The notes below the pieces were generated by a model. It ran no database searches. It was not told where the DNA came from and worked only from the letters and a program-made list of their open reading frames with translations. A stretch of DNA of 64,000 nt from an uncultured Actinomycetes bacterium (GTDB lineage: Bacteria > Actinomycetota > Thermoleophilia > UBA2241), in contig CAVYCN010000008.1 of assembly GCA_963767005.1 (NCBI GenBank), positions 113,021-177,020 of the forward strand, given 5' to 3'. How positions within the stretch are numbered: position 1 is the stretch's first letter; each line of letters opens with the position of its first letter. The translations under genes and the position numbers were made by a program. Of this stretch, positions 1 to 64,000 are shown piece by piece.

Positions 1-296
1 GGTCCGATGAAGGCCCAGAACTCGTAGATCACGATCGGCGACGCCAGGATCACGCCGACGTACGCCCACACCTTGAGGCTGACCATGAAGGGCTCGGCCG
101 GGCTGAACGTGGTGATCTTGTGGGGCACGTTCCCGGGGAGCCCCGCGAGCGGGTGGCGCATGAGGGCGAAGACCTGGTCGTTCAGCACGGCGGCGATGAC
201 GATGCCGACGCCGAGCGCGATGGCCGCGATGATGATGCGGCGGCGCAGCTCGTCGAGGTGATCGACGAGGGTGACGCGTTCGTCGAACCCGACCAT
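1..296 (-). CDS. tatC: Twin-arginine translocase subunit TatC (5' part; runs off the window start)
   Basis: Manual translation from ATG at 296: MVGFDERVTLVDHLDELRRRIIIAAIAL...TFSPAEPFMVSLKV...ASPIVIYEFWAFIG. Contains the HLxELRxR and YxxWxFI TatC motifs. Confidence 0.93.
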   Translation of the reverse strand, partial: MVGFDERVTLVDHLDELRRRIIIAAIALGVGIVIAAVLNDQVFALMRHPLAGLPGNVPHKITTFSPAEPFMVSLKVWAYVGVILASPIVIYEFWAFIG

Positions 297-304
297 GCCG
301 AGCG

Positions 305-943
305 TCAGTCGGGGGTCGTCGAGGCCGCTGCCGGGGCGCTGCTGCGGCGCAGCTTGCCGAACGTCTCGACGCCCGCCGGGTCGCCCTGGGCGGCGTCGGG
401 GCCGGCCGCCAGGGCGGCGGACGGCGCGGGAGCGTCGGGTGCGCTCGGCGCCTGCGGGGCGCTGGGCGCGGCGATTGCGGCGTTGTCGACCCCGCTCTCG
501 TCGGCGACCGCGGCGGGCCCGGTCGCCGCGGCGTCGACCGGCACCTCGGGTGCGGCGGGAGCGGCCTCGTCGGTCGGGACCTGGGGTGTGTCCGGAGCGT
601 CCTCGTCGGCCATGCCGGCCGGCTCGGTGAGGGCGGCGCCGGTCACGGCACCGGTCACGGCGGCCGTCACCGCGGCGGGCGCGATGCTGTCGGGCGCCGT
701 GGGGGTGGCGGCGGGCGCGGCGGGCTGGGTGTCGCCGGTGAGGCTGAAGCTCGATTTGAGGTCGTTGACGGAGCCGGCGATGTCGTCGACGCCGATCTGC
801 GAGCGGATCTCGCTCGTGGCCGTCCTGAACTCGCGGATCGCCTGACCAAGCTGCTTGCCCATCTGAGGCAGGCGCTTGGGGCCGAACACCACGAGGGCGA
901 TGACCAGCACCATGAGGAGCTCGGGGAGACCGATGTTGGGCAT
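305..943 (-). CDS. tatB: TatA/TatB-family translocase subunit with long Ala/Pro/acidic low-complexity tail
   Basis: MPNIGLPELLMVLVIALVVFGPKRLPQMGKQLGQAIREFR: TM helix, FGP hinge and amphipathic helix. GAGG SD before ATG 943; lies directly upstream of tatC. Confidence 0.8.
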   Translation of the reverse strand: MPNIGLPELLMVLVIALVVFGPKRLPQMGKQLGQAIREFRTATSEIRSQIGVDDIAGSVNDLKSSFSLTGDTQPAAPAATPTAPDSIAPAAVTAAVTGAVTGAALTEPAGMADEDAPDTPQVPTDEAAPAAPEVPVDAAATGPAAVADESGVDNAAIAAPSAPQAPSAPDAPAPSAALAAGPDAAQGDPAGVETFGKLRRSSAPAAASTTPD

Positions 944-1172
944 GCGAGGACCACCTCTGTGGAATGACAGGCCCGCTTGGACCTCGTACAAAGAGTACGC
1001 ACACCACATCGGAGCGTCAATCGTGGCCCCGGCGCGTCGGCGACGGGGGACGCCGGTAGCCGGGGGCGCCTTGTCCAGCATGTCCAACAGGGCCCCGCCA
1101 GGCGGGCCGAGTCGTCAGAGAATCACCTGCAAATCGGGGAGAACACGGTCCGACGGAAAGGCCGTCGGCCGG

Positions 1173-1202
1173 TTGCGCCACTTCGCGGCGCTTTGCTATA
1201 GT
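1173..1202 (+). promoter_or_regulatory. Putative housekeeping-sigma promoter of the nuo operon
   Basis: TTGCGC-N18-TATAGT with extended TG (TGcTATAGT), about 60 nt before nuoA. Preceded by inverted repeat CCGACGG-N5-CCGTCGG (1150-1168). Confidence 0.6.
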
Positions 1203-1262
1203 CGCCTCGGCCACCGGCCCGGAAGCCGGGCCCTCCCGTCCACCGAGCGTCGACACCGGGGT

Positions 1263-1631
1263 ATGACGAGCGCATTCCTCACGAGCTGGGCTTACGTCGC
1301 CGTGTTCATCGTGGCCGGCGCGGTCATGGTCGTCGGCATCCTGCTGATGTCGCGGCTCGTGTACCCGATCCACCCGTCGCCCGAGAAGTACTCCACGTAC
1401 GAGTGCGGCATCGAGCCGGTCGGCGACTCGTGGCACCCCTTCGCCGTGCGCTACTACATCTTCGCCCTGCTGTTCCTGGTCTTCGACGTCGAGGCCATCT
1501 TCCTCTTCCCGTGGACGCTCTCGTTCCGGCGCTTCGGCACGACGGGCTTCGTCGAGGTCCTGCTGTTCATCGGCGTGCTCGCGGTCGGCCTGCTCTACGC
1601 CTGGCGCAAGGGAGCGCTCGAATGGGCGTGA
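1263..1631 (+). CDS. nuoA: NADH-quinone oxidoreductase subunit A
   Basis: [22 protein letters not shown] and WRKGALEW motifs; 3 TM segments. Confidence 0.96.
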
Positions 1632-2332
1632 TCGACGACGCCGGCCTGCGCGGCTTCGTCGACCGGTTCCAGTACCCGAACATCAGCCAGTTCGAGCGGC
1701 CCAACGTCATCACGACGACCGTCGACTTCATCTTCAGCTGGGCGCGCTCGCACTCGGTGTTCCCGTTCACCTACGGCCTCGCCTGCTGCGCGATCGAGAT
1801 GCTCTCCTCGGGCTTCGCCCGCTTCGACGTCGCGCGGTACGGCATGGAGGTCTTCCGGCCCACGCCGCGCCAGTGCGACCTGATGATCGTGGCCGGCACC
1901 GTCAACGAGAAGATGGCGCCGGTGCTCAAGCGCCTCTACGAGCAGATGTCCGAGCCCAAGTGGGTGATCGCCATGGGCGCCTGCGCGACCAGCGGCGGCC
2001 CGTTCTACGACGGCTACAACGTCGTGAACGGCGTCGACAAGGTCGTGCCGGTCGACGTCTACATCCCGGGCTGCCCGCCGCGCCCCGAGGCGCTCTTCCA
2101 GGGTCTGCTCGAGCTGCAGAAGAAGATCCAGGCGATGCGCATCGTGCCGCCGGTGACCGGCGACGTCGCGGCGAGCGAGCGCGACGAGCGCGCCGCCGCG
2201 CAGCAGGCGGTCGCCGACCTCGACGGCAGCGCCGCCGAGGTCGGCGCGGCGCAGGTCGCCGCGCCCGACACCGAGCCGGCCGTGGCGTCCGCCGCGACCG
2301 CCCGAGCCGCCCGCGACGGGGACGAGGGCTAA
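1622..2332 (+). CDS. nuoB: NADH-quinone oxidoreductase subunit B
   Basis: [18 protein letters not shown] and [13 protein letters not shown] (N2 cluster ligands); Ala-rich C-terminal tail. Confidence 0.96.
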
Positions 2333-2334
2333 CC

Positions 2335-2829
2335 GTGCTGCCCGCCATCGGTGCGGCCGGCCTGTCCGTCGCCGACGTCGCCGCGCGTCTGACCGAGGCC
2401 TTCGGCGACGACCTCGCCGGGCCGCGCGTCCAGGGCGCCGGCACGGTCGTCGCCGGCGTCGACCGCGCCCGCCTGCACGACGTCGCCGAGCGGCTGCGCG
2501 CGCTCGAGGGTCTCGCCTACGAGTCGTGCAACTTCATCGCCGCGGTCGACCACGGCGACCGCTACGAGACGGTCTACCACCTCTACTCCTACGCCTCGAA
2601 CACGTACCTCGAGCTGCACGTCGACGTGCCGCGCGGCAAGCCGGCGGTGGCCACCGTGTCCGACGTCTGGCCGGCGGCCGACTGGCACGAGCGCGAGGCC
2701 TGGGACATGATGGGCATCCGCTTCGAGGGTCACCCCGACCTGCGCCGCATCCTGCTGGCCGACGGCTGGGTCGGCCACCCGCTGCGCAAGGACTACGTCG
2801 ACTCGGTCGAGAACCACCCCCATGTCTGA
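2335..2829 (+). CDS. nuoC: NADH-quinone oxidoreductase subunit C
   Basis: WHEREAWDMMGIRFEGHPDLRRILL...GHPLRKDY signature; GTG start after GAGGG. Confidence 0.95.
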   Translation: MLPAIGAAGLSVADVAARLTEAFGDDLAGPRVQGAGTVVAGVDRARLHDVAERLRALEGLAYESCNFIAAVDHGDRYETVYHLYSYASNTYLELHVDVPRGKPAVATVSDVWPAADWHEREAWDMMGIRFEGHPDLRRILLADGWVGHPLRKDYVDSVENHPHV

Positions 2830-4036
2830 CCAGTTCGCGACAGCCGTGCCCGACGAGGCCATGGCCCTGGCGCTGCGCCGTATCGCCGAGTCCGAGGCCG
2901 AGGGCCAGGGCAGCGACATGGCCGGCCTGGGCTTCAACCAGGTGGTCGTCAACATGGGGCCGCAGCACCCCTCGACCCACGGTGTGCTGCGCCTGGTCGT
3001 CACGCTCGACGGCGAGCTCGTCAAGGACGTCATCCCCGTCGTCGGCTACCTGCACCGCAGCTTCGAGAAGATCGCCGAGAAGCGCACGTACTACCAGTAC
3101 ATCCCCTACCCGGCTCGCACCGAGTACCTGGCCGGCATCAACTGCGAGTGGGCCTACCTGCTCGCCGTCGAGCAGCTCGCCGGCATCACGCCCACGCGCC
3201 GCGCCGAGTTCGTCCGCGTGATCATGGCCGAGCTCAACCGCATCGCGAGCCACCAGGTGGGCGTCGGCACGTTCGTGGCCGACCTCGCGCCGCTCGGCAC
3301 GGCGATGGTCTTCTACGCCTTCCGTCACCGCGAGCAGATCCTCGACCTGCTCGAGGCCGCGACCGGAGCGCGCATGATGTTCAACTACCTGCGCTTCGGC
3401 GGCGTGCGCGACGACCTGCCCGACGGCTGGATCGAGTCGTGCCGGGCGGCGATGCAGAAGGTGCCGGCCTGGTGCGACGAGTACGAGCGGCTCGTCAACG
3501 ACAATGCCGTCTTCCTGCAGCGCTGCGTCGGCAAGGGCGTGATCACCCAGGACGACGTGGCCGACTACGCCATCACCGGCCCCAACGCGCGCGCCTCGGG
3601 CGTGGCCCACGACCTGCGCCGCACCCGGCCCTACTCGGTCTACCCCGAGCTCGACTTCGCGGTCTGCACGGCCGAGCACGGTGACGTGTACGACCGCTAC
3701 CTGGTGCGGATCGACGAGATCCGCGAGTCGGCGAAGATCGTGCTGCAGTGCCTCGACATGCTGCCGGCCGGTCCCGTACGTCTGGGCACCCTCAGGCCGC
3801 CCTACGTCATCGCCCCGCCGCCGGGCGCCTGCTACGTCGGGCAAGAGAACCCGCGCGGCGAGTTCGGCACCTACGTCGTGAGCGACGGCTCGCGCTACCC
3901 GTACCGGCTCAAGTACCGCGACCCCTGTTTTGTGAACCTGCAGATCTTTCCCAAGCTGCTGCGCGGCAACAAGATCGCCGACGCCGTCGCCATCTCGGGG
4001 AGCATGGACATGGTGCTCGGAGGGATCGACCGCTGA
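2822..4036 (+). CDS. nuoD: NADH-quinone oxidoreductase subunit D
   Basis: NMGPQHPSTHGVLR, GYLHR, ELNRIASH, ENPRGE and C-terminal DMVLGGIDR; no NiFe-binding CxxC pairs. Confidence 0.96.
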   Translation: MSDQFATAVPDEAMALALRRIAESEAEGQGSDMAGLGFNQVVVNMGPQHPSTHGVLRLVVTLDGELVKDVIPVVGYLHRSFEKIAEKRTYYQYIPYPARTEYLAGINCEWAYLLAVEQLAGITPTRRAEFVRVIMAELNRIASHQVGVGTFVADLAPLGTAMVFYAFRHREQILDLLEAATGARMMFNYLRFGGVRDDLPDGWIESCRAAMQKVPAWCDEYERLVNDNAVFLQRCVGKGVITQDDVADYAITGPNARASGVAHDLRRTRPYSVYPELDFAVCTAEHGDVYDRYLVRIDEIRESAKIVLQCLDMLPAGPVRLGTLRPPYVIAPPPGACYVGQENPRGEFGTYVVSDGSRYPYRLKYRDPCFVNLQIFPKLLRGNKIADAVAISGSMDMVLGGIDR

Positions 4037-5151
4037 TGGACATCTTCCTCGCCATCGTGCGGTGCGTCGTCGCGGTGCTGATCGCCTACGGCATCGTGTT
4101 CGCCGCGGCGCTCGTCAACATCCTCTTCGAGCGCCGCGCGCTCGCCTTTCTGCAGGACCGCCTGGGCCCCAACCGGACCGGCTGGCAGGGCAGCCTGCAG
4201 AGCGTCGCCGACGCCTTCAAGATGATGGGCAAAGAGGACTTCGCCCCGAGCGCCGCCGACAAGGCGATGTTCACGCTGGCGCCGATCATGGTCATGATCG
4301 GCGCCGTCGCGATCCAGGTCGTCGTGCCCTACACGAGCGGCTGGACCGACCAGAACCTGAACGTCGGCCTCATCTACATCGTCGCCATCACGAGCTTCAC
4401 CGTGCTTGCGATCCTGCTCGGCGGCTGGGCCTCCCACAACAAGTACTCGCTGGTCGGCGCGCTGCGCTCGGGCGCCCAGATGATCTCGTACGAGGTGCCG
4501 ATGATCCTCGCGCTGCTCGTCGTCGCCATGGGCGCGGGCTCGCTCAGCCTGAACACGGTGGTCGCGGTCCAGCGCCACTACGAGTGGTTCGCGTTCACCA
4601 TGCCGTTCACGTTCCTGCTCTTCTTCATCGCCTCGATCGCCGAGCTCAACCGCGGCCCCTTCGACCTGCCCGAGTCCGAGTCCGAGCTCGTCGCCGGCTA
4701 CGGCACCGAGTACTCCGGCATGCGCTTCGGCATGTTCTTCCTGAACGAGTATGCCGGCATGACGATCATGTCGATGGTCACGGTCACGCTGTTCCTGGGC
4801 GGCTGGCAGGGGCCGCTGGCCGGCGCGCTCGTCGTGCACGGGGTGGCGATCGTGCCGATCCTCTGGTTCCTGATCAAGGTGTACGCGCTCGTGTTCGCGC
4901 TCATCTGGATCCGCCTGTCGGTGCCCCGCCTGCAGGTCGACCAGCTCATGGGCTTCGCCTGGAAGGTCCTCATCCCACTCGGCCTGGTCAACGTGCTCGC
5001 CACGGCGGCCGTCGCGCTCTGGGCGCCCCACTGGAAGCTCGCCATGGCGGCCTATAGCTGGATCGCCTTGATCGCCTTCGTCGGCCTGTTCGACGCGGTG
5101 CTGCGCTGGCGCCTGCGGCGCCAGCGTCGGCGCGTTACGGTGACCGCCTGA
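4036..5151 (+). CDS. nuoH: NADH-quinone oxidoreductase subunit H
   Basis: ERRALAFLQDRLGPNR, QMISYE and NRGPFDLPESESELVAGY motifs. Confidence 0.96.
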   Translation: MDIFLAIVRCVVAVLIAYGIVFAAALVNILFERRALAFLQDRLGPNRTGWQGSLQSVADAFKMMGKEDFAPSAADKAMFTLAPIMVMIGAVAIQVVVPYTSGWTDQNLNVGLIYIVAITSFTVLAILLGGWASHNKYSLVGALRSGAQMISYEVPMILALLVVAMGAGSLSLNTVVAVQRHYEWFAFTMPFTFLLFFIASIAELNRGPFDLPESESELVAGYGTEYSGMRFGMFFLNEYAGMTIMSMVTVTLFLGGWQGPLAGALVVHGVAIVPILWFLIKVYALVFALIWIRLSVPRLQVDQLMGFAWKVLIPLGLVNVLATAAVALWAPHWKLAMAAYSWIALIAFVGLFDAVLRWRLRRQRRRVTVTA

Positions 5152-5912
5152 TGCTCGGCATCCTCAAGGCCATGGGCACCACGCTGGCGCACCTGCCGCA
5201 GCGCAAGATCACGGTGCAGTACCCCGAGGAGCGCGAGCAGCTGCCGGAGCGCAGCCGTGGCCTGTTCCAGGTGGTGACCGACCCCGCCACCGGCGAGCCT
5301 GCCTGCCGCGCCTGCACGCTGTGCGAGACCAACTGCCCGGTGCAGGTCATCCGCGTGAACTACACCTCGACCCACGCCCTGCCGGCGGTCGACGACGCGC
5401 GCATCACGCGCGTGCGGGCAGCGGCGCAGCCCGTGCCCGACACGACGCTGATCGCGCCGGTGATCGACCAGTACCGCAAGACCGGCCAGGGCCTCATGGG
5501 CGTCCTGCAGCACACCCAGGAGATCTACGGCTACCTGCCGCGCCTCGCCCTGCAGGAGATCGCGGTCGAGACCGGCGTCTCGCTGTCGCAGCTCTACGGC
5601 GTGGCGAGCTTCTACGACCAGTTCCGCCTGAACCCCGTGGGCCGCTTCGTCGTGACCGTCTGTCACGGCACCGCCTGCCACGTCGCCGGCGCGCCGCTCA
5701 TCACCGAGGCCTTCTCCGAGGAACTCGGCCTCGAGGTCGGCAAGACCAGCAAGGACCGCCTCTTCACCCTGCAGACCGTGAGCTGCGTCGGCGCCTGCGC
5801 CCTGGCCCCGGTAGTGCGCATCGGCGACGATGAGACTCACGGCCGCATGACGCCCGACAAGGCGCGCAGCCTGGTCGGCGAGCTGCGCCACCGCGCCGAG
5901 GTCGACCGATGA
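5151..5912 (+). CDS. Fusion of the NuoI N-terminal half (one CxxCxxCxxxCP) and a NuoE/HydC [2Fe-2S] subunit
   Basis: Residues ~1-70 are the NuoI N-terminus (ITVQYPEEREQLPERSRG...CRACTLCETNCP). The remainder is NuoE/HydC (YGYLP, GVASFY, VCHGTACH, SCVGACALAP). Confidence 0.9.
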   Translation: MLGILKAMGTTLAHLPQRKITVQYPEEREQLPERSRGLFQVVTDPATGEPACRACTLCETNCPVQVIRVNYTSTHALPAVDDARITRVRAAAQPVPDTTLIAPVIDQYRKTGQGLMGVLQHTQEIYGYLPRLALQEIAVETGVSLSQLYGVASFYDQFRLNPVGRFVVTVCHGTACHVAGAPLITEAFSEELGLEVGKTSKDRLFTLQTVSCVGACALAPVVRIGDDETHGRMTPDKARSLVGELRHRAEVDR

Positions 5913-7825
5913 GCGTGGCGATCGATCGCGGCAGCCTGATCGAAGCCGCCCTCGCCCGCGCGCTGCACCCCGAGAGCATCATCGCCCACGAGGGCGCCCG
6001 CGAGGTGCGCATCTGCGCCGGCACGGCCTGCCACGCGTCCGGCCGTCCGGCCGTCACCGCCGCCTTCCGCGAGCAGCTCGCCGACAAGGGCCTGGCCGAC
6101 ACGGTGCGGGTCGTCGAGACCGGCTGCCACGGCTTCTGCGAGCAGGGCCCGATCGTGCTGCTGCAGCCCCAGGGCCTGTTCTACTCGCGGGTGCGGGCGA
6201 CCGATGTGGCCGGCATCATCACGGCCAGCATCGAGGCCGACGGCGTCTACGAGAAGCGCCTCTACAAGCACCCGGCGACCGGCGAGCCGGTGCCCCACGA
6301 GGAGGACATCCCGTTCTACGCCGGGCAGCGCCGTCTCGTGCTCAACTTGAACGGCCGCATCGACCCCTACTCGATCGACGACTACCTCGCCCAGGACGGC
6401 TATCGCGCGCTGGCCGACGTGCTCGTGCGCGACGACCCGGTCGGCGTGATCGACGACATCGAGAACTCGGGGTTGCGCGGCCGCGGCGGCGCCGGCTTTC
6501 CGGCCGGCCGCAAGTGGCGCTCCTGCCGGGCCAACCCCGGCGACTGCAAGTACGTCATCTGCAACGGTGACGAGGGCGACCCCGGCGCCTTCATGGACCG
6601 CTCGGTGCTCGAGGGCAACCCGCACTCGGTGGTCGAGGGCATGATCATCGCCGCCTATGCGATCGGCTCGGGCGTGGCGCCGGTGCACGGCTTCGTGTAC
6701 GTGCGCGCCGAGTATCCGTTCGCCGTGCAGCGCCTCGACGCCGCCCTCGCCCAGGCGCGCGAGCGCGGCCTGCTCGGCGCGAACATCCTCGACTCGGGCT
6801 TCGACTTCGACATCCGCATCAACCAGGGCGCCGGCGCCTTCGTCTGCGGCGAGTCCACGGCGCTCACCGCGAGCATCGAGGGCCAGCGCGGCATGCCGCG
6901 CGGCAAGCACATCCGCACCGTCGCCCACGGCCTCTACGGCCAGCCGACCAACCTGAACAACGTCGAGACGTTCGCCAACGTGCCCTGGATCGTGTCGCAC
7001 GGCGTCGACGCCTACCGCGCGATGGGCACCGAGACCTCGAAGGGCACCAAGATCTTCTCGCTCACCGGCAAGCTCCAGAACGGCGGCCTCGTCGAGGTGC
7101 CGATGGGCGCCACGCTGCGCGAGGTCATCTTCGACGTGGGCGGCGGCATGCTGCCCGGCCGCGAGTTCAAGGCCGTGCAGCTCGGCGGCCCCTCGGGCGG
7201 CTGCCTGCCGGCCGACCTGCTCGACTCGCCCGTCGACTTCGAGAGCCTGCTGGCCGCCGGCTCGATGATGGGCTCGGGCGGCATGGTCGTGGTCGACGAC
7301 TCGACCTGCATGGTCGACTTCGCCAAGTTCTTCCTGCAGTTCACCCAGGACGAGAGCTGCGGCAAGTGCGTGCCCTGCCGCCTGGGCACCAAGCGCATGC
7401 TCGAGACGCTCGTGCGCATCACCGAGGGCGAGGGCCGGCCCGACGACATCGAGCTCCTCGAGGAGCTGTCCGAGTACATCATCGACGGCTCGCTGTGCGC
7501 CCTCGGCGGCAGCGCCCCCAACCCGGTGCTCAGCACGCTGCGCTACTTCCGCGACGAGTACGTCGCCCACGTCGAGGACCGGTGCTGCCCCGCCGGTCGC
7601 TGCAAGGCGCTCATCACCTACTACATCAGCGGCGACTGCACCGGCTGCGGGCTCTGCGCCAAGAAGTGCCCGACCCAGGCGATCACCGGCGAGCGCAAGC
7701 AGATGCACGTGATCGACACCGACCTCTGCATCAAGTGCGACACCTGCCGCCAGGTTTGCAACTTCAACGCCGTCCGGGTGCACTCGGGCTCGCAGGCCGG
7801 CGCGGCCGACGGAGGTGCGGCGTGA
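5909..7825 (+). CDS. nuoF: NuoF/HydB-type FMN/NADH-binding subunit with extra N-terminal [2Fe-2S] and C-terminal 2x[4Fe-4S] domains
   Basis: SGLRGRGGAGFP, CNGDEGDPGAFMDR, GAFVCGE, GGPSGG and ESCGKCVPCR. N-terminal CAGTAC..GCHGFC; C-terminal HVEDRCCPAGRC, CTGCGLCAKKCP and CIKCDTCRQVC. Confidence 0.92.
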   Translation: MSVAIDRGSLIEAALARALHPESIIAHEGAREVRICAGTACHASGRPAVTAAFREQLADKGLADTVRVVETGCHGFCEQGPIVLLQPQGLFYSRVRATDVAGIITASIEADGVYEKRLYKHPATGEPVPHEEDIPFYAGQRRLVLNLNGRIDPYSIDDYLAQDGYRALADVLVRDDPVGVIDDIENSGLRGRGGAGFPAGRKWRSCRANPGDCKYVICNGDEGDPGAFMDRSVLEGNPHSVVEGMIIAAYAIGSGVAPVHGFVYVRAEYPFAVQRLDAALAQARERGLLGANILDSGFDFDIRINQGAGAFVCGESTALTASIEGQRGMPRGKHIRTVAHGLYGQPTNLNNVETFANVPWIVSHGVDAYRAMGTETSKGTKIFSLTGKLQNGGLVEVPMGATLREVIFDVGGGMLPGREFKAVQLGGPSGGCLPADLLDSPVDFESLLAAGSMMGSGGMVVVDDSTCMVDFAKFFLQFTQDESCGKCVPCRLGTKRMLETLVRITEGEGRPDDIELLEELSEYIIDGSLCALGGSAPNPVLSTLRYFRDEYVAHVEDRCCPAGRCKALITYYISGDCTGCGLCAKKCPTQAITGERKQMHVIDTDLCIKCDTCRQVCNFNAVRVHSGSQAGAADGGAA

Positions 7826-10266
7826 GCGCGCAGCCTCGCGACGCCGCTAAGGCGGCCGCGCCGGCCTCCCGCCCGGTGGCCGCCGTGCCGCAGATGACGC
7901 TCACGGTCGACGGGCACGAGGTGACGTGCGACCGCGGCGAGACCATCCTGCAGGCCGCCGAGCGGGCCGGGGTGCGCATCCCGACGCTGTGCTACGAGTC
8001 GCGTCTGCCGGCCTCGGCCGCCTGCCGCCTGTGCATGGTCGAGGTCGAGGGCTGGGGCAAGCCGGTGTCGAGCTGCTCGACCTACGCCGCCGACGGCATC
8101 GTCGTGCACACCGACACCGAGAAGGTGCGCAAGATGCGGCGGCTCTATCTCGAGCTGCTGCTGTCCGACCACAGCTCGTTCTGCACGCCGCCCTGCGCCG
8201 ACGCCTGCCCGACGGGGATCAAGATCCCGCAGTTCCTCGACGCCGTCGCACGGGGCGACTACGCCGCCGGCGTGCGCAAGCTGCGCGAGGACCTGCCGTT
8301 CCCGGCGATCCTCGGGCGCGTCTGCCCGCGGCCCTGCGAGGAGCCCTGCCGACGCCGTCTCGTCGACGAGCCCATCACGATCTGCTCGCTGCACCGCTTC
8401 ATGGCCGACCAGTGCCTCGACGACGAGCAGACCGGCGAGCTGCTCCTGCCCTACGAGCCGCGGCCCGACAGCGGCAAGCGTGTCGCCGTCGTTGGCGCCG
8501 GGCCGGCCGGCCTGGCCTGCGCGTTCTACGCCCGCCTCGACGGCCACCAGGTGACGATCTTCGAGGCCGAGTCGCGGCCCGGCGGCATGCTGCGCTACGG
8601 CATCCCCAGCTTCCGCCTGCCGCGCGAGGTGCTCGACAAGGAGCTCAACGTGCTCTGGCGCCTGGGCGTCGAGCTCGAGTGCGGCAAGCGCCTCGGCGCC
8701 GACCTGCGGCTCGACGACCTGACGGCGTCCTACGACGCCGTGTTCCTCGGCTTGGGCGCGCTGCACACCCCGGCGCTCGCCGTCGCCGGCGCCGAAGCGG
8801 CCGGCGTGACCGACGCGCTCGAGCTGCTGGCCGGCCTCGAGCGCGGCGACGACGTGACGGTCGGCGGCACGGTGGCCGTCGTCGGCGACGGCTTCGCCGC
8901 CGCCGAGGCCTGCCGCGTGGCGCGCCGCAAGGGCGCGACCGACGTCACCTGGCTCGCGCCGGGCGCGCGGGCCGACATGGCGACGCCGGCGGCCGAGATC
9001 GCCGCGGCACTCGACGAGGGCGTGCGGCTCGAAGAGGCCGTGGCGCCGATCGCCCTGCAGACCGGCGCCGGCGGCGCGCCGACCGGCATCGAGCTGCGTC
9101 GCGACGGCGGCGCCACGTTCGTGCTGGCCTGCGACCAGGTCGTGAACGCCGGCGCCCACGTGCCGCAACTCGACGGCACAAGCGAAGCGCAAGGCGTGGG
9201 CCGCACGGCGGCCGGCACCGTCCGCGTGAACGACGACACCCTGCAGACCGACGATCCGCGCATCTTCGCCGGCGGCGACGCCGTGCTGGGCGCGCGCACG
9301 GCGGTCGAGGCGGTCGCCCAGGGCAAGCGCGCCGCCTGGAGCATCGACGCGTTCCTGCGCGGCCACGACATGGCGGCCGTCGCGCGCGAGCTCGCCGAGG
9401 TGCGGGCGACGGCCTTCCCGGCCGCGCTCGCGGCGCGCAAGCGGCTCGACCCGGCCGTCGCCCGCCTGGCGGACGTCAAGCCGGTGTTCATCGACATGAC
9501 GGTCGACGTCTCGCACCCGGCGCCGCGGCCGCGCATGCCCGAGCTGCCGGCGGCCGAGCGCGTGACCGGCTTCGCCGAGGTCGAGCTCGGCCTGACCGAG
9601 GAGCAGGCGCGCGAGGGCGCGGCCCTGTGCCTCGACTGCCACTGCCCGGCCAACGGCGAGTGCGAGCTGCAGAGCCTCGGCATCGAGTACGAAGTCTTCG
9701 AGAACCGCTTCCACGGGCAGGCGACCCACGACTACCCGGCCGACCTGCGCCACGACTTCATCATGCGCGAGCCCAACCGCTGCATCATGTGCCTGCGCTG
9801 CGTGCGCGTCTGCCGCATGGAGGTCGGGGCGAGCTGCTACGATGCCATGGGGCGCGGCTGGGACACGATCGTCTCGACGCCCGACAACCTGCCGCTGCAG
9901 ACGGTCGGCTGCATCTCGTGCGGCAAGTGCGCCGAGACCTGCCCGACCGGCTCCATCGAGATCGACCGGCGCGTGCTGCGCAGCTACGATTTAGACGAGA
10001 GCCGCTGCATCTTCTGCGGCGAGTGCGTCGAGGTGTGTCCCTACGACGCGCTCGAGCAGACCGCCTTCTTCGAGCTCGCCGGCTACAGCCGCACGAAGCT
10101 CGCCGGCGAGTCGCTGTTCGTGCGCGTCCCGCAGAAGACCGACGGGCCGCGCCCCATCGTGGCCGACGTCGAGCCCCATGTGCGCGACGCGGTCGAGGGC
10201 AGAGGCTGGCAGTGGGCGCCGCTCAAGGGCGACGGCGACCTCGACGAGATCGAGCGTGACCTCTGA
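7822..10266 (+). CDS. Multidomain Fe-S flavoprotein: NuoG/HydA N-terminal Fe-S domains, inserted GltD/NfnB-like FAD domain and NuoI C-terminal half
   Basis: GTG after GGAGG. IPTLC..ACRLCMVE..SSC ([2Fe-2S]); PPCADACP, GRVCPRPCEEPC, VAVVGAGPAG, GGMLRYGIP and IFAGGD (GltD); CIMCLRCVRVC and CISCGKCAETCP (NuoG ferredoxin domain); YDLDESRCIFCGECVEVCPYDAL...FELA (NuoI C-half). Confidence 0.9.
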   Translation: MSAQPRDAAKAAAPASRPVAAVPQMTLTVDGHEVTCDRGETILQAAERAGVRIPTLCYESRLPASAACRLCMVEVEGWGKPVSSCSTYAADGIVVHTDTEKVRKMRRLYLELLLSDHSSFCTPPCADACPTGIKIPQFLDAVARGDYAAGVRKLREDLPFPAILGRVCPRPCEEPCRRRLVDEPITICSLHRFMADQCLDDEQTGELLLPYEPRPDSGKRVAVVGAGPAGLACAFYARLDGHQVTIFEAESRPGGMLRYGIPSFRLPREVLDKELNVLWRLGVELECGKRLGADLRLDDLTASYDAVFLGLGALHTPALAVAGAEAAGVTDALELLAGLERGDDVTVGGTVAVVGDGFAAAEACRVARRKGATDVTWLAPGARADMATPAAEIAAALDEGVRLEEAVAPIALQTGAGGAPTGIELRRDGGATFVLACDQVVNAGAHVPQLDGTSEAQGVGRTAAGTVRVNDDTLQTDDPRIFAGGDAVLGARTAVEAVAQGKRAAWSIDAFLRGHDMAAVARELAEVRATAFPAALAARKRLDPAVARLADVKPVFIDMTVDVSHPAPRPRMPELPAAERVTGFAEVELGLTEEQAREGAALCLDCHCPANGECELQSLGIEYEVFENRFHGQATHDYPADLRHDFIMREPNRCIMCLRCVRVCRMEVGASCYDAMGRGWDTIVSTPDNLPLQTVGCISCGKCAETCPTGSIEIDRRVLRSYDLDESRCIFCGECVEVCPYDALEQTAFFELAGYSRTKLAGESLFVRVPQKTDGPRPIVADVEPHVRDAVEGRGWQWAPLKGDGDLDEIERDL

Positions 10267-10769
10267 TGCCGCAGGGCGACTTCCATCCCATCCTGTTCGT
10301 GATCGTCGCCGTCTGGGTGCTGGGCTGCGGCATCGCCGTGGTCGCCCTGCGCAACATCGTGCACTCGGCGATGGCGATGGTGGCCTGCTTCCTGGGCGTG
10401 GCGGCGGCCTACGTGCTGCTCGACGCCGGCCTGCTCGCCGTCATCCAGATCCTGATCTACGTGGGCGCCATCTCGGTCGTCGTGCTGTTCGCCATCATGC
10501 TGACCGAGCAGCAGCGCACCGGTCGCGGCTTCTACTTCAACCGCCAGTCGATCGTCGCCCTGCCGCTTGCCGTCGCGACCTTCGTCGTGCTCACCGTCGT
10601 GCTCGTGACCTCGAAGATGCCGCTCAGCGGCAGCCACGCGCACAATGTCTCGCTGACCGGCATCGCAAACGGCCTCTTCAGCGCCTACGTCTTTCCGTTC
10701 GAGCTCGTCTCGATCGTCCTGCTGTCGGCCATGGTCGGCGCCATCGTGCTGGCCCGCAAGGAGGACTAG
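10266..10769 (+). CDS. nuoJ: NADH-quinone oxidoreductase subunit J
   Basis: QILIYVGAISVVVLFAIML and YVFPFELVSIVLL motifs. Confidence 0.95.
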   Translation: MPQGDFHPILFVIVAVWVLGCGIAVVALRNIVHSAMAMVACFLGVAAAYVLLDAGLLAVIQILIYVGAISVVVLFAIMLTEQQRTGRGFYFNRQSIVALPLAVATFVVLTVVLVTSKMPLSGSHAHNVSLTGIANGLFSAYVFPFELVSIVLLSAMVGAIVLARKED

Positions 10770-10834
10770 CCGTGCCACGCAGTCACACCTGGCTGAGCCA
10801 CAACAACGCAAGCCCATTGGGGGACTAGCAGGCC

Positions 10835-11143
10835 GTGAGCCCCGTCGACTGGTATCTGACCCTCGCCTCCGGCCTCTTCTGCATCGGCGCCTACGGCGTG
10901 CTCGCGCGGCGCAACGTCGTGCTCATCGTGATGAGCCTCGAGCTCATGCTGAACGCCGTGAACCTCGCCCTCGCCGCCTTCGCCGACTTCATGCCGGGGG
11001 CCGCCGGTCGCGGCACCTTCTTCGTGCTGTTCATCATCACCCTGGCGGCCGCCGAAGTGACGGTCGGCCTGGCGATCATCGTCGCCAACTACCGCAACCG
11101 CCGGTCGGTGCAGGCCGACGAGTTCAGCGAGATGAAGGGCTAG
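10835..11143 (+). CDS. nuoK: NADH-quinone oxidoreductase subunit K
   Basis: RRN..MSLELMLNAVN and AAAEVTVGLA motifs. Confidence 0.96.
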   Translation: MSPVDWYLTLASGLFCIGAYGVLARRNVVLIVMSLELMLNAVNLALAAFADFMPGAAGRGTFFVLFIITLAAAEVTVGLAIIVANYRNRRSVQADEFSEMKG

Positions 11144-11153
11144 GGGGCCCGCC

Positions 11154-13049
11154 GTGCACGTCGCCATCGCCCTGATCCCGGCCCTGCCGCTCGCCGGCTT
11201 CGTGATCACGCTGCTGCTCGGCCGCAACGCGCTGGCCCGGCGGCCCGAGGTCGCGTCGCTCGCCGCCGTCACCGGCTCGTGGGTGCTCAGCATGGTCGTC
11301 GTGGCGCACGTCTTCGGCCACCACACGCAGACGATCGACGTGCACCTGTTCAGCTGGGTCTCGGCCGGCTCGTTTCAGGTGCAGTGGGGCTACTACGTCG
11401 ATGCGCTCGCCGCCGTCATGCTCATCGTGGTCAGCACGATCGGCATGCTCGTGCACTACTACTCGATCGGCTACATGCGCGGCGACGGTGGCTACTACCG
11501 ATTCTTCGCCTACCTCAACCTCTTCATGTTCGCCATGTTCACCCTCGTGCTGGCCGACAACTACCTGCTCATGTTCCTGGGCTGGGAGGGCGTGGGCCTC
11601 TGCTCGTACCTGCTGATCTCGTTCTGGTTCCACAAGAAGAGCGCCTCGCAGGCCGGCAAGAAGGCCTTCCTCGTCAACCGCGTGGGCGACTGGGGCTTCA
11701 CCCTGGGCGTGTTCCTCATGTTCGTGACGTTCGGCACCCTGCAGTTCTCGCAGGTCTTCGCCCACGCGGCCCACGTGAGCCCGGGTCTCGTCACCTGGAT
11801 CAGCCTGCTGCTCTTCGTCGGCGCGGTCGGCAAGAGCGCCCAGTTCCCGCTGCACGTCTGGCTGCCCGACGCGATGGAGGGCCCGACCCCGGTCAGCGCC
11901 CTGATCCACGCCGCCACGATGGTGAACGCCGGCGTCTACATGATCGCCCGCAGCTACCCGCTCGTGAGCCACTCGCACACCGCCATGCTCGTCGTCATGG
12001 GGGTGGGCTGCTTCACGGCGATCTACGCCGCCTGTATCGCGCTCACCCAGAACGACATCAAGAAGGTGATCGCCTACTCCACGATCTCGTCGCTCGGCTT
12101 CATGTTCATGGCGCTCGGCGCGGGCGCCTGGGTGGCAGGCATCTTCTACCTGTTCGCCCACGGCTTCTTCAAGGGCCTGCTCTTCCTGGGCTCGGGCTCG
12201 GTGATCCACGCCATGTCGGGCGAGCAGGACATGCGTCACATGGGCGGCCTGCGCAAGAAGCTGCCGCTCACCTTCTGGACGATGATGGTCGGCGCCCTCG
12301 CCAACGTCGGTCTGTTCCCGTTCGCCGGCTTCTGGGCCAAGGACGAGATCCTGGGCGGCGCCTTCTCGGGCCACTACTACGTGGTCTGGCTGGTGGGTCT
12401 GGTCACCGCCTTCGTGACGGCGGTGTTCATGTTCCGCCTCATGTTCCTGACCTTCTGGGGCGAGAACCGCGCCGACGCCGAGGTGCAGCATCACATCCAC
12501 GAGTCGTCGGCCGTGATGACCGTGCCGCTCGTCATCCTTGCCGTGCCGGCCGCGGTGCTCGGCCTGGTGATCGGCCTGCCGCCCGGCGGCGGCTGGCTGC
12601 ACACCTTCCTGCACCCGGTCTTCTTCAGAGTCGAGAGCGAGCACTTCGCCTGGGCCGGCACCGGTGGCGCCCTCATGCTCCTGTCGCTCGTCGTGGTCGT
12701 GCTCGGCATCGGCACGTCGTGGCAGGCCTACCTGCGGCGCCCCGAGCTGCCCGCGCGAGTCGCCGCTCGCGTGCCCTGGGCCTACCAGGCGTCGCTGCAC
12801 AAGTTCTATATGGACGAGATCTACGACGCCGGTGTGGTGCGTCCGGTCATGGGCTTCGCCTCGTGGCTGTGGACGTTCGTCGACGTCAAGGTGGTCGACG
12901 GCGCCGTCAACGGCATCGCCGCCGTCTGGGCCGCCTTCGGGCGCGCCCTGCGGCCGCTGCAGACCGGCCGCGCCCAGAGCTACGCGTTCGGCGTCTTCGG
13001 CGGCCTGTTCGTGCTCGTCATCATCGTCCGCTACGTCTGGAGGGCCTGA
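11154..13049 (+). CDS. nuoL: NADH-quinone oxidoreductase subunit L
   Basis: GWEGVGLCSYLL and GKSAQFPLHVWLPDAMEGPTPVSALIHAATMV motifs. Confidence 0.97.
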   Translation: MHVAIALIPALPLAGFVITLLLGRNALARRPEVASLAAVTGSWVLSMVVVAHVFGHHTQTIDVHLFSWVSAGSFQVQWGYYVDALAAVMLIVVSTIGMLVHYYSIGYMRGDGGYYRFFAYLNLFMFAMFTLVLADNYLLMFLGWEGVGLCSYLLISFWFHKKSASQAGKKAFLVNRVGDWGFTLGVFLMFVTFGTLQFSQVFAHAAHVSPGLVTWISLLLFVGAVGKSAQFPLHVWLPDAMEGPTPVSALIHAATMVNAGVYMIARSYPLVSHSHTAMLVVMGVGCFTAIYAACIALTQNDIKKVIAYSTISSLGFMFMALGAGAWVAGIFYLFAHGFFKGLLFLGSGSVIHAMSGEQDMRHMGGLRKKLPLTFWTMMVGALANVGLFPFAGFWAKDEILGGAFSGHYYVVWLVGLVTAFVTAVFMFRLMFLTFWGENRADAEVQHHIHESSAVMTVPLVILAVPAAVLGLVIGLPPGGGWLHTFLHPVFFRVESEHFAWAGTGGALMLLSLVVVVLGIGTSWQAYLRRPELPARVAARVPWAYQASLHKFYMDEIYDAGVVRPVMGFASWLWTFVDVKVVDGAVNGIAAVWAAFGRALRPLQTGRAQSYAFGVFGGLFVLVIIVRYVWRA

Positions 13050-13051
13050 CC

Positions 13052-14641
13052 GTGGGCTGGCATCAGCAGGCGGGCTTTCCCATCCTCTCGGTCATCACGT
13101 ACCTGCCGCTCGTCGGCGTCGTGATCATCGCCCTGTTCGGCAGGGGCCGGCCGACCTTCTACAAGGTCGTCAGCCTGGTCGTCACGCTGGCCGCCTTCGC
13201 GCTGTCGATCGTGCTGCTGCTCCGCCTCCACGCGAACCGGCCCGGCATGCAGTTCGTCGAGAACGTCGTCTGGATCAAGCGCTTCAACATCCACTACGGC
13301 TTCGGCATCGACGGCATCTCGGCGCTGTTCATCTTCCTGACCACGCTGCTCGGCTTCATCGTGATCATCGCGAGCTGGCACTACGTCAAGGACCGCGAGC
13401 GCGGCTTCTTCGCGACGCTGCTGCTCCTCCAGGTCGGCATGACCGGCGTGTTCTGCGCGACCGACATCTTCCTGTTCTACGTGTTCTGGGAGGCCATGCT
13501 GATCCCGATGTTCTTCATCATCGGGATCTGGGGCGGTCCCCGGAAGATCTACGCCGCCGTCAAGTTCTTCCTGTTCACGCTGGTCGGCAGCGTGCTCATG
13601 CTGGTCGCCATCATCGCCCTGGTCTGGTACGCGCGCGGCAACTCGCCGGTCGGGCTGACGTTCGACATCCAGCAGCTCTCGCACCTGATCCTGCCCTACG
13701 ACCTGCAGCTCTGGGCCTTCGCCGCCTTCTTCGTCGCCTTCGCCATCAAGGTGCCGATGTGGCCGCTCCACACCTGGCTGCCCGACGCCCACGTCGAGGC
13801 CCCGACGGCGGGCTCCGTGATCCTCGCCGGCGTCCTGCTGAAGATGGGCGGCTACGGCATGCTGCGCTTCTGCCTGCCGATCTTCCCCGACGCCGCGGTC
13901 GCCTTCATCCCGCTCGTCGTCGCCCTGTCGATCGTGGCCATCATCTACGGCGCCCTGGTGTCGATGCAGCAGAAGGACTTGAAGAAGCTCGTCGCCTACT
14001 CGAGCGTCAGCCACATGGGCTTCGTCACGCTCGGCATCTTCGTGTCGGTGGCCGTGCTCGGCAACGCCCAGGGCATGGTGGGCGCGATCCTCGTCATGTT
14101 CAGCCACGGCCTGCTCACGGGCGCCCTGTTCCTGCTGGTCGGCTTCCTCTACGAGCGCACGCACACGCGTGAGATCGCCGCGATGGCCCGTCTGGCCACG
14201 CCGCTGCCGGTGCTGGCCGGCTTCTTCCTGTTCTTCACGCTCGGCTCGCTCGGCCTGCCCGGCCTGTCGGGCTTCGTGGGCGAGTTCCTGAGCCTGCTCG
14301 GCCTGTTCCACTACTCGCACTGGATGGCGGCCGTCGCCGCCCTCGGCGTGATCCTGGCGGCCTGCTACCTGCTCTGGATGTTCCAGCGCGTCATGTTCAA
14401 CGACCGCGGCGACGAGGCGGTCAAGCCGGCCTTCGCCCTGTCCGACTTCGGTGCGCGCGAGATCGCGTCGCTGCTGCCGCTCGTCGTGCTCGCCGTGTGG
14501 GTGGGCGTCTACCCCAACACCTTCATCAATCTCGTCCACCTGCCGGTCCAGCAGATCGTCGATCGCGTCGTGCCGTCCCTCGCCCAGGCCCACGGCGGGA
14601 CACTCGCCGACCTCGGTCGTTTCGCACGGGGGCTGCTCTAG
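13052..14641 (+). CDS. nuoM: NADH-quinone oxidoreductase subunit M
   Basis: FYVFWE, IKVPMWPLHTWLPDAHVEAPT and AYSSVSHMG motifs. Confidence 0.96.
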   Translation: MGWHQQAGFPILSVITYLPLVGVVIIALFGRGRPTFYKVVSLVVTLAAFALSIVLLLRLHANRPGMQFVENVVWIKRFNIHYGFGIDGISALFIFLTTLLGFIVIIASWHYVKDRERGFFATLLLLQVGMTGVFCATDIFLFYVFWEAMLIPMFFIIGIWGGPRKIYAAVKFFLFTLVGSVLMLVAIIALVWYARGNSPVGLTFDIQQLSHLILPYDLQLWAFAAFFVAFAIKVPMWPLHTWLPDAHVEAPTAGSVILAGVLLKMGGYGMLRFCLPIFPDAAVAFIPLVVALSIVAIIYGALVSMQQKDLKKLVAYSSVSHMGFVTLGIFVSVAVLGNAQGMVGAILVMFSHGLLTGALFLLVGFLYERTHTREIAAMARLATPLPVLAGFFLFFTLGSLGLPGLSGFVGEFLSLLGLFHYSHWMAAVAALGVILAACYLLWMFQRVMFNDRGDEAVKPAFALSDFGAREIASLLPLVVLAVWVGVYPNTFINLVHLPVQQIVDRVVPSLAQAHGGTLADLGRFARGLL

Positions 14642-16165
14642 ATGAACAACTCGGTCTTCATCGTGCTGCCCACCGTCGTCATCCTCGCGACCGCGGTGGT
14701 CGTGCTGCTCGCCGACCTCGTCTTCGAGCGGCGCCCCAAGGTCCTCGGCTGGCTGTCCGCCGGCGGCCTCGTCGTGGCCGCCTCGGTGGCGATCGGCCAG
14801 TGGGCGACCTGGTCGGGTGGCGACGCGCTCTGGCGCGTCTTCACCGGCGGCCTCGGGTTCGGCGCCCGGCAGGGCAGATACGGCTTCAACGGCATGGTCC
14901 GGCTCGACCAGTACGGGCTCTTCTTCACGGTGCTGTTCTGCGCGATCGGCGTGCTCACCGTCCTGCTGTCCGACGGCTACCTTGCCCAGCATCGCATCAA
15001 GGCGGGCGAGTTCTACCTGCTGCTGCTGCTCGCCTTGAGCGGCATGGTCTGCATGGCGATCTCGACCGACCTCATCGCCCTGCTCGTGTCGTTCGAGCTC
15101 ATGTCGTTGCCGAGCTACGTGCTGGCCGGCGTGCTGCGCCGCGACCGCAAGTCGGGCGAGGCGGCCATCAAGTACTTCGTGAACGGCGCCTTCGCGTCGG
15201 CCGTCCTCGCCTTCGGCCTCGCCCTCGTCTACGGCGCGACCGGGGCCACGGGCTACGGCTCCATCCAGCGCTCACTCGCCGCCGGCGACCCGCGCAACGC
15301 GATGCTGCTCGTCGCCCTCGTGCTGGTGGCGACCGGCTTCGGCTTCAAGATCGCAGCGGTGCCGTTCCACGGCTGGGCGCCCGACGTCTACGAAGGCGCC
15401 CCGACGCCGGTCACCGCCTTCATGTCGGTCGGCATCAAGGCCGGCGCCTTCGCCGGCTTCCTGCGTATCGTCGCTCTGGCGCTCATCCCGGCCTCGCAGG
15501 GCTGGTCCGACGTGCTGATCATCCTGGCCGTGCTGACCATGGTCGTCGGCAACGTGCTCGCCCTGCCGCAGCGCAACCTCAAGCGGCTGCTCGCCTACTC
15601 GAGCATCGCGCACGCCGGCTACCTGCTCCTCGGCCTGGTCGCCCTGGGCCGCAGCCACGACACGACCGGCGCCGGCGCGGTCCTGTTCTACCTGGCCGCC
15701 TACACGTTCATGAACCTCGGCGCGTTCGGCGTGCTCGTGCTCATCCGCAACCGCCGGGCCTTTGCCTACACGCTCGACGAGCTCGCCGGCATGGGTCGCA
15801 GCATGCCGCTCACCGCCTTCGCCATGACGCTCTTCATGCTGTCGCTGACCGGCATCCCGCCGCTCGCCGGCTTCTGGGGCAAGTTCTACCTGTTCACGGC
15901 CGTGATCGACGCGCACCTCACCTGGCTCGCGGTCGTCGCCGTCGTGATGAGCGCGGTGTCGGCGTTCTACTACCTGCGGATCGTCTGGTACCTGTACTTC
16001 CGCGAGGCCGAGCCGGCCGCCGAGGAGCCCGAGCTGCTGGCCGCCGACGGCGGCATCGCCAGCGCGACGGCCGTCGCGGTGCTCGGCGTGCTCGCGGTGG
16101 GCGTGTACCCGTCGCCGGTCATCGCCGCGGCGCAGGGAGCCGTGCGCCTCATCTTCAAGGCCTGA
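14642..16165 (+). CDS. nuoN: NADH-quinone oxidoreductase subunit N
   Basis: EAAIKYF, FKIAAVPFHGWAPDVYEGAPTP and KRLLAYSSIAHAGY motifs. Confidence 0.96.
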   Translation: MNNSVFIVLPTVVILATAVVVLLADLVFERRPKVLGWLSAGGLVVAASVAIGQWATWSGGDALWRVFTGGLGFGARQGRYGFNGMVRLDQYGLFFTVLFCAIGVLTVLLSDGYLAQHRIKAGEFYLLLLLALSGMVCMAISTDLIALLVSFELMSLPSYVLAGVLRRDRKSGEAAIKYFVNGAFASAVLAFGLALVYGATGATGYGSIQRSLAAGDPRNAMLLVALVLVATGFGFKIAAVPFHGWAPDVYEGAPTPVTAFMSVGIKAGAFAGFLRIVALALIPASQGWSDVLIILAVLTMVVGNVLALPQRNLKRLLAYSSIAHAGYLLLGLVALGRSHDTTGAGAVLFYLAAYTFMNLGAFGVLVLIRNRRAFAYTLDELAGMGRSMPLTAFAMTLFMLSLTGIPPLAGFWGKFYLFTAVIDAHLTWLAVVAVVMSAVSAFYYLRIVWYLYFREAEPAAEEPELLAADGGIASATAVAVLGVLAVGVYPSPVIAAAQGAVRLIFKA

Positions 16166-16293
16166 GGGCCGCGCGCAAGCGGCGGCCTGCCGGTCGCGTC
16201 GCCGCCGTTTCTGGCCGGGCAGCCGCGCTGCCGGCGCTGGGGGGGATCTCGTGATCGTGCGCACCGCGACCGCGTGCGCCTGTCCCGCCACGA

Positions 16294-16317
16294 CCTGTTG
16301 CCAGCGCTGGCAACAGG
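16294..16317. promoter_or_regulatory. Perfect 24-bp palindrome, operator-like
   Basis: CCTGTTGCCAGC|GCTGGCAACAGG, upstream of a TAGACT -10-like hexamer (16356-16361) and ymdB. Confidence 0.6.
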
Positions 16318-16401
16318 CGCGCTGTCGGGTACGGCTGGCATCGTCGCCCGCAGGGTAGACTAGCGGTCTCCGGCCGGGCTGGTACGAAGGGAGAAACGCG
16401 G

Positions 16402-17175
16402 GTGAGGATCCTGTTCCTGGGCGACGTGTTCGGGCAGCCCGGGCGCGACGCCGTCGTGCGCGAGCTGCCCGGTCTCGTCGACGAGTTCGAGACCGACTTC
16501 GTCGTGGCCAACGGCGAGAACGTGGCCAACGGCGCCGGCATCACGTCGAAGCTCGCCCAGAAGCTGCTGACCGCCGGGGTCGACGTGATCACCACCGGCA
16601 ACCATGTCTGGCGTCAGCGCGAGATCTTTCCGTTCCTCGACTCCAGCGACCGCATCGTGCGCCCGGCGAACTTCCCGCCGTCGAGCCCGGGCCGCGGCCT
16701 CACCGTGCGCACGGCGGCAAGCGGCGACGAGGTGGTCGTCATCAACCTCATGGGTCAGGTCTTCATGGGCACGAGCATCTCGCCCTTCCGTATCGTCGAC
16801 GCGCTCGTCGACGAGGCTCAGACGATGGCCGAGACGATCGTCGTCGACCTGCACGCCGAGGCGACGAGCGAGAAGGTCGCCATGACCAGGTACCTCGACG
16901 GCCGCGTCACCGCCGTGATCGGCACGCACACCCACATCCAGACGGCCGACGAGCACGTCACGGCGCAGGGCACCGCGGCCATCACCGACGTCGGCATGTG
17001 CGGCCCGCGCGACTCGGTGATCGGCGTGCGCAGCGACATCATCCTGCGACGCTTTCTGACCGAGCTGCCGGCGCAGTTCGAGGTGGCCGACGGCGACGTG
17101 CGCATCGACGCGCTCGTCGTCACCGCCGCGGGCGGCCGGGCGACCGCGGTCGAACGCCTGGAGCGACGGTGCTAG
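16402..17175 (+). CDS. ymdB: YmdB-family (TIGR00282) metallophosphoesterase
   Basis: MRILFLGDVFG, ANGEN, TTGNH, DLHAEATSEK and GTHTHIQTAD motifs. Confidence 0.93.
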   Translation: MRILFLGDVFGQPGRDAVVRELPGLVDEFETDFVVANGENVANGAGITSKLAQKLLTAGVDVITTGNHVWRQREIFPFLDSSDRIVRPANFPPSSPGRGLTVRTAASGDEVVVINLMGQVFMGTSISPFRIVDALVDEAQTMAETIVVDLHAEATSEKVAMTRYLDGRVTAVIGTHTHIQTADEHVTAQGTAAITDVGMCGPRDSVIGVRSDIILRRFLTELPAQFEVADGDVRIDALVVTAAGGRATAVERLERRC

Positions 17176-17274
17176 GCGGCCGCCGCCGGCCATCCAGGGC
17201 ACGCCGGGACCCGGTCCCGGCGCAGGCGCGAGCGCGGCGTCGCGGGGCGCTCAAGTGATGGCGGGGACCCACCG

Positions 17275-18936
17275 ATGAACGGGGCAGGCGGGCAGCCCGG
17301 GACGGCGACGAGCGACCTGGTCAAACAGTCGTCGCCCACCGAAGCCATGGGTAGCCTTGCTCGAGACGGCCGCATCAGGGGCAGCTCGATGGAAGAGGCA
17401 GCAGAGCCGGTGAGCGACGGCATCGTCAAGGAGAACACGTACGCGGCTGCTCCCAACGGCGCGAACCTCGACGCCGGCCTTGCGCTCGGCGAGGTCGCGG
17501 TCGGCAGCCCGCGCGGGGTGGGGGGTCGGCGCGCGCTCGTCACGCTCGCCGGCGACTGCGTCGCACTGGCCCTCGCGTCGGCCCTCGCCTACGTGCTGCT
17601 GCCGCTCATGGCGCACATGCCGCTCGTCGAGCGCTCCCTCGGCGACTACGCCAGCCTCAGGCCGCCGCTCGCCGCCATCTTCTTCATGGTGCCCTGGACG
17701 ATCTTCGTGCTGTACGGTTACGGCCTGTACCGCAGCTCGGCGCGCAGCATCAACGGCTGGGTGTTCTCCGAGGGCCTGCGCGGTCTGACCGCGATCTCGG
17801 TGGCGGCCTGGAGCGCCCTCGTCCTCACCCTGGTGCTCGACGGCACGACCGACGCGCTCGGCTACATCGCCGTGCTCTGGGGCTGCGAGGTCGCCGCCGT
17901 GCCGCTCTGCCGGGCCGTGGCGCGGGCCGCGGTGTGGCGCTCGCCGCGCCTGTCGGAACGCACCCTGATCGTCGGCGCCGGCGCGGTCGGGCATCTGCTG
18001 GGCGAGAAGATCGGCAAGCACCCCGAGTACAACCTGCGCCTCGTCGGCTACCTCGACGACGGCGAGCCGTTCGGGCCGAGCAAGCTGCCCGTGCCGGTGA
18101 TCGGCCGGCTCGAGGACCTGAACGACGTGCTCGACAGCCAGCGCGTGACGCGCGTGATCATCGCGTTCTCACGGGCTCGCCACCAGCAGATCCTCGACGT
18201 GGTGCGTACCTGCGCCGACCGCGGCGTGCGGGTGAACATCGTGCCGCGGCTGTTCGAGATCCTGAGCTCGCAGACCGAGATGGACGACGTCGAGGGCATC
18301 CCCCTGCTCGACGTCGCCCACGTCGAGATGTCGCGCTTCAACATGGTGGTCAAGCGCGCCTTCGACCTCGTGGCCGGCGGCGCGCTGACCCTGCTGGTGC
18401 TACCGCTGATCGGCGTGCTCGCCGTGGCCATCAAGCTCGACTCGCGCGGCCCCGTGTTCTTCAGGCAGGAGCGCATGGGGCGCGGTGGCCACGTGTTCCG
18501 CATGATCAAGCTGCGCTCGATGCACGTGAACGCCGAGGAGCTGCGCCATGACCTCGCCGACCTGAACGAGTACTCGGGGCCGATGTTCAAGATGAAGAGC
18601 GATCCGCGGGTCACACGCGTGGGGCGTTTCATCCGCAAGTGGAGCCTCGACGAGGTGCCCCAGATCCTCAACGTGGTGCGTGGCGAGATGAGCCTGGTGG
18701 GCCCCCGACCGCTCTGGGTCGACGAGGCTGCCCGCTGCCGGGGCTGGACCAAGAAGCGTCTCGACATCACGCCCGGCATGACCGGCCTGTGGCAGGTGAC
18801 CGGCCGCAACGACGTGCCCTTCGACGAGATGGTCAAGCTCGACTACATGTACGTCACCGGCTGGACGCTGTCCTGGGACATCAAGATCCTGCTCGAGACC
18901 ATCCCCGCCGTGCTGGGCAAGCGCGGCGCCTACTGA
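17275..18936 (+). CDS. Priming polyprenyl-phosphate glycosylphosphotransferase (WcaJ/WbaP/CpsE-like); start uncertain (17275, 17347 or 17389)
   Basis: N-terminal TM segments and Rossmann-like GAGAVG domain. C-terminal KRAFD, KLRSM, DPRVTRVGRFIRKWSLDE, MSLVGPRP and PGMTGLWQV. Confidence 0.92.
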   Translation: MNGAGGQPGTATSDLVKQSSPTEAMGSLARDGRIRGSSMEEAAEPVSDGIVKENTYAAAPNGANLDAGLALGEVAVGSPRGVGGRRALVTLAGDCVALALASALAYVLLPLMAHMPLVERSLGDYASLRPPLAAIFFMVPWTIFVLYGYGLYRSSARSINGWVFSEGLRGLTAISVAAWSALVLTLVLDGTTDALGYIAVLWGCEVAAVPLCRAVARAAVWRSPRLSERTLIVGAGAVGHLLGEKIGKHPEYNLRLVGYLDDGEPFGPSKLPVPVIGRLEDLNDVLDSQRVTRVIIAFSRARHQQILDVVRTCADRGVRVNIVPRLFEILSSQTEMDDVEGIPLLDVAHVEMSRFNMVVKRAFDLVAGGALTLLVLPLIGVLAVAIKLDSRGPVFFRQERMGRGGHVFRMIKLRSMHVNAEELRHDLADLNEYSGPMFKMKSDPRVTRVGRFIRKWSLDEVPQILNVVRGEMSLVGPRPLWVDEAARCRGWTKKRLDITPGMTGLWQVTGRNDVPFDEMVKLDYMYVTGWTLSWDIKILLETIPAVLGKRGAY

Positions 18937-19067
18937 CGCGGAGAGACCCCCTTCCCCAGCTCCTCCGCCTCGTATAGGCTTGGCGTCGTCGGCGCGGCCG
19001 TCGACGACCCGGGCTCGTCCTTTTGCGGACGCGAAGCCGCGGGCCGGGCGGCCGGACGCGCGAGTGG

Positions 19068-19141
19068 GGCGGCATGGCCAAGTGGTAAGGCGGGGGTGCG
19101 CAACACCTCGATCCCAGGTTCGACTCCTGGTGCCGCCTCCA
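19068..19141 (+). tRNA. tRNA-Cys(GCA) with atypical anticodon loop
   Basis: Cloverleaf: acceptor GGCGGCA/TGCCGCC; D-arm GCC-AAGTGGTAA-GGC; anticodon stem GGGGT/ACCTC with loop GCGCAAC; T-arm CCAGG-TTCGACT-CCTGG; U73 discriminator and encoded CCA. Confidence 0.9.
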
Positions 19142-19329
19142 GTCGTCCCGACGGCATCGTCCGCCGGCCGTCGCCCGGTGCCGCACCCCCTCGCGACCGC
19201 GCTTGGCCACCCTCCCGGCGTCCTTTCGGCGTCGCTTCGGGCGCCGAGGGGTAAGCACGGGCACGGATCCGGCCGATAAGAGCCCGTGAGCGCCGGCGGG
19301 TGCGCGGGCGCAACGACAGAGGAGGAGCG

Positions 19330-20289
19330 GTGGCACAGGAGCGAGTACTCGTGACCGGCGGGGCCGGCTTCATCGGCTCGAACATCGTCGACGCCCTGCT
19401 GGCCGACGGCTCCTGGGCCGTACGCGTCCTCGACAGCTTCGCCACCGGTCGGCGCGGCAACCTGGCCCACTGCCTCGACGACATCGAGCTCGTCGAGGGC
19501 GACATCCGCGACCTCGAGACCGTCGAGGAGGCCGTCGACGGCGTACAGCTCATCCTGCACCAGGCCGCGCTGCCGTCGGTCAGCCGTTCCGTGAAGGCGC
19601 CGGTCACGACCAACGCGGTCAACGTCGAGGGTACCCTCAAGCTGCTCTCGGCCGCGCGGCGGGCGGGCGTGCGCAGGGTCGTGCTGGCCTCGTCGTCGTC
19701 GGTCTACGGCGACGGGCACGAGCTGCCCAAGACCGAGCAGATGCCGCCGCGGCCGATGTCGCCGTACGCCGTGACCAAGCTGGCCGCCGAGAGCTTCTGC
19801 CGGGTGTTCTCCGAGATCTACGGCCTCGAGACCCTGGCGTTGCGCTACTTCAACGTCTTCGGGCCACGCCAGGACCCCACGTCGCAGTACTCGGGCGTGA
19901 TCGCCCGCTTCGCCCTGTCGGCGCTGCACAACGTGCCCTACCGCGTGTACGGCGACGGTCTGCAGTCGCGCGACTTCTCCTACATCGACAACGTCGTGCA
20001 CGCCAACCTGCTCGCGCTGCGGGCGCCGCGTGTGAGCGGCGAGGTGGTCAACATCGCCTGCGGCGAGCGCATCACCCTGCTCGACATGGTCACCGTCTTG
20101 AACGAGCTGGTCGGGCGCGAGGTGCCGGTCGAGTTCGTCGACCCGCGGCCCGGCGAGGTACGCCACTCCCAGGCGGGCATCCAGCGGGCCGCCGAGCTGC
20201 TCGACTACCATCCGGTGGTCGACTTCCGCGCCGGTATGGCACGCACGTTCGCCTGGTACGAGGAGCAGGAGTCGGCGCCGGTCGTCTAG
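19330..20289 (+). CDS. Extended-SDR NDP-sugar 4-epimerase (WbpP/TviC-like)
   Basis: VLVTGGAGFIGS, ASSSSVYG, YAVTK (YxxxK) and LRYFNVFGPRQDP; GGAGGAG SD. Confidence 0.9.
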   Translation: MAQERVLVTGGAGFIGSNIVDALLADGSWAVRVLDSFATGRRGNLAHCLDDIELVEGDIRDLETVEEAVDGVQLILHQAALPSVSRSVKAPVTTNAVNVEGTLKLLSAARRAGVRRVVLASSSSVYGDGHELPKTEQMPPRPMSPYAVTKLAAESFCRVFSEIYGLETLALRYFNVFGPRQDPTSQYSGVIARFALSALHNVPYRVYGDGLQSRDFSYIDNVVHANLLALRAPRVSGEVVNIACGERITLLDMVTVLNELVGREVPVEFVDPRPGEVRHSQAGIQRAAELLDYHPVVDFRAGMARTFAWYEEQESAPVV

Positions 20290-20302
20290 CGGCCGGCGCG
20301 GG

Positions 20303-20350
20303 GTCGAGCGGGGCGGGGCGCCGCGTCAGCGGCGCCCCGCCCCGCTCGAC
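20303..20350. terminator. Perfect 22-bp-arm hairpin between convergent genes
   Basis: GTCGAGCGGGGCGGGGCGCCGC-GTCA-GCGGCGCCCCGCCCCGCTCGAC. Confidence 0.8.
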
Positions 20351-20374
20351 TGCCTTTGCGTCTCGGATGTGGTC

Positions 20375-21301
20375 CTAGGCGCGCTTCGGCAGGCGATTGC
20401 TACCGCAGCCGCCGTCGAGCGACCACAGGCTGCGCCCGGACGGGGTCGAGCCCTTGATGGTGCTCGTCGAGAGGTTGTTGTGGGAGCTGCTCGTCCAGTA
20501 GCCGGCGTTCCAAGCGTGGCCGAGGATGAACTTGCAGTGCGAGAACACCGCGTCGTTGACGTCCTGCAGCTCGGTCAGACGAGCCGTCGAGCTGTCGGTC
20601 GGGGTGGTCTCCTTGCGCACGCCGTAGTTGATCGTCACCTTCTTGAAGACGAGGTGGCAGTTCTTGCCGGCCGGCCCCTCGAGGTTGAGGGCGTTCTTGC
20701 GGCAGGCGTAGATCGTCGTGTTCTGGACGGTGAAGTACGTGGGCCCGTTGATCTCGATCGCGCCCGAGTACTGCGGGTCCTGCTGGTCGTCGGAGCCCTT
20801 GATCGTGACGCCGCTGATCAGCGAGTGTGCGGGGAAGTACCCGCCGTCGAACGACATGGCCTCCTCGCCGGAGGCCTCGATCACGGTGCTGATCACCCTG
20901 ATGTTGCGATACCCGCGCGTGTTGGACGTGGGCCGCTGGGTGCACTCGATGCCCATGCGACCGGCCCGCAGGATGTGGCAGTGCGTGAACGTGATGTTGT
21001 ACACGTTGCCGTTGGTCGCGTTGATCGTGACGCCGTTCCAGGGGCCCGAGCCGATCGTGCAGTGGCTGAACGTGATGTTGTGGGCACCGCGACTGATCGT
21101 GAGCACGGCCGTGCTCGAGTCGCCGCCCTTGAAGGTCACATTGCTGTAGACCAGGTTGTGGGCGCCGGCCGGCACGCTGTAGGTGGTGAGTGTCTTGTTC
21201 TTGATGGTCGCGGCCCGCGCCGTGGCGGGGCCGGCCACGGCGACGAGCACGCCGCTCGCGAGCAGCGTGAGGGCTGCGACGGTGAGCAGGGTACGTCTCA
21301 T
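20375..21301 (-). CDS. Secreted right-handed parallel beta-helix (pectin-lyase-fold) protein
   Basis: Signal peptide MRRTLLTVAALTLLASGVLVAVAGPATARA followed by repeats such as NLVYSNVTF, NITFSHCTI and NITFTHCHI; Thr/Ser/Asn-rich. Confidence 0.7.
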   Translation of the reverse strand: MRRTLLTVAALTLLASGVLVAVAGPATARAATIKNKTLTTYSVPAGAHNLVYSNVTFKGGDSSTAVLTISRGAHNITFSHCTIGSGPWNGVTINATNGNVYNITFTHCHILRAGRMGIECTQRPTSNTRGYRNIRVISTVIEASGEEAMSFDGGYFPAHSLISGVTIKGSDDQQDPQYSGAIEINGPTYFTVQNTTIYACRKNALNLEGPAGKNCHLVFKKVTINYGVRKETTPTDSSTARLTELQDVNDAVFSHCKFILGHAWNAGYWTSSSHNNLSTSTIKGSTPSGRSLWSLDGGCGSNRLPKRA

Positions 21302-21565
21302 TTCCACGGCTCCGTTTCGGTTGGCGGTTGCGGGGTGCGGTCCGGCCCATGCCGGCCGTCCCTCCATGCCGTGCCGCGCCTTTCCGATCGCGGCGTTCGG
21401 TGCTCGCCGAAGCGGGGGATGGAGACCCCGCCCCAGCCCGACTCGAGACGGCGACGAGCCGTCGCCGTCGGTCAGAGGGAAGCTGCCGTCCGGCCGAACC
21501 GCGAACGCGGCGCGACGGCCGCGAGATCCGCACGGATCACGCGGTCGGCCGGACGGGGGTGGGGT

Positions 21566-21658
21566 CTAACGCTGGATCGTCTTCAGGACGAGTGAGATCG
21601 GGCAGAAGGGGGAATAGCGGCTTTGCAAGTGGGCCGGGGCCAATCGTCTACGGTGCAT
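21566..21658 (-). CDS. Putative 30-aa small protein or leader peptide (not in the ORF track)
   Basis: GAAAGGAGG-N6-ATG, then MHRRRLAPAHLQSRYSPFCPISLVLKTIQR-TAG. Confidence 0.45.
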   Translation of the reverse strand: MHRRRLAPAHLQSRYSPFCPISLVLKTIQR

Positions 21659-21810
21659 GACCTGCCTCCTTTCAGAGGTCGGCAGACCTCTTTGGGGTGG
21701 GCGCCGTCATGGAGCGCGCCGTGTGCTTTTGGTCGGTCGTGGAGCGTTGCCTGGCAAGTAAACGTCCGGGACCTTACCGGCCCTTTTCGCGTGCGTCAAC
21801 CCGCGCCCAA

Positions 21811-21940
21811 CTTCGTACGTGAAAGTGGGAAATTGCTCGGAGTTTCATCGTTTGTGCCGCTCGACACGAATGAGCGCAGGCGCACGACGGCGACGCGCGC
21901 CGGCCGCGACGAATGTGCAGTACGGGTCACACGTACGAAG
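21811..21940. repeat. Pair of perfect 11-bp inverted repeats 108 bp apart
   Basis: CTTCGTACGTG (21811-21821) and CACGTACGAAG (21930-21940). Confidence 0.6.
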
Positions 21941-22065
21941 AGCGCTGCTCCTCCCGAGCCGCGCAGGGCGGGCTGGGTGGACCGTCGCGGAAGCGGTGAG
22001 ATAGGGTGACGGCACGTGTCGTCAAGCGGGGGACAGACGGCAACGATCGCCGACAAGGGGGACAC

Positions 22066-23160
22066 ATGCCCGGGCCGCTCGTGAGCGTCGTCGTGCCCAC
22101 GTACAATCGTGCGGCGCTCGTCGTCGCGGCCGTCCGCTCGGCGCTCGCCCAGACCTGGACCAGGCTCGAGGTCGTCGTCGTCGACGACGGCTCGACCGAC
22201 GACACCGCCGCGGTCCTGGCGAGCCTCGCCGACGATCGGGTCCGCTGCATCCGGCAGGACAACGCGGGCGTGTCCGCGGCCCGCAACCGTGCCCTGGCCG
22301 AGGCCCGGGGCGATCTCGTCGCGTTCCTCGACAGCGACGACTCGTGGCTGCCCTGGAAGCTCGAGGCCGAGGTCGCCGTGCTGGCGCGGCACCCCGACGT
22401 CGGCCTCGTCTGGACCGACATGAGCGCGGTAGACGACGCCGGTCGCGTCGTCTACGAGCGCTACCTCACACGCATGTACACGGCCTACCGCTACTTCGGG
22501 CGCGAGCGCTTCGCCCAGAGCACCCGGCTCGACGAGTTGTGGTCGGAGTGCCCCGTCGAGCTCGCGGGCACGCGCTGCTCCGTCGGCGACGTCTATCCGT
22601 GGATCGTCATGGGCAACCTGCTGCACACCTCCACCGTGATGCTGCGGCGCGAGTGGCAGGAGCGGGTCGGCGGGTTCGGCGAGGACCTCCTGCCGGGGGC
22701 CGGCGAGGACTACGACTTCTACGTGCGGGTGACCCGGCTCGGCCCCGTCGCCTTCATCGACGCCGCCTCGACCCGCTATCGGGTAGGCGCGGCCGACCAG
22801 ATGACGGAGCCGGGTGGCTTGCTCGTGGCGGCCCGCAACAACCTGCTTACCGTCGAGAAAGCGCTCGCCGCCGACGGCGCCGCCGGCCTCCCGCCGGCGC
22901 TCGTGCGCGAACGCCTCGCGTTCTGTCACGGCTGGATCGGTGTCGAGGAGTCGGCGAGCGACCGCCGCGCCGCACGCGCTCACCTGGCGCGGGCCGTGCG
23001 CACGGCGCCGGCGCCCCGCTCGCGCGACTGGTGGCGCTTCCTGGCCTACGACGGCCTCTCGTATCTGCCGCCCGAGGCCCTCGTCGCCGCGCGGCGCGCG
23101 GCGCACGCGGCCAAGGCCGGCGCCGAGCGCGCGCGATCGGGGCGCGGGCGAGGCTCATGA
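22066..23160 (+). CDS. GT2 glycosyltransferase
   Basis: VSVVVPTYNR, VVDDGSTD, GVSAARN and FLDSDD motifs. Confidence 0.92.
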   Translation: MPGPLVSVVVPTYNRAALVVAAVRSALAQTWTRLEVVVVDDGSTDDTAAVLASLADDRVRCIRQDNAGVSAARNRALAEARGDLVAFLDSDDSWLPWKLEAEVAVLARHPDVGLVWTDMSAVDDAGRVVYERYLTRMYTAYRYFGRERFAQSTRLDELWSECPVELAGTRCSVGDVYPWIVMGNLLHTSTVMLRREWQERVGGFGEDLLPGAGEDYDFYVRVTRLGPVAFIDAASTRYRVGAADQMTEPGGLLVAARNNLLTVEKALAADGAAGLPPALVRERLAFCHGWIGVEESASDRRAARAHLARAVRTAPAPRSRDWWRFLAYDGLSYLPPEALVAARRAAHAAKAGAERARSGRGRGS

Positions 23161-23172
23161 TAGCCGGGCGCC

Positions 23173-24351
23173 GTGTCGAAAGAACCTGACATGGAGACCT
23201 TCGACACAGCCGGCGCCGCCGACGCGACGCACGCCCCGACGCCGTCCGCCCCGGCGCGGTCCGAGCCGCCCGCCGGGGTCGTGGCCTCCACCGCCGCGCA
23301 GCTCACCGCGTCGCAGCGCGAGGCCTGGCGCGACTTCGCGGCGGCGACTCCGCACGCGAGCTACGCGCAAGATCCCGACTGGGCCGACGTCGAGCGCGAC
23401 CCGGGCCACGGTCAGGCGCGCGAGCCGCGCTTCTTCTGGGCGGAGCGCGGCGGTCGCGTGTGCCTGACGGCGCTCGGTGTTCGGCGCCGCCTGCCCGTAC
23501 CCGGCCGCGTGTTCTGGGAGTTCGAGGGCGGTCCCGTCGTCCTTGAGCCCGCCGTGCTCGACGAGTGGCTGACCTGGCTGACCGCGACGCTGGGCCACGA
23601 GGCCGGGCGGCTGCGCGTCCAGCCAGCCTGGGCCCTCGACGAGGCCGGCGACCAGATGGAGAGCATCCTCGACGCCCACGGCTTCGTGCGTCGCCGCGGC
23701 CTCGGCATCTGGACCACCCTGATGGTCGGGCTCGAGCGGCCCGACGACGAGCTCCTCGCCTCGTTCCGGCGCCAGACCAGGCAGAAGATCAAGCAGTCCG
23801 GCGCGTTGGGCCTGCAGGTGTCGGCCGAGGACGACGAGCGCGGCCGCGCGGCTCTCGTCGCGCTCGACGCCGAGATGGCCGCCCGCACGCCGGTCCGCCC
23901 CATCGAGCAGGGCATCGTCGCGGCCATCAGCCGCCACTGGTTCAGGGACGGGGCCGGCGGCACGGTGCTCGTGGCGCGTCGCGACGGCGAGCCGCTCGCC
24001 GCCGCCCTGCTGATCGTCTCTCGTGCTACCGCCCACCTGCATACGCTGCCCTCGTCTCGCCGGAGCAATGACCTGCCGGCCACACACCTGCTGGTCTGGG
24101 AGGCGATGCGCTGGGCGCGCGATCACGGTTGCACCCTGTTCGACCTCGACGGCTACTGCGTGACCGCGCATCAGGGCGAGCCGCTCTGGGGCGTGAACCA
24201 GTTCAAGCGCGGCTTTGCGCCGAAGCTCGATATTGTGCGGACGGTGGCCGTTCACGAGCGGGTCTTCTCGCCCGCCCTCGTGAGCTCGGCCGCCTTGGTC
24301 AGGGAGCTGCAGGGCAGGTACCGGCGTTTCCGCGGCGCCGCGGAGTCATGA
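23173..24351 (+). CDS. FemAB/FemX-like tandem-GNAT transferase
   Basis: SYAQDPDWADV, GGPV, TLMVGLERPDDELLASFRRQTRQKIKQS, HLLVWEAMRWARDHGCTLFDLDG and GVNQFKRGF match the FemABX pattern. Confidence 0.8.
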   Translation: MSKEPDMETFDTAGAADATHAPTPSAPARSEPPAGVVASTAAQLTASQREAWRDFAAATPHASYAQDPDWADVERDPGHGQAREPRFFWAERGGRVCLTALGVRRRLPVPGRVFWEFEGGPVVLEPAVLDEWLTWLTATLGHEAGRLRVQPAWALDEAGDQMESILDAHGFVRRRGLGIWTTLMVGLERPDDELLASFRRQTRQKIKQSGALGLQVSAEDDERGRAALVALDAEMAARTPVRPIEQGIVAAISRHWFRDGAGGTVLVARRDGEPLAAALLIVSRATAHLHTLPSSRRSNDLPATHLLVWEAMRWARDHGCTLFDLDGYCVTAHQGEPLWGVNQFKRGFAPKLDIVRTVAVHERVFSPALVSSAALVRELQGRYRRFRGAAES

Positions 24352-25631
24352 GCTCGCCCCAGGCCGTCGTGGCACGCGCCGGCCCGGCGCTCGCCGGCCT
24401 GCCGCCGCTCCTCGTGCGCAAGGGGCGCGGTCTGCCGGCCGCGCTGCGTCACGAGCTGCGCGCGATCGAGGGACTGCGTTCCGACCGGCCGCGGGCTGCC
24501 TATATCGGCTTCGTGGGGTATGGCAACCTCGGCGACGAGGCGCTGCTCGAGGCCCACCGGCGGCTGTTCCCCGACGTCGACCTCGTCGTCTACCGCAAGA
24601 GCCGCGCCCTCGCCCTGCGGCACCGTGCCACCGGGCGGTCACCCTACGACTTCGGCATCCTGGGCGGCGGCACACTGATCGCGCAGCACCACAGCTGGCT
24701 CGAGTCGGTGCGACAGCTTCAGTCGCAGGGCGTGCCGATGATCTGCGTGGGCACGGGCGTCGCCGCGCCGGCCTTCTGGCGGCGCGGCGGGCTCGACCGC
24801 AGCTACCTGCTGCACGAGCCCGGCGAGCTCGCCGCCTGGCGTGAGGCGCTGGAACGGTTCGTCTACGTCGGCGTGCGCGGCCCCGAGTCGGCGCGTGAGC
24901 TCGCCGCCTGGGGGATCGCCGACGCCGACGTCGTGGGCGACGCCGTGCTATCCCTTGCGACGGCGCCGGCGCCCGTCGTCGGCCAAGCCCGCGAGCGGCT
25001 CGTGGGGGTCAACGTCGGGTGCACTCCGGGCGACCCGATGTGGGGCGACCCCGACACCTTCCTGGCGGAGATGACCCGCTTCGTGGCGCGGCTCTGCGAC
25101 GCCGGCCGGCGCGTGCGGCTGCTGCCCATCCGCGAGGGCGACGTCGCGAGCGCCGAGCTCGTGCGGGCCGGCGTGGGGAGCGCGCGCTGCGAGATCGTGC
25201 GCGCCTTCGACGGCTATGCCAGCTACGCCGCTCAGGCGCGCGACTGTGAGGTCTTCGTGGGGCAGAAGCTGCACGCCACGGTGATCGCCTGCCTGCAGCG
25301 GGTGCCGGCCCTCATGATCGAGTACCGGCCCAAGTGCCGCGACTTCATGGCGAGCCTCGGTCTCGAGGACCTGACGGTGCGCACCGACGCCTTCACGGCC
25401 GAGGTCGGCGTGACCATGCTCGACGACCTGCTCGGCCGGCGCGACCTCGTCGCCGCCCGTCTCGACGAGCACATCGCGCGGTACCGGCGCCGTCAGGTGG
25501 CCGCCGCGACCGTGCTCACCCGGCACCTGCTGACGGGGGGCGCCGCGGCCGCGGCGCCGGCCGGCCCCGCGGCCGCGGCGCCCGAGCCGGTGGCCGCCGG
25601 CGACGTCGGCCGCCAAGGCGCCGGCCGTTGA
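24348..25631 (+). CDS. Polysaccharide pyruvyl transferase (CsaB/WcaK-like)
   Basis: GYGNLGDEA, LGGGTLI, VGVRGPES, KLHA and YRPKC motifs. Confidence 0.85.
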   Translation: MSSPQAVVARAGPALAGLPPLLVRKGRGLPAALRHELRAIEGLRSDRPRAAYIGFVGYGNLGDEALLEAHRRLFPDVDLVVYRKSRALALRHRATGRSPYDFGILGGGTLIAQHHSWLESVRQLQSQGVPMICVGTGVAAPAFWRRGGLDRSYLLHEPGELAAWREALERFVYVGVRGPESARELAAWGIADADVVGDAVLSLATAPAPVVGQARERLVGVNVGCTPGDPMWGDPDTFLAEMTRFVARLCDAGRRVRLLPIREGDVASAELVRAGVGSARCEIVRAFDGYASYAAQARDCEVFVGQKLHATVIACLQRVPALMIEYRPKCRDFMASLGLEDLTVRTDAFTAEVGVTMLDDLLGRRDLVAARLDEHIARYRRRQVAAATVLTRHLLTGGAAAAAPAGPAAAAPEPVAAGDVGRQGAGR

Positions 25632-26626
25632 AGCTCGCCGTCACCATCGACACCGAGGCCGACGGCCAGTGGGACCACGGCGCCCCGCTCACCACCCGCA
25701 ACGTGGCCTTCTGGGAGCCGTTCCAGGAGCTCTGCGAGCGCCACGGCGCCGCCCCCACCTACGTGGTCACGACCGAGATCGCCGCCGACGAGCGGGCCCG
25801 TGAGCTGCTCACCGGCTGGGCGCGGCGCGGCGCCTGTGAGGTGGGCTCCCACCTGCACCCCTGGACGACGCCGCCGTTCGCCGACCGGCCGGGCCTGCGC
25901 TTCAACGACGCCGTGCACGCGTTCCCCTGTCAGCTACCCGACGAGCTGCTCCACGAGAAGCTCGTCACCCTGACCGAGCAGGTGACCGCCGCCTTCGGCG
26001 CACCGCCCACCTCGTATCGCGCCGGACGGTTCGGCTTCGACGCGCGCAGCGCCGCCGTGCTCGCCGCGACGGGCTACGTGGTCGATTCGTCGGTGTCGCC
26101 CCTCTGGTCGTGGCGCGCCCACCCCGGCCTCGAGGGCCGCGGCGGCCCCGACTTTCGCCGGCACCGGCCCTGGCCGTTCCTGATCGGCGATGGCGACTCG
26201 AGCCTGGTAGAGATCCCCGTGACCATCCTGCCGACCTACACCGCGCTGCGCCGCTCGCCGGCCCTGCTCGCCGCCTACCAGCTTCTGCCGGTGCGCGCTG
26301 TGCGCAAGCTGTTCCTGTCGCGCTGGCTGCGACCTCAGCCCATGTGGCTGCAGCCCGACCCGCGTCTCGGGGCCGACGACCTCGCGAGCCTCTGGCGCTG
26401 TGCCGAGCGGCTCGGGCTCGAGGCGCTCGTCATGATGTTCCACAGCAGCGAGCTCATGCCGGGCGGCAGCCCGTTCCGGCCCGACGTCGACGCGGTGCGC
26501 GAGCTCCTGACGTGCCTCGACCGCTTCTTCGGTTTCGTGCGGGCGAGCGGCGGCGAGTTCGCCATGCTCACCCCGCTCGCCGCGTGGCTGCGGTGTGAAC
26601 GGTCGCTCCCGCTGGGGCTGCCGTGA
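25628..26626 (+). CDS. Polysaccharide deacetylase (WalW-like, NodB fold)
   Basis: TTG start overlapping the upstream stop; VTIDTEAD, GSHLHPW, SYRAGRFG, VDSSV and MMFHSSE. Confidence 0.85.
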   Translation: MKLAVTIDTEADGQWDHGAPLTTRNVAFWEPFQELCERHGAAPTYVVTTEIAADERARELLTGWARRGACEVGSHLHPWTTPPFADRPGLRFNDAVHAFPCQLPDELLHEKLVTLTEQVTAAFGAPPTSYRAGRFGFDARSAAVLAATGYVVDSSVSPLWSWRAHPGLEGRGGPDFRRHRPWPFLIGDGDSSLVEIPVTILPTYTALRRSPALLAAYQLLPVRAVRKLFLSRWLRPQPMWLQPDPRLGADDLASLWRCAERLGLEALVMMFHSSELMPGGSPFRPDVDAVRELLTCLDRFFGFVRASGGEFAMLTPLAAWLRCERSLPLGLP

Positions 26627-27807
26627 GGCTGCTGCTGCTCGCCGACGTGCTCGACAACGGCGGTCAGGAGCGCCAGATGTCGCTCCTCGCCGCTAGCCTG
26701 CCGGCCTCCTGGGAGGTGCGTCTGTGGAGCATGGGCGGGGGGCCGTTCGAGGCCTATCTGCGCGAGCGCGGCGTGCCGGTGATGATCGCCCGGCGGCACT
26801 CGCGTTTCGACCCGCTCCCGGCGGTCGCGCTGCTGCCCGTCCTGCGCGAGTACCGGCCCGACGTCGTGCACGCCTGGAGCTGGATGGCGGGGCTCGCCGC
26901 GGCGCCGCTGTGCCGGGCGCTCGGCGTGCCGATCGTGAACGGCATGATCCGCAGCGGCGCGGTCGACCCCGACTTTCCCCGGCTCAAGCGCCTCGGCCTT
27001 ACCCTCGCCACGCTGGTGGTCGCCAACACGCGCGCCGGTCTGGCGGCGTGGGGGGTGAGCCCGGCCAAGGGCAGGGTCGTCTACAACGGCTTCGACGAGT
27101 CGCGCCTGGCGGCGCTCGAAGCGCCCGGCGGGGCCGGGCCGCGGCCCGGCCCCGCCGGGCGCTTCACCGTCGTCATGACCGGCCGCATGACCAGGGTGAA
27201 ACACTACGACGTCGTGATCGAGGCGGCGCGCCGGCTGCGCGAGGCGGCGGGCGGCTGGCGCTTCGTGCTGGTGGGCGACGGCCCCGACCGCGAGCGTCTG
27301 CTGGGCGAGGCGCGCGACCTGGTCGCGACCGGTGTCGTCGAGTTCCCCGAGCCCGGCACCGAGGTCCTCGGCCTGGTGCGCCGGGCCGACGTCGGCGTCC
27401 TCATGACCAATCCGCTGCACGCCAACGAAGGCTTCAGCAACTCGATCATGGAGTACATGGCGCTCGGTCTGCCGGTGGTGTGCGGCGACGGCGGCGGCAA
27501 CCCGGAGCTCGTGCGCGACGGCGTCACCGGCTTCGTCGTGCCGCAGGGCGACGTCGCCCGCCTCGTCGAGCGGCTGGTCTGGCTGCGCGAGCACGACGCC
27601 GAGCGCCACGCCATGGGCGCCGCCGGTCGCGACTACGTGCTCACCGAGCTCTCGGTCGACGCGATGGTCGACGGCATGCTCGAGGTCTACGACGAGGCGG
27701 CCTTCAGGGTCGGCCGTCTGCTCTGGCCAGCCGGGGCCGGGCGGCATCCGCAGGCTGGGGCGCGATCCTCGCGTGCGCCGTCGCCTGACGGCGACACCGT
27801 CGCCTGA
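26623..27807 (+). CDS. GT4 glycosyltransferase
   Basis: GGQERQ, VYNG and EGFSNSIMEYMALGLPVV motifs. Confidence 0.9.
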   Translation: MRLLLLADVLDNGGQERQMSLLAASLPASWEVRLWSMGGGPFEAYLRERGVPVMIARRHSRFDPLPAVALLPVLREYRPDVVHAWSWMAGLAAAPLCRALGVPIVNGMIRSGAVDPDFPRLKRLGLTLATLVVANTRAGLAAWGVSPAKGRVVYNGFDESRLAALEAPGGAGPRPGPAGRFTVVMTGRMTRVKHYDVVIEAARRLREAAGGWRFVLVGDGPDRERLLGEARDLVATGVVEFPEPGTEVLGLVRRADVGVLMTNPLHANEGFSNSIMEYMALGLPVVCGDGGGNPELVRDGVTGFVVPQGDVARLVERLVWLREHDAERHAMGAAGRDYVLTELSVDAMVDGMLEVYDEAAFRVGRLLWPAGAGRHPQAGARSSRAPSPDGDTVA

Positions 27808-27834
27808 CGGCGGCCGCCCGGAGCGGTCGTCCCC

Positions 27835-29721
27835 TTACCAGGGCCGGCCCGCGGTGGCCGCCTCGGCCCAGGTCGCCAGCCCGAGGAGGGTCCACACGCG
27901 CGGACTCAGATCGCGCGCGCTGCGGCGCTGCAGGTCGAGCAGGGCGCGCACGCCGGCCGGCGCGAACAGGTCGAGCTGGTCGCCGGTCAGGCGCTCGTCG
28001 ACGAACTCGCGCAGCGGGCCGTCGAGCCAGCGCCGCAGGGGCGGGTCGAAGCCCTGCTTGGGGCGGTCGAACAGGCCGTCCGGCAGGTACGGCTGGCCGA
28101 TCGCCCGCAGGAGGACCTTCTGCTGCCCGTCGCGCAGCTTGTACGAGAGGGGCAGCGTGTTGACGTACTCGGCGAAGACGTGGTCGAGCAGCGGCACGCG
28201 CGCCTCGAGCGAGACGGCCATGCTGCTGCGGTCGACCTTGGCGAGGATGTCGTCGACGAGGTAGGTCTCCTGGTCGACGCGCTGGGCGTCGCTCACGCTG
28301 CCGTCGGTCGCGAAGTCGTCGCGCCAGCTCGCGTCGCCGCCGTCGCTGTGCAGGAAGGCGGCGAGGCGCGGGCTCAGGGCCTCCACGACCGGCCCTGCGG
28401 TGGGGGTGAGGCCGTAGCGCAGCGAGAAGTAGCGCAGCGGGGCCGGCTCGGCGAGGCGCCGCACGAAGCCACCGCCGCGGGCGCCCTCGGCCACCACGGC
28501 GCCCGCGACGACGGCGGCCCGGCGGCGTAGCGGGAGCGGCACGCGGTCGATCGGCCGGTACAGACCGAGGTCGGCGTACACGGTGTAGCCGGCGAAGAGC
28601 TCGTCGCCGCCGTCGCCCGACAGCGACACCGTCACCTGCCGGCGCGCCAGGCGGCTGACGAGGTACGTGGGGATCGCCGACACGTCGGCGAACGGCTCGT
28701 CGAAGCGGGCGAGCAACTCGGGCAGCAGGCGCGCCTCGCTCGCCCCCACGATCTCGGTGTGGTGGTCGACGCCCAGATGGCGGGCGACGCGCTCCGCGTG
28801 GGGCAGCTCGCTCGCCGGATCGTCCTCGAAGCCGATCGAGAACGTCTTGAGGTCGCGGGGCCCGACGGCGTGCGTGAGCGCCACGACCGTGCTGGAATCG
28901 ACGCCGCCCGACAGGAATGCGCCGAGCGGCACGTCGCTGCGCAGATGGAGCCGGATGCTCTCCTCGAGCAGCTCGGTGGCGCGCTCACGGGCCTCGTCGA
29001 ACGAGGGGGTCGCCGCGCGCTCGCCGACCCACGGGCGCCAGTACCGCACCGTCCGCGCGCGGCCGCCCGCCCGGCCGTCGCCGCCGAGGCGCCAGAGCTC
29101 GGCGGTGCCGGGTGGCATCTTGCGCACGCCGCGGTAGGCGGTGAGGGGGCAGGGCACGTAGCCGATGCGCAGGTAGGCGCGCAGCGCGGCGGCGTCCCAG
29201 TCGCGGTCGAGCCAGGGCAGGTGCAGCAGCGACTTGATCTCCGAGGCGAAGGCCATGCGCCCGGCCGCCTCGGCCACGAAGAGTGGCTTGATGCCGAACC
29301 GGTCGCGGGCCACTATGAGCTCCCCGCGGCGCGCGTCCCACACGGCGAAGGCGAACATGCCGCGGAAGCGGCGCACGCAGCCGATGCCGTCCTGCTCGTA
29401 CTGGTGCGCGATGACCTCGGTGTCGCAGCCGGTACGGAAGCGATGGCCCTGCGCGATGAGCTCCTCGCGCAGCTCGACGAAGTTGTAGATCTCGCCGTTC
29501 AGGATGGCCCAGACCGTGCCGTCCTCGTTGCCGATCGGCTGGTCGCCGGTCTCGAGGTCGATGATGCGCAGGCGCCGCGCGCCGAGCCCGACGCGGGGCT
29601 CGATGTGAAAGCCGTCGGCGTCGGGGCCGCGGTGGGCGAGCTCGCCGGTCATGGCGCGGACGAGCGCCTCGTCGACGGCTTGGTCGATCCCGTGGTGAAG
29701 GAGTCCGGCTATGCCGCACAC
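27835..29721 (-). CDS. asnB: Asparagine-synthase-type glutamine amidotransferase
   Basis: GTG-CGIAG (Ntn Cys1), HRGPD, NGEIYN, RDRFGIKPL, LSGGVDSS, SGDGGDELFAGY and RPKQGF. Confidence 0.92.
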   Translation of the reverse strand: MCGIAGLLHHGIDQAVDEALVRAMTGELAHRGPDADGFHIEPRVGLGARRLRIIDLETGDQPIGNEDGTVWAILNGEIYNFVELREELIAQGHRFRTGCDTEVIAHQYEQDGIGCVRRFRGMFAFAVWDARRGELIVARDRFGIKPLFVAEAAGRMAFASEIKSLLHLPWLDRDWDAAALRAYLRIGYVPCPLTAYRGVRKMPPGTAELWRLGGDGRAGGRARTVRYWRPWVGERAATPSFDEARERATELLEESIRLHLRSDVPLGAFLSGGVDSSTVVALTHAVGPRDLKTFSIGFEDDPASELPHAERVARHLGVDHHTEIVGASEARLLPELLARFDEPFADVSAIPTYLVSRLARRQVTVSLSGDGGDELFAGYTVYADLGLYRPIDRVPLPLRRRAAVVAGAVVAEGARGGGFVRRLAEPAPLRYFSLRYGLTPTAGPVVEALSPRLAAFLHSDGGDASWRDDFATDGSVSDAQRVDQETYLVDDILAKVDRSSMAVSLEARVPLLDHVFAEYVNTLPLSYKLRDGQQKVLLRAIGQPYLPDGLFDRPKQGFDPPLRRWLDGPLREFVDERLTGDQLDLFAPAGVRALLDLQRRSARDLSPRVWTLLGLATWAEAATAGRPW

Positions 29722-29785
29722 GTCGATGTCCTCCGGCTGGCCACGGCTTCGTCGCCGCCGGCCGTCGCCCTCGGGCGCGGCGCGC

Positions 29786-31096
29786 TCACGGCGCGGCCTC
29801 GCGGCCGCAGACTGCGGCGAACAGGCCGGCCAGGGGCTCAGCGTACAGCGCGTAATGGAACCGGCGCTCGGCAAGCTCGCGGCCGCGCCGCCCGATCAGG
29901 GCGGCGCGAGCCGGGTCGTCGAGCAGCTCGACCACGGAGCGGCCGAAGGCGACCGGCTCACCGGCCGGGCGCACCAGGGCGTCCAGGCCGTCGGTGAAGA
30001 AGCGCGGGATCTCGCCGACGTCGCTCGTGACGACGGGCCGGGCAGCCGCCAGATACTCGCCGATCTTGGTCGGGAAGCGCGCCTGCGAACGCTGGTCGTA
30101 GAAGAGCGGGATGAGCAGCGCGTGGGCGCGCGCGTAGAGGCCGAGCAGCTCCTCGCGCGACAGGTAGCCGACGAGGTCGACGCGATCGCCGAGGCCGGCT
30201 TCGCGCACCGCGGCGCGCAGCCAGTCGCTCTTGGGGTCGCCGGGCTCGGCGCCGGTGACCGCGAGACGGCACTCGGGGTGCGTGCGCCACACCTCGGCCA
30301 TGGCGGCGAAGATGAAACGGATGGTCGGCTTGTAGTCGGGCGAGCCGGCGAACACGACGAGCGGATCGCCGGTCGGGTAGGGCGCCGGCTGCCGCTCGTC
30401 GACGTCGACCAGGATGGGCACCTCGACGACTCGCAGCCGGCGCCGGCGGCCGTGCGCCTGGCGCGCCGCCCAGCCGCGCAGCTCGGCGGAGATCGCGATC
30501 ACCCCGGCCATGCCGTCGACCGGCGACCAGAGCCGCGCCAGCAGGCTCTTCTGACGGGCGTAGGCCCAGGGGGTCTCGTCGATCTCGCGCACGACCGGCA
30601 CCCCGAGGCGGTGTAGCAGGGCGAGGAAGAAGGCGAGGCGGACCGCCGGTCGCGGCGTCCACAGCCACAGGCAGACGGCGTCGAGGCGCCCCTCGCGGCG
30701 CAGCCGCACGAGGCGCGCGGCGCCGTGGGCCCAGCCCCAGGTGGCGATCAGGCGACGGACGAGGAACGAGTCGTGGCGCACGGTCGTGCCGCAGGTGTAC
30801 TCGAAGGGCACCCCCTGGTGCTCGCCGCGTACGACCGTGTTCTCGACGTGCGTCGGGTGATCGGCGGCCTGCAGCGTGATGACGCGGGTGTTGACGCCGC
30901 CCTCGCGTAGCGCCCGGGCGACGAGGCGCGCGCGGCTGGTCGCCGCCATGCCGTGGGGGAAGGGCAGCCAGTCGCCGAGCACGACGACCTCGAGCGGGCC
31001 GGTCGCCGCGCCGCCTGGCGCGGCGCCGGCTCCGGGTGCGGCCGCCTTTGCCCGCGTCGCTTCGACCTGCTCTTGTGCGCTGTCGGTCAGACCCAT
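29786..31096 (-). CDS. GT4 glycosyltransferase
   Basis: RFPTKIGEYLAAARPVVTSDVGE C-terminal GT4 motif; GGAG SD before ATG 31096. Confidence 0.85.
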   Translation of the reverse strand: MGLTDSAQEQVEATRAKAAAPGAGAAPGGAATGPLEVVVLGDWLPFPHGMAATSRARLVARALREGGVNTRVITLQAADHPTHVENTVVRGEHQGVPFEYTCGTTVRHDSFLVRRLIATWGWAHGAARLVRLRREGRLDAVCLWLWTPRPAVRLAFFLALLHRLGVPVVREIDETPWAYARQKSLLARLWSPVDGMAGVIAISAELRGWAARQAHGRRRRLRVVEVPILVDVDERQPAPYPTGDPLVVFAGSPDYKPTIRFIFAAMAEVWRTHPECRLAVTGAEPGDPKSDWLRAAVREAGLGDRVDLVGYLSREELLGLYARAHALLIPLFYDQRSQARFPTKIGEYLAAARPVVTSDVGEIPRFFTDGLDALVRPAGEPVAFGRSVVELLDDPARAALIGRRGRELAERRFHYALYAEPLAGLFAAVCGREAAP

Positions 31097-31373
31097 GCTC
31101 CCTTGCGACCGGCACGCCGGTCGCGGATCCGTCGTCTTCGTCGTGGTCCCATCGGCAGGCTGCGCGCCCAAGTTGACCCCGGCCGTCGCATGGGTCCCGC
31201 GTGAGTCCTCGCCCCTCCCGCCGCGCCAGTGGCCGCGGCGCATCGTCTTGCCTACTGTGCCCCTCCGATGGAAATCGTCTTCCGTTGACTGGCGTGGGAC
31301 CAGAGCGAAGGCTAGCATCGGCCTCGCCCGAAGTCTCTACGAGGGTTCGCCGGCGGGCGTCACGGACGCGCGC

Positions 31374-32258
31374 CTAGGAGCGCAGCGTCCAGATCCCGCG
31401 GTCGAAGTCGAAAACGGCCCGCGGGTGGCGATACCAGGGCAGCACGCCGACCTTGTGCAGGGCGTCGCCGACGAGGCGCCGCCGGCCGGGCCCGATCAGG
31501 CGCACGACGTTCGCGCGGCGCCGCGCCGCGGCGTCGTACCCGGCGACGAAGGCCGCGTGCAGGCCGCGGGCCTCGCGTTCGTAGAGGCCGTCGCCGGCGT
31601 CGCCGAGGCGGTCCTCGTGCACGCGAAAGCCGCCCAGCAGGGTCTGCACGTGGACGAGCGGCGCGAGGCGAAAGAAGCGCAGCCAGAGGTCGAAGTCGGC
31701 GGCGCAGGTGAGCGCGTCGTCGAGGCGCCCACCGGCGCGCTCCCACAGCCGCCGGCGCCAGAACACCGACTCCTGCTGGAGCCAGCGAAAGTCGCCGGCC
31801 AGGACGTCGTAGGCGTTGAAGGTGCCATACGAGGTCGACACGGCGCGCGGCCCGCCCTGCCGGTCGAACATCGAGGCCACGCCCATGACCCAGTCGACCT
31901 CGGGAAGCTGCGTGAAAACCTGGGCCACCGTCTCGAAGGTCCAGGGGTAGTACAGGTCGGAGCTGTTCAGCCAGCACATGATCTCGCCGCTCGTGCCGGC
32001 GAAGCCCTTGTTGAGGGCGTCGGCGTGGCCGCGGTCGGGCTCGCTCCCCCAGCGCGAGAGCTCGCCTTCGTGGCGCCGGATGATGTCGACGCTGCCGTCG
32101 GTCGAGCCGCCGTCGACGACGACGTACTCGAGATCGGGGTAACCCTGCGACACGACCGATCGCAGCGTGGCCTCGAGGTAGTCGGCTTGGTTGAACGACG
32201 GCGTGACCACGCTGATGCGTGGGAGCGCCGCCGTGCGCGCTGTCGCGTTCGTAGTCAT
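31374..32258 (-). CDS. GT2 glycosyltransferase (WcaE/WfgS-like)
   Basis: ISVVTPSFNQ, VVDGGSTDGS, SEPDRG..ALNKG and WLNSSD motifs. Confidence 0.9.
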   Translation of the reverse strand: MTTNATARTAALPRISVVTPSFNQADYLEATLRSVVSQGYPDLEYVVVDGGSTDGSVDIIRRHEGELSRWGSEPDRGHADALNKGFAGTSGEIMCWLNSSDLYYPWTFETVAQVFTQLPEVDWVMGVASMFDRQGGPRAVSTSYGTFNAYDVLAGDFRWLQQESVFWRRRLWERAGGRLDDALTCAADFDLWLRFFRLAPLVHVQTLLGGFRVHEDRLGDAGDGLYEREARGLHAAFVAGYDAAARRRANVVRLIGPGRRRLVGDALHKVGVLPWYRHPRAVFDFDRGIWTLRS

Positions 32259-32746
32259 GGCCTGCTCCGCCGCCCGCGACCTGCCGGCCCGGACGGTCTC
32301 GCTTGCGGTCGAGGGCAGTCTAGCAGGCAGCGACGGCGGCGGTCGCCCGACGACGCGCTGGCTCGCGTCTGCCCGGCCCCTCGACCGGCGGCGCCCTCGT
32401 GCACCCGGTCGCGGTCCCGGGGCGCCGGCGCCTGTCCGGTCGGGAAACAGGATGGTGATACGCGGCCGGTCCGAGTGGGTAGTGTTCGCGCGTGCGGCGA
32501 CGGACGACTGCGGGCGGCCGGGGCCGCCCCGGCGTCAGGACGACAGCGACGACGAGGCCGGTCGGGTATCGCCGCGCCGGCGCACATGAGATGCTTGGTC
32601 AGGTCAAAGGTGCCTCGCCCGGCCGCGAGCGGCGCCTCTCGAGCGTCGGTCGAGGGCCCAGGGCCTCGGCGGCAGGCCGCTGCGCGGGCCTGACGGGCTC
32701 GGGCGATCGTCTCCGCACACCCCGCGGTGCGGCGCGGCTCCGCCGC

Positions 32747-32763
32747 CCCTCAATGATTGAGGG
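32747..32763. promoter_or_regulatory. 8-1-8 palindrome, putative operator in the divergent promoter region upstream of wzm
   Basis: CCCTCAAT-G-ATTGAGGG, followed by TCGATA-N18-TACAGT (32771-32800). Confidence 0.5.
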
Positions 32764-32881
32764 TATGGCGTCGATAAGCGTCACCAGGGCTGTGTACAGT
32801 CGGCGGCCGTGCCGCGGTTAGGCGGACCGGCCGCTGTCGCCGCGAGCGAGGGCCGCATCGGTCGGCGTCGAACGGAGGGGT

Positions 32882-33748
32882 GTGGAGAGCGCGACAGTCG
32901 AGCAGACGGTCGAACAGATCGCCAGGACCAAGCGGGTCATCAGGCCGCCCAAAGGGCGTGCGGCCCTGCACCTCCGTGAGCTGTGGGAGTATCGCGAGCT
33001 GCTCTACTTCCTGACGTGGCGCGACATCAAGGTGCGCTACAAGCAGGCGGTGCTGGGCGTGGCCTGGGCGGTGCTCAACCCGCTGATCACGGTCGTCGTG
33101 TTCAGCGTCGTCTTCCAGAAGATCCTGCACGTGCAGGTGCCGAAAGGCCTGGATGTGCCCTACGTGCTCTTCAGCTACGCCGCCCTGCTACCCTGGAACC
33201 TCTTCTCGGGCGCTCTCGGCCGGGTCGGCATGAGCCTCGTCGGGAACTCCAATCTGCTCACCAAGATCTACTTCCCGCGTCTCGTCATACCGATCTCGGC
33301 GATCCTCGGCGGCGTCGTCGACTTCGTCATCGCGCTCATCGTCTACTTCGTGCTTATGGCCGCCTACGGCGTGCCGCCGCACTGGCAGATCGTGCTGCTG
33401 CCGGCCTTTACGCTGCTCGCCATGCTGGCCTCGCTCGCCTTGGGCTTGTGGTTCGCCGCCCTGAACGTGCTGTACCGCGACGTCCAGTACGTCATCCCGT
33501 TCCTCGTGCAGCTCTGGATGTTCCTGTCGCCCGTCGCCTACCCGATTCAGATCCACACCAGGTGGAAGGCCATCGTGTACGGTCTCAACCCGATGGTCGG
33601 CGTCATCGCGGGTTTTCGCTGGTCGCTCCTCGGCGAGGCGCCGCCCGGTGGACTGCTGTTCGTGTCGAGCGCCGTCATGGTGGTGCTGCTCTTGACCGGC
33701 CTCGCCTACTTCAAGCGCATGGAGCGCACGTTCGCCGACCTGATCTAG
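32882..33748 (+). CDS. wzm: Polysaccharide ABC exporter permease
   Basis: ELWEYRELLYFLTWRDIKVRYKQAVLG, KIYFPR, YRDVQY, NPM and FADLI; GGAGG SD. Confidence 0.93.
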   Translation: MESATVEQTVEQIARTKRVIRPPKGRAALHLRELWEYRELLYFLTWRDIKVRYKQAVLGVAWAVLNPLITVVVFSVVFQKILHVQVPKGLDVPYVLFSYAALLPWNLFSGALGRVGMSLVGNSNLLTKIYFPRLVIPISAILGGVVDFVIALIVYFVLMAAYGVPPHWQIVLLPAFTLLAMLASLALGLWFAALNVLYRDVQYVIPFLVQLWMFLSPVAYPIQIHTRWKAIVYGLNPMVGVIAGFRWSLLGEAPPGGLLFVSSAVMVVLLLTGLAYFKRMERTFADLI

Positions 33749-33768
33749 GGTCGAGCGAGCGCAAAGGC

Positions 33769-35040
33769 ATGGGCATGGACGACATCAGCATCAGGGTCGA
33801 TGGGCTCGGCAAGATGTACCACATCGGCGGGGCGCTGCAGCGCCACACCACGCTGCGCGATGCCATCGTGGCGGCCGCCTCCAGACCGATCGAGCGCATC
33901 CGGCACCCCGGCTCCGTCACCAACCGCAGCGAGGAGCTCTGGGCGCTACGCGGCCTTTCGCTCGAGGTGCGCGAGGGCGAGGTGCTCGGCGTGGTCGGCG
34001 GCAACGGCGCCGGCAAGAGCACGTTCCTCAAGCTGCTGTCGCGCATCACCGAGCCGACCGAGGGCGAGATCTCGCTCACCGGTCGCGTCGGCAGCCTGCT
34101 CGAGGTCGGCACGGGCTTTCACCCCGAGCTCACCGGCCGCGAGAACATCTACCTGAACGGCGCCATCCTGGGCATGACCCGGGTCGAGATCAACCAGCGC
34201 TTCGACGACATCGTCGAGTTCTCCGAGATCGGGCGGTTCCTCGACACGCCGGTCAAGCGCTACTCGAGCGGCATGTACGTGCGCCTGGCCTTCGCCGTGG
34301 CGGCCCACCTCGAGCCCGAGATCCTGCTCATCGACGAGGTCCTATCCGTCGGCGACGCGGCCTTCCAGCGCAAGTGCCTGGGCCGCATGGAGAACGTCGC
34401 CGAGTCGGGTCGCACTGTGCTGCTTGTGAGCCACAACATGCAGACCATCCGCAGCCTGTGCACGCGGGTCGTGCAGTTCGAGGCCGGCCGCATCGTCAAA
34501 GAAGGGGAGCCCTCGCAGGTGGTCGACTCGTACCTCAAGCTGCTCGGCGGCAGCGACGGCGAGGCCCTGTGGTCGGGCGACGACCGGCCCGGCGACGACG
34601 ATGTGCGGCTCTCCGCCCTGCGCGTGCTCGACGCGGACGGCCGCCGCACGCCGTTCGTGATGAGCAGCGAGCCGTTCGTCGTGCAGATGGACGTCGACAT
34701 CGAGCGCCTCGTGCCCAACCTGACGATCGGCTTTGACCTCGCCCTGGCCGACGGCACGCTCGTGTTCCGCACCTATCAGACCGACGACGATCCCACGCTG
34801 TGGCCTGAGCTGCGCGTCGGGCGCAACAGGCTCGAGTGCGTGGTGAGCGCCCGCCTGTTGAACGACGGCCGCTACACGGTGTTCCCGCGCATCAGCATCG
34901 ATCGCTCGCGCTGGATCGTCGACCGCGGCGCCGTGTCGTTCGACTGCCAGCGCGACCCCGGCAGGTCGCCGCACGCCCTGGCCCAGAAGCCGGGCGCCCT
35001 GGCGCCGCTGCTGCCCTGGCGGAGCGCCGACCCGTCGTGA
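33769..35040 (+). CDS. wzt: Polysaccharide ABC exporter ATPase with C-terminal Wzt-C domain
   Basis: GGNGAGKST, GFHPELTGRENI, YSSGM, DEVLSVGD and VSH, plus a ~150-aa C-terminal domain. Confidence 0.93.
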   Translation: MGMDDISIRVDGLGKMYHIGGALQRHTTLRDAIVAAASRPIERIRHPGSVTNRSEELWALRGLSLEVREGEVLGVVGGNGAGKSTFLKLLSRITEPTEGEISLTGRVGSLLEVGTGFHPELTGRENIYLNGAILGMTRVEINQRFDDIVEFSEIGRFLDTPVKRYSSGMYVRLAFAVAAHLEPEILLIDEVLSVGDAAFQRKCLGRMENVAESGRTVLLVSHNMQTIRSLCTRVVQFEAGRIVKEGEPSQVVDSYLKLLGGSDGEALWSGDDRPGDDDVRLSALRVLDADGRRTPFVMSSEPFVVQMDVDIERLVPNLTIGFDLALADGTLVFRTYQTDDDPTLWPELRVGRNRLECVVSARLLNDGRYTVFPRISIDRSRWIVDRGAVSFDCQRDPGRSPHALAQKPGALAPLLPWRSADPS

Positions 35041-36353
35041 GCGGAGCGCCGCCTCCCGTCGGCGAGCGACGCCCGGCCCTGCTGTACTCGCCGAACCTGC
35101 AGGGCCACCGGATCACCTACTGCCGTGTGCTCGCCGACGTGCTCACCGAGCTCGGCTTTCGTGTCGTGGTCGCCGCCCGCCTGCGCGGCCCTGCCGTGGC
35201 CGGCGACCCGCTGCTGCTCGACCTCGCCGGGCGTCGCGGGGTGACCGTGCACGACATCGGCGACGCCGACGCGACCGCGACCCTCGACACGCTGGCGGCG
35301 ACCATCCGCCGCGCCGGCGCTGCGGTCACGCTGCTCACCGAGGCCGACACGCTGCTGCCGGCCCTGGCCGAGCGCCGGCGCCGTGCGGCACCGGCGCTCG
35401 GCGGCCGCGTGGTGGGCCTGTTCATCCGCAGCACCAACTACGAGTACCGGCCACGCGTCTCGGCGCTGCGGCGGGCGCGCACGCGCCTCGCCGAGGCCCG
35501 CGACCGGCGCGTCGGCGAGGCGGGTTTTCACGAAGGCCTCGTGCCGCGCCGGATCCCGCTCGACGCCGCGCTCGTGCTCGACGAGCGCTTCGCCCTGGCC
35601 CATGCTCGCAGCCACCAGTGGATGCCCGACATCTTCCGCGAGCTCGCCGAGCCGTCACCGGCCGGTGCAGCCGAGACCCGCGACTGGGCGCCCCGCCTGC
35701 GCGGGTTTCTGGACGCGGACCGGAGGCGCCCGCTCGTCGTCTACACGGGACCGAGCGATCGGCGCCGGGGCTACGACACGCTGCTGCGCCTGTGCCTGGC
35801 CGAGCACGGCCGGTTCCTGCACTGCGGCGAGCGCGACGCCGAGCTCGAGCGCGACGGCGCCGACGTGCGCGCGGCGCGCGAGACGCTCGCCGCGCGCGGC
35901 GACCTGCTCGAGACCGGGGCGCCCTACCTGAGCGCCGCCACCGCCGACCTCTTCCTCGACGCGGCGCGCTGCGTCGCGCTGCCCTACCGCGGCCACGACG
36001 GCTCGAGCGGCTCCATGCTGCAGGCGGTCGCCGCTGGCCGGCCGGTGCTCGTGCCCGACCGCGGCCTGTCGGCCTGGCGCGTGCGCTCGTTTGGCCTGGG
36101 CGTCGTGTATCGCGACGGCGATGACGCCGACCTGGCGCGGCGCTTCCGCGAGCTCTGCCGGGTGGGGCCCGAGCCGTATCACGCGGCCACCGGGCGCTAC
36201 ACGGCGCTGTTCAGCCGCGACCAGGTGAGGGCCGCGATCGCGCGCGCCGTCGCCGTGCGCGGCGAGGGCGCGCGCCTGCCCCAGCAGGTGCTGGGTATCG
36301 GAGCGCCGGGCTCCGCCGGCAGCTCGGCCACGACCGAGGCGGTGGCGCGGTGA
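35037..36353 (+). CDS. Divergent GT-B glycosyltransferase-like protein
   Basis: N-terminal GH motif, RRGYDTL and LPY..HDGSSGSMLQAVAAGRPVLVP; GTGA overlap with wzt. Confidence 0.7.
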   Translation: MSGAPPPVGERRPALLYSPNLQGHRITYCRVLADVLTELGFRVVVAARLRGPAVAGDPLLLDLAGRRGVTVHDIGDADATATLDTLAATIRRAGAAVTLLTEADTLLPALAERRRRAAPALGGRVVGLFIRSTNYEYRPRVSALRRARTRLAEARDRRVGEAGFHEGLVPRRIPLDAALVLDERFALAHARSHQWMPDIFRELAEPSPAGAAETRDWAPRLRGFLDADRRRPLVVYTGPSDRRRGYDTLLRLCLAEHGRFLHCGERDAELERDGADVRAARETLAARGDLLETGAPYLSAATADLFLDAARCVALPYRGHDGSSGSMLQAVAAGRPVLVPDRGLSAWRVRSFGLGVVYRDGDDADLARRFRELCRVGPEPYHAATGRYTALFSRDQVRAAIARAVAVRGEGARLPQQVLGIGAPGSAGSSATTEAVAR

Positions 36354-37774
36354 GCATGGTGCGCTACGCGCTGCCGACCCTGCTGCTGCTCTACTTCTTG
36401 TGGCGGTCGCTGCGCCAGCGCGTCTTCCTGCTCGGCATCCCCTTCCTCATGTTCATGAGCTACTCGGTGTTCTTCGACAAGATGAAGCCGTTCTGGGTGC
36501 CGCAGCGTATCGACCCCGTCGACCACCTCATGGTCTGGCTCGTCATCACCTGGTTGCTCTACTTCGACTTCCTGCTGCCGCGGTACGCCCGCCGGGTGCG
36601 CGAGCGGCGGCCCTTCGGGCCGCCGCTCGCCTCCGCCGAAGAAGCCGTCCTGGCTGCGCTCGCGGCCTTCGTCGTCCTCGAGATCGTGCTCACGGCGCTG
36701 CACTACTCGGGCTTCGGCTCCGCGGTGACCGAGGCCAAGTCGTTCATCTACCTGCTCATCGGCTACGCCCTGCTGCGCGGCATCTTCTGTCACGCCACGC
36801 GTGAGGACACGCTCGACTTCCTCGCGGCGATCGTCGTGGTCGACGCGATCGCCGGCGTCCTCTACGTGCTGCACCAGGGTCTCCACATGTCGATCTACAT
36901 CGCCACCGAGAACCAGTCGATCGTCTTCATGGGGCAGCACCTCACGCGCAGCTTCTACTTCATGCCGCAGTTCCTGCTGCTCGCCATCCCGTACTGCGTC
37001 GCCCGGCGCCGGCTCGGGGTCTTCTGGCTCGGCGTGCTGATCGTCACGCTCGCGGCCGTGTGGGTCTCGTACACACGCTCGCTGCTCGTGATCGCGTTCG
37101 TCGAGATCGTCGTGGTGCTGGGGCTGCGCCTCGTCAAGAAGCGTGAGGCCTGGCCGGCGGTCAAGCGCGCCGGCCAGATCGTGGGCGTCGTCGTCGTCTT
37201 CGGTGCCCTCGCCTTCGCCCTGCTGCCCACACAGTCCGACTACCTGCTGACCAGGCTGCACCAGGCCGTGTCGGGCGGCGGTCCCACCCGTACCACCAAT
37301 GTGGTCAGCCGCATCGACTCCGAGCGCACGACGTACCGCTTCATCAGCAGCGAGGACGTCTGGCTCGGCGCCGGCTTCACGTCGACATCACAGGACCCGC
37401 GCCTGAGCCAGGTCGACGAGATGGCCTCCGACCTGGTCTGGGTGCCGACGACCTACCGGCTCGGTATGCTCGGGGTGATCGCAGTGGCCTGCCTGTTCGT
37501 CGCGGCGGCCTGGCGCGCCGGCCGTCTCTCGCTGTCGGTCGGTGGCGAGGCGGAGATGCTCTCGATCGTGCTGTGCGCCGTGATCGTCGGCGTGTTCCTG
37601 CAGGGCTTCGTGTCGTGGACGCTGCTCGACCCCGAGCGCACGCCGGTCGCCCTGTGGTTCCTCGCGCTGCTCGCCGGCGAGACCTGGCGGCGCCGCCACG
37701 AGGTGGCCGCCGCGCCGGCGGCGACGCAGACCGGCGACGACTTCGCCGCGCTCGAGAGGGCGGTCAATGACTGA
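36350..37774 (+). CDS. Polytopic membrane protein, Wzy polymerase / O-antigen-ligase-like
   Basis: About 11-12 hydrophobic segments, SYTRS motif, and a large loop followed by WLGAGF. Confidence 0.65.
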   Translation: MSMVRYALPTLLLLYFLWRSLRQRVFLLGIPFLMFMSYSVFFDKMKPFWVPQRIDPVDHLMVWLVITWLLYFDFLLPRYARRVRERRPFGPPLASAEEAVLAALAAFVVLEIVLTALHYSGFGSAVTEAKSFIYLLIGYALLRGIFCHATREDTLDFLAAIVVVDAIAGVLYVLHQGLHMSIYIATENQSIVFMGQHLTRSFYFMPQFLLLAIPYCVARRRLGVFWLGVLIVTLAAVWVSYTRSLLVIAFVEIVVVLGLRLVKKREAWPAVKRAGQIVGVVVVFGALAFALLPTQSDYLLTRLHQAVSGGGPTRTTNVVSRIDSERTTYRFISSEDVWLGAGFTSTSQDPRLSQVDEMASDLVWVPTTYRLGMLGVIAVACLFVAAAWRAGRLSLSVGGEAEMLSIVLCAVIVGVFLQGFVSWTLLDPERTPVALWFLALLAGETWRRRHEVAAAPAATQTGDDFAALERAVND

Positions 37775-39278
37775 GGCCGGACACAGCGCGGCCGGCGCGC
37801 CTCGCGAGGCGGCCGGGTCGACGGCGCCGGGCGCCGTCGGCGCCGATCCGGCGCCGCCCGGCGCCGTCGGCGAGACCGTCGTCTACGAGTCGGACTGGCT
37901 CGGCTCGGTCCCCTGCTTCTACGACCTGCGCAGCGGACGCGCCGGGCACGACATCAACGCGGTGATCGACCCGGCCGAGGTCGAGTTCGACCCCGAGGGC
38001 TTGAACGACTACCTCGACTTCGGCTACAGCGTCTTCGAGCGCACGCCCGTGCGCGACGTCCGGGTGCTGCGCCACTCGTCGCGGCTGATCAGGGGGCCGG
38101 ACGGCCTGCGTGTCGAGCAGCTCGACGACCCCACCCTCGGCTGGTTCGACCGCGAGAGCACGGTCGACGAGGTGCTCGAGGCGGCCGGCGCCGTGGTCAA
38201 CGCGGCGGCCGCGGCGAGTCGTGGCGACGTGGTCGTGCCGACGAGCGGCGGCTACGATTCGCGCTTCATCGAGCTGCTGATCGCCGACCGCTCGCGTGTG
38301 CGTGCGTTCACGTACGGCACGTCCGACCGGCCCGAGCTGTCGCCCGACGTCGTCAAGGGGGCCGAGCTCGCCCGGCGCCTGGGGTTCGGCTGGCGGCAGA
38401 TCGCGATCGGCGACTTCCACCGCCTGTTCGACGACTGGGACGCCCTGTTCGGCCCGGCCGTGCACGCCCACGGCATGTACCAGCTCGAGTTCTACCGCGC
38501 GCTGGCGCCGCTCGTCGCGCCCGGTAGCCTGGTCGTCTCGGGCGCCTTCGGCGATTCGATGGCCGGGGTCGACGACGACATGGTCATGAAGGTGCCGGTC
38601 CTCGACGACCCCGACGACCTGCTCACCGTGTTCCGGTACGGGGCGATGTGCGGCGACTCGGCGCAGAGCGTGTTCCCACGGCGCCGCGACGGCTGGCGCC
38701 GGCTGCTCGACGAGGACCCGCGCCTGCGCACCGAGATGCTGCCGCGGGTCGTCGCGATGCTGCGCCAGCAGGCGACGTTCTTCTCGTACATGTACCGGCT
38801 GCCGGCGGCCGTCGGCCTCGAGAGCCGGGCGCCGTTCGTCGACGCCGGCCTCGCCAGGCTCATGCTCACGCTGCCGACCGACCAGCGCCACAAGCGGGCC
38901 TGGCAGCGCGAGCTGTTCGCGGCGCGCGGCGTCGACCTCGAGCAGGCCGGCCTGTCGTTCGACTGGCGCAACACCCTGAACTTCCGCGCGCTGCGGCGGG
39001 TGCCGCTGGAGCCGCTCGACCCCGTGCTGCTGCGCGAGGTCGTCAAGCCCGACTATGTGCGCTGGGCCAACCGTCACGCGGGCCGGTACGGCCTGCCCTG
39101 GGAGGTCTTCGTGCGGCTCGGCTGGCAGCGCGGCTTTCGCCGCCTCGTCAAGACGCTGCAGGCGGCCGGCATCGACGACCGACGGCTGCCGGCCTACTTC
39201 GCCTACCTCACGCTGCGGCCGCTGCAGACACTCATCGAGCGGCGCGACCGGGCCCGGCGCGGCGAGGCGGCCTCATGA
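37767..39278 (+). CDS. Asparagine-synthase-like ATP pyrophosphatase lacking an intact glutaminase domain
   Basis: PP-loop PTSGGYDSR, AFTYG and ESRAPFVD; vestigial SDWLGSVPCFY strand; no N-terminal Cys. Confidence 0.75.
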   Translation: MTEAGHSAAGAPREAAGSTAPGAVGADPAPPGAVGETVVYESDWLGSVPCFYDLRSGRAGHDINAVIDPAEVEFDPEGLNDYLDFGYSVFERTPVRDVRVLRHSSRLIRGPDGLRVEQLDDPTLGWFDRESTVDEVLEAAGAVVNAAAAASRGDVVVPTSGGYDSRFIELLIADRSRVRAFTYGTSDRPELSPDVVKGAELARRLGFGWRQIAIGDFHRLFDDWDALFGPAVHAHGMYQLEFYRALAPLVAPGSLVVSGAFGDSMAGVDDDMVMKVPVLDDPDDLLTVFRYGAMCGDSAQSVFPRRRDGWRRLLDEDPRLRTEMLPRVVAMLRQQATFFSYMYRLPAAVGLESRAPFVDAGLARLMLTLPTDQRHKRAWQRELFAARGVDLEQAGLSFDWRNTLNFRALRRVPLEPLDPVLLREVVKPDYVRWANRHAGRYGLPWEVFVRLGWQRGFRRLVKTLQAAGIDDRRLPAYFAYLTLRPLQTLIERRDRARRGEAAS

Positions 39279-40327
39279 GCGCTGGACCCCGTCTGACCTT
39301 CGGCATGATCGTCCTGAACGGCCTGCCGTTTCTGCCCTACAACCTGCGGTCGCTGTACCCGTTCGCCCACCAGATCGTGGTCGTCGAGGGCGCCGCGCCG
39401 GGGGCGGCCGGCATCGCCGCGCCCGACGGCCATTCGCGCGACGGCACGCTCGACGCGCTGCGACGCTTCGCGGCCGACGAGGACCCCGGCGGCAAGCTCA
39501 CGATCGTGACGGCCGAGGACGAGGGTCACGCCGACGGCTTCTGGCCGGGCGAGAAGGACGAGCAGAGCCGCGCCTACGCGACGCGCGCCACCGGCGACTA
39601 CCTGTGGCAGGTCGACGTCGACGAGTTCTACCTCCCCGACGACATCGCGGCCGTGGCCGAGCTGCTCCGCACGGAGCCGCCGGTCAGCGCGATGACGTTC
39701 CCCACCGTGACGATCTGGGGAGCGCCGTGGTGCGCCGTCGACGGCTGGTTCCTGCGGCGCGGCGCGGCCGACTACCACCGCCTGTTCCGCTGGGGCCCGG
39801 GCTACACCTACGCGACGCATCGCCCGCCCACCGTGCTCGACGACCGCGGCCGCGACACGCGCGAGGGTCGCTGGCTGCGCGCCGCCGACCTGCGGGAACG
39901 CAACATCGCCATGCGCCACTACTCGCTGCTGCTGCCGCGCCAGGTGCGCGAGAAGGTCGAGTACTACGCGCACTGGGGTGTGGCGGCCCGCCGCCTGCGC
40001 GGCCGGGAGTGGCTGGCCGACTCGTACCTCACACTGCGGCGCCCGTACCGCGTCCACAACGTCTATCAGTACCCGAGCTGGCTGCTGCGCTACGACGGCC
40101 AGCATCCGCCCGAGGTCGAGCGCATGCTCGCCGATCTCGCCGCGGCCGACGCCCACGAGCTGCGCCCCATGGCCGACGCCGAACGGCTGCTCGCCTCGCA
40201 GAGCTACGCGACCGGCCGCGAGCTGCTCCGCCTGGCCGAGCCGGTCGACCGCTGGGCGCGCCGGCTGCGCTGGTCGGTCGGGCCGCGGGCACGCCGGCTG
40301 CTGGGGCGGACGGAGGCCGCGCGATGA
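39275..40327 (+). CDS. GT2-like glycosyltransferase
   Basis: FGMIVLNG, IVVVEG, SRDGT and YLWQVDVDEFY (DxD). Confidence 0.8.
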   Translation: MSAGPRLTFGMIVLNGLPFLPYNLRSLYPFAHQIVVVEGAAPGAAGIAAPDGHSRDGTLDALRRFAADEDPGGKLTIVTAEDEGHADGFWPGEKDEQSRAYATRATGDYLWQVDVDEFYLPDDIAAVAELLRTEPPVSAMTFPTVTIWGAPWCAVDGWFLRRGAADYHRLFRWGPGYTYATHRPPTVLDDRGRDTREGRWLRAADLRERNIAMRHYSLLLPRQVREKVEYYAHWGVAARRLRGREWLADSYLTLRRPYRVHNVYQYPSWLLRYDGQHPPEVERMLADLAAADAHELRPMADAERLLASQSYATGRELLRLAEPVDRWARRLRWSVGPRARRLLGRTEAAR

Positions 40328-41673
40328 GCGCGCCGCCCGCCATCAAGGCGCTCTGGTTCACCGACTGGCCGACGCGCGCCGTGCGCGAACACTTCGGCGA
40401 GCCCGGCGACGAGGGCGCCCAGGCCTGGGTCGATGCCCTGCGCGACGCGCTCGAACCGCTGCCCGGTCTGCGTCTGACCATCGCCGTGTCCGACGCGCGC
40501 GGCTTTGCGCCCTTCGTGGAGCGCGGCACGCGTTACGTGGCCGTGCCCCAACCCGCACCCGGGTCGGGCGCATCCGGCGTGGCTCGGCGCTGGCTGCGCG
40601 CCGGCGGGCCCGACACCGTGCTCGCCGCCGCCCGCGCCGTGGTGCGCGACGAGCACCCCGACATCGTGCACGTGCACGGCACCGAGAACCCGTACGGCCT
40701 GCTCGCCGCCGAGGTGGCGCCGCTGCCGGTCGTCGTCTCGCTGCAGGGCCTGCTGCTCGCCTATCACCGCGTCTTCTTCGCCGGCCGGCCGGCCGGCGAC
40801 ATCGCCCGCCTGGCCGCCACCGCCGAGTTCCTCAAGGGGCGCGGCCCCCTTCACGGCTACCGCTTCATGGGAGCCGCAGCGCGCCGCGAGGAGCGCATCA
40901 TGCGCGCGGGCCGCTGGTTCATCGGCCGCACCGACTGGGACCGCAGCATCCTCGCGGCCGTGAACCCCGCCGCCGCGTACCTGCACTGCGACGAGATCAT
41001 GCGTCCGCCCTTCTACCGCACGTCGTGGGCCGACGCGCCGCATCGCGGCACCACGGTGTACTCGACCTCGAGCGTCATGATCTGGAAGGGCGCCGAGACT
41101 CTCATGGAGGCGGCCGGCATCGTCGTGCGCCGCGGGGTGAACGACCTGCGCGTGCGCATCGCCGGCGTGCGCCCGGGCTCCGAGCTCGACGCCTACTACC
41201 GGCGCGTCGCGCGGCGCTTCGGCGTCGAGGCCCACGTCGAGTGGCTGGGGCGGCTGGACGCCGTCGCGATGGCCGCCGAGCTGCAGGGAGCCGATGTCTT
41301 CGCCTACCCGTCGCACGCCGACAACAGCCCCAACAGCGTGGTCGAGGCGATGCTGGTCGGCGTGCCGCTCGCGGCCGCCGGCGTGGGCGGCGTCCCGAGC
41401 CTCGTCGCCGACGGCGTCGAGGGCCTGCTCTACCCGCGTGGCGACGCCTGGCTGCTGGCCGACGCCATCATGCGGCTGCTCCGCGACCCCGCCCGGGCGG
41501 CGCTTCTGGGGGCGGCGGCGCGCGAGCACGCGCTGCGGCGCAACGACCCCGCGGCCATCGCGCGGCGCACGCTCGAGATCTACGAGCAGGTGCTCGGCGA
41601 GGCGCGCGGCGGCGCGGGCGCGGGCGCCCCTGGGCCGGCCGCGCCCGCCTACCAAACGAGTGAGGGGCCGTGA
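40324..41673 (+). CDS. GT4 glycosyltransferase
   Basis: PDIVHVHGTE, WKG and PSHADNSPNSVVEAMLVGVP..GVGG motifs. Confidence 0.88.
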   Translation: MSAPPAIKALWFTDWPTRAVREHFGEPGDEGAQAWVDALRDALEPLPGLRLTIAVSDARGFAPFVERGTRYVAVPQPAPGSGASGVARRWLRAGGPDTVLAAARAVVRDEHPDIVHVHGTENPYGLLAAEVAPLPVVVSLQGLLLAYHRVFFAGRPAGDIARLAATAEFLKGRGPLHGYRFMGAAARREERIMRAGRWFIGRTDWDRSILAAVNPAAAYLHCDEIMRPPFYRTSWADAPHRGTTVYSTSSVMIWKGAETLMEAAGIVVRRGVNDLRVRIAGVRPGSELDAYYRRVARRFGVEAHVEWLGRLDAVAMAAELQGADVFAYPSHADNSPNSVVEAMLVGVPLAAAGVGGVPSLVADGVEGLLYPRGDAWLLADAIMRLLRDPARAALLGAAAREHALRRNDPAAIARRTLEIYEQVLGEARGGAGAGAPGPAAPAYQTSEGP

Positions 41674-41928
41674 CACCGGGTAGAAGAGCGTCTTGCGGCG
41701 CGCCGGTGGCCCAGGGGCGGTGGCGAGCCGCTCGTGCAGGTGCCGGTCTCGGCGGCCGCCGGCCGGCGGCCGTGGCCAGGCAGGACTCCGCGCCGCCGGA
41801 GCAGAAGTGGAAGGCTGGTGCGGGCCCCTCAACAGGCGCAGGCGGCGTGCCGATAACACGACAGGCCGGACGGCTTGCGGCGGTGGGTCGCCGCCGACCG
41901 GCCGACAGACGACCACCCGGGTGATGCG

Positions 41929-43629
41929 ATGACGTTGCAGCAGGACGAGGGCCTGTCCCTCCACAGCTACTTCAGGGTGATCAGCCGCTGGAAGTGGCTG
42001 ATCATCGGCGCGACCGTGGTGGTCGGGTTCCTCGGGGCGGCCTACGCCTGGACCCGCACGCCGCTGTACCAGGCCGGGGCCCAGATGCTCTACCAGCAGC
42101 AGCCCACCGACACCCTCGGCTCGACCGGCATCGACCCCAACCAGCAGCAGGCCGACATCGGCAGCGTGCCGGCGGTCGTCGCGAGCGGCCAGGTGGGCAG
42201 CGTGGCGGGTCAGAAGCTGTCGGCCCGTGACCGGGCGGCCGGCTACTCGACCGGTGTCGGCCTGCAGACCGACCCCAACACGAGCGGCTATACCAGCGTC
42301 GTCACGATCTCGGGAGTGTCACAGGACCCGCAGACCGCGGCCGACGTCGCCAACGCGTACGCGAACGCCTTCGTGTCGTGGCGGCAGAACAACGCCCGGG
42401 CGCGGCTGAATCAGATGATCCTCGCCCTCGAAGGTCAGCAGAAGGGCCTGGCGACGACGAGCGCGTCGTATCAGCAGCTCGCCAGCCAGCTCCTGACCTA
42501 CCAGCTTCTCGAGAAGAGCGTCACCGGCGACTTCAGCGTGATCTCGCCGGCCTACCCGCCCTCGGCGCCGTTCTCGCCGCGCAAGACACGCACGCTGGTG
42601 ATCGCCGCCATCCTCGGCCTCGTGCTGGGTGTCGCCGCCGCGTTTCTGCTCGAGCAGCTCGACACGCGGGTGCGCGACGAAGACCAGGCGACCGACATCC
42701 TCGGCCTGTCCGTCCTCGGTCACCTGCCGCCGCTCGCGCGCAAGGCCGGTCAGACCGGCGTGGTGCAGATGCTGGTCAACCCGTTCGGCCTCATGGCCGA
42801 GGCCGTCCGCGTGCTGCGCGGCAACCTCGACTTCATGGGGGTCGACGGCGAGGTGCGCACCCTGCTCGTGTCGAGCTCGGTCCAGGGTGAGGGCAAGAGC
42901 ATGACGGCCTGCAACCTGGCGGTCTCGATGGCGCTCGCCGGCAAGCGCGTGGTGCTGGTCGACGCCGACCTGCGCCGGCCCCGCATCCACACCTACCTGG
43001 GCGTGCAGAACAGCGTCGGCCTGTCGTCGGTGGTGGCGCGCCGCGCCGAGCTTTCCGACGCGCTCGTGTCGATCACGCTCGACAAGGCCGTGGGCACCGG
43101 CGACGGTCTCGCGGCGCCCGACGTGCGGGTGCGCGAGGGCGCGCTGCGCGTCTTCTCGGTGGGCGGCCGCGACGGCGGCGACGAGCGCACGGCCGACGCC
43201 GTGAGCGGTCGCGACGCAGGCACGGCCGGCTGGTCGACCGGCGCCGACGACAACCCCGTCCTGCGCGTGCTGCCGAGCGGCCCGCTGCCGCCGAACCCCG
43301 GCGAGATGGTCGCCTCGCGGCGCTTCAGCGAGCTCATCGACGAGCTCGCCGACGACGCCGACCTCGTCCTCGTCGACACGCCGGCGCTGCTGTCGGTCGG
43401 CGACACGGCGGCCATGGCCGCCCACGTCGACGGCCTCGTGTTCGTGGTCAACACCGCGCAGGTGCGCCGGCCCATGCTCGAGCGGTCGCACGCCCAGCTC
43501 GCCAAGCTGCCCTGCCGCAAGCTCGGTCTCGTCCTCATCTCGAGCAAACGTGCGCACGGGCCGTACTACGGGTATCACTATCACCGCGCCTCCGTTCCCA
43601 AGGCGGGGCGCACCACTACGTCGGTCTGA
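41929..43629 (+). CDS. Wzc-like polysaccharide co-polymerase / BY-kinase fusion
   Basis: Two TM segments flanking a coiled-coil loop; Walker A GEGKS, VDADLRRP, VDTP and C-terminal Tyr cluster YYGYHY. Confidence 0.88.
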   Translation: MTLQQDEGLSLHSYFRVISRWKWLIIGATVVVGFLGAAYAWTRTPLYQAGAQMLYQQQPTDTLGSTGIDPNQQQADIGSVPAVVASGQVGSVAGQKLSARDRAAGYSTGVGLQTDPNTSGYTSVVTISGVSQDPQTAADVANAYANAFVSWRQNNARARLNQMILALEGQQKGLATTSASYQQLASQLLTYQLLEKSVTGDFSVISPAYPPSAPFSPRKTRTLVIAAILGLVLGVAAAFLLEQLDTRVRDEDQATDILGLSVLGHLPPLARKAGQTGVVQMLVNPFGLMAEAVRVLRGNLDFMGVDGEVRTLLVSSSVQGEGKSMTACNLAVSMALAGKRVVLVDADLRRPRIHTYLGVQNSVGLSSVVARRAELSDALVSITLDKAVGTGDGLAAPDVRVREGALRVFSVGGRDGGDERTADAVSGRDAGTAGWSTGADDNPVLRVLPSGPLPPNPGEMVASRRFSELIDELADDADLVLVDTPALLSVGDTAAMAAHVDGLVFVVNTAQVRRPMLERSHAQLAKLPCRKLGLVLISSKRAHGPYYGYHYHRASVPKAGRTTTSV

Positions 43630-43721
43630 AGCGGCGCGGCGAGCCGATGCAGCGACGGCGGGGTCGCGCGGCGCCGGACACGCCGCCTTGCGCCGCTGAG
43701 GAGCTTGGAGAGGGGGCCAGG

Positions 43722-44729
43722 ATGAGCGCGACAAAGCCCAAGCCCGACCTGCCGTCGATCAGCCTGGTCGTGCCGTGGTTCGGGCCGCTGCCGGTCTGGT
43801 TCGACATCTGGCTCGTGACCTGCGGGGCCAACCCCACGATCGACTGGCTGCTGTTCACCGACGAGCCGCTCGAGGGGCGTCCCGTGCCGGCCAACGTGCA
43901 CGTGCACGAGATCTCCCTGGCCGGACTGCGCCGGCGCTTCAACGAGATGCTCGGGATGGAGGTCAACCTCTCCCACCCCTATCTGCTCTGCAACCTCAAG
44001 CTCGCCTACGGCTTTCTGTTCGCGAAGGAGCTGGCCGGCTACGAGCTCTGGGGCTACTGCGACGCCGACGTCGTCTGGGGCGACCTGCGGCGCTTCTTCC
44101 CGGCCGAGCTGCTGCGCGCCTACCCCAAGCTCCAGCAGAACGCGCATCTGACCCTGTACCAGAACACGCCCGAGACGGTCGAGCTGTTCCGCCAGCCGCA
44201 TCCCGACCCGCACAAGGACTACAGGGTCGTGTTCCGCGAGGATCACGTCGTCAATTTCTGTGAGTGGTACGGAGCGCACGAGCTCGCCTATCTGGCCGGC
44301 CTCGACCAGTACCTGGTGGAGCGCTTCGTCGATGTCGACCAGAGTTCGGCCGGCCTGCGCGGCATCGGCTTGCGCAACTACGAGCACCAGCTCTTCTACT
44401 GGGAGGACGGACGCCTGTTTCGCGAGTACATCGACGATCCCGGCGTCGATCCCGAAGACGCCGCCTGGCCGCGGACGCAACGCGACGAGTTCGCCTATCT
44501 GCACCTGCAGAAGCGTCGCATGAGCGCGCCCGGCTTCGACCCGTCCGCCGTGCGCGGTTTCTACATCACCCCCCACGGCTTCGTGCAGAAGGTCAAGGCG
44601 GCCCACTGCCTCGACGACTTCCGCCTGTTCAACCCGCGCGGCCCGCAGCCGGCCGCCGATGGCGGCACGGTCGCCGTGCGGCGCCGTGTGCGTCGCCTCG
44701 CGCGCAGCCTCCGGCAGCGGCGACGGTAG
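43722..44729 (+). CDS. DUF6625-like protein, probable GT-A transferase
   Basis: VVPWFGPLP.WF..WL.TC..NPTIDWLLFTD, YLLCNLK.AYG, WGYCDADVVWGDL and YLHLQKR. Confidence 0.7.
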   Translation: MSATKPKPDLPSISLVVPWFGPLPVWFDIWLVTCGANPTIDWLLFTDEPLEGRPVPANVHVHEISLAGLRRRFNEMLGMEVNLSHPYLLCNLKLAYGFLFAKELAGYELWGYCDADVVWGDLRRFFPAELLRAYPKLQQNAHLTLYQNTPETVELFRQPHPDPHKDYRVVFREDHVVNFCEWYGAHELAYLAGLDQYLVERFVDVDQSSAGLRGIGLRNYEHQLFYWEDGRLFREYIDDPGVDPEDAAWPRTQRDEFAYLHLQKRRMSAPGFDPSAVRGFYITPHGFVQKVKAAHCLDDFRLFNPRGPQPAADGGTVAVRRRVRRLARSLRQRRR

Positions 44730-44733
44730 CGCG

Positions 44734-45891
44734 ATGACCGACGAGCTCACGGGCACGGTCCCGCGCCTGCGGGTCCTGATGCTGACCGCCTATCCGGCGA
44801 TCGGCGGCCCGCTGCCCAAGCTCGCGCCGCTCGTCGCCGACGGCCTGCGCGCCTGCGGCTGCGAGGTCGAGACGCTGGGCTGGAGCGCCCATCGCGCCGG
44901 CTACGAGTCGTTTGCCGCGAAGCTCCTCGGGCGCGGCGTCGACCTGGCCCGCGTCCACCGTCGCCTGCGGTCGTTTCGGCCCGACGTGGTCTACGTCGCC
45001 ACCGCCCACAACCGCACCGGCCTGCTGCGCGACCTGCCGCTGGTCCTGTCGGTCCGGCGCCGGCGCCCGCCGCTCGTGCTGCACCTGCACGGCAGCGAGG
45101 CCGACCGGCTCGGCGCGCCGGGGCAGGGGATCTACACGGCCCTGTCGCTGCTGATGGTGCGGCGCGCGGCCGCGGTCATGCTGCTGTCAGGCGAGGAGCT
45201 CGCGATCTGGCGGCGGCACTGCCCGGGGGTCGCCTTCGACGTGGTGCTGAACCCGTTCGTCGCGCCGCGGGCGGCCGCGGCGCCGGCGCGAGACGGCGGC
45301 GCCGGCCGGCGCCCCGCCCGCCTGCTCACCGTCGCCCGCCTCATCCCCGAGAAGGGCGTGTTCGACCTGGTCGACGCGCTCGCTCTGGTCGACCACGGCC
45401 GGCCCTGCCGGCTGGTCGTCGCCGGCAACGGACCGGCGCGCGACGCGCTCGTGAGCCGGGCCGCCGCGCTCGGGCTCGGCGACCGCGTCGAGGTGCGCGG
45501 CTACCTGGGCACGCCCGACCTGGAGCGCGCCTACCGCGAGGCCGATGCCTTCGTCCTGCCGACCTACTTCGCCGAGGGCTTCCCGCTCTCGGTCATGGAG
45601 GCGATGGGCCACGGGCTGCCGATCATCACCACGCCCATCCGGGGGTGCGCCGACTACCTGAGCGACGGCGAGCACGCCCTGTTCGTGCCGGCGCGCGACC
45701 CGGCGGCGCTCGCCCGCGCCGTCGAGCGCCTGCTCGGCGACGACGCCCTGCGGGCGCGCATGAGCGCCGCCAACCTGGCGCGCGTCGCCGACTTCGCGCC
45801 GGCCCGCGTCATGCCGCACTACGCCGACATCCTGCGCGCGGCCGCCGCGGCGGCCGCGCGCAGCCCGGTGCTAGAATCCACGACAGCGTAA
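44734..45891 (+). CDS. GT4 glycosyltransferase
   Basis: ARLIPEKG and EGFPLSVMEAMGHGLPII motifs. Confidence 0.9.
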   Translation: MTDELTGTVPRLRVLMLTAYPAIGGPLPKLAPLVADGLRACGCEVETLGWSAHRAGYESFAAKLLGRGVDLARVHRRLRSFRPDVVYVATAHNRTGLLRDLPLVLSVRRRRPPLVLHLHGSEADRLGAPGQGIYTALSLLMVRRAAAVMLLSGEELAIWRRHCPGVAFDVVLNPFVAPRAAAAPARDGGAGRRPARLLTVARLIPEKGVFDLVDALALVDHGRPCRLVVAGNGPARDALVSRAAALGLGDRVEVRGYLGTPDLERAYREADAFVLPTYFAEGFPLSVMEAMGHGLPIITTPIRGCADYLSDGEHALFVPARDPAALARAVERLLGDDALRARMSAANLARVADFAPARVMPHYADILRAAAAAAARSPVLESTTA

Positions 45892-45903
45892 GGGGGGATC
45901 ACG

Positions 45904-46920
45904 ATCGACGCCCACTCCCGAATCCTGATCGCCGGCCATCGCGGCCTGGTGGGCAGCGCCATCACGCGCGCCCTCGAGGCTCACGGCTACGACCACCTGA
46001 TCAAAGCCGACGTGGACGAGGTCGATCTCACCGACCGGGTCGCCACCCACGCGTTCTTCGAGCGCGAGCGGCCCCAGGCCGTGATCCTCGCCGCCGCCAA
46101 GGTCGGCGGCATCGTGGCGAACTGGGAGCAGCCCTGGGAGTTCGTCGCCGTGAACCTGGCCATCGAGCTCAGCGTCGTCGGCGAGGCGTTCCGCGGCGGG
46201 GTCGAGAAGCTCGTCTTTCTGGGCAGCTCCTGCATCTACCCGCGTGAGGCGCCCCAGCCGCTCAAAGAGGAGTACCTCCTGACCGGACCGCTCGAGGAGA
46301 CCAACCGCGCCTACGCCGTCGCCAAGATCGCCGGCATCGAGCTCTGTCGCAGCCTCAACCGCCAGTACGGCACCGACTACATCTCGCTGATGCCGACCAA
46401 CCTGTTCGGCCCCGGCGACAACTTCGACCTGCGCACCAGCCACGTGCTGCCGGCCATGATCCGCAAGTTCCACGAAGCCAAGCTCGGACTGCCCGACGCC
46501 GACGGACGGGCGCGCGAGCCGATGGCGCCGGTCGTCTTGTGGGGCACGGGCAGCCCGCGGCGCGAGCTGCTGCACGTCGACGACCTCGCCGCGGCGGTCC
46601 TGTTCCTGCTCGAGCGGGTCACCGCGGCCGAGCTGCCCGACGGCATGGTCAACATCGGCACCGGACACGACCAGACCATCCGCGAGCTCGCCGAGCTCAC
46701 CCAGCGCGTCGTGGGTCACACCGGCGCGATCGAGTGGGACACGAGCAAACCCGACGGCACGCCCCAGAAGCAGCTCGACGTGGGGCGCATCACCGCCCTG
46801 GGCTGGCGCCCGCGACGCACGCTCGAGGAGGGCATCCGCTCCACCTACGAGTGGTACGTCGCCCACGCGGGCGCCGAGCGGGGCCGGGGAGCCGACGTCA
46901 CGAGGACCGGCGCGGCCTGA
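45904..46920 (+). CDS. fcl: GDP-L-fucose synthase; probable non-canonical ATC start at 45904
   Basis: [45 protein letters not shown] and WGTGSPRRE. The NADP-binding motif lies upstream of the track's GTG at 45949. Confidence 0.92.
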
Positions 46921-46952
46921 CGGCCGGTCCGGCGAGCCCGAGGAGAGAGCCG

Positions 46953-48122
46953 GTGGCAAAGACGGCACTGATCACAGGCGTCACGGGGCAGGACGGCGCG
47001 TACCTCGCCGAGCACCTGCTCGAGCGGGGCTACGTGGTGCACGGCATCAAGCGCCGCGCCAGCCTGTTCAACACCGACCGCGTCGACCACCTCTACGACG
47101 ACCCGCACAAGCCCGGCGTGCGCTTCTTCATGCACTACGGCGATCTGACCGACGCGACCAACCTGATCCGCATTGTGCAGGAGACCCAGCCCGACGAGAT
47201 CTACAACCTGGCCGCCCAGTCGCACGTGCTGGTGAGCTTCGAGACGGCCGAGTACACGGCCAACTCCGACGCGCTCGGCACGCTGCGCCTGCTCGAGGCG
47301 ATGCGCATCCTCGGCCTGGAGCGCCGCACGCGCTTCTACCAGGCCTCGACCTCGGAGATGTTCGGTCTGGTCCAGGAGGTGCCGCAGCGCGAGACCACGC
47401 CGTTCTACCCGCGCAGCCCCTATGGCGCGGCCAAGGTCTACGGCTACTGGATCTGCGTGAACTACCGCGAGGCCTACGGCCTGCACGCGAGCAACGGCAT
47501 CCTCTTCAACCACGAGAGCCCGATCCGCGGCGAGACGTTCGTGACCCGCAAGATCACGCGCGCGGTGGCGCGTATCGCCCTGGGTCTGCAGGGCGATCTG
47601 TACCTCGGCAACCTGAGCTCGCAGCGCGACTGGGGCCACGCCCGCGACTACGTGCGCGCCATGTATCTCATGCTGCAGCAGGACGAGCCGGCCGACTACG
47701 TGATCGCCACCGGCGAGCAGCACTCCGTGCGCGAGTTCTGCCTGCGTTCCTTCGCCGAGGTCGGCATCGGCCTGGCCTTCAGCGGCGAGGGCCCCGACGA
47801 GGTCGGGGTGGTCGACGCGGTCGCCCCCGACCTGCTCGCCGCCGCCCGCAACGGCGACGGCCGCGTCGCGGCGCCGGCCGAGCGCGACGACGAGATCGCG
47901 CCGGGCCGCGTGCTCGTGCGCATCGACCGCCGCTACTTCCGCCCGACCGAGGTGGCGAGCCTGATCGGCGACGCCTCCAAGGCGCGCGAGCGCCTCGGCT
48001 GGCAGCCCGAGATCGGTTTCGACGAGCTCGTGCACGACATGGTCTGGGAGGATCTCGCCCAGGCTCGCCGCGACGAGCTGGTGCGCACGAGCGGCTTTCG
48101 TGTGCACGAGTACCGCGAGTGA
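46953..48122 (+). CDS. gmd: GDP-mannose 4,6-dehydratase
   Basis: [38 protein letters not shown] and FNHESP motifs. Confidence 0.97.
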
Positions 48123-48898
48123 CCGACGTCCTCGCCGGCGCGCCGCGCGCCACGGTGCTGACCACGCCGGTCGCCGCGATCGAGCCGGCGCGGGCGGCCG
48201 CGGTCGTCGCGGCCTGGGCCGCGGCCCCCCGCGGCCGCGCCCTGTGCGCCGCCAACGTCCACATGGCGATGGAGGCCTGGGACGATCCGGCCTTCGCGGC
48301 GGCCCTCGCCACGGCCGACCTCGTGGTCTGCGACGGCCGGCCGCTGGTCTGGGCGGCCCGTCTGCTCGGCGTCGGCGCGGCGCGCCAGGCGCGCGGCCAG
48401 GACCTCATGCTCGCGGTCTGTGCCGAGGCCGAGCGCGGCGGGCTGCGCGTGGGCCTCTACGGCGGCAAGCCCGATGTGCTCGACGACCTGCGCGCCGAGC
48501 TGGCGCGCCGGTTCCCGCGCCTCGTCATCGCCTACGCGTGGTCGCCGCCCTTCCGCGAGCTCACGGCCGCCGAAGACGACGACGCCTGCGCGGCGATCAC
48601 GGCGGGCGCCGTCGACGTCCTGTTCGTGAGCCTCGGCTGCCCCAGGCAGGAGCGCTGGATGCTCGCCCACCGCGAGCGTCTGTCGTGCACGATGCTGGGC
48701 GTGGGCGCGGTCTTCGACATGCTGACCGGTCGCGTGGGGGTCGCCCCGGGATGGGCGCAGCGCGCCGGCCTCGAGTGGCTCGTGCGCCTCGCCCAGGAGC
48801 CGCGCCGCCTGTGGCGGCGCTACGCGCTGCACAACGGCCGCTTCGTCGTGCTGGTGGCGCGGCAGCGGCTGGGCCGGCCGGCCCAGCCGCTGCGCTGA
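48119..48898 (+). CDS. WecG/TagA/CpsF-family (GT26) glycosyltransferase
   Basis: CDGRP, LGCPRQE, GVGAVFD and [19 protein letters not shown] motifs. Confidence 0.92.
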
Positions 48899-48998
48899 GC
48901 CGGCCTGTGCGGCCGCCGCGCTGACGCTGGTCGGCGGGCGGTCGGCGCGACCGCGCCGATCGCGGCGCTCAGGGCTGGACCCGCGGCCGCGGGTGCTC

Positions 48999-50375
48999 TC
49001 AGCCGCCGCGACGCGGCGGCCCGCCGCGCTCGACGGCCACGACGGGCAGGCGCCAGAGGTTCCACAGCGACACGAGGAACGCGACCAGCAGCACGGCGTC
49101 GCGCTCGATGACCAGCAGCACGGCCCCCCTGTCCAGGTAGATGAACGACCAGTAGTTGGCGGGGAACTCGATCTGCGTGAGCAGGAGCGCGGCGAGCAGC
49201 AGGCCGGCGAGCAACCGGCGCTCGGGGATGACCAGGGCGATCGCCGGGATGATCCAGATGAAGTACTGGGGCGATAGCACCTTGCCGAAGGTCATGAAGG
49301 CGAGGATCAGGGCGAGCGCGGCGAGCGGCACGAGGCGCGGCGTGGCACGCAGGGTCGCGCGCCGGCGCCAGATCAGCCAGTAGGTGACGACCAGCGCGAT
49401 CAGCTCGATGAAGCCCGACAGGCGGGCGAGGACGCCGGCTCCGGTCGCGGCCACGAACTGCGAGCCGTAGGCGGTGCCGATCTCGACCCATACCTTGCCC
49501 GCGACGTGGCCCAGCAGCAGCGGCGCGGCGAGCACGCTCTCGACCTGCAGCGGCCGGTCGAGCTGGTAGGTGAACGGGTACTCGATGCCCTTGATGCCGT
49601 GGATCGCGTAGGGGATGAACGGCAGCACGGCGGCGATCACGAAGTAGCCGAAGGCCAGCAGGATGGTGCGCCGGCGGACGGCCAGGATGAAGACCAGCGG
49701 CAGCAGGATGGCCGGCGTGATCTTGAGCGCGAAGCCGAAGCCCAGCACCAGGCCGGCGGCCGCCCACTTCTCGTAGGCGAGCAGCAGCAGGACGACGGCC
49801 AGCAGCAGCGCCACGGCCGCGTCGTAGCGGTTGCCGACGATCGCGCCGATGGCGAGCACGCTGGCGGCGAAGGTCGCGGCCGCGACATAGGCCTTGCGGC
49901 CCCGCGGCCAGAGGCGGGCGGCGGCGGCGGCGGTGACCGCCGCCGCCGCCGCCGTCATCGCGAACATCTCGACGTTGAACCAGTCGCTGTAGGCCCTGAC
50001 GTCGCCGCTGTGGCCGGGGATGACGAACAGCGGGATGGCAAGCGGCGGGTACTCGACGGGGAAGTCGATGTACGGACGCAGGCCGGACGCGATGTTCTGG
50101 GCGTAGGCGGCGTAGATCGTCGTGTCGGAGATGTCGTGGATGCCGTACCAGACGTGCAGCACGGCAAAGAGCAGCACCATGATGCCGACCACGGCCGCCG
50201 TGAGGCCCACGGCGAGGCCGATCACGCGGCGCTGGTGGCGGGCGTCGACGGCCGCCGTCGCGGCGCTGCCGCCACGCGCGCGCCCGTCGCCACGCGCGCG
50301 CCCGTCGCGCCGCGCCTCGGCGCCGCGGCCGCGCGCCGCCTTGCGGCGCCGGGTACGCTGCGCTCGGTCGGTCAT
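48999..50375 (-). CDS. GT87/DUF2029-type membrane (GT-C) glycosyltransferase
   Basis: PYIDFPVEYPP, RYD, LKITP, RPLQVES and KVLSPQY; multi-TM. Confidence 0.8.
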   Translation of the reverse strand: MTDRAQRTRRRKAARGRGAEARRDGRARGDGRARGGSAATAAVDARHQRRVIGLAVGLTAAVVGIMVLLFAVLHVWYGIHDISDTTIYAAYAQNIASGLRPYIDFPVEYPPLAIPLFVIPGHSGDVRAYSDWFNVEMFAMTAAAAAVTAAAAARLWPRGRKAYVAAATFAASVLAIGAIVGNRYDAAVALLLAVVLLLLAYEKWAAAGLVLGFGFALKITPAILLPLVFILAVRRRTILLAFGYFVIAAVLPFIPYAIHGIKGIEYPFTYQLDRPLQVESVLAAPLLLGHVAGKVWVEIGTAYGSQFVAATGAGVLARLSGFIELIALVVTYWLIWRRRATLRATPRLVPLAALALILAFMTFGKVLSPQYFIWIIPAIALVIPERRLLAGLLLAALLLTQIEFPANYWSFIYLDRGAVLLVIERDAVLLVAFLVSLWNLWRLPVVAVERGGPPRRGG

Positions 50376-50394
50376 CTCGTGGGTCTCGCGAGCC

Positions 50395-50937
50395 TCACCG
50401 GAAGCTCCACAGCTTGTTGGCGACGAAATTGATCGGCATGACGAAGACGATCGCGATCAGCTGGCTCGGAATGGGCGCCACGTGCACCTGCTCGCGCAGC
50501 AGCCAGAAGATGGCGAGCTGCCCGCCGTAGGCGATCACGCTGACCGTGAAGAACTTCGGCAGCTCGCGTGCGACCTCCTTGGTCGAGCGGAACGTCCAGC
50601 GCCGGTTGAGGTAGTAGTTGGTCATCACCGACACGACGAAGCCGGCGGCGTTGGCGAGGTAGGTGGCGCCCGAGGGCACGCCCGCCGTGTTCTTCTTGAC
50701 GATGAGGCCGTGGACCGCGGTCACGAGCTCGTGGGCCGAGTGGATGTGCCCGCTGGCGAGCAGCCAGACGAGGAGCACGAGCGTGAACACGACGAGGTTC
50801 ACGATCACGCCGCTGCCGCCGACCACGCAGAAGCGCACGAACTGCCAGAGGCTCTCGCCGAGGCCGCCGCCGGAGCGCGGCCGCGCGGCCGCGCCGTCGT
50901 CTGGCGGCGGGGTCACGTCGCGCGGGAGGTCGTCCAC
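50395..50937 (-). CDS. GtrA-family protein
   Basis: QFVRFCVVGGSG, NYYLNRRWTFR and NFVANKLWSFR motifs. Confidence 0.9.
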   Translation of the reverse strand: MDDLPRDVTPPPDDGAAARPRSGGGLGESLWQFVRFCVVGGSGVIVNLVVFTLVLLVWLLASGHIHSAHELVTAVHGLIVKKNTAGVPSGATYLANAAGFVVSVMTNYYLNRRWTFRSTKEVARELPKFFTVSVIAYGGQLAIFWLLREQVHVAPIPSQLIAIVFVMPINFVANKLWSFR

Positions 50938-51629
50938 AAGATCAGCTGGGCGAGGGCGGTTCGGTAGTCACGAAGGCGATGATACGCGATGCCCTCGCGC
51001 TCACAAAGCTCGGTCAGCACGCCGCGCGCGAAGACCAGGTCGGCGGCGCGCGCCAGGCAGAGGTCGGAGACGCCGTCGCCGAACACGGCGACGGCGTCTC
51101 CGGGCCGCCGCAGCGCGCGCAGCGCGCCCGCCTTGCAGTCGCCCGCGCCGCAGCTGGGGCAGTCGGAGAGGCGCGGGTCGAAGCGCAGCGTCCAGGGCGG
51201 TCCGTGGTCGCCGTCGCGCGGCACGATCTCGCTCGCCACGAGCTCGACCGGCGGCAGGCCCTCGCGCCGCCAGAGCGCCTCGATCGCCTCGCGGTAGCCG
51301 TTGCTGATCACCGCGACGCGGGCGCCGCGCATCGTGAGGGTCGCCAGGAACTCGGCGAAGCCGGGCGCCGAGCGTGCGTCGTCGCCCGTCACGGCGAGCA
51401 AGGCCTCCTTCGAGGTGGTGATCAGGGCGATCTGGCGGCGGAAGCACTCGGCGGGTGAGAGCTCGCCGCGCAGGACGGCGTCGTCGAGCTTGCGCCAGGC
51501 GTCGTCGCCGGTGAGTCGCTGCAGGGCGAGCACGTTGTACTCGCGGTCGGTCACGGTGCCGTCGTAGTCGAGCGCGACGAGGAGGTGCGCGAGGTCGCGC
51601 CGGCCGGCGCGCAGCGGTGACGATGCCAT
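50913..51629 (-). CDS. HAD-IB phosphatase (MtnX/phosphoserine-phosphatase-like)
   Basis: LDYDGTVT, ISNG, CPSCGAGDCK and FGDGVSDLCLA motifs. Confidence 0.85.
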   Translation of the reverse strand: MASSPLRAGRRDLAHLLVALDYDGTVTDREYNVLALQRLTGDDAWRKLDDAVLRGELSPAECFRRQIALITTSKEALLAVTGDDARSAPGFAEFLATLTMRGARVAVISNGYREAIEALWRREGLPPVELVASEIVPRDGDHGPPWTLRFDPRLSDCPSCGAGDCKAGALRALRRPGDAVAVFGDGVSDLCLARAADLVFARGVLTELCEREGIAYHRLRDYRTALAQLILWTTSRAT

Positions 51630-51767
51630 CGTACGGCTCATTGTACCGTGTCTGCTAGAATCAACAGCCCGGTCGGCGTGCGCCCGCTTGCCCCGCTTTC
51701 GCACGCAGCGTCTCGCGTGCGCGACGGCCGGCCCGCGCCACCCGCTTACGACGAGGAGAGCCCACTG

Positions 51768-54700
51768 GTGAACGACAGGCCGCCCCGGTTCCGCGAGGTC
51801 TCGCCCAAGTCCGACTTCCCGGCTCTCGACGCCCGCATCCTCGAGTTCTGGCGCACGGAGCGCATCTTCGAGAAGAGCCTCGAGCTGCGTCGCGGCGGGC
51901 CGCTCTACGCCTTCTACGAAGGCCCGCCGACCGCCAACGGCCGGCCCGGCGCGCACCACGTGCTCTCACGCGTCTTCAAGGACATCTTCCCCCGTTACAA
52001 GACGATGCGCGGCTATCGCGTGCCGCGCAAGGCCGGCTGGGACTGCCACGGCCTGCCCGTCGAGCTCGAGGTCGAGCGGCGCCTGGGCATCGACGGCAAG
52101 GAGCAGATCGAGGAGTACGGCGTCGCCCGCTTCAACGCCCTCTGCCGCGAGAGCGTGCTGACGTACCTGCGCGACTGGGACCGCATGACCGAGCGCATCG
52201 GCTTCTGGATCGACCTGGACGACGCCTACTACACCCTGACCAACGACTACATCGAGTCGGTCTGGTCCCTCTTGCGCCGCATCTGGGACCGTGAGTTGCT
52301 CTACGAGGGCTTCAAGGTCGTGCCCTACTGCCCGCGCTGCGGCACCGCGATCTCGAGCCACGAGATGGCGCAGGGCTACCACGACGTCACCGAGCCGTCG
52401 GTGTACGTGCGCTTCCGGCTCAGGCCGGCCGCGGCCGCGGCGGTCGCGACGCTCGGCGAGGCGGCCGCCGGAGCGCCGCCGGCCGGCGAAGCCGCGGCCC
52501 GCGGCGCGACCGCCGCGGCCGACGGCGCGACCGCGCCGGTCAGCCTGGCGGTGTGGACGACCACTCCCTGGACGCTCGCCTCGAACGTCGCCTGCGCCGT
52601 GAACCCCGAGATCGAGTACGCCCTGGTCGAGAGCCGCGGCGAGCGCTTCGTGCTGGCCCATGACCTCGTCGAGGCGGTGCTCGGCGCCAAGGCCACGGTC
52701 GAACGTCTGATCGCCGGGCGCGAGCTGCTCGGCCTCGAGTACGAGCCGCCCTACCGCTTCGTCGCACCCGAGCGGCGCGCCTGGTATGTGGTCGGCGACG
52801 GCTACGTCACGGTCGGCGACGGCACCGGCATCGTGCACATCGCGCCCGCCTACGGCGAGGACGACATGCGCATCGGGCGCGACAACGACCTTCCGGTCGT
52901 CAACCTGGTCGACCCCGCCGGGCGCTTCGTCGCCGACGTCACGCCGTGGGCGCACACGTTCGTCAAGGACGCCGACCCGGCCATCATCGCCGACCTGCAG
53001 GAGCGCGGCCTGCTGCTCGCCGAGGTGCCCTACGAGCACAGCTATCCGTTCTGCTGGCGCTGCGACACGCCGCTGCTCTACTACTCCAAGACGACCTGGT
53101 ACATCCGCACCACGGCGATCAAGGACGAGTTGCTCGCCGCCAACGAGGCCGTCACCTGGTACCCCGAGCACATCAAGCACGGGCGCTTCGGCGAGTGGCT
53201 CGAGAACAACGTCGACTGGGCCCTGTCGCGCGACCGCTACTGGGGTACGCCGCTGCCGGTCTGGCGCTGCGACCAGGGTCACGCGCACTGCGTGGGCAGT
53301 GTCGCCGAGCTGCGCGAGATGGCGGTCACGCCGCCGCCCGCCGACCTCGAGCTGCACCGCCCCTTCGTCGACGACGTCGTGCTGCGCTGCCCCGAGTGCG
53401 GCGGCGACATGCGGCGCGTGCCCGAGGTGATCGACGCCTGGTTCGACTCGGGCTCCATGCCCTTCGCCCAGTGGCACTACCCGTTCGAGAACGAGGAGAA
53501 GTTCCGCGAGCGGTTCCCGGCCGACTTCATCGCCGAGGCGATCGACCAGACCCGCGGCTGGTTCTACAGCCTGCTGGCCGTGGCCACCCTGGTCGAGGGG
53601 CGCAGCTCGTACGACACGGTGCTCTGCCTGGGGCACATCCTCGACGCCGACGGCCAGAAGATGAGCAAGAGCCGCGGCAACGTGGTGCAGCCCGACGACG
53701 TGCTCGACCGCCAGGGCGCCGACGCCTTCCGCTGGTACCTGTTCACGACCTCGAGCCCCTGGTATCCGCGGCGCTTCTCGCTCGACCTGGTCGACGAGGT
53801 CGTGCGCAAGTTCCTGCTCACGCTGTGGAACACGTACAGCTTCTTCACGGTGTACGCGAACATCGACCGCTTCGACCCCGCCGCCGAGCCGGTGCCGCTC
53901 GCCGAGCGGCCGCTGCTCGACCGCTGGCTGGCCGGACGCGTGGCGCGCCTCGTCACGAGGGTCGGCGAGGGCCTCGAGGACTACGACCCGACCAACTCGG
54001 GACGCGCCATCCAGGACTTCGTCGACGAGCTCTCCAACTGGTACGTGCGGCGCAGCCGGCGGCGCTTCTGGAAGAGCGAGAGCGACCGCGACAAGCTGGC
54101 CGCCTACAACACGCTGTACGAGTGCCTCGTGACTCTCGCCAAGCTGCTCGCGCCCTATACGCCGTTCGTGGCCGAGGAGATCTACCAGAACCTGGTGCGG
54201 TCGGTCGACCAGAGCGCCCCCGAGAGCGTCCACCTGTGCGACTGGCCCGCGGCCGACCAGGCCGCGATCGACGACGCCGTGGCCTTCGACATGGACTGCG
54301 CGCGGCGCGCCGTCGAGCTCGGTCGGGCGGCGCGCAACGCGGCCGCCGTCAAGAACCGCCAGCCGCTTGCCGAGGTTGCGGTGGCGGCGCCCGCGGCCGA
54401 GCGCGCCGCCCTCGAGCGTCTGTGCGACGTCGTGACCGACGAGCTCAACGTCAAGGAGCTGCGCCTCGTGACCGACGCCGCCGAGCTGCTCGACTATGCG
54501 CTCAAGCCGAACCTCAAGCTGCTCGGCCCGCGTCTGGGCAAGACGGTGGGCGCGGTCGGCGCCGCGCTGCGCGAGGTCGACGCCCGCGAGTTCGTGGCGG
54601 CGCTGCGCACGGCCGGCTCGGCGCCCGTGGCACTGCCCGACGGCGTGCAGGTGCGCCTGACCGACGAGGAGGTGCTGGTCGAGACGGTGGCGCCCGCCGG

Positions 54701-55070
54701 CAGCCGTGTCGAGAGCGAGGGCGAGCTCACCGTGGCCCTGGCGACCACGGTCGACGAGGCCCTGCGCGACGAGGGCATCGTGCGTGAGCTCGTCCATGCC
54801 GTTCAACTCTCGCGCAAAAACGCCGATTTACGCATCGAAGACACGATCAGCCTGGCCCTCGCCGTGCCGCCCGAGCTGGCCGCGCTCGTCCAGCGCAACG
54901 CCGCCTACATCGCCGGCGAGACGCTGGCCAGCGAGCTCGAGCTCGGCGATGGGCCCCGCGCGCATCGCGAGACCGTGCGGGTCGAGGGGCACGAGGTGGG
55001 CGTCGGCATCACGCCCACGGGCACGATCTTCACCGTGACGTACGGTGAGAAAGGCGGAAGGCCGACGTGA
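51768..55070 (+). CDS. ileS: Isoleucyl-tRNA synthetase, type 2 (IleRS2)
   Basis: EGPPTANGRPGAHH, GWDCHGLP, WTTTPWTL, GTGIVH, DQTRGWF and KMSKS; long type-2 C-terminus; GAGGAG SD. Confidence 0.97.
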   Translation: MNDRPPRFREVSPKSDFPALDARILEFWRTERIFEKSLELRRGGPLYAFYEGPPTANGRPGAHHVLSRVFKDIFPRYKTMRGYRVPRKAGWDCHGLPVELEVERRLGIDGKEQIEEYGVARFNALCRESVLTYLRDWDRMTERIGFWIDLDDAYYTLTNDYIESVWSLLRRIWDRELLYEGFKVVPYCPRCGTAISSHEMAQGYHDVTEPSVYVRFRLRPAAAAAVATLGEAAAGAPPAGEAAARGATAAADGATAPVSLAVWTTTPWTLASNVACAVNPEIEYALVESRGERFVLAHDLVEAVLGAKATVERLIAGRELLGLEYEPPYRFVAPERRAWYVVGDGYVTVGDGTGIVHIAPAYGEDDMRIGRDNDLPVVNLVDPAGRFVADVTPWAHTFVKDADPAIIADLQERGLLLAEVPYEHSYPFCWRCDTPLLYYSKTTWYIRTTAIKDELLAANEAVTWYPEHIKHGRFGEWLENNVDWALSRDRYWGTPLPVWRCDQGHAHCVGSVAELREMAVTPPPADLELHRPFVDDVVLRCPECGGDMRRVPEVIDAWFDSGSMPFAQWHYPFENEEKFRERFPADFIAEAIDQTRGWFYSLLAVATLVEGRSSYDTVLCLGHILDADGQKMSKSRGNVVQPDDVLDRQGADAFRWYLFTTSSPWYPRRFSLDLVDEVVRKFLLTLWNTYSFFTVYANIDRFDPAAEPVPLAERPLLDRWLAGRVARLVTRVGEGLEDYDPTNSGRAIQDFVDELSNWYVRRSRRRFWKSESDRDKLAAYNTLYECLVTLAKLLAPYTPFVAEEIYQNLVRSVDQSAPESVHLCDWPAADQAAIDDAVAFDMDCARRAVELGRAARNAAAVKNRQPLAEVAVAAPAAERAALERLCDVVTDELNVKELRLVTDAAELLDYALKPNLKLLGPRLGKTVGAVGAALREVDAREFVAALRTAGSAPVALPDGVQVRLTDEEVLVETVAPAGSRVESEGELTVALATTVDEALRDEGIVRELVHAVQLSRKNADLRIEDTISLALAVPPELAALVQRNAAYIAGETLASELELGDGPRAHRETVRVEGHEVGVGITPTGTIFTVTYGEKGGRPT

Positions 55071-55780
55071 GCCCGGAGCTAAAGACAGCGCAAGGCGATC
55101 CTTCGCTCGAGCTCGTGCTCGAGCTCGCGGCGCCCAACCTCGGCGACCGCGCCATCGACGTGGGCACCACGGTCGGTACGACGGCCTTCGCGCTGGCCGG
55201 CGCCGTGGCCAGCGTGCTGGCCGTCGACAATCGCAAGGACACGATCGACGAGGCGCTGCGCCTCAACCGCGAGATCGGCGCCGACAACGTCGGTTTCGCC
55301 ATGGCCAACCTCTACGCGCTGCCCTTCGCCGACGGCGCCTTCACCCTGGCCACCTGTCGCAACGCTCTGCACCGGTTCCGCGAGCCGGCCGCGGCGCTGC
55401 GTGAGATGGCCCGGGTGATCACGCCGGCCGGCCGGCTCGTCGTCTACGACCTGCTCGTCGACGACCAGCTCGACCGCACGCTGAACGAGCTCGCCCGCCT
55501 GAGCGACGCCGCGCACCGGCGCTACGACACGCACGACGAGTTCCTCGAGCATTTCGCCAAGGCCGGGCTGCGGGTGACCGACGAGCGCCGCCTGCATCGC
55601 ACGGTCCACCTCGAGTACTGGCTCGAGGTGGCGGCCGTCGACACGAGCCGCGCCGAGCTCATCCGCACGCGCCTACAGGAGCTGCCCCTCAAGGTGCAGA
55701 CGGCCCTCGACCTGGCCGTCGCCGACGACCTCGTGTCGTTCTCTTACGACGACATCGGGTTCCGGCTCGAGCACGCCTGA
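55067..55780 (+). CDS. Class I SAM-dependent methyltransferase-like protein
   Basis: AIDVGT, LPFADGAF, ALHRF.EPAAALREMARV..PAG; GTGA overlap with ileS. Confidence 0.75.
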   Translation: MSPELKTAQGDPSLELVLELAAPNLGDRAIDVGTTVGTTAFALAGAVASVLAVDNRKDTIDEALRLNREIGADNVGFAMANLYALPFADGAFTLATCRNALHRFREPAAALREMARVITPAGRLVVYDLLVDDQLDRTLNELARLSDAAHRRYDTHDEFLEHFAKAGLRVTDERRLHRTVHLEYWLEVAAVDTSRAELIRTRLQELPLKVQTALDLAVADDLVSFSYDDIGFRLEHA

Positions 55781-55798
55781 CGGCGCGCGCCGCGACGG

Positions 55799-55987
55799 TC
55801 AGTCGGCCTCGTCGGCCAGCCGTCCGCCGACGGCCCAGTCGGCTTTTGCGTAGTCCTCGAAGATGACGCGCACCGTCGCGCGGTCGCAGCCGGCGACGTC
55901 GACGAGGGCGTCGGTGATGCGACGCGCGAGCTCGGCCTTCTGCTCGCGATCGCGGCCGGCCCAGAGCTTCACGGTGACGACGGGCAT
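55799..55987 (-). CDS. 4-oxalocrotonate tautomerase family protein
   Basis: M-P start (catalytic Pro1), GRDREQK..L...IT and WAVGG; 62 aa. Confidence 0.9.
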   Translation of the reverse strand: MPVVTVKLWAGRDREQKAELARRITDALVDVAGCDRATVRVIFEDYAKADWAVGGRLADEAD

Positions 55988-56000
55988 CGCCGCGCCCGTC

Positions 56001-56315
56001 TCAGCCGAGCCAGTCGGCGAGCTCCTCGTGCAGCTTCGGCTTGCTCAGCGCGCCGACGATGCGCTTCTTCATCTGGCCGCCCTCGTAGGCGATCAGCGTG
56101 GGGATGTTCATGACCTCGAGGCTCTGGGCCACCTGCGGATTCTCGTCGACGTTCAGCTTGACGACCTTCACGCCGGGGTGCCGCTCGGCGATCTCGGCGA
56201 GCACGGGCTCGATCGCGCGGCACGGTCCGCACCACTCGGCCCAAAAGTCGACCAGGACCTTGCCCGGGGCGTCGAGCACCTCGGCCTTGAAGGTATCCTG
56301 CGTGACTGCGTCCAC
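56001..56315 (-). CDS. trxA: Thioredoxin
   Basis: VDFWAEWCGPC and IPTL; GTG after AGGAGG. Confidence 0.96.
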   Translation of the reverse strand: MDAVTQDTFKAEVLDAPGKVLVDFWAEWCGPCRAIEPVLAEIAERHPGVKVVKLNVDENPQVAQSLEVMNIPTLIAYEGGQMKKRIVGALSKPKLHEELADWLG

Positions 56316-56365
56316 GTGTTCCCTCCTGGAGAAGTCTGTCGCTTGAGCCCCGGCCGGCGCGCCGC

Positions 56366-57406
56366 CTAGCGCGACCCGTCGGGTGTGCCGGTCGCGCCGG
56401 GCCCCCGCGCCGCGGCACCGGCACCCGTCTGGCGGGCGGCGAAGTCGAGCGCCTCGAGGTAGCGCTCGGCCTGGATCGCGGCGAGCGCCCCTTCGCCCAC
56501 GGCGTTGGCGATCTGCTTGATGAGGCCGGCCCGGGCGTCGCCGCAGGCGAACAGGCCGGGCCGGCCCGCGCAGAGCTGCCCGTCGGTCACGATGTAGCCG
56601 GCCTCGTCGAGCTCGACCAGGCCGCGTACGAACCCGGTCTGCGGGATCTGGCCGACGTAGAAGAACACGCCCGACACCGGCAGCGTGTGCAGCGTGCCGT
56701 CGACCACGTCCTCGTACTCGACGGCCTCGACCTTCGTGTCGCCGACGATGCGCCGCACCACGCCGTTCCAGACGAAGTGCATGTTGTCCTTGGCGAAGGC
56801 GCGCTCCTGGGCGATCGCCGTGGCGCGCAGCGCGTCGCGCCGGTGCACGACGTGCACGGTCGAGGCGAAGCGGGTGAGGAACATGCCCTCTTCGACGGCC
56901 GCGTTGCCACCGCCGATCACCACGACCTCCTTGTCGCGGTAGAGCGGCCCGTCGCAGGTCGCGCAGTACGACACGCCGCGGCCCATGAACTCGGCCTCGC
57001 CCGGCACGCCGAGCTTGCGCGCCTCGACGCCGGGCGACAGGATCACGGCTCGCGCGATCACGGTGTCTTCGTCGGTCACCACGCGCCAAGTGCCGTCGGA
57101 TGACTGCTCGAGCGCCTCGACGCCGGTGATCTCGCGCAGGTCCGCGCCGAACTGGCCGGCCTGCTGCTTCATCTTCTCGGCCAGGTCGAAGCCGGTGATG
57201 CCCTCGGGAAAGCCGGGGTAGTTCTCGATGCGCTCGGTCACCGCCATGATGCCGCCGGCCGTGTTGCGCTCGAGCACGACCGTGTTCAGGCGGGCGCGCG
57301 AGCAGTAGATCGCGGCCGTCATGCCGCCCGGCCCGGCGCCCACGACGGCGACGTCGAACGAGTCGCCGCGCGGCGCGCCCTCGCCGGGCAGCACGAACGA
57401 GCTCAC
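56366..57406 (-). CDS. trxB: Thioredoxin reductase
   Basis: GAGPGG, ENYPGF, GVSYCATCDG, GGGNAA and HRRD motifs. Confidence 0.95.
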   Translation of the reverse strand: MSSFVLPGEGAPRGDSFDVAVVGAGPGGMTAAIYCSRARLNTVVLERNTAGGIMAVTERIENYPGFPEGITGFDLAEKMKQQAGQFGADLREITGVEALEQSSDGTWRVVTDEDTVIARAVILSPGVEARKLGVPGEAEFMGRGVSYCATCDGPLYRDKEVVVIGGGNAAVEEGMFLTRFASTVHVVHRRDALRATAIAQERAFAKDNMHFVWNGVVRRIVGDTKVEAVEYEDVVDGTLHTLPVSGVFFYVGQIPQTGFVRGLVELDEAGYIVTDGQLCAGRPGLFACGDARAGLIKQIANAVGEGALAAIQAERYLEALDFAARQTGAGAAARGPGATGTPDGSR

Positions 57407-58452
57407 TGGGCCGCCCTCGCCGGCCGGGCGGGCACGCGCAGCAGGTCGCGGGCGACGAGCGTCTCGGCGATCTGCACGGCGTTCAGAGCCGCCCCCTTGC
57501 GCAGGTTGTCGGCCACGCACCAGAAGTTGATGGCGTGCGGCGCGGTGTCGTCGTCGCGGATGCGGCCCACGTAGACCGGGTCCCTGCCCTCGGCGTCGAG
57601 TGGCGTCGGGTAGCGGCCGTCCTGCGGGTCGTCGACGACCTCGACGCCGGGCGCCGCGGCCAGCAGCTCGCGAGCCCGGGCCGCCCCGAGCGGCCTGCTC
57701 GTCTGCACGTTGACGGCCTCGGCGTGCGCCCCAAAGACCGGCACGCGCACGCAGGTCGCCGTGACCTTGATCCGCGGGTCGGCGAAGATCTTGACGGTCT
57801 CGTCGACCATCTTGCGCTCCTCCTTGGTCGAGCCGTCGGCGAGGAAGCTGTCGATGTGGGGCAGCAGGTTGAAGGCGATGCGCCGCGGATAGAAGGCCGG
57901 CTCCAGCTCGGCGCCGGCCGCCCAGGCGCGCGCCTGCCCCGCGAGGTCGTCGACGCCGCGCTTGCCGCTGCCCGACACGGACTGGTAGGTCGACACGACG
58001 ACGCGCTCGATGCCGGCCGCGTCGTGGATCGGCTTGAGCGCGACCACCATCTGGATGGTCGAGCAGTTGGGCGTGGCGATGATGCCGCAGTGGCCAGCGA
58101 GGTGGTCGGCGTTGACCTCGGGCACGACGAGCGGCACGTCGGGGGCGCCGCGAAAGGCGCTCGACTTGTCGATCGCCACGGCGCCCGCCGCCACGGCGAC
58201 CGGCACGAACTGCCGGCTGACGGCGCCGCCGGCGGCGAAGAAGGCGAGGTCGACGCCGGCGAAGGCGTCGGCCGAGAGCTCGGCGACCGCGTGCTGAGCA
58301 CCGTTGAAGGGGAGCTGCGTGCCGCGCGAGCGCGAGCTCGCCAGCAGGCGCAGCTCAGCGACGGGAAAGGCGCGCTGCTCGAGGATGGCGCGCACGGTGC
58401 CGCCCACGACCCCCGTGGCGCCGACGATCGCGACCGTGTAGCGGCGGCTCAC
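57403..58452 (-). CDS. asd: Aspartate-semialdehyde dehydrogenase
   Basis: GATGVVG, PNCSTIQ, TYQSVSG, CVRVPV and DNLRKGAA motifs. Confidence 0.97.
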   Translation of the reverse strand: MSRRYTVAIVGATGVVGGTVRAILEQRAFPVAELRLLASSRSRGTQLPFNGAQHAVAELSADAFAGVDLAFFAAGGAVSRQFVPVAVAAGAVAIDKSSAFRGAPDVPLVVPEVNADHLAGHCGIIATPNCSTIQMVVALKPIHDAAGIERVVVSTYQSVSGSGKRGVDDLAGQARAWAAGAELEPAFYPRRIAFNLLPHIDSFLADGSTKEERKMVDETVKIFADPRIKVTATCVRVPVFGAHAEAVNVQTSRPLGAARARELLAAAPGVEVVDDPQDGRYPTPLDAEGRDPVYVGRIRDDDTAPHAINFWCVADNLRKGAALNAVQIAETLVARDLLRVPARPARAAQ

Positions 58453-58482
58453 GACCGGCCTTCCGCGCCGCCGCGGCGGCGC

Positions 58483-59742
<1,260 letters not shown>

Positions 59743-59920
59743 GCGCGTGCGACCTCCCTTGGTCCCGGAGCTTGTGAGTGTACCGGAACGGTGGCGCGTC
59801 GTGCCATGCGGGACGGGGCCATCGAGGCCGTCGCGGACAGGCCGGCGCCGGCGGCACGGAGCCGGCCGCGAGCCTCGTTCACCAGATCCTCTCGCGCCCT
59901 GTCCGGCGCGCCGCTGCGGG

Positions 59921-60676
59921 CTATGCGGCAAGCGGCGGGGCGACCGGGGTGCTCTCGCGCTTGTGGCGGCTGGCCGCGACGCGGCGCTCGATCTCGGCGG
60001 CGTGCGGGCCGCGCTGGCCGGCGAGGTGGGCCTCGAGCTCCGCGTAGGTGAAGCCGAGCTCGTCCTCGTCGGTCTGACCGGGCCACAGGCCGGCCGAGGG
60101 CGGCTTGTCGACGACGCGCTCGGGCACGCCGAGGTGACGGGCCAGCTCGAGCACGGTCGACTTCTGGATGCTGCCCAGCGGCAGCAGGTCGGCCGCGCCG
60201 TCGCCGTGCTTGGTGTAGTAGCCCACGGCCAGCTCGCCGGCGTTGCCGGTGCCGACGACCCGGTAGCCCAGGTGGTTGGCGAAGGCGTAGAGCGCGGTCA
60301 TGCGGAGGCGCGGCTTGACGTTGGCCGTGGCCGAGCGGTCGTCGGCCGGCAGCTCGCTGCAGCTCACGTGCAGCTCGCGGGTGAGCACGTGGAAGGTCGG
60401 CGTGAGGTCGATCGTGCACGACGCGATGCCGAAGTGGTGGGCCACGAGGTGAGCGTCGTCGATGTCGGCGGGGTCGCTCGCGCAGGGCATGACGAGCGCC
60501 ATGCTGTGGTGCGGGAAGGCGCGCTTGCACAGGGTGGCGACGACCGCGGAGTCGACGCCGCCCGAGACGCCGACGATCGCGCCGACCCCGCCGCTGCCCT
60601 CGATCGTGCTCTCGATCCAGCCGGCCAGATGACGGGCCAGCTCCTCCATGTCGTGCTCGTGAGTGGCGTCCGCCAT
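59921..60676 (-). CDS. nadE: NH3-dependent NAD+ synthetase
   Basis: [25 protein letters not shown] and [14 protein letters not shown]; no glutaminase domain. Confidence 0.95.
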
Positions 60677-60736
60677 GTCGATCGCCCCCTCCGTCGAGTG
60701 CCCTCGCGGCTCGAGCTTATGTTCCCCGCCGGCGGC

Positions 60737-62065
60737 TCAGAGCACCTTGTAGTACTTGTCGATCTCCCAGCGGGTGACCTGCTCGCGGTACTCGTACCAC
60801 TCGTTGAGCTTGTTCTTGATGAAGCGCTCGAAGATGTGGTCGCCCAGCGCGCGGCGTACGAGCTCGCTCTCGTTGGTGAGCTTGACCGCCTCGTAGAGGT
60901 TGTTGGGCAGCGAGTCGAGGCCCACGGCCTCGCGCTCGTCGGCGGTCATCTTGTAGATGTTGGGCTCGACCGAGGGCGGCAGCTCGTAGTCGTTCTCGAT
61001 GCCTTCGAGCCCGGCGGCCAGCATGACGGCGAAGGCCAGGTAGGGGTTGGCGGCCGGATCGGGGTTGCGCAGCTCGGCGCGCACCGTGCTCTCCTTGCCC
61101 TGCACGTAGAGTGGCACGCGGATGAGCGCGGTGCGGTTGCGGTGCGCCCACGAGATGTAGACGGGCGCCTCGTAGCCCGGCACGAGGCGCTTGAAGCTGT
61201 TGACGTACTGGTTGAGGATCGAGCAGATCTCGCTCATATGCTTGAGCTGCCCGGCGATGTAGCCCTTGGCGACGTCGGAGAGGTGGTTGGGGTCTCTCTC
61301 CGAGAAGAAGGCGTTGTCGGCGCCCTTGAACAGCGACTGGTGCACGTGCATGCCGCTGCCGTTCACGCCGTGCAAGGGCTTGGGCATGAATGTGGCGTGC
61401 ACGCCGTTGTGGGCGGCGACCTCTTTGACGATCAGGCGGCAGATCATGACGCGGTCGGCCATGACCAGGGCCTCGTCGTAGTGCGGGTCGATCTCGTGCT
61501 GCGAGGGAGCGACCTCGTGGTGCGAGGCCTCCATCGGGATGTCGAGGCGGTCGAGCGTGCGGATGGTCTGCTTGCGCAGGTCGTTGCCGAGGTCGGCCGG
61601 CAGCACGTCGAAATAGCCGCCCTCGTCGGTGAGCTCGGGCTCGCGCTCGCCCTTGAAGTAGAAGTACTCGAGCTCGGGGCCGACGAACATGTCGAGGCCC
61701 ATCTTGCGGGCGCGCTCGAGCTGGCGGCGCAGCACCCAGCGCGGGTCGCCCTCGAAGGGCTTGTAGTCGCGGCCCAGCACGTCGCAGAACACGAAGGCCG
61801 TCTTCTCGTGGTTCTGCGACCAGGGCAGCACCTTGAAAGTGTCCCAGTCGGGCATCGCCACGATGTCGGACTCCTCGATCTCGGCGTAGCCGGTGATCGA
61901 GGAGCCGTCGAAGGCGGCGCCCGACTCGATGATGCTGTCGAGCTGGCGGTCGGGCACCTCGACCATCTTGAGGTTGCCGAGGATGTCGGTGAACCACAGC
62001 TGGATGTGCTTCACCTGCTCGTCGGCGACGAGCTTGCGGATGCTGGCCTGGCGCTCCTGATCCAT
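60737..62065 (-). CDS. glnA: Glutamine synthetase, GSI-alpha type
   Basis: FDGSSI, GPELEY, HHEVAPSQHE, FMPKP, NGSGMH, PGYEAP and NRTALIR; 442 aa. Confidence 0.95.
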   Translation of the reverse strand: MDQERQASIRKLVADEQVKHIQLWFTDILGNLKMVEVPDRQLDSIIESGAAFDGSSITGYAEIEESDIVAMPDWDTFKVLPWSQNHEKTAFVFCDVLGRDYKPFEGDPRWVLRRQLERARKMGLDMFVGPELEYFYFKGEREPELTDEGGYFDVLPADLGNDLRKQTIRTLDRLDIPMEASHHEVAPSQHEIDPHYDEALVMADRVMICRLIVKEVAAHNGVHATFMPKPLHGVNGSGMHVHQSLFKGADNAFFSERDPNHLSDVAKGYIAGQLKHMSEICSILNQYVNSFKRLVPGYEAPVYISWAHRNRTALIRVPLYVQGKESTVRAELRNPDPAANPYLAFAVMLAAGLEGIENDYELPPSVEPNIYKMTADEREAVGLDSLPNNLYEAVKLTNESELVRRALGDHIFERFIKNKLNEWYEYREQVTRWEIDKYYKVL

Positions 62066-62209
62066 GGTAGTCGTCCTTTCAGGCCGTGTGTGTGGAAACG
62101 CCCTCCTTTTAGCAGACGACGGGCCGGCGGAGCAACAGTGGCGGCGCGCTCGCGGGGTCGCCGGGGGGCAGGCTTTGGCGCGAGCGTGGCGAACACTTGC
62201 TCAGGCTCG

Positions 62210-62239
62210 TTGCACGCACGTTCGACACGTGCCTATAAT
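62210..62239 (+). promoter_or_regulatory. Near-consensus sigma70-type promoter with a palindrome in the spacer
   Basis: TTGCAC-N18-TATAAT; the spacer contains GCACGT-N5-ACGTGC (62216-62232). Confidence 0.75.
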
Positions 62240-62296
62240 GCGCCCGACAGCGGGGGACAAACGGCCGGACAACACCGGCCGGAAAGGAGGGTCTGC

Positions 62297-62446
62297 ATGG
62301 CGACCGAGGCGTATTGCGTCAAGTGCCGCACCAAGCGCGCGATGAAGGACGAGAAGAAAGTCACGATGAAGAACGGCAAGCCCGCGACCCAGGGCGTCTG
62401 CCCGACGTGCGGGACCAAGATGTTCAAGATCGGCGCTGGCAAGTAG
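62297..62446 (+). CDS. DUF5679-type small basic zinc-ribbon protein (49 aa)
   Basis: GAAAGGAGG-N6-ATG; MATEAYCVKCRTKRAMKDEKKVTMKNGKPATQGVCPTCGTKMFKIGAGK. Confidence 0.88.
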   Translation: MATEAYCVKCRTKRAMKDEKKVTMKNGKPATQGVCPTCGTKMFKIGAGK

Positions 62447-62475
62447 CACTCGCCTCACGAACAGCAGGACGTTAC

Positions 62476-62514
62476 GGGGCGGGCGGCCCTTGGGCCGCCC
62501 GCCCCTCTTTTCTT
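62476..62514 (+). terminator. Intrinsic terminator
   Basis: GGGGCGGGCGGCCC-TT-GGGCCGCCCGCCCC followed by TCTTTTCTT. Confidence 0.88.
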
Positions 62515-62537
62515 GCCGCGCGCGGTCTCGGGCGGGG

Positions 62538-62849
62538 TTAGGCGGCCCGGCGGCCGGCCTCGCCGCCGAGCTGCTTCTCCTCCAGCTTCTCGCTGATGTT
62601 CTGCCCGGCGTTGCCCACGACCTGACTGGCGGGGCCCTTCCAGACCTCCTCCAGCCGGCTCGCGAAGGTCTCGGCTTCGCCGAGCGTGCCGAACTCGAGA
62701 TGCCCGACCACCATGTGCTCGTCGCCCGCCGGCCGTTCGATGCTGTAACGGCGCACGCCCGACGACTCGCGGCCGAGCGGGTCGCTGTCGAACATGTTCT
62801 TCCACGCGGCGTAGTCGGGGACAGTTTGCCAGAAGTTCACGATGTACAT
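62538..62849 (-). CDS. Small hypothetical protein, probable dimeric alpha-beta barrel
   Basis: VPDYAAWKNMFDSDPLGRESSGVRRYSI...LEF....AETF; GAGGG SD and typical codon usage. Confidence 0.7.
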   Translation of the reverse strand: MYIVNFWQTVPDYAAWKNMFDSDPLGRESSGVRRYSIERPAGDEHMVVGHLEFGTLGEAETFASRLEEVWKGPASQVVGNAGQNISEKLEEKQLGGEAGRRAA

Positions 62850-63146
62850 GATGCTGCCCTCTCGTCGGGGATGCTGAGGATGATCCGTCTATACCCGAGG
62901 GGGGAGCGTCTGCGGCCGTATCCGCGGGAGGCCCGAGCCGAATCGCCAGGTCGGTCGGCCCCGCTTACCGCTTCTCCCCCACCTGCGGAGACCTACCGCT
63001 CCGGCGGGTATATGCGGGGGTGAGTCATCCGCGCCGAGACCAACGCGCAGGGAGATCCCTACAGGTTCGGCACGTAGCCGTCGAGAGCGCAGCGAAGAGC
63101 GCAGGCTCCCGAAGGACGTGAGGGTGCTGACGGGAGGAGGACGAGA

Positions 63147-63620
63147 GTGTCCACGGTCGTCGATTTCGAAGATGTGTCCACGGTGGGTCTGGAGTCATCA
63201 CCTGTAGCAGGCGCGCTTGCCGGCCTGCGGGCAAACGAAGCGCGCTACTTCATGAACAAGTACAAGCACGAGTTCGCCGTCACACCAGCCGCTGAGAGCC
63301 AGGACACACTCGACTACGTGAGCCGGATTCTCAAGGACGAACGCGGCATCGAGATCGCCGCCAAGCCCTTGGAGACGTCGCGATTCCGGGTGGAGAACAT
63401 CGAATGGGCCTACGTGTTCTATGAGAGTGGCCTTGAGGTCAACGTCCTGTACACGATCGATGACCCCAAGAAACGGGCTGTGGGCTTCAAGCTCTCGGAC
63501 GGGATGGAAGTGCCCACCGAGCTGGAGGAGAAGTTCAAGTTCGCGAGGCAGAGGTCCAGGCTGGCCGGGACGATCCGTGGCTCGTTCTTCGTGATCAAGG
63601 GCGAGTATCGGAGCCCGTGA
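63147..63620 (+). CDS. Hypothetical protein with lower GC than the flanking genes
   Basis: GGAGGAGG SD before GTG; 157-aa ORF with protein-like composition (ALAGLRANEARYF, RAVGFKLS). Confidence 0.8.
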   Translation: MSTVVDFEDVSTVGLESSPVAGALAGLRANEARYFMNKYKHEFAVTPAAESQDTLDYVSRILKDERGIEIAAKPLETSRFRVENIEWAYVFYESGLEVNVLYTIDDPKKRAVGFKLSDGMEVPTELEEKFKFARQRSRLAGTIRGSFFVIKGEYRSP

Positions 63621-63829
63621 ACGTGGAGCCCCGCTGGCCGACGAGAGAACAGACGCCACACGCGATCACCGTCCTGCACGTGCCGGGCTGCGTCGGCAGC
63701 GCCGGCCCGCCTACCGGATCGCCGCCGCGCGAGACGACGTCGAGGTCCGCGACGTGCTCATCGAGCGCGAGGATCGCCGACCACCTGAGCGAGGCGCAGA
63801 TGCTCGCATGCCTCGGTACGCCCGGGTGA
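63617..63829 (+). pseudogene. Possible frameshifted remnant of a small thioredoxin-fold gene
   Basis: ITVLHVPGC in one frame, then RIAAARDDVEVRDVLIE in another. Confidence 0.3.
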
Positions 63830-63932
63830 GGATGTCGTCGCGCGTTGCCCGCAGGTCGAGCAACCGATTGGCGACTCTGGTATTCTTGCGGGGACCGATG
63901 CCGGGGTAATAATCCCTGTAAATCGGCACTAT

Positions 63933-64000
63933 GCCCTCGTAGCTCAGTGGATAGAGCACAGGTTTCCTAAACCTGGTGTCGCTGGTTCGATTCCAGCCGG
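63933..64000 (+). tRNA. tRNA-Arg(CCT), 3' end beyond the window
   Basis: GCCCTCG TA GCTC-AGTGGATA-GAGC A CAGGT-TTCCTAA-ACCTG GTGTC GCTGG-TTCGATT-CCAGC CGG... Confidence 0.95.

Follow-up and report, generated by a model that had tools for sequence, protein, structure and literature searches.

What kind of enzyme is encoded by a nuo operon that carries a HydB/StnB-type subunit in place of NuoF? This question was raised by one operon in a 64,000-nucleotide stretch of DNA (the window) from an uncultured Actinomycetes bacterium. The operon contains 13 genes (Table 1), and bfuABC occupies the place of nuoEFG. There is no separate NuoI gene; two fused halves are encoded instead. The front half shares an ORF (5151-5912) with BfuC, and the back half forms the C terminus of an 814-aa NfnA-NuoI fusion protein (ORF 7822-10266). 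A three-gene cassette derived from NfnABC/Stn lies within nuoI and is fused to NuoI halves at both ends. The bfuB gene overlaps both neighbours at stop/start codons, with gaps of -4 and -4. The best NCBIfam matches of NuoB, NuoD, and NuoH scored 254.6, 439, and 336.1 bits, respectively; NuoL (730 bits) and NuoN (421 bits) were both above cut-off. The promoter and terminator scan was uninformative, with 0 promoter-like sites (0.5 in shuffles) and 6 terminator-like sites (3.9 in shuffles).

Table 1. Features of the nuo operon and its inserted cassette, with positions in the window.
Feature	Position	Strand	Basis
nuoA, nuoB, nuoC, nuoD, nuoH (quinone module, first membrane genes)	1263..5151	+	NCBIfam, overlapping junctions
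NuoI front half, aa 1-74, in-frame fusion to BfuC	5151..5372	+	TIGR01971 positions 2-66 of 121
BfuC/NuoE-like thioredoxin [2Fe-2S] domain	5460..5912	+	PF01257 at 104-245, E 1e-43
bfuB (HydB/StnB/NfnB type)	5909..7825	+	638 aa, single open frame
Truncated NfnA/StnC-type BfuA	7822..9954	+	Pfam; best PDB 9bov_A, 8oh5_C, 9n5u_A
NuoI back half and tail, in-frame fusion to truncated NfnA	9967..10266	+	TIGR01971 positions 68-115; Nqo9 86-130
nuoJ, nuoK, nuoL, nuoM, nuoN (proton-pumping membrane arm)	10266..16165	+	NCBIfam, ORFs, junctions

The BfuB protein is not a compact 51-kDa respiratory NuoF/Nqo1. It is longer (638 aa), has extra cluster domains, and missed the curated NuoF model TIGR01959 (447.9 vs the cut-off of 558.65 bits). 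The top nine matches of the PDB search (7t2r_B, 8a6t_B, 9bov_B, 7q4v_B, 8oh5_B, 9n5u_B, 9mqx_B, 7p5h_B, and 7q4w_B) were all BfuB-type subunits with 627-784 bits; the respiratory NuoF/Nqo1 proteins reached at most 358 bits. In a tree reconstructed without the reference sequences of Nuo-Bfu clades 38 and 39 and without PDB proteins, the window BfuB clustered among the BfuBs, distant from the canonical NuoF of the same genome. The initial annotation had proposed a HydB/StnB-type subunit within a nuo operon, with phylogeny as a check; the PDB ranking, the cofactor sites, the operon, and the tree all agree with this proposal. The assignment of this gene as BfuB is far above chance. A 648-aa ORF on the opposite strand (5837-7783) was taken as the kind of shadow frame that genes of high GC3 commonly cast (GC3 0.98).

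Pfam analysis of BfuB identified a thioredoxin-like [2Fe-2S] domain (28-105, E 3e-7, Cys36/41/73/77), the Complex1_51K (184-359), SLBB (383-431), and NADH_4Fe-4S (470-554) domains, and a C-terminal 4Fe-4S dicluster (572-622, Cys577/580/583/587 and Cys607/610/613/617). The N-terminal thioredoxin site corresponds to B5, and the eight C-terminal Cys residues to B3/B4; all are present, as are the B1 ligands Cys484/487/490/530. The B2 site is formed by Cys467 and a His-x5-Cys-Pro-x3-Cys motif (His554/Cys560/Cys565). Thr505 occupies the extra B2 ligand position, which points to Zn at B2. The FMN-site motif spans residues 221-231, and the Gly-rich loop residues 426-431. Every feature named in the initial annotation (638 aa, the thioredoxin [2Fe-2S] domain, DEGDPGAFMDR, GGPSGG, HxxxxxCPxxxC, and the C-terminal 2x[4Fe-4S] domain) was located in BfuB. 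The bifurcating FMN-site signatures are all kept (A227, M229, F311, loop 426-430, and His554, by reference to A201, M203, F281, loop 396-400, and His524 of Tsi). The A/M/F and loop signatures are kept in bifurcating enzymes and missing from non-bifurcating enzymes (PMC12018979).

Each NuoI half carries one four-Cys ferredoxin-type motif, Cys52/55/58/62 in the front half and Cys729/732/735/739 in the back half. Their identities to the intact NuoI of the same genome are 37% and 40%, respectively, and all PDB matches of the front half (24/24) were NuoI/TYKY proteins, e.g. Nqo9 residues 6-71. Both fusions were present in 17 of the 20 fetched family loci; the other three comprised one frameshifted assembly and two contig ends. 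The front-half fusion was absent from the nuoH loci of other families (28/28), 21 of which have a one-piece two-motif gene at that position. Among the front-fusion homologues listed (at least 120), all span at least 95% of the fusion protein. An assembly artefact or a chance fusion was ruled out, because the fusions recur across genomes and the front-fusion homologues are near full length. The descent of the module from NfnABC and the splitting of nuoI go beyond what the initial annotation had described.

The truncated NfnA chain contains the [2Fe-2S] cluster A1, a His-ligated cluster domain, and the 2x[4Fe-4S] clusters A2/A4. A GltD/NfnL FAD domain with two clusters is inserted inside the His-ligated domain, at the A3 arm, and the A3 ligands are present. 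The C-terminal FdhF/NuoG-like domain is missing; the NuoI half takes the C terminus, 22 residues past the A4 motif. The alignments showed that the FAD motifs are retained and that the NADPH-binding motifs have decayed: a Gly is replaced by Asp356, both Arg residues at 380-381 are lost, and a loop of ~16 residues past 428 is deleted. The GltD domain probably persists as a structural relic. The AlphaFold2 model of the 814-aa protein was uninformative on the junction (pLDDT <50 for 631-814, the ordinary A2/A4 domain included). In BfuC, the C1 cluster residues Cys171/176/212/216 are invariant across 28 aligned proteins.

These features make it hardly credible that the cassette inactivated nuoI and acts as a separate soluble enzyme, leaving the pump dead or headless. 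Both NuoI halves keep their four Cys residues, in frame, across two families, and the nuo genes on either side remain intact, with overlaps at the cassette ends. Without the NADPH motifs of the window NfnA, a stand-alone enzyme would have no third substrate. However, NfnABC operons that stand alone and share the C-B-A order are common (loci L053-L120).

Ser316 of the window BfuB lies at the NADH-selecting Glu position (Glu286 of Tsi NfnB), so the nucleotide may be NADPH. The same Ser is found in T. kivui HydB (8a6t_B) and in A. mobile WorB (9mqx_B), whose following loop also resembles that of the window BfuB. T. kivui HydABC is NADP-specific; WorABCSL is reported to use NAD, and therefore the Ser316 residue cannot settle the nucleotide. 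The NfnA NADPH site was decayed in 11 of 12 Ser-type BfuB loci vs none of the 34 scored Nuo loci whose Glu-type BfuB is intact. An independent-pairs test of this association gave three supported pairs, 1-2 concordant and 0 opposite, and was not significant (p 0.5-1). The association is underpowered and only hints that the window enzyme uses NADPH. In the window lineage, NADPH is about as likely as NADH. Mutants of E. coli NuoF Glu183 are reportedly on record; no usable study of this residue was found in the literature searched.

The initial annotation had suggested a check of the genome for menaquinone synthesis and ferredoxin genes, and both were found: mqnC above cut-off, a PF02621 match, and a 59-aa 2x[4Fe-4S] ferredoxin frame (contig C7, 147.7 kb). 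The genome further encodes a heme-copper oxidase, along with cytochrome bd.

On balance, these sequence features mildly favour a complex I with an NfnABC-type Bfu module, which would confurcate the electrons of reduced ferredoxin and NAD(P)H, with menaquinone as the acceptor and with proton pumping, and would probably be reversible. In the 2x[4Fe-4S] fold, each cluster is bound by three Cys residues of one motif and one of the other. Since the clusters share Cys residues between motifs, the two NuoI halves, on two chains, would rebuild both NuoI clusters. Electrons from ferredoxin would pass through B4/B3 to C1, and NAD(P)H would deliver its electrons to the FMN; the common route would then be B1-A1-A2-A4, NuoI, NuoB, and menaquinone. 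The Nfn electron path is FAD-A7-A6-A3-A2-A1-B1, and WorABCSL feeds via A4. The A4 arm would be the exit in the window enzyme, because its A3 arm is occupied by the GltD domain. With a proton-motive force of 150-180 mV and an NADPH potential of -370 mV assumed, an averaged donor potential of -390 to -435 mV would pay for ~4 protons on menaquinone, and NADH alone would not. Near equilibrium, the reaction could also proceed in reverse and yield reduced ferredoxin. The confurcating reaction was proposed for Nuo-Bfu, which is predicted from 51 sequences (PMC9304861); the initial annotation had correctly stated that Nuo-associated members have been noted bioinformatically.

The direction of coupling bears on two alternatives. 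In the Bfu structures considered, NAD(P) serves as the high-potential partner, with the BfuA chain as the mid-potential path. The published wiring places the third substrate on this chain, and from this, confurcation or its reverse is the reaction to expect. The initial annotation had given the example of NADH oxidation split between menaquinone and ferredoxin; such a split of NAD(P)H electrons, downhill to the quinone and uphill to ferredoxin, is very unlikely with this wiring. The potentials would roughly balance without pumping (~+206 and -220 mV from NADH at -280 mV), but NuoL, M, and N are intact and would require the energy for pumping. Quite unlikely as well is an enzyme working mainly in reverse in the cell, in which the proton-motive force lifts menaquinol electrons and BfuBC then splits them by bifurcation between NAD(P)+ and ferredoxin, as a supply of low-potential reductant for biosynthesis. 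For two electrons, the gap is 316-361 mV and is matched by four protons at 160-180 mV; characterised Bfu enzymes work in both directions (T. kivui), and Rnf was not found above cut-off in the genome. However, the genome has its own ferredoxin reducers (a 2-oxoacid oxidoreductase and two NiFe-hydrogenase large-subunit loci), and a membrane transhydrogenase already serves NADPH; the sequence cannot tell the direction.

Menaquinone is so positive an acceptor that the bifurcation gate could leak, and the motifs alone are no proof of coupling. The input might be uncoupled: with the module attached as described, a single donor (NAD(P)H or ferredoxin) would suffice to reduce menaquinone, and the enzyme would be an ordinary NAD(P)H:quinone pump whose head is borrowed and whose bifurcation parts are baggage. 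This is rather unlikely. In the window, the signatures are all retained, as they are in 46 of the 56 scored Nuo loci, and a canonical complex I is already there for NADH, encoded on the same contig by a second operon. On the other side, menaquinone lies ~200-300 mV above NAD(P)H, so electron flow needs no coupling. The BfuB signatures have decayed in 10/56 loci, and therefore bifurcation is dispensable in some relatives. These include family f6, which has also lost BfuC and the ferredoxin domain and keeps an intact NfnA NADPH site. The tree also showed that BfuB was swapped between paralogous cassettes, so gene conversion could be part of the reason for its intact state.

One paralogous cassette, on contig C16, lies within a porC-porD-porA ... 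porB operon for a 2-oxoacid oxidoreductase. Its BfuB is the sister group of the window BfuB, and in its NfnA chain PorB is fused behind a NuoI-like back half. It is possible, if doubtful, that the enzyme is an NADPH/ferredoxin-confurcating pump with the following history: NfnABC was clamped onto complex I via the split NuoI, the clamp was reused on the 2-oxoacid oxidoreductase, and some lineages then acquired an NADP-type BfuB with decay of the NfnA NADPH site. The reverse run of such a pump would convert menaquinol electrons to reduced ferredoxin, powered solely by the proton-motive force, and relatives that retain the two nucleotide sites would act on four substrates (NADH, NADPH, ferredoxin, and menaquinone).

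If confurcation with pumping is the true function, flavin-based confurcation is joined directly to the complex I pump, which would account for menaquinone-only cells affording four protons for every two electrons. As a way for complex I to gain an input head, the NuoI split is an alternative to the canonical NuoEFG docking. The family provides a natural series on which parts are needed, from loci with both sites intact to loci that have lost the NADPH site, BfuB, or both, and the NAD/NADP rule of HydB-type subunits can be put to the test with the Ser316 vs Glu difference. The hosts are apparently uncultured. The Nuo-Bfu concept was already predicted in 2022 (Schut et al., PMC9304861). The literature searched yielded neither an assay of a Bfu enzyme that is membrane-bound and pumps protons nor a paper on a split-NuoI graft.

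Of the known systems close to the window operon, the predicted Nuo-Bfu has BfuB clades 38 and 39 (e.g. Geobacter sulfurreducens), 14 subunits (A-N), and a Type 3 arrangement (A3 route). Its reported hosts are Deferribacteres, Proteobacteria, Planctomycetes, and Nitrospirae; 'Actinobacteri' is absent from the main text (PMC9304861). In both, BfuABC replaces nuoEFG in the nuo operon, and NAD(P)H and ferredoxin are predicted to reduce menaquinone with pumping. The window operon differs in its 13 genes, split nuoI with two fusions, NfnL/GltD domain in BfuA, and putative A4 exit. The canonical 14-subunit complex I (NuoA-N/Nqo1-14) shares NuoA-D, H, and J-N, all of which score as Nuo in the window; the compact NuoF, the NuoG with a molybdopterin-like domain, and the one-piece NuoI are missing. 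The C-B-A order, the BfuB cofactor set, and the GltD FAD domain in BfuA are shared with Nfn-Bfu/StnABC (9bov, 8oh5, and 9n5u; PMC10482914, PMC11829005, and PMC12018979). However, those enzymes are soluble and encoded by stand-alone operons, whereas the window cassette lies within a nuo operon. Their BfuA has 963-1178 aa; in the 814-aa window chain, half a NuoI replaces the FdhF-like C-terminal domain. The StnC branch without electron flow is the branch that is fused to the pump in the window. The Lys cluster ligand K170 of StnC corresponds to His191 in the window, where the NADPH motifs have decayed. The C16 paralogous cassette sits in a por operon like the predicted Por-Bfu (PMC9304861); Por-Bfu has four separate Por subunits, whereas the C16 cassette has PorB fused to the NfnA chain.

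The 638-aa BfuB, earlier called a HydB-type NuoF, contains a thioredoxin-like [2Fe-2S] domain, a 51-kDa FMN domain, an SLBB domain, an NADH 4Fe-4S region and, at its C-terminus, a dicluster (Pfam). The motifs named in the initial annotation all sit where expected in the sequence and alignments. The top nine PDB matches were BfuB-type subunits (627-784 bits); respiratory NuoF/Nqo1 scored 358 bits or less. According to the available text of PMC12018979, certain FMN-site residues are kept in bifurcating enzymes and missing from non-bifurcating ones; their window equivalents are A227, M229, F311, and loop 426-430. Thr505 occupies the position of the extra B2 cysteine of A. mobile HydB, a replacement that suggests Zn at B2, as in Nfn and FeFe enzymes.

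The operon is tightly overlapping, in the order nuoA-B-C-D-H-[253 aa]-[638 aa]-[814 aa]-J-K-L-M-N. The 253-aa protein is a fusion of the NuoI front half (TIGR01971 positions 2-66; NuoI/TYKY in 24 of 24 PDB matches) and BfuC. The 814-aa protein is homologous to NfnA/StnC, with 9bov_A, 8oh5_C, and 9n5u_A as its best PDB matches; it stops short of the FdhF-like domain and ends in the NuoI back half (TIGR01971 68-115; Nqo9 86-130). In the PDB search with this back half, polyferredoxins outranked Nqo9, owing to their repeats. Each NuoI half contains one four-Cys motif. Since the front half lies on the BfuC chain and the back half on the NfnA chain, the sequence places the NfnC-B-A cassette inside nuoI, joined to both halves (the graft). 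That the cassette and the pump are separate enzymes is the least probable of the readings considered.

Locations of the features in the window and at related loci
Feature	Location	Strand	Description
Tat-like genes	3-1087	-	twin-arginine translocase-like genes, divergent from nuoA (translation reading only)
BfuB	5909-7825	+	single open frame, 638 aa
His191 of the 814-aa protein	8392-8394		cluster-ligating Lys in StnC/NfnA (K170/K165); His in nearly all family members
Downstream genes	16402-26000		TIGR00282 phosphoesterase, sugar-phosphate transferase, polysaccharide cluster
Canonical nuo operon (L127)	G000:C8:38-55 kb		source genome
nuoA match	C8:60.4 kb		separate from the L127 operon
Por operon (L126)	L126:11340-19466 (G000:C16)		source genome
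Altered cassette (L039)	L039:7358-11627 (G011)		BfuB ruined

Canonical complex I docks on NuoI via the A3 arm. In Bfu enzymes, the third substrate is on the BfuA chain, with NAD(P) as the high branch and ferredoxin as the low branch (PMC11829005; also PMC12018979 and PMC12318220, available texts). As described in the available parts of the following papers, the GltD clusters of Nfn deliver to A3 (PMC12018979), the Type 3 wiring assumes the A3 arm (PMC9304861), the other branch of StnC (not A3) is without electron transfer (PMC10482914), and WorABCSL goes through A4 (PMC12318220). The window NfnA has complete, invariant A2 and A4 motifs, followed after 22 residues by the NuoI half. Electrons presumably leave NfnA through A4 into NuoI, which would account for the NuoI fusion and for the persistence of the GltD domain after NADPH-site decay. 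An uncoupled input is a lesser, though real, possibility. The menaquinone potential was taken as -74 mV (PMC9304861, available text). With assumed values for the NADPH potential and the proton-motive force, the energy calculation gave, per two electrons to menaquinone at 150-180 mV, 2.3-3.3 protons for NADH alone, 3.5-4.2 for NADH with ferredoxin, and 4.0-4.8 for NADPH with ferredoxin. A complex running mainly in reverse is unlikely, and a division of NAD(P)H electrons between quinone and ferredoxin, as the initial annotation had suggested for NADH, is quite improbable. Confurcation to menaquinone with proton pumping is the reading we favour, by somewhat better than an even chance.

The nucleotide might be NADH or NADPH. 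Glu286 of Tsi NfnB is said to favour NADH over NADPH (PMC12018979, available text). The window BfuB has Ser316 at this position, and the loop after it is altered. T. kivui HydB also has Ser, and its enzyme takes NADP+ but not NAD+ (20.8 vs <0.01 U/mg; PMC8578170 with its Table 4, also PMC10021017, available parts). A. mobile WorB likewise has Ser, yet the Wor enzyme is reported as NAD-requiring; its map shows bound NAD(H), and no NADP trial is mentioned in the available text (PMC12318220). The Wor case runs counter to the NADPH reading. In a tree of 63 rows out of 102 BfuB cores, with the stand-alone set thinned, the window BfuB clustered with locus L031 and the BfuBs of Por cassettes (the same graft in 2-oxoacid oxidoreductase operons), with support of 100/100; all are Ser-type. 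The window NfnA has kept its FAD motifs and lost its NADPH motifs (a decayed site). Both sites were scorable in 56 Nuo loci, with some DNA fetched twice and loci missing parts excluded. The NADPH site was intact in 34 and decayed in none of the loci with intact Glu-type BfuB; it was decayed in 11 and intact in one of those with Ser-type BfuB; BfuB itself was decayed in the other 10. Among the 28 scored Por loci with split-ferredoxin Bfu cassettes, 27 were Ser-type and all 28 had a decayed site. Three loci depart from this pairing: L031 has Ser with an intact site, whereas L275 and L209 have Glu with a decayed one; L209 is possibly chimeric and not among the 56 loci. Given the supported branches of the NfnA tree, the Ser label must have changed three or more times; the independent-pairs test of Ser-type against NADPH-site decay comprised only three pairs and was not significant. 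An NADP-type BfuB would render the NfnA NADPH site futile, and this would account for the pairing. The chances that the window BfuB uses NADPH are about even.

Among 24 searched family genomes, the 814-aa gene had a full-length orthologue in 15, a partial or frameshifted one in 6, and none in 3 (61%, 56%, and 89% complete). The 20 regions fetched around 814-aa matches contained the front fusion in 18, the back fusion in 19, and both in 17. Full-length front-fusion matches came from records titled uncultured Thermoleophilia or Actinomycetes. In 400 genomes sampled from the phylum, matches across the back junction were confined to three families of the host's class (f1, f4, and f6). At 28 nuoH loci from 30 other genomes, the gene after nuoH was one-piece with two motifs in 21, a GltD fusion in 4, and cut or otherwise arranged in 3; the front fusion was found at none of the 28. 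Only a handful of the best 150 50%-identity clusters carry the fusion (P0045, P0125, P0126, P0127, P0135, and P0235). Since P0127 (41%) and P0235 (36%) are distant, the graft is probably present in further lineages too.

Some relatives have altered input heads. In family f6 (L132, L133, and L138), the NuoI front half, a BfuC remnant, and BfuB form one fusion. This BfuB is without the thioredoxin domain, the ferredoxin domains, and the signatures, and the NfnA NADPH site is intact; the complex is likely a plain NADPH:quinone version. In L039, a 2x[4Fe-4S] domain like the BfuB C-terminus replaces the NfnA NADPH domain, and nuoA-N share 86-98% identity with those of the window; this is possibly a ferredoxin-only version. 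In family f32 (L199-L202), from a different class of the phylum, the nuoI slot of an eleven-gene nuo operon holds a 640-670-aa GltD-like flavoprotein with two ferredoxin motifs at its end. This is a separate predicted route for feeding complex I from NAD(P)H.

The source genome (G000) has five NuoF/BfuB homologues. The canonical nuo operon, with a short NuoF and intact nuoI, adjoins a heme-copper oxidase subunit I gene. The operon on contig C16 encodes a 2-oxoacid:ferredoxin oxidoreductase (porC, porD, porA, half::bfuC, bfuB, nfnA'::half::porB). Both ferredoxin halves of this cassette are still NuoI-like, which suggests descent from the Nuo version. Two further BfuB-type genes with BfuC neighbours lie on contigs C3 (L128) and C6 (L129); on C6, BfuB is followed by BfuA with a molybdopterin-type domain and by a GltD-like gene. 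The genome also contains a 2x[4Fe-4S] ferredoxin (59-aa frame), genes of the futalosine pathway (mqnC over cut-off; PF02621, as in 23 of 24 family genomes), cytochrome bd genes, two NiFe-hydrogenase loci, and PntB; the profile search of the genome found no RnfC over cut-off. This gene content fits a menaquinone-using facultative host, which may use one complex I for oxic and the other for anoxic life.

In searches of the openly accessible literature (Bfu with Nuo, Thermoleophilia respiration, and confurcation), neither the split-NuoI graft nor an assay of a proton-pumping Bfu enzyme appeared in titles or abstract openings. The organisms carrying the graft could be included in Supplementary Table 1 of PMC9304861. 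The available text of that paper already names Nuo-Bfu and predicts the same reaction for a 14-subunit Type 3 enzyme in other phyla. The window module is, from its sequence, a real Bfu-family module, with a predicted function like that of Nuo-Bfu; however, the window complex lies outside the 14-subunit form as described there. The split-NuoI graft is a variant on the already predicted Nuo-Bfu.

Follow-up and report, generated by a model that had tools for sequence, protein, structure and literature searches.

A second tRNA-Cys without U33 in an actinobacterial polysaccharide locus, a possible cysteine donor for a FemX-fold enzyme

The polysaccharide locus in the 64,000-nucleotide stretch of DNA analyzed here (the window) contains a tRNA-Cys gene that lacks U33. 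The explanation placed first, which is tentative when taken as a whole, is that this variant is a conserved second tRNA-Cys that acts as a charged, ribosome-avoiding donor of cysteine and serves the FemX-fold enzyme of the same locus. The parts of this reading differ in strength: detuning of the tRNA for the ribosome is probable, a role as cysteine donor is slightly favored, and the choice of this particular Fem-like enzyme as the user is tentative. The features on which the discussion is based are the following.

17275..18936, plus strand: priming polyprenyl glycosylphosphotransferase (Bac_transf; TIGR03025 above cut-off)
18975..18980, plus strand: possible -10 box TAGGCT (TANNNT form), 93 nt upstream of the tRNA; weak
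19068..19141, plus strand: variant tRNA-Cys(GCA) with G32, C33, A37 and C38 (ARAGORN, Rfam, fold, alignment)
19300..20289, plus strand: NAD-dependent sugar epimerase
22006..23160, plus strand: glycosyltransferase family 2
23173..24351, plus strand: Fem-like tandem-GNAT protein with the FemX fold, candidate tRNA user (profile, model, alignment)
24129..25631, plus strand: polysaccharide pyruvyl transferase, probably starting only downstream of 24351
25628..26626, plus strand: polysaccharide-deacetylase-like protein (CE4/NodB fold), assigned by fold
26623..27807, plus strand: glycosyltransferase family 4
27835..29874, minus strand: asparagine-synthase-type amidotransferase
32882..35040, plus strand: Wzm/Wzt ABC exporter of the glycan locus
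36350..37774, plus strand: Wzy/O-antigen-ligase-like membrane protein (Atlas 0.99; no Pfam match)
41875..43629, plus strand: Wzz/Wzc chain-length and tyrosine-kinase protein

Regarding the tRNA gene, ARAGORN reports an intact 74-nt tRNA-Cys(GCA) at 19068-19141 (+) with a score of 113.8, and the sequence reaches 51.2 bits against Rfam RF00005, for which the gathering score is 29; it was missing from the Rfam gathering-threshold listing when the whole window was run. Its anticodon loop is G32-C33-GCA-A37-C38 and departs from the Y32-U33-GCA-A37-A38 loop of canonical elongator tRNA-Cys, which reads CT-GCA-AA in 42/42 canonical sequences compared. The MFE and centroid folds are both predicted to be a cloverleaf in which G32-C38 closes a 6-bp anticodon stem with a 5-nt loop; ARAGORN and the predicted fold thus agree with the initial annotation on the missing U33 and the longer stem, with the small correction that pair 28-42 is G.U in this genome and A-U in relatives. 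The GCA anticodon and the U73 discriminator, the CysRS determinants according to section 10 of PMC9976931, are present together with the 7-bp acceptor stem and an encoded CCA end, and pair 51-63 is A-U; GCA, U73, CCA and A51-U63 are as first annotated. Pairs 49-65 and 50-64 are C49-G65 and C50-G64, and the variant keeps G18G19, a TTC T-loop and all stems. The described setting is also correct: the tRNA is co-oriented with the priming transferase and the epimerase that flank it, and the Acetyltransf_6/FemAB gene lies at 4.0 kb.

A TANNNT hexamer occurs 54-100 nt upstream of the tRNA in each of six variant copies, which is a weak signal, and a scan for sigma-70 promoters and terminators around the tRNA found no full promoter and nothing else. 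A 198-nt contig from a public run, which may stem from the source sample, matches window 18946-19143 with 0 differences; a 257-nt RNA-library contig spanning the tRNA shows 3 differences, corresponds to the copy of a relative, and is no evidence of transcription. An ordinary-looking second tRNA gene at 63933-64000 is cut by the end of the window and of the contig.

As for the source genome (G000; 3.44 Mb in 19 contigs, 100% complete), a whole-genome tRNA scan with ARAGORN found the canonical tRNA-Cys whose presence the initial annotation had proposed as support for specialization; it stands beside a tRNA-Gly on contig C3 and is 81% identical to the variant. The labels of its closest protein and tRNA matches put the lineage in Thermoleophilia. 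The genome has a single CysRS gene (C3:224-226 kb), and neither a second CysRS nor a free anticodon-binding domain was found in it. On contig C6, ARAGORN called one more tRNA-Cys (score 102), which was set aside as noise because its stems are broken. The alternative of a lineage-specific decoding variant did not survive, as 59/59 pattern-positive genomes of the family have a CT-GCA-AA copy; likewise, the variant as sole tRNA-Cys or lineage-wide decoder was rejected, non-U33 genes occurring in only 4/401 genomes of the class (2/401 in Chloroflexota and 2/251 in the order of G143, each count including the centre genome). The unpublished genomes G129 and G1136 were counted in the class tallies, and no single claim depends on them.

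Other tRNA genes of this genome deserve mention. Three fragments, each a copy of the final 39-44 nt of the canonical tRNA-Cys, are found at C3:10861, 47963 and 85194, spaced by about 37-41 kb, and are likely a tandem run of islands integrated at the canonical gene. The same contig carries a tRNA-Pyl(CUA) at C3:242986-243058 (-) and, at C3:236183-236905 (+), a gene for the C-terminal part of pyrrolysyl-tRNA synthetase that scores above the TIGR02367 cut-off; with the tRNA-Sec on C4, this is an actinobacterial-lineage genome with both extra amino acids.

Five copies with the GC-GCA-AC loop are spread over three genomes of the genus (one in G000, two each in G005 and G011), and the loop is also present on one metagenomic contig, L223; G004 has a related copy with the loop TT-GCA-AG, and G100 has a copy with CG-GCA-AA. 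Across the 8 distinct variant sequences, 98.8% of cells are paired and 8/21 pairs show two-sided changes, a level matched in 0/500 shuffles, a figure that is not a probability because the sequences are related. Compared with the canonical copy, pairs 7-66, 49-65 and 51-63 are each changed on both sides. These comparisons support selection on the variant tRNA, with compensatory changes in its stems; together with the shared loop, they make it neither an assembly error nor a decaying pseudogene. The assembly error that had been kept as an alternative is rejected also by the identical contig from the public run. The initial annotation had further named, as an objection to specialization, the same loop in relatives lacking the glycan locus, and this holds in part: two copies (L032 and L034) do lie outside glycan loci, but their genomes also hold a glycan-locus copy.

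These two same-loop genes, L034:10001-10074 and L032:1508-1581, have similar flanks; the neighbors of the L034 copy are a D5 primase, a methylase, AbiEii and restriction genes, which suggests that it is carried on mobile DNA. A rearrangement was also seen on comparing L031 with window 16402-27807: the block formed by ymdB, the priming transferase and the epimerase is inverted relative to the Fem block in G005 and in G003, and at the gap the tRNA is kept in G005 and absent in G003.

Concerning the second component of the proposal, the profile of the Fem-like protein, built on an alignment that includes 7 distant rows, matched FemX structures with E 1.7e-43 and 4e-33; its model has a pLDDT of 92, and the best folds were FemX (TM 0.72) and then Sbb17/Sba18. 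The tandem-GNAT FemX fold extends across the whole protein and the active-site lysine is present, as in members of FemABX: the lysine of the FKxxF motif (about 24205-24207) is invariant in 52/52 rows and aligns with Lys305 of FemX, an active-site residue whose role is discussed in PMC12945691, and the basic helix is present. The Pfam FemAB model gives 33.4 bits over a short stretch and passes its cut-off of 24, while TIGR03019, the PEP-CTERM FemAB subfamily, gives 28 bits against a cut-off of 260, which is not reached. The gene is the only match to the Fem profile in G000; close orthologues occur in just 13/89 genomes of the family, in glycan loci, so that it is not a core cell-wall enzyme. 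In 10 of these 13 loci, a CE4-type deacetylase is found no more than about 3 kb away from the Fem gene; a PDB sequence search with the deacetylase of the window gave a best hit of only E 0.1, and its assignment rests on the fold. Such a deacetylase could expose the amine for acylation by a Fem-type enzyme, and deacetylation followed by N-aminoacylation would be a coherent route, for which Orf11 offers a precedent with an amino-sugar acceptor (PMC12945691).

As for the behavior expected of the tRNA on the ribosome, the T-stem ddG for EF-Tu calculated with Table 2 of PMC3239215 is +0.9 kcal/mol for the variant and -0.2 kcal/mol for the canonical copy, hence an EF-Tu site predicted to be weaker by 1.1 kcal/mol. 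The anticodon loop of elongator tRNAs depends strongly on U33, and a Watson-Crick 32-38 pair demands an altered loop shape; however, C33 and G33 exceptions exist among elongator or initiator tRNAs, and such tRNAs can decode (PMC5041475). For these reasons, poor decoding by the variant is likely but not certain.

The initial annotation had proposed to check whether C33 co-occurs with the Fem-like gene in relatives. Read from the tRNA, all five of the 89 family genomes with a second, altered tRNA-Cys hold a Fem-like glycan gene, which is a close orthologue in four and, in G100, a distant Fem-like gene about 8 kb from the tRNA. Read from the enzyme, no variant was found by pattern in 9/13 family genomes with a close orthologue (81-100% complete, some contigs short). 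At the 10 other Fem loci of the family there was no tRNA-Cys, no tRNA of any kind and, by nhmmer, no degenerate remnant; the variant occurred at just 1/80 metagenomic Fem-like loci (many contigs short), and the distant metagenomic Fem loci had only ordinary tRNAs.

Beyond the genus, 49 variant loci were selected from 80 with long flanks, leaving out the own genus and thinning near-duplicates by eye, and were compared with 37 canonical loci from the same genomes and with a held-out set of 34 loci in 27 genomes. A Fem-like gene was within 8 kb in 5/49 variant loci (one of the five being the G100 stretch), 1/34 held-out loci and 0/37 canonical loci. On per-genome counts, 3 variant loci near a Fem-like gene were seen for 0.2 expected (Poisson p about 0.001); the direct comparison of 6/83 variant with 0/37 canonical loci is not significant (Fisher p = 0.10), and the Fem profile matched nothing in 24/50 variant genomes. 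At the held-out locus L398, a priming transferase, a Fem-like gene, a family 4 glycosyltransferase, the variant tRNA and a homologue of the window's deacetylase (E 1e-59) form one co-oriented run, and the trio of tRNA, Fem-like gene and deacetylase is present in an acidobacterial operon too. Fem-like genes close to variants share only 15-20% identity with the protein of the window, so they are not a single clade specific for cysteine, and the variants may be linked to glycan loci as such. Since there are genomes with the orthologue and no variant, and variant loci with no Fem-like gene, the Fem-like enzyme can do without the tRNA, and the variant class without the enzyme.

This class is wide. 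The search pattern asked for a tRNA-Cys with a base other than U at position 33, a GGCG start and a TTC loop, so that variants with a TGC/TGT T-loop could not be found; it matched at least 119 loci in 36 of the 64 parts of the GTDB collection (about 220 estimated for the whole) plus 16 viral loci, and 22 of the 119 were dropped, 11 being not tRNAs and 11 given another anticodon by ARAGORN. The 99 distinct non-U33 sequences, that of the window included, comprise kin and are not independent counts; they come from Firmicutes, Acidobacteria, Verrucomicrobia, Chloroflexota, Bacteroidota, Actinomycetota and other phyla, with C at position 33 in 77, A in 12 and G in 10. All seven acceptor pairs form in 97/99 (pairs 1-4 are fixed by the pattern). 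A Watson-Crick 32:38 pair is possible in 51/99, the T-stem is bulged in 23/99 and the D-loop GG is lost in 16/99, against 0/42 canonical sequences in each case. In 40 pairs from the same genome, 22 variants had a weaker EF-Tu site than the canonical copy and 8 a broken one; the site was of equal strength in 5 and stronger in 2, and 3 pairs could not be scored. The nearest relative of 15/40 variants is the canonical gene of their own genome, which points to several origins, and a canonical copy was found in 65/78 variant genomes (42/50 and 23/28). A Chloroflexota sample of 400 genomes yielded 1 new variant, with no Fem-like gene within 8 kb, and BLAST clustering of 73 loci in search of one neighbor shared by the class found no family in more than 9 loci. 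Standard tRNA callers report these genes as ordinary tRNA-Cys.

Two groups of variants stand apart. The Negativicutes-type variants (L068, L070, L071, L081, L104, L106, L114, L134 and others) have a bulged T-stem and often no D-loop GG; these are the most degraded ribosome-facing features of the class, with complete acceptor stems, and no partner enzyme was seen. The related viral contigs L041-L055 carry a CC-GCA-AA tRNA-Cys that does not encode CCA.

Regarding the other genomic settings, variants lie in polyketide clusters at L074, L080, L101, L102 and L370, and all four genomes with such PKS variants have a DUF2156 domain within an ORF of 2,200-3,500 residues; DUF2156 was sought in G164, which has a variant, with no match. 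The order ACP-DUF2156-Beta_elim_lyase, that of leinamycin LnmJ (PMC3870968), was confirmed in five such proteins, the one from G163 lying outside the scan, and DUF2156 has been named as an aminoacyl-tRNA transferase family (PMC9437257). In the 251 genomes of one order, the variant pattern matched only G143 and G356, and so did the DUF-SH query; in G356 the DUF2156-SH module is on the same contig as tandem variant tRNAs, at 77 kb. In that domain the clusters of G143 and G356 are 79% alike, and the two may represent a single event. At L370 (G144:C66), L101 and L385, trans-AT PKS clusters with DUF2156-SH modules, 2-4 variant tRNA-Cys genes are interleaved with acyl-carrier, ketosynthase and acyltransferase genes. 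Two odd tandem tRNA-like genes with 8-nt loops and no ARAGORN assignment (L384:13980-14133 (-) and L389:12569-12721 (-)) sit just upstream of the same Fulvivirga PKS cluster.

About 10 variants are inside cysteine-synthase, sulfate-ABC or Rrf2 operons of Opitutales and Acidobacteria; loci with this type of setting are L060, L063, L083, L084, L126, L064, L107, L069, L085, L109 and L371. It was found at 6/49 variant and 1/37 canonical loci, a partly circular comparison, as the queries came from variant loci, and the donor idea does not explain it. Most remaining variant loci, held-out ones included, have unrelated neighbors.

The mechanism proposed for the window would start from the single CysRS charging the variant through GCA and U73. 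C33, the G32-C38 pair and the weak C49-G65 and A51-U63 pairs would lower both decoding and capture by EF-Tu, and this poor use by EF-Tu and ribosome would leave over a free pool of Cys-tRNA; the deacetylase would then free an amine, and the Fem-like enzyme would move cysteine onto the deacetylated amino sugar of a surface polysaccharide. Most relatives with the enzyme are without the variant, so the enzyme is probably also able to use ordinary tRNA-Cys. The dedicated cysteine tRNA of the initial annotation is partly supported, by the canonical copy, the signs of selection, the weaker predicted EF-Tu site, the FemX fold and the glycan operons in other phyla that pair a Fem-like gene with a non-U33 tRNA-Cys; its dedication to this enzyme is weakened by the 9/13 orthologue genomes without a variant, the mobile-element copy (L034) and the many class members, most of them, that lie by other genes.

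Some of these opposing data would suit a detuned, charged tRNA with no enzyme partner that buffers or senses cysteine, through storage, titration of CysRS or an RNase P processing site in operons, its position in a glycan locus being incidental. The variants in cysteine and sulfate operons, where no tRNA-using enzyme was seen, the unrelated neighbors of most held-out loci and the copies on mobile DNA speak for it; the repeated placement by Fem-like genes and in DUF2156-SH clusters does not, and the interleaving of as many as five copies in a single PKS region fits a demand for substrate better than a sensor, so that this reading is judged unlikely. Equally improbable is a back-up tRNA that still decodes Cys codons, though less well, and that serves, for example, to escape an anticodon nuclease or to work without sulfur-containing modifications. 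Phage tRNAs evade nucleases through loop changes, tRNA-Cys is cut by some toxins, and MiaA requires A36-A37-A38. Similar C33 genes are present on viral contigs, the window copy has its D-loop GG, T-loop and all stems intact, no canonical copy was found by pattern in 8/50 and 5/28 variant genomes (incomplete ones), and the elongator or initiator tRNAs with C33 and G33 are themselves a point in favor (PMC5041475). However, a back-up decoder is not expected to lose EF-Tu binding, and the EF-Tu site is weaker or the T-stem broken in 30/40 pairs, with the D-loop GG lost in 16/99, which counts against it.

The cysteine could also be donated to another enzyme, either the asparagine-synthase-like proteins of the locus or the product of an unlinked gene, with the Fem-like protein using a different amino acid. 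The orthologue usually occurs without the variant, two amidotransferase-like genes are present in the locus, and G004 keeps its related tRNA away from its Fem locus; against this, searches of the genome with the Fem profile and PF09924 found no aminoacyl-tRNA-transferase fold other than that of the Fem-like gene, and the chances of this option are rated as slim. Finally, an assembly error, pseudogene or integration-site remnant is largely refuted and very improbable: the canonical tRNA-Cys is indeed an integration target, with its three 3'-end copies on C3, but the variant is a full-length gene with an encoded CCA, its loop is common to three genomes and a metagenomic contig, the public-run contig is identical, three stems carry compensatory changes, and no 3'-end duplicate of the variant itself was found in the searched genomes.

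Among known systems, the closest are the non-proteinogenic tRNA-Gly species (NP1-3) of staphylococci, used by FmhB/FemAB; these tRNAs combine an A51-U63 pair and a deficit of about 1.1 kcal/mol with a 5-nt loop on a 6-bp anticodon stem (PMC7826273). The variant is similarly an extra isoacceptor beside a normal one, with the same synthetase and a Fem-fold enzyme in the genome, and it shares A51-U63, a predicted EF-Tu binding weaker by about 1.1 kcal/mol and the 6-bp stem with its 5-nt loop. It differs in the amino acid (cysteine instead of glycine), in the loss of U33, in the acceptor, which would be a sugar amine and not lipid II, and in keeping the TTC T-loop (TGC/TGT in NP1-3) and the D-loop GG; in addition, its gene is inside a polysaccharide operon, and its class spans many phyla with several apparent origins. 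If the proposal holds, the variant would work like the staphylococcal tRNAs; the different amino acid and the retained TTC loop place it outside their lineage.

The Fem-like protein resembles Weissella FemX and the streptothricin-type Orf11, Sba18 and Sbb17 in its full-length tandem-GNAT fold, active-site lysine and basic helix, and the last three are a precedent for aminoacylating an amino sugar from aminoacyl-tRNA; it is about 20% identical to these enzymes, for which the consulted portion of PMC12945691 mentions no dedicated tRNA gene. The selC* tRNA-Cys and allo-tRNAs (PMC7609411, PMC5389517) are also extra bacterial tRNA-Cys with GCA and U73. In those tRNAs the acceptor branch is 8/4 and the variable arm is long, and they come with a SelB*/CysRS* of their own, whereas the variant has a 7/5 branch, a variable loop of 4 nt and a changed anticodon loop; a selC* identity was rejected on its branch and variable loop (PMC7609411). 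Leinamycin-type DUF-SH modules, composed of DUF2156 and a PLP lyase, put cysteine sulfur into the product (PMC8479088, PMC3870968), and other members of the class lie in such PKS clusters; the module is outside this window, and its chemistry gives an S-adduct and not an amide. In its accessible text, PMC8479088 (2021) leaves the role of the DUF open, proposes free thiocysteine and mentions tRNA nowhere (0 occurrences). A literature search found no report of non-U33 tRNA-Cys paralogues or of a cysteine class, which subscription papers or supplements could hold; the available parts of PMC9976931, PMC11122139, PMC8007984 and PMC11231383 do not describe a non-U33 tRNA-Cys class.

A wider and more doubtful extension is that repeated duplication of tRNA-Cys with loss of U33, in many phyla, gave a dedicated cysteine shuttle for tandem-GNAT enzymes, namely the Fem-like transferases, which would place thiol-bearing cysteine on surface glycans, and the DUF2156 of leinamycin-type DUF-SH modules, whose substrate would then be Cys-tRNA or its persulfide.

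In conclusion, staphylococci are known to have dedicated non-ribosomal tRNAs for glycine, and none was found in the literature for cysteine. The class can be tested, given the cultured, non-pathogenic carriers among the matches (Fulvivirga, Sporomusa, Paenibacillus). If the proposal is true, a tRNA-Cys without U33 would be a one-base signature of pathways that draw on Cys-tRNA, it would allow the substrate of the DUF domain in DUF-SH polyketide modules to be tested directly, and it would predict surface glycans that are cysteinylated, redox-active or cross-linkable.
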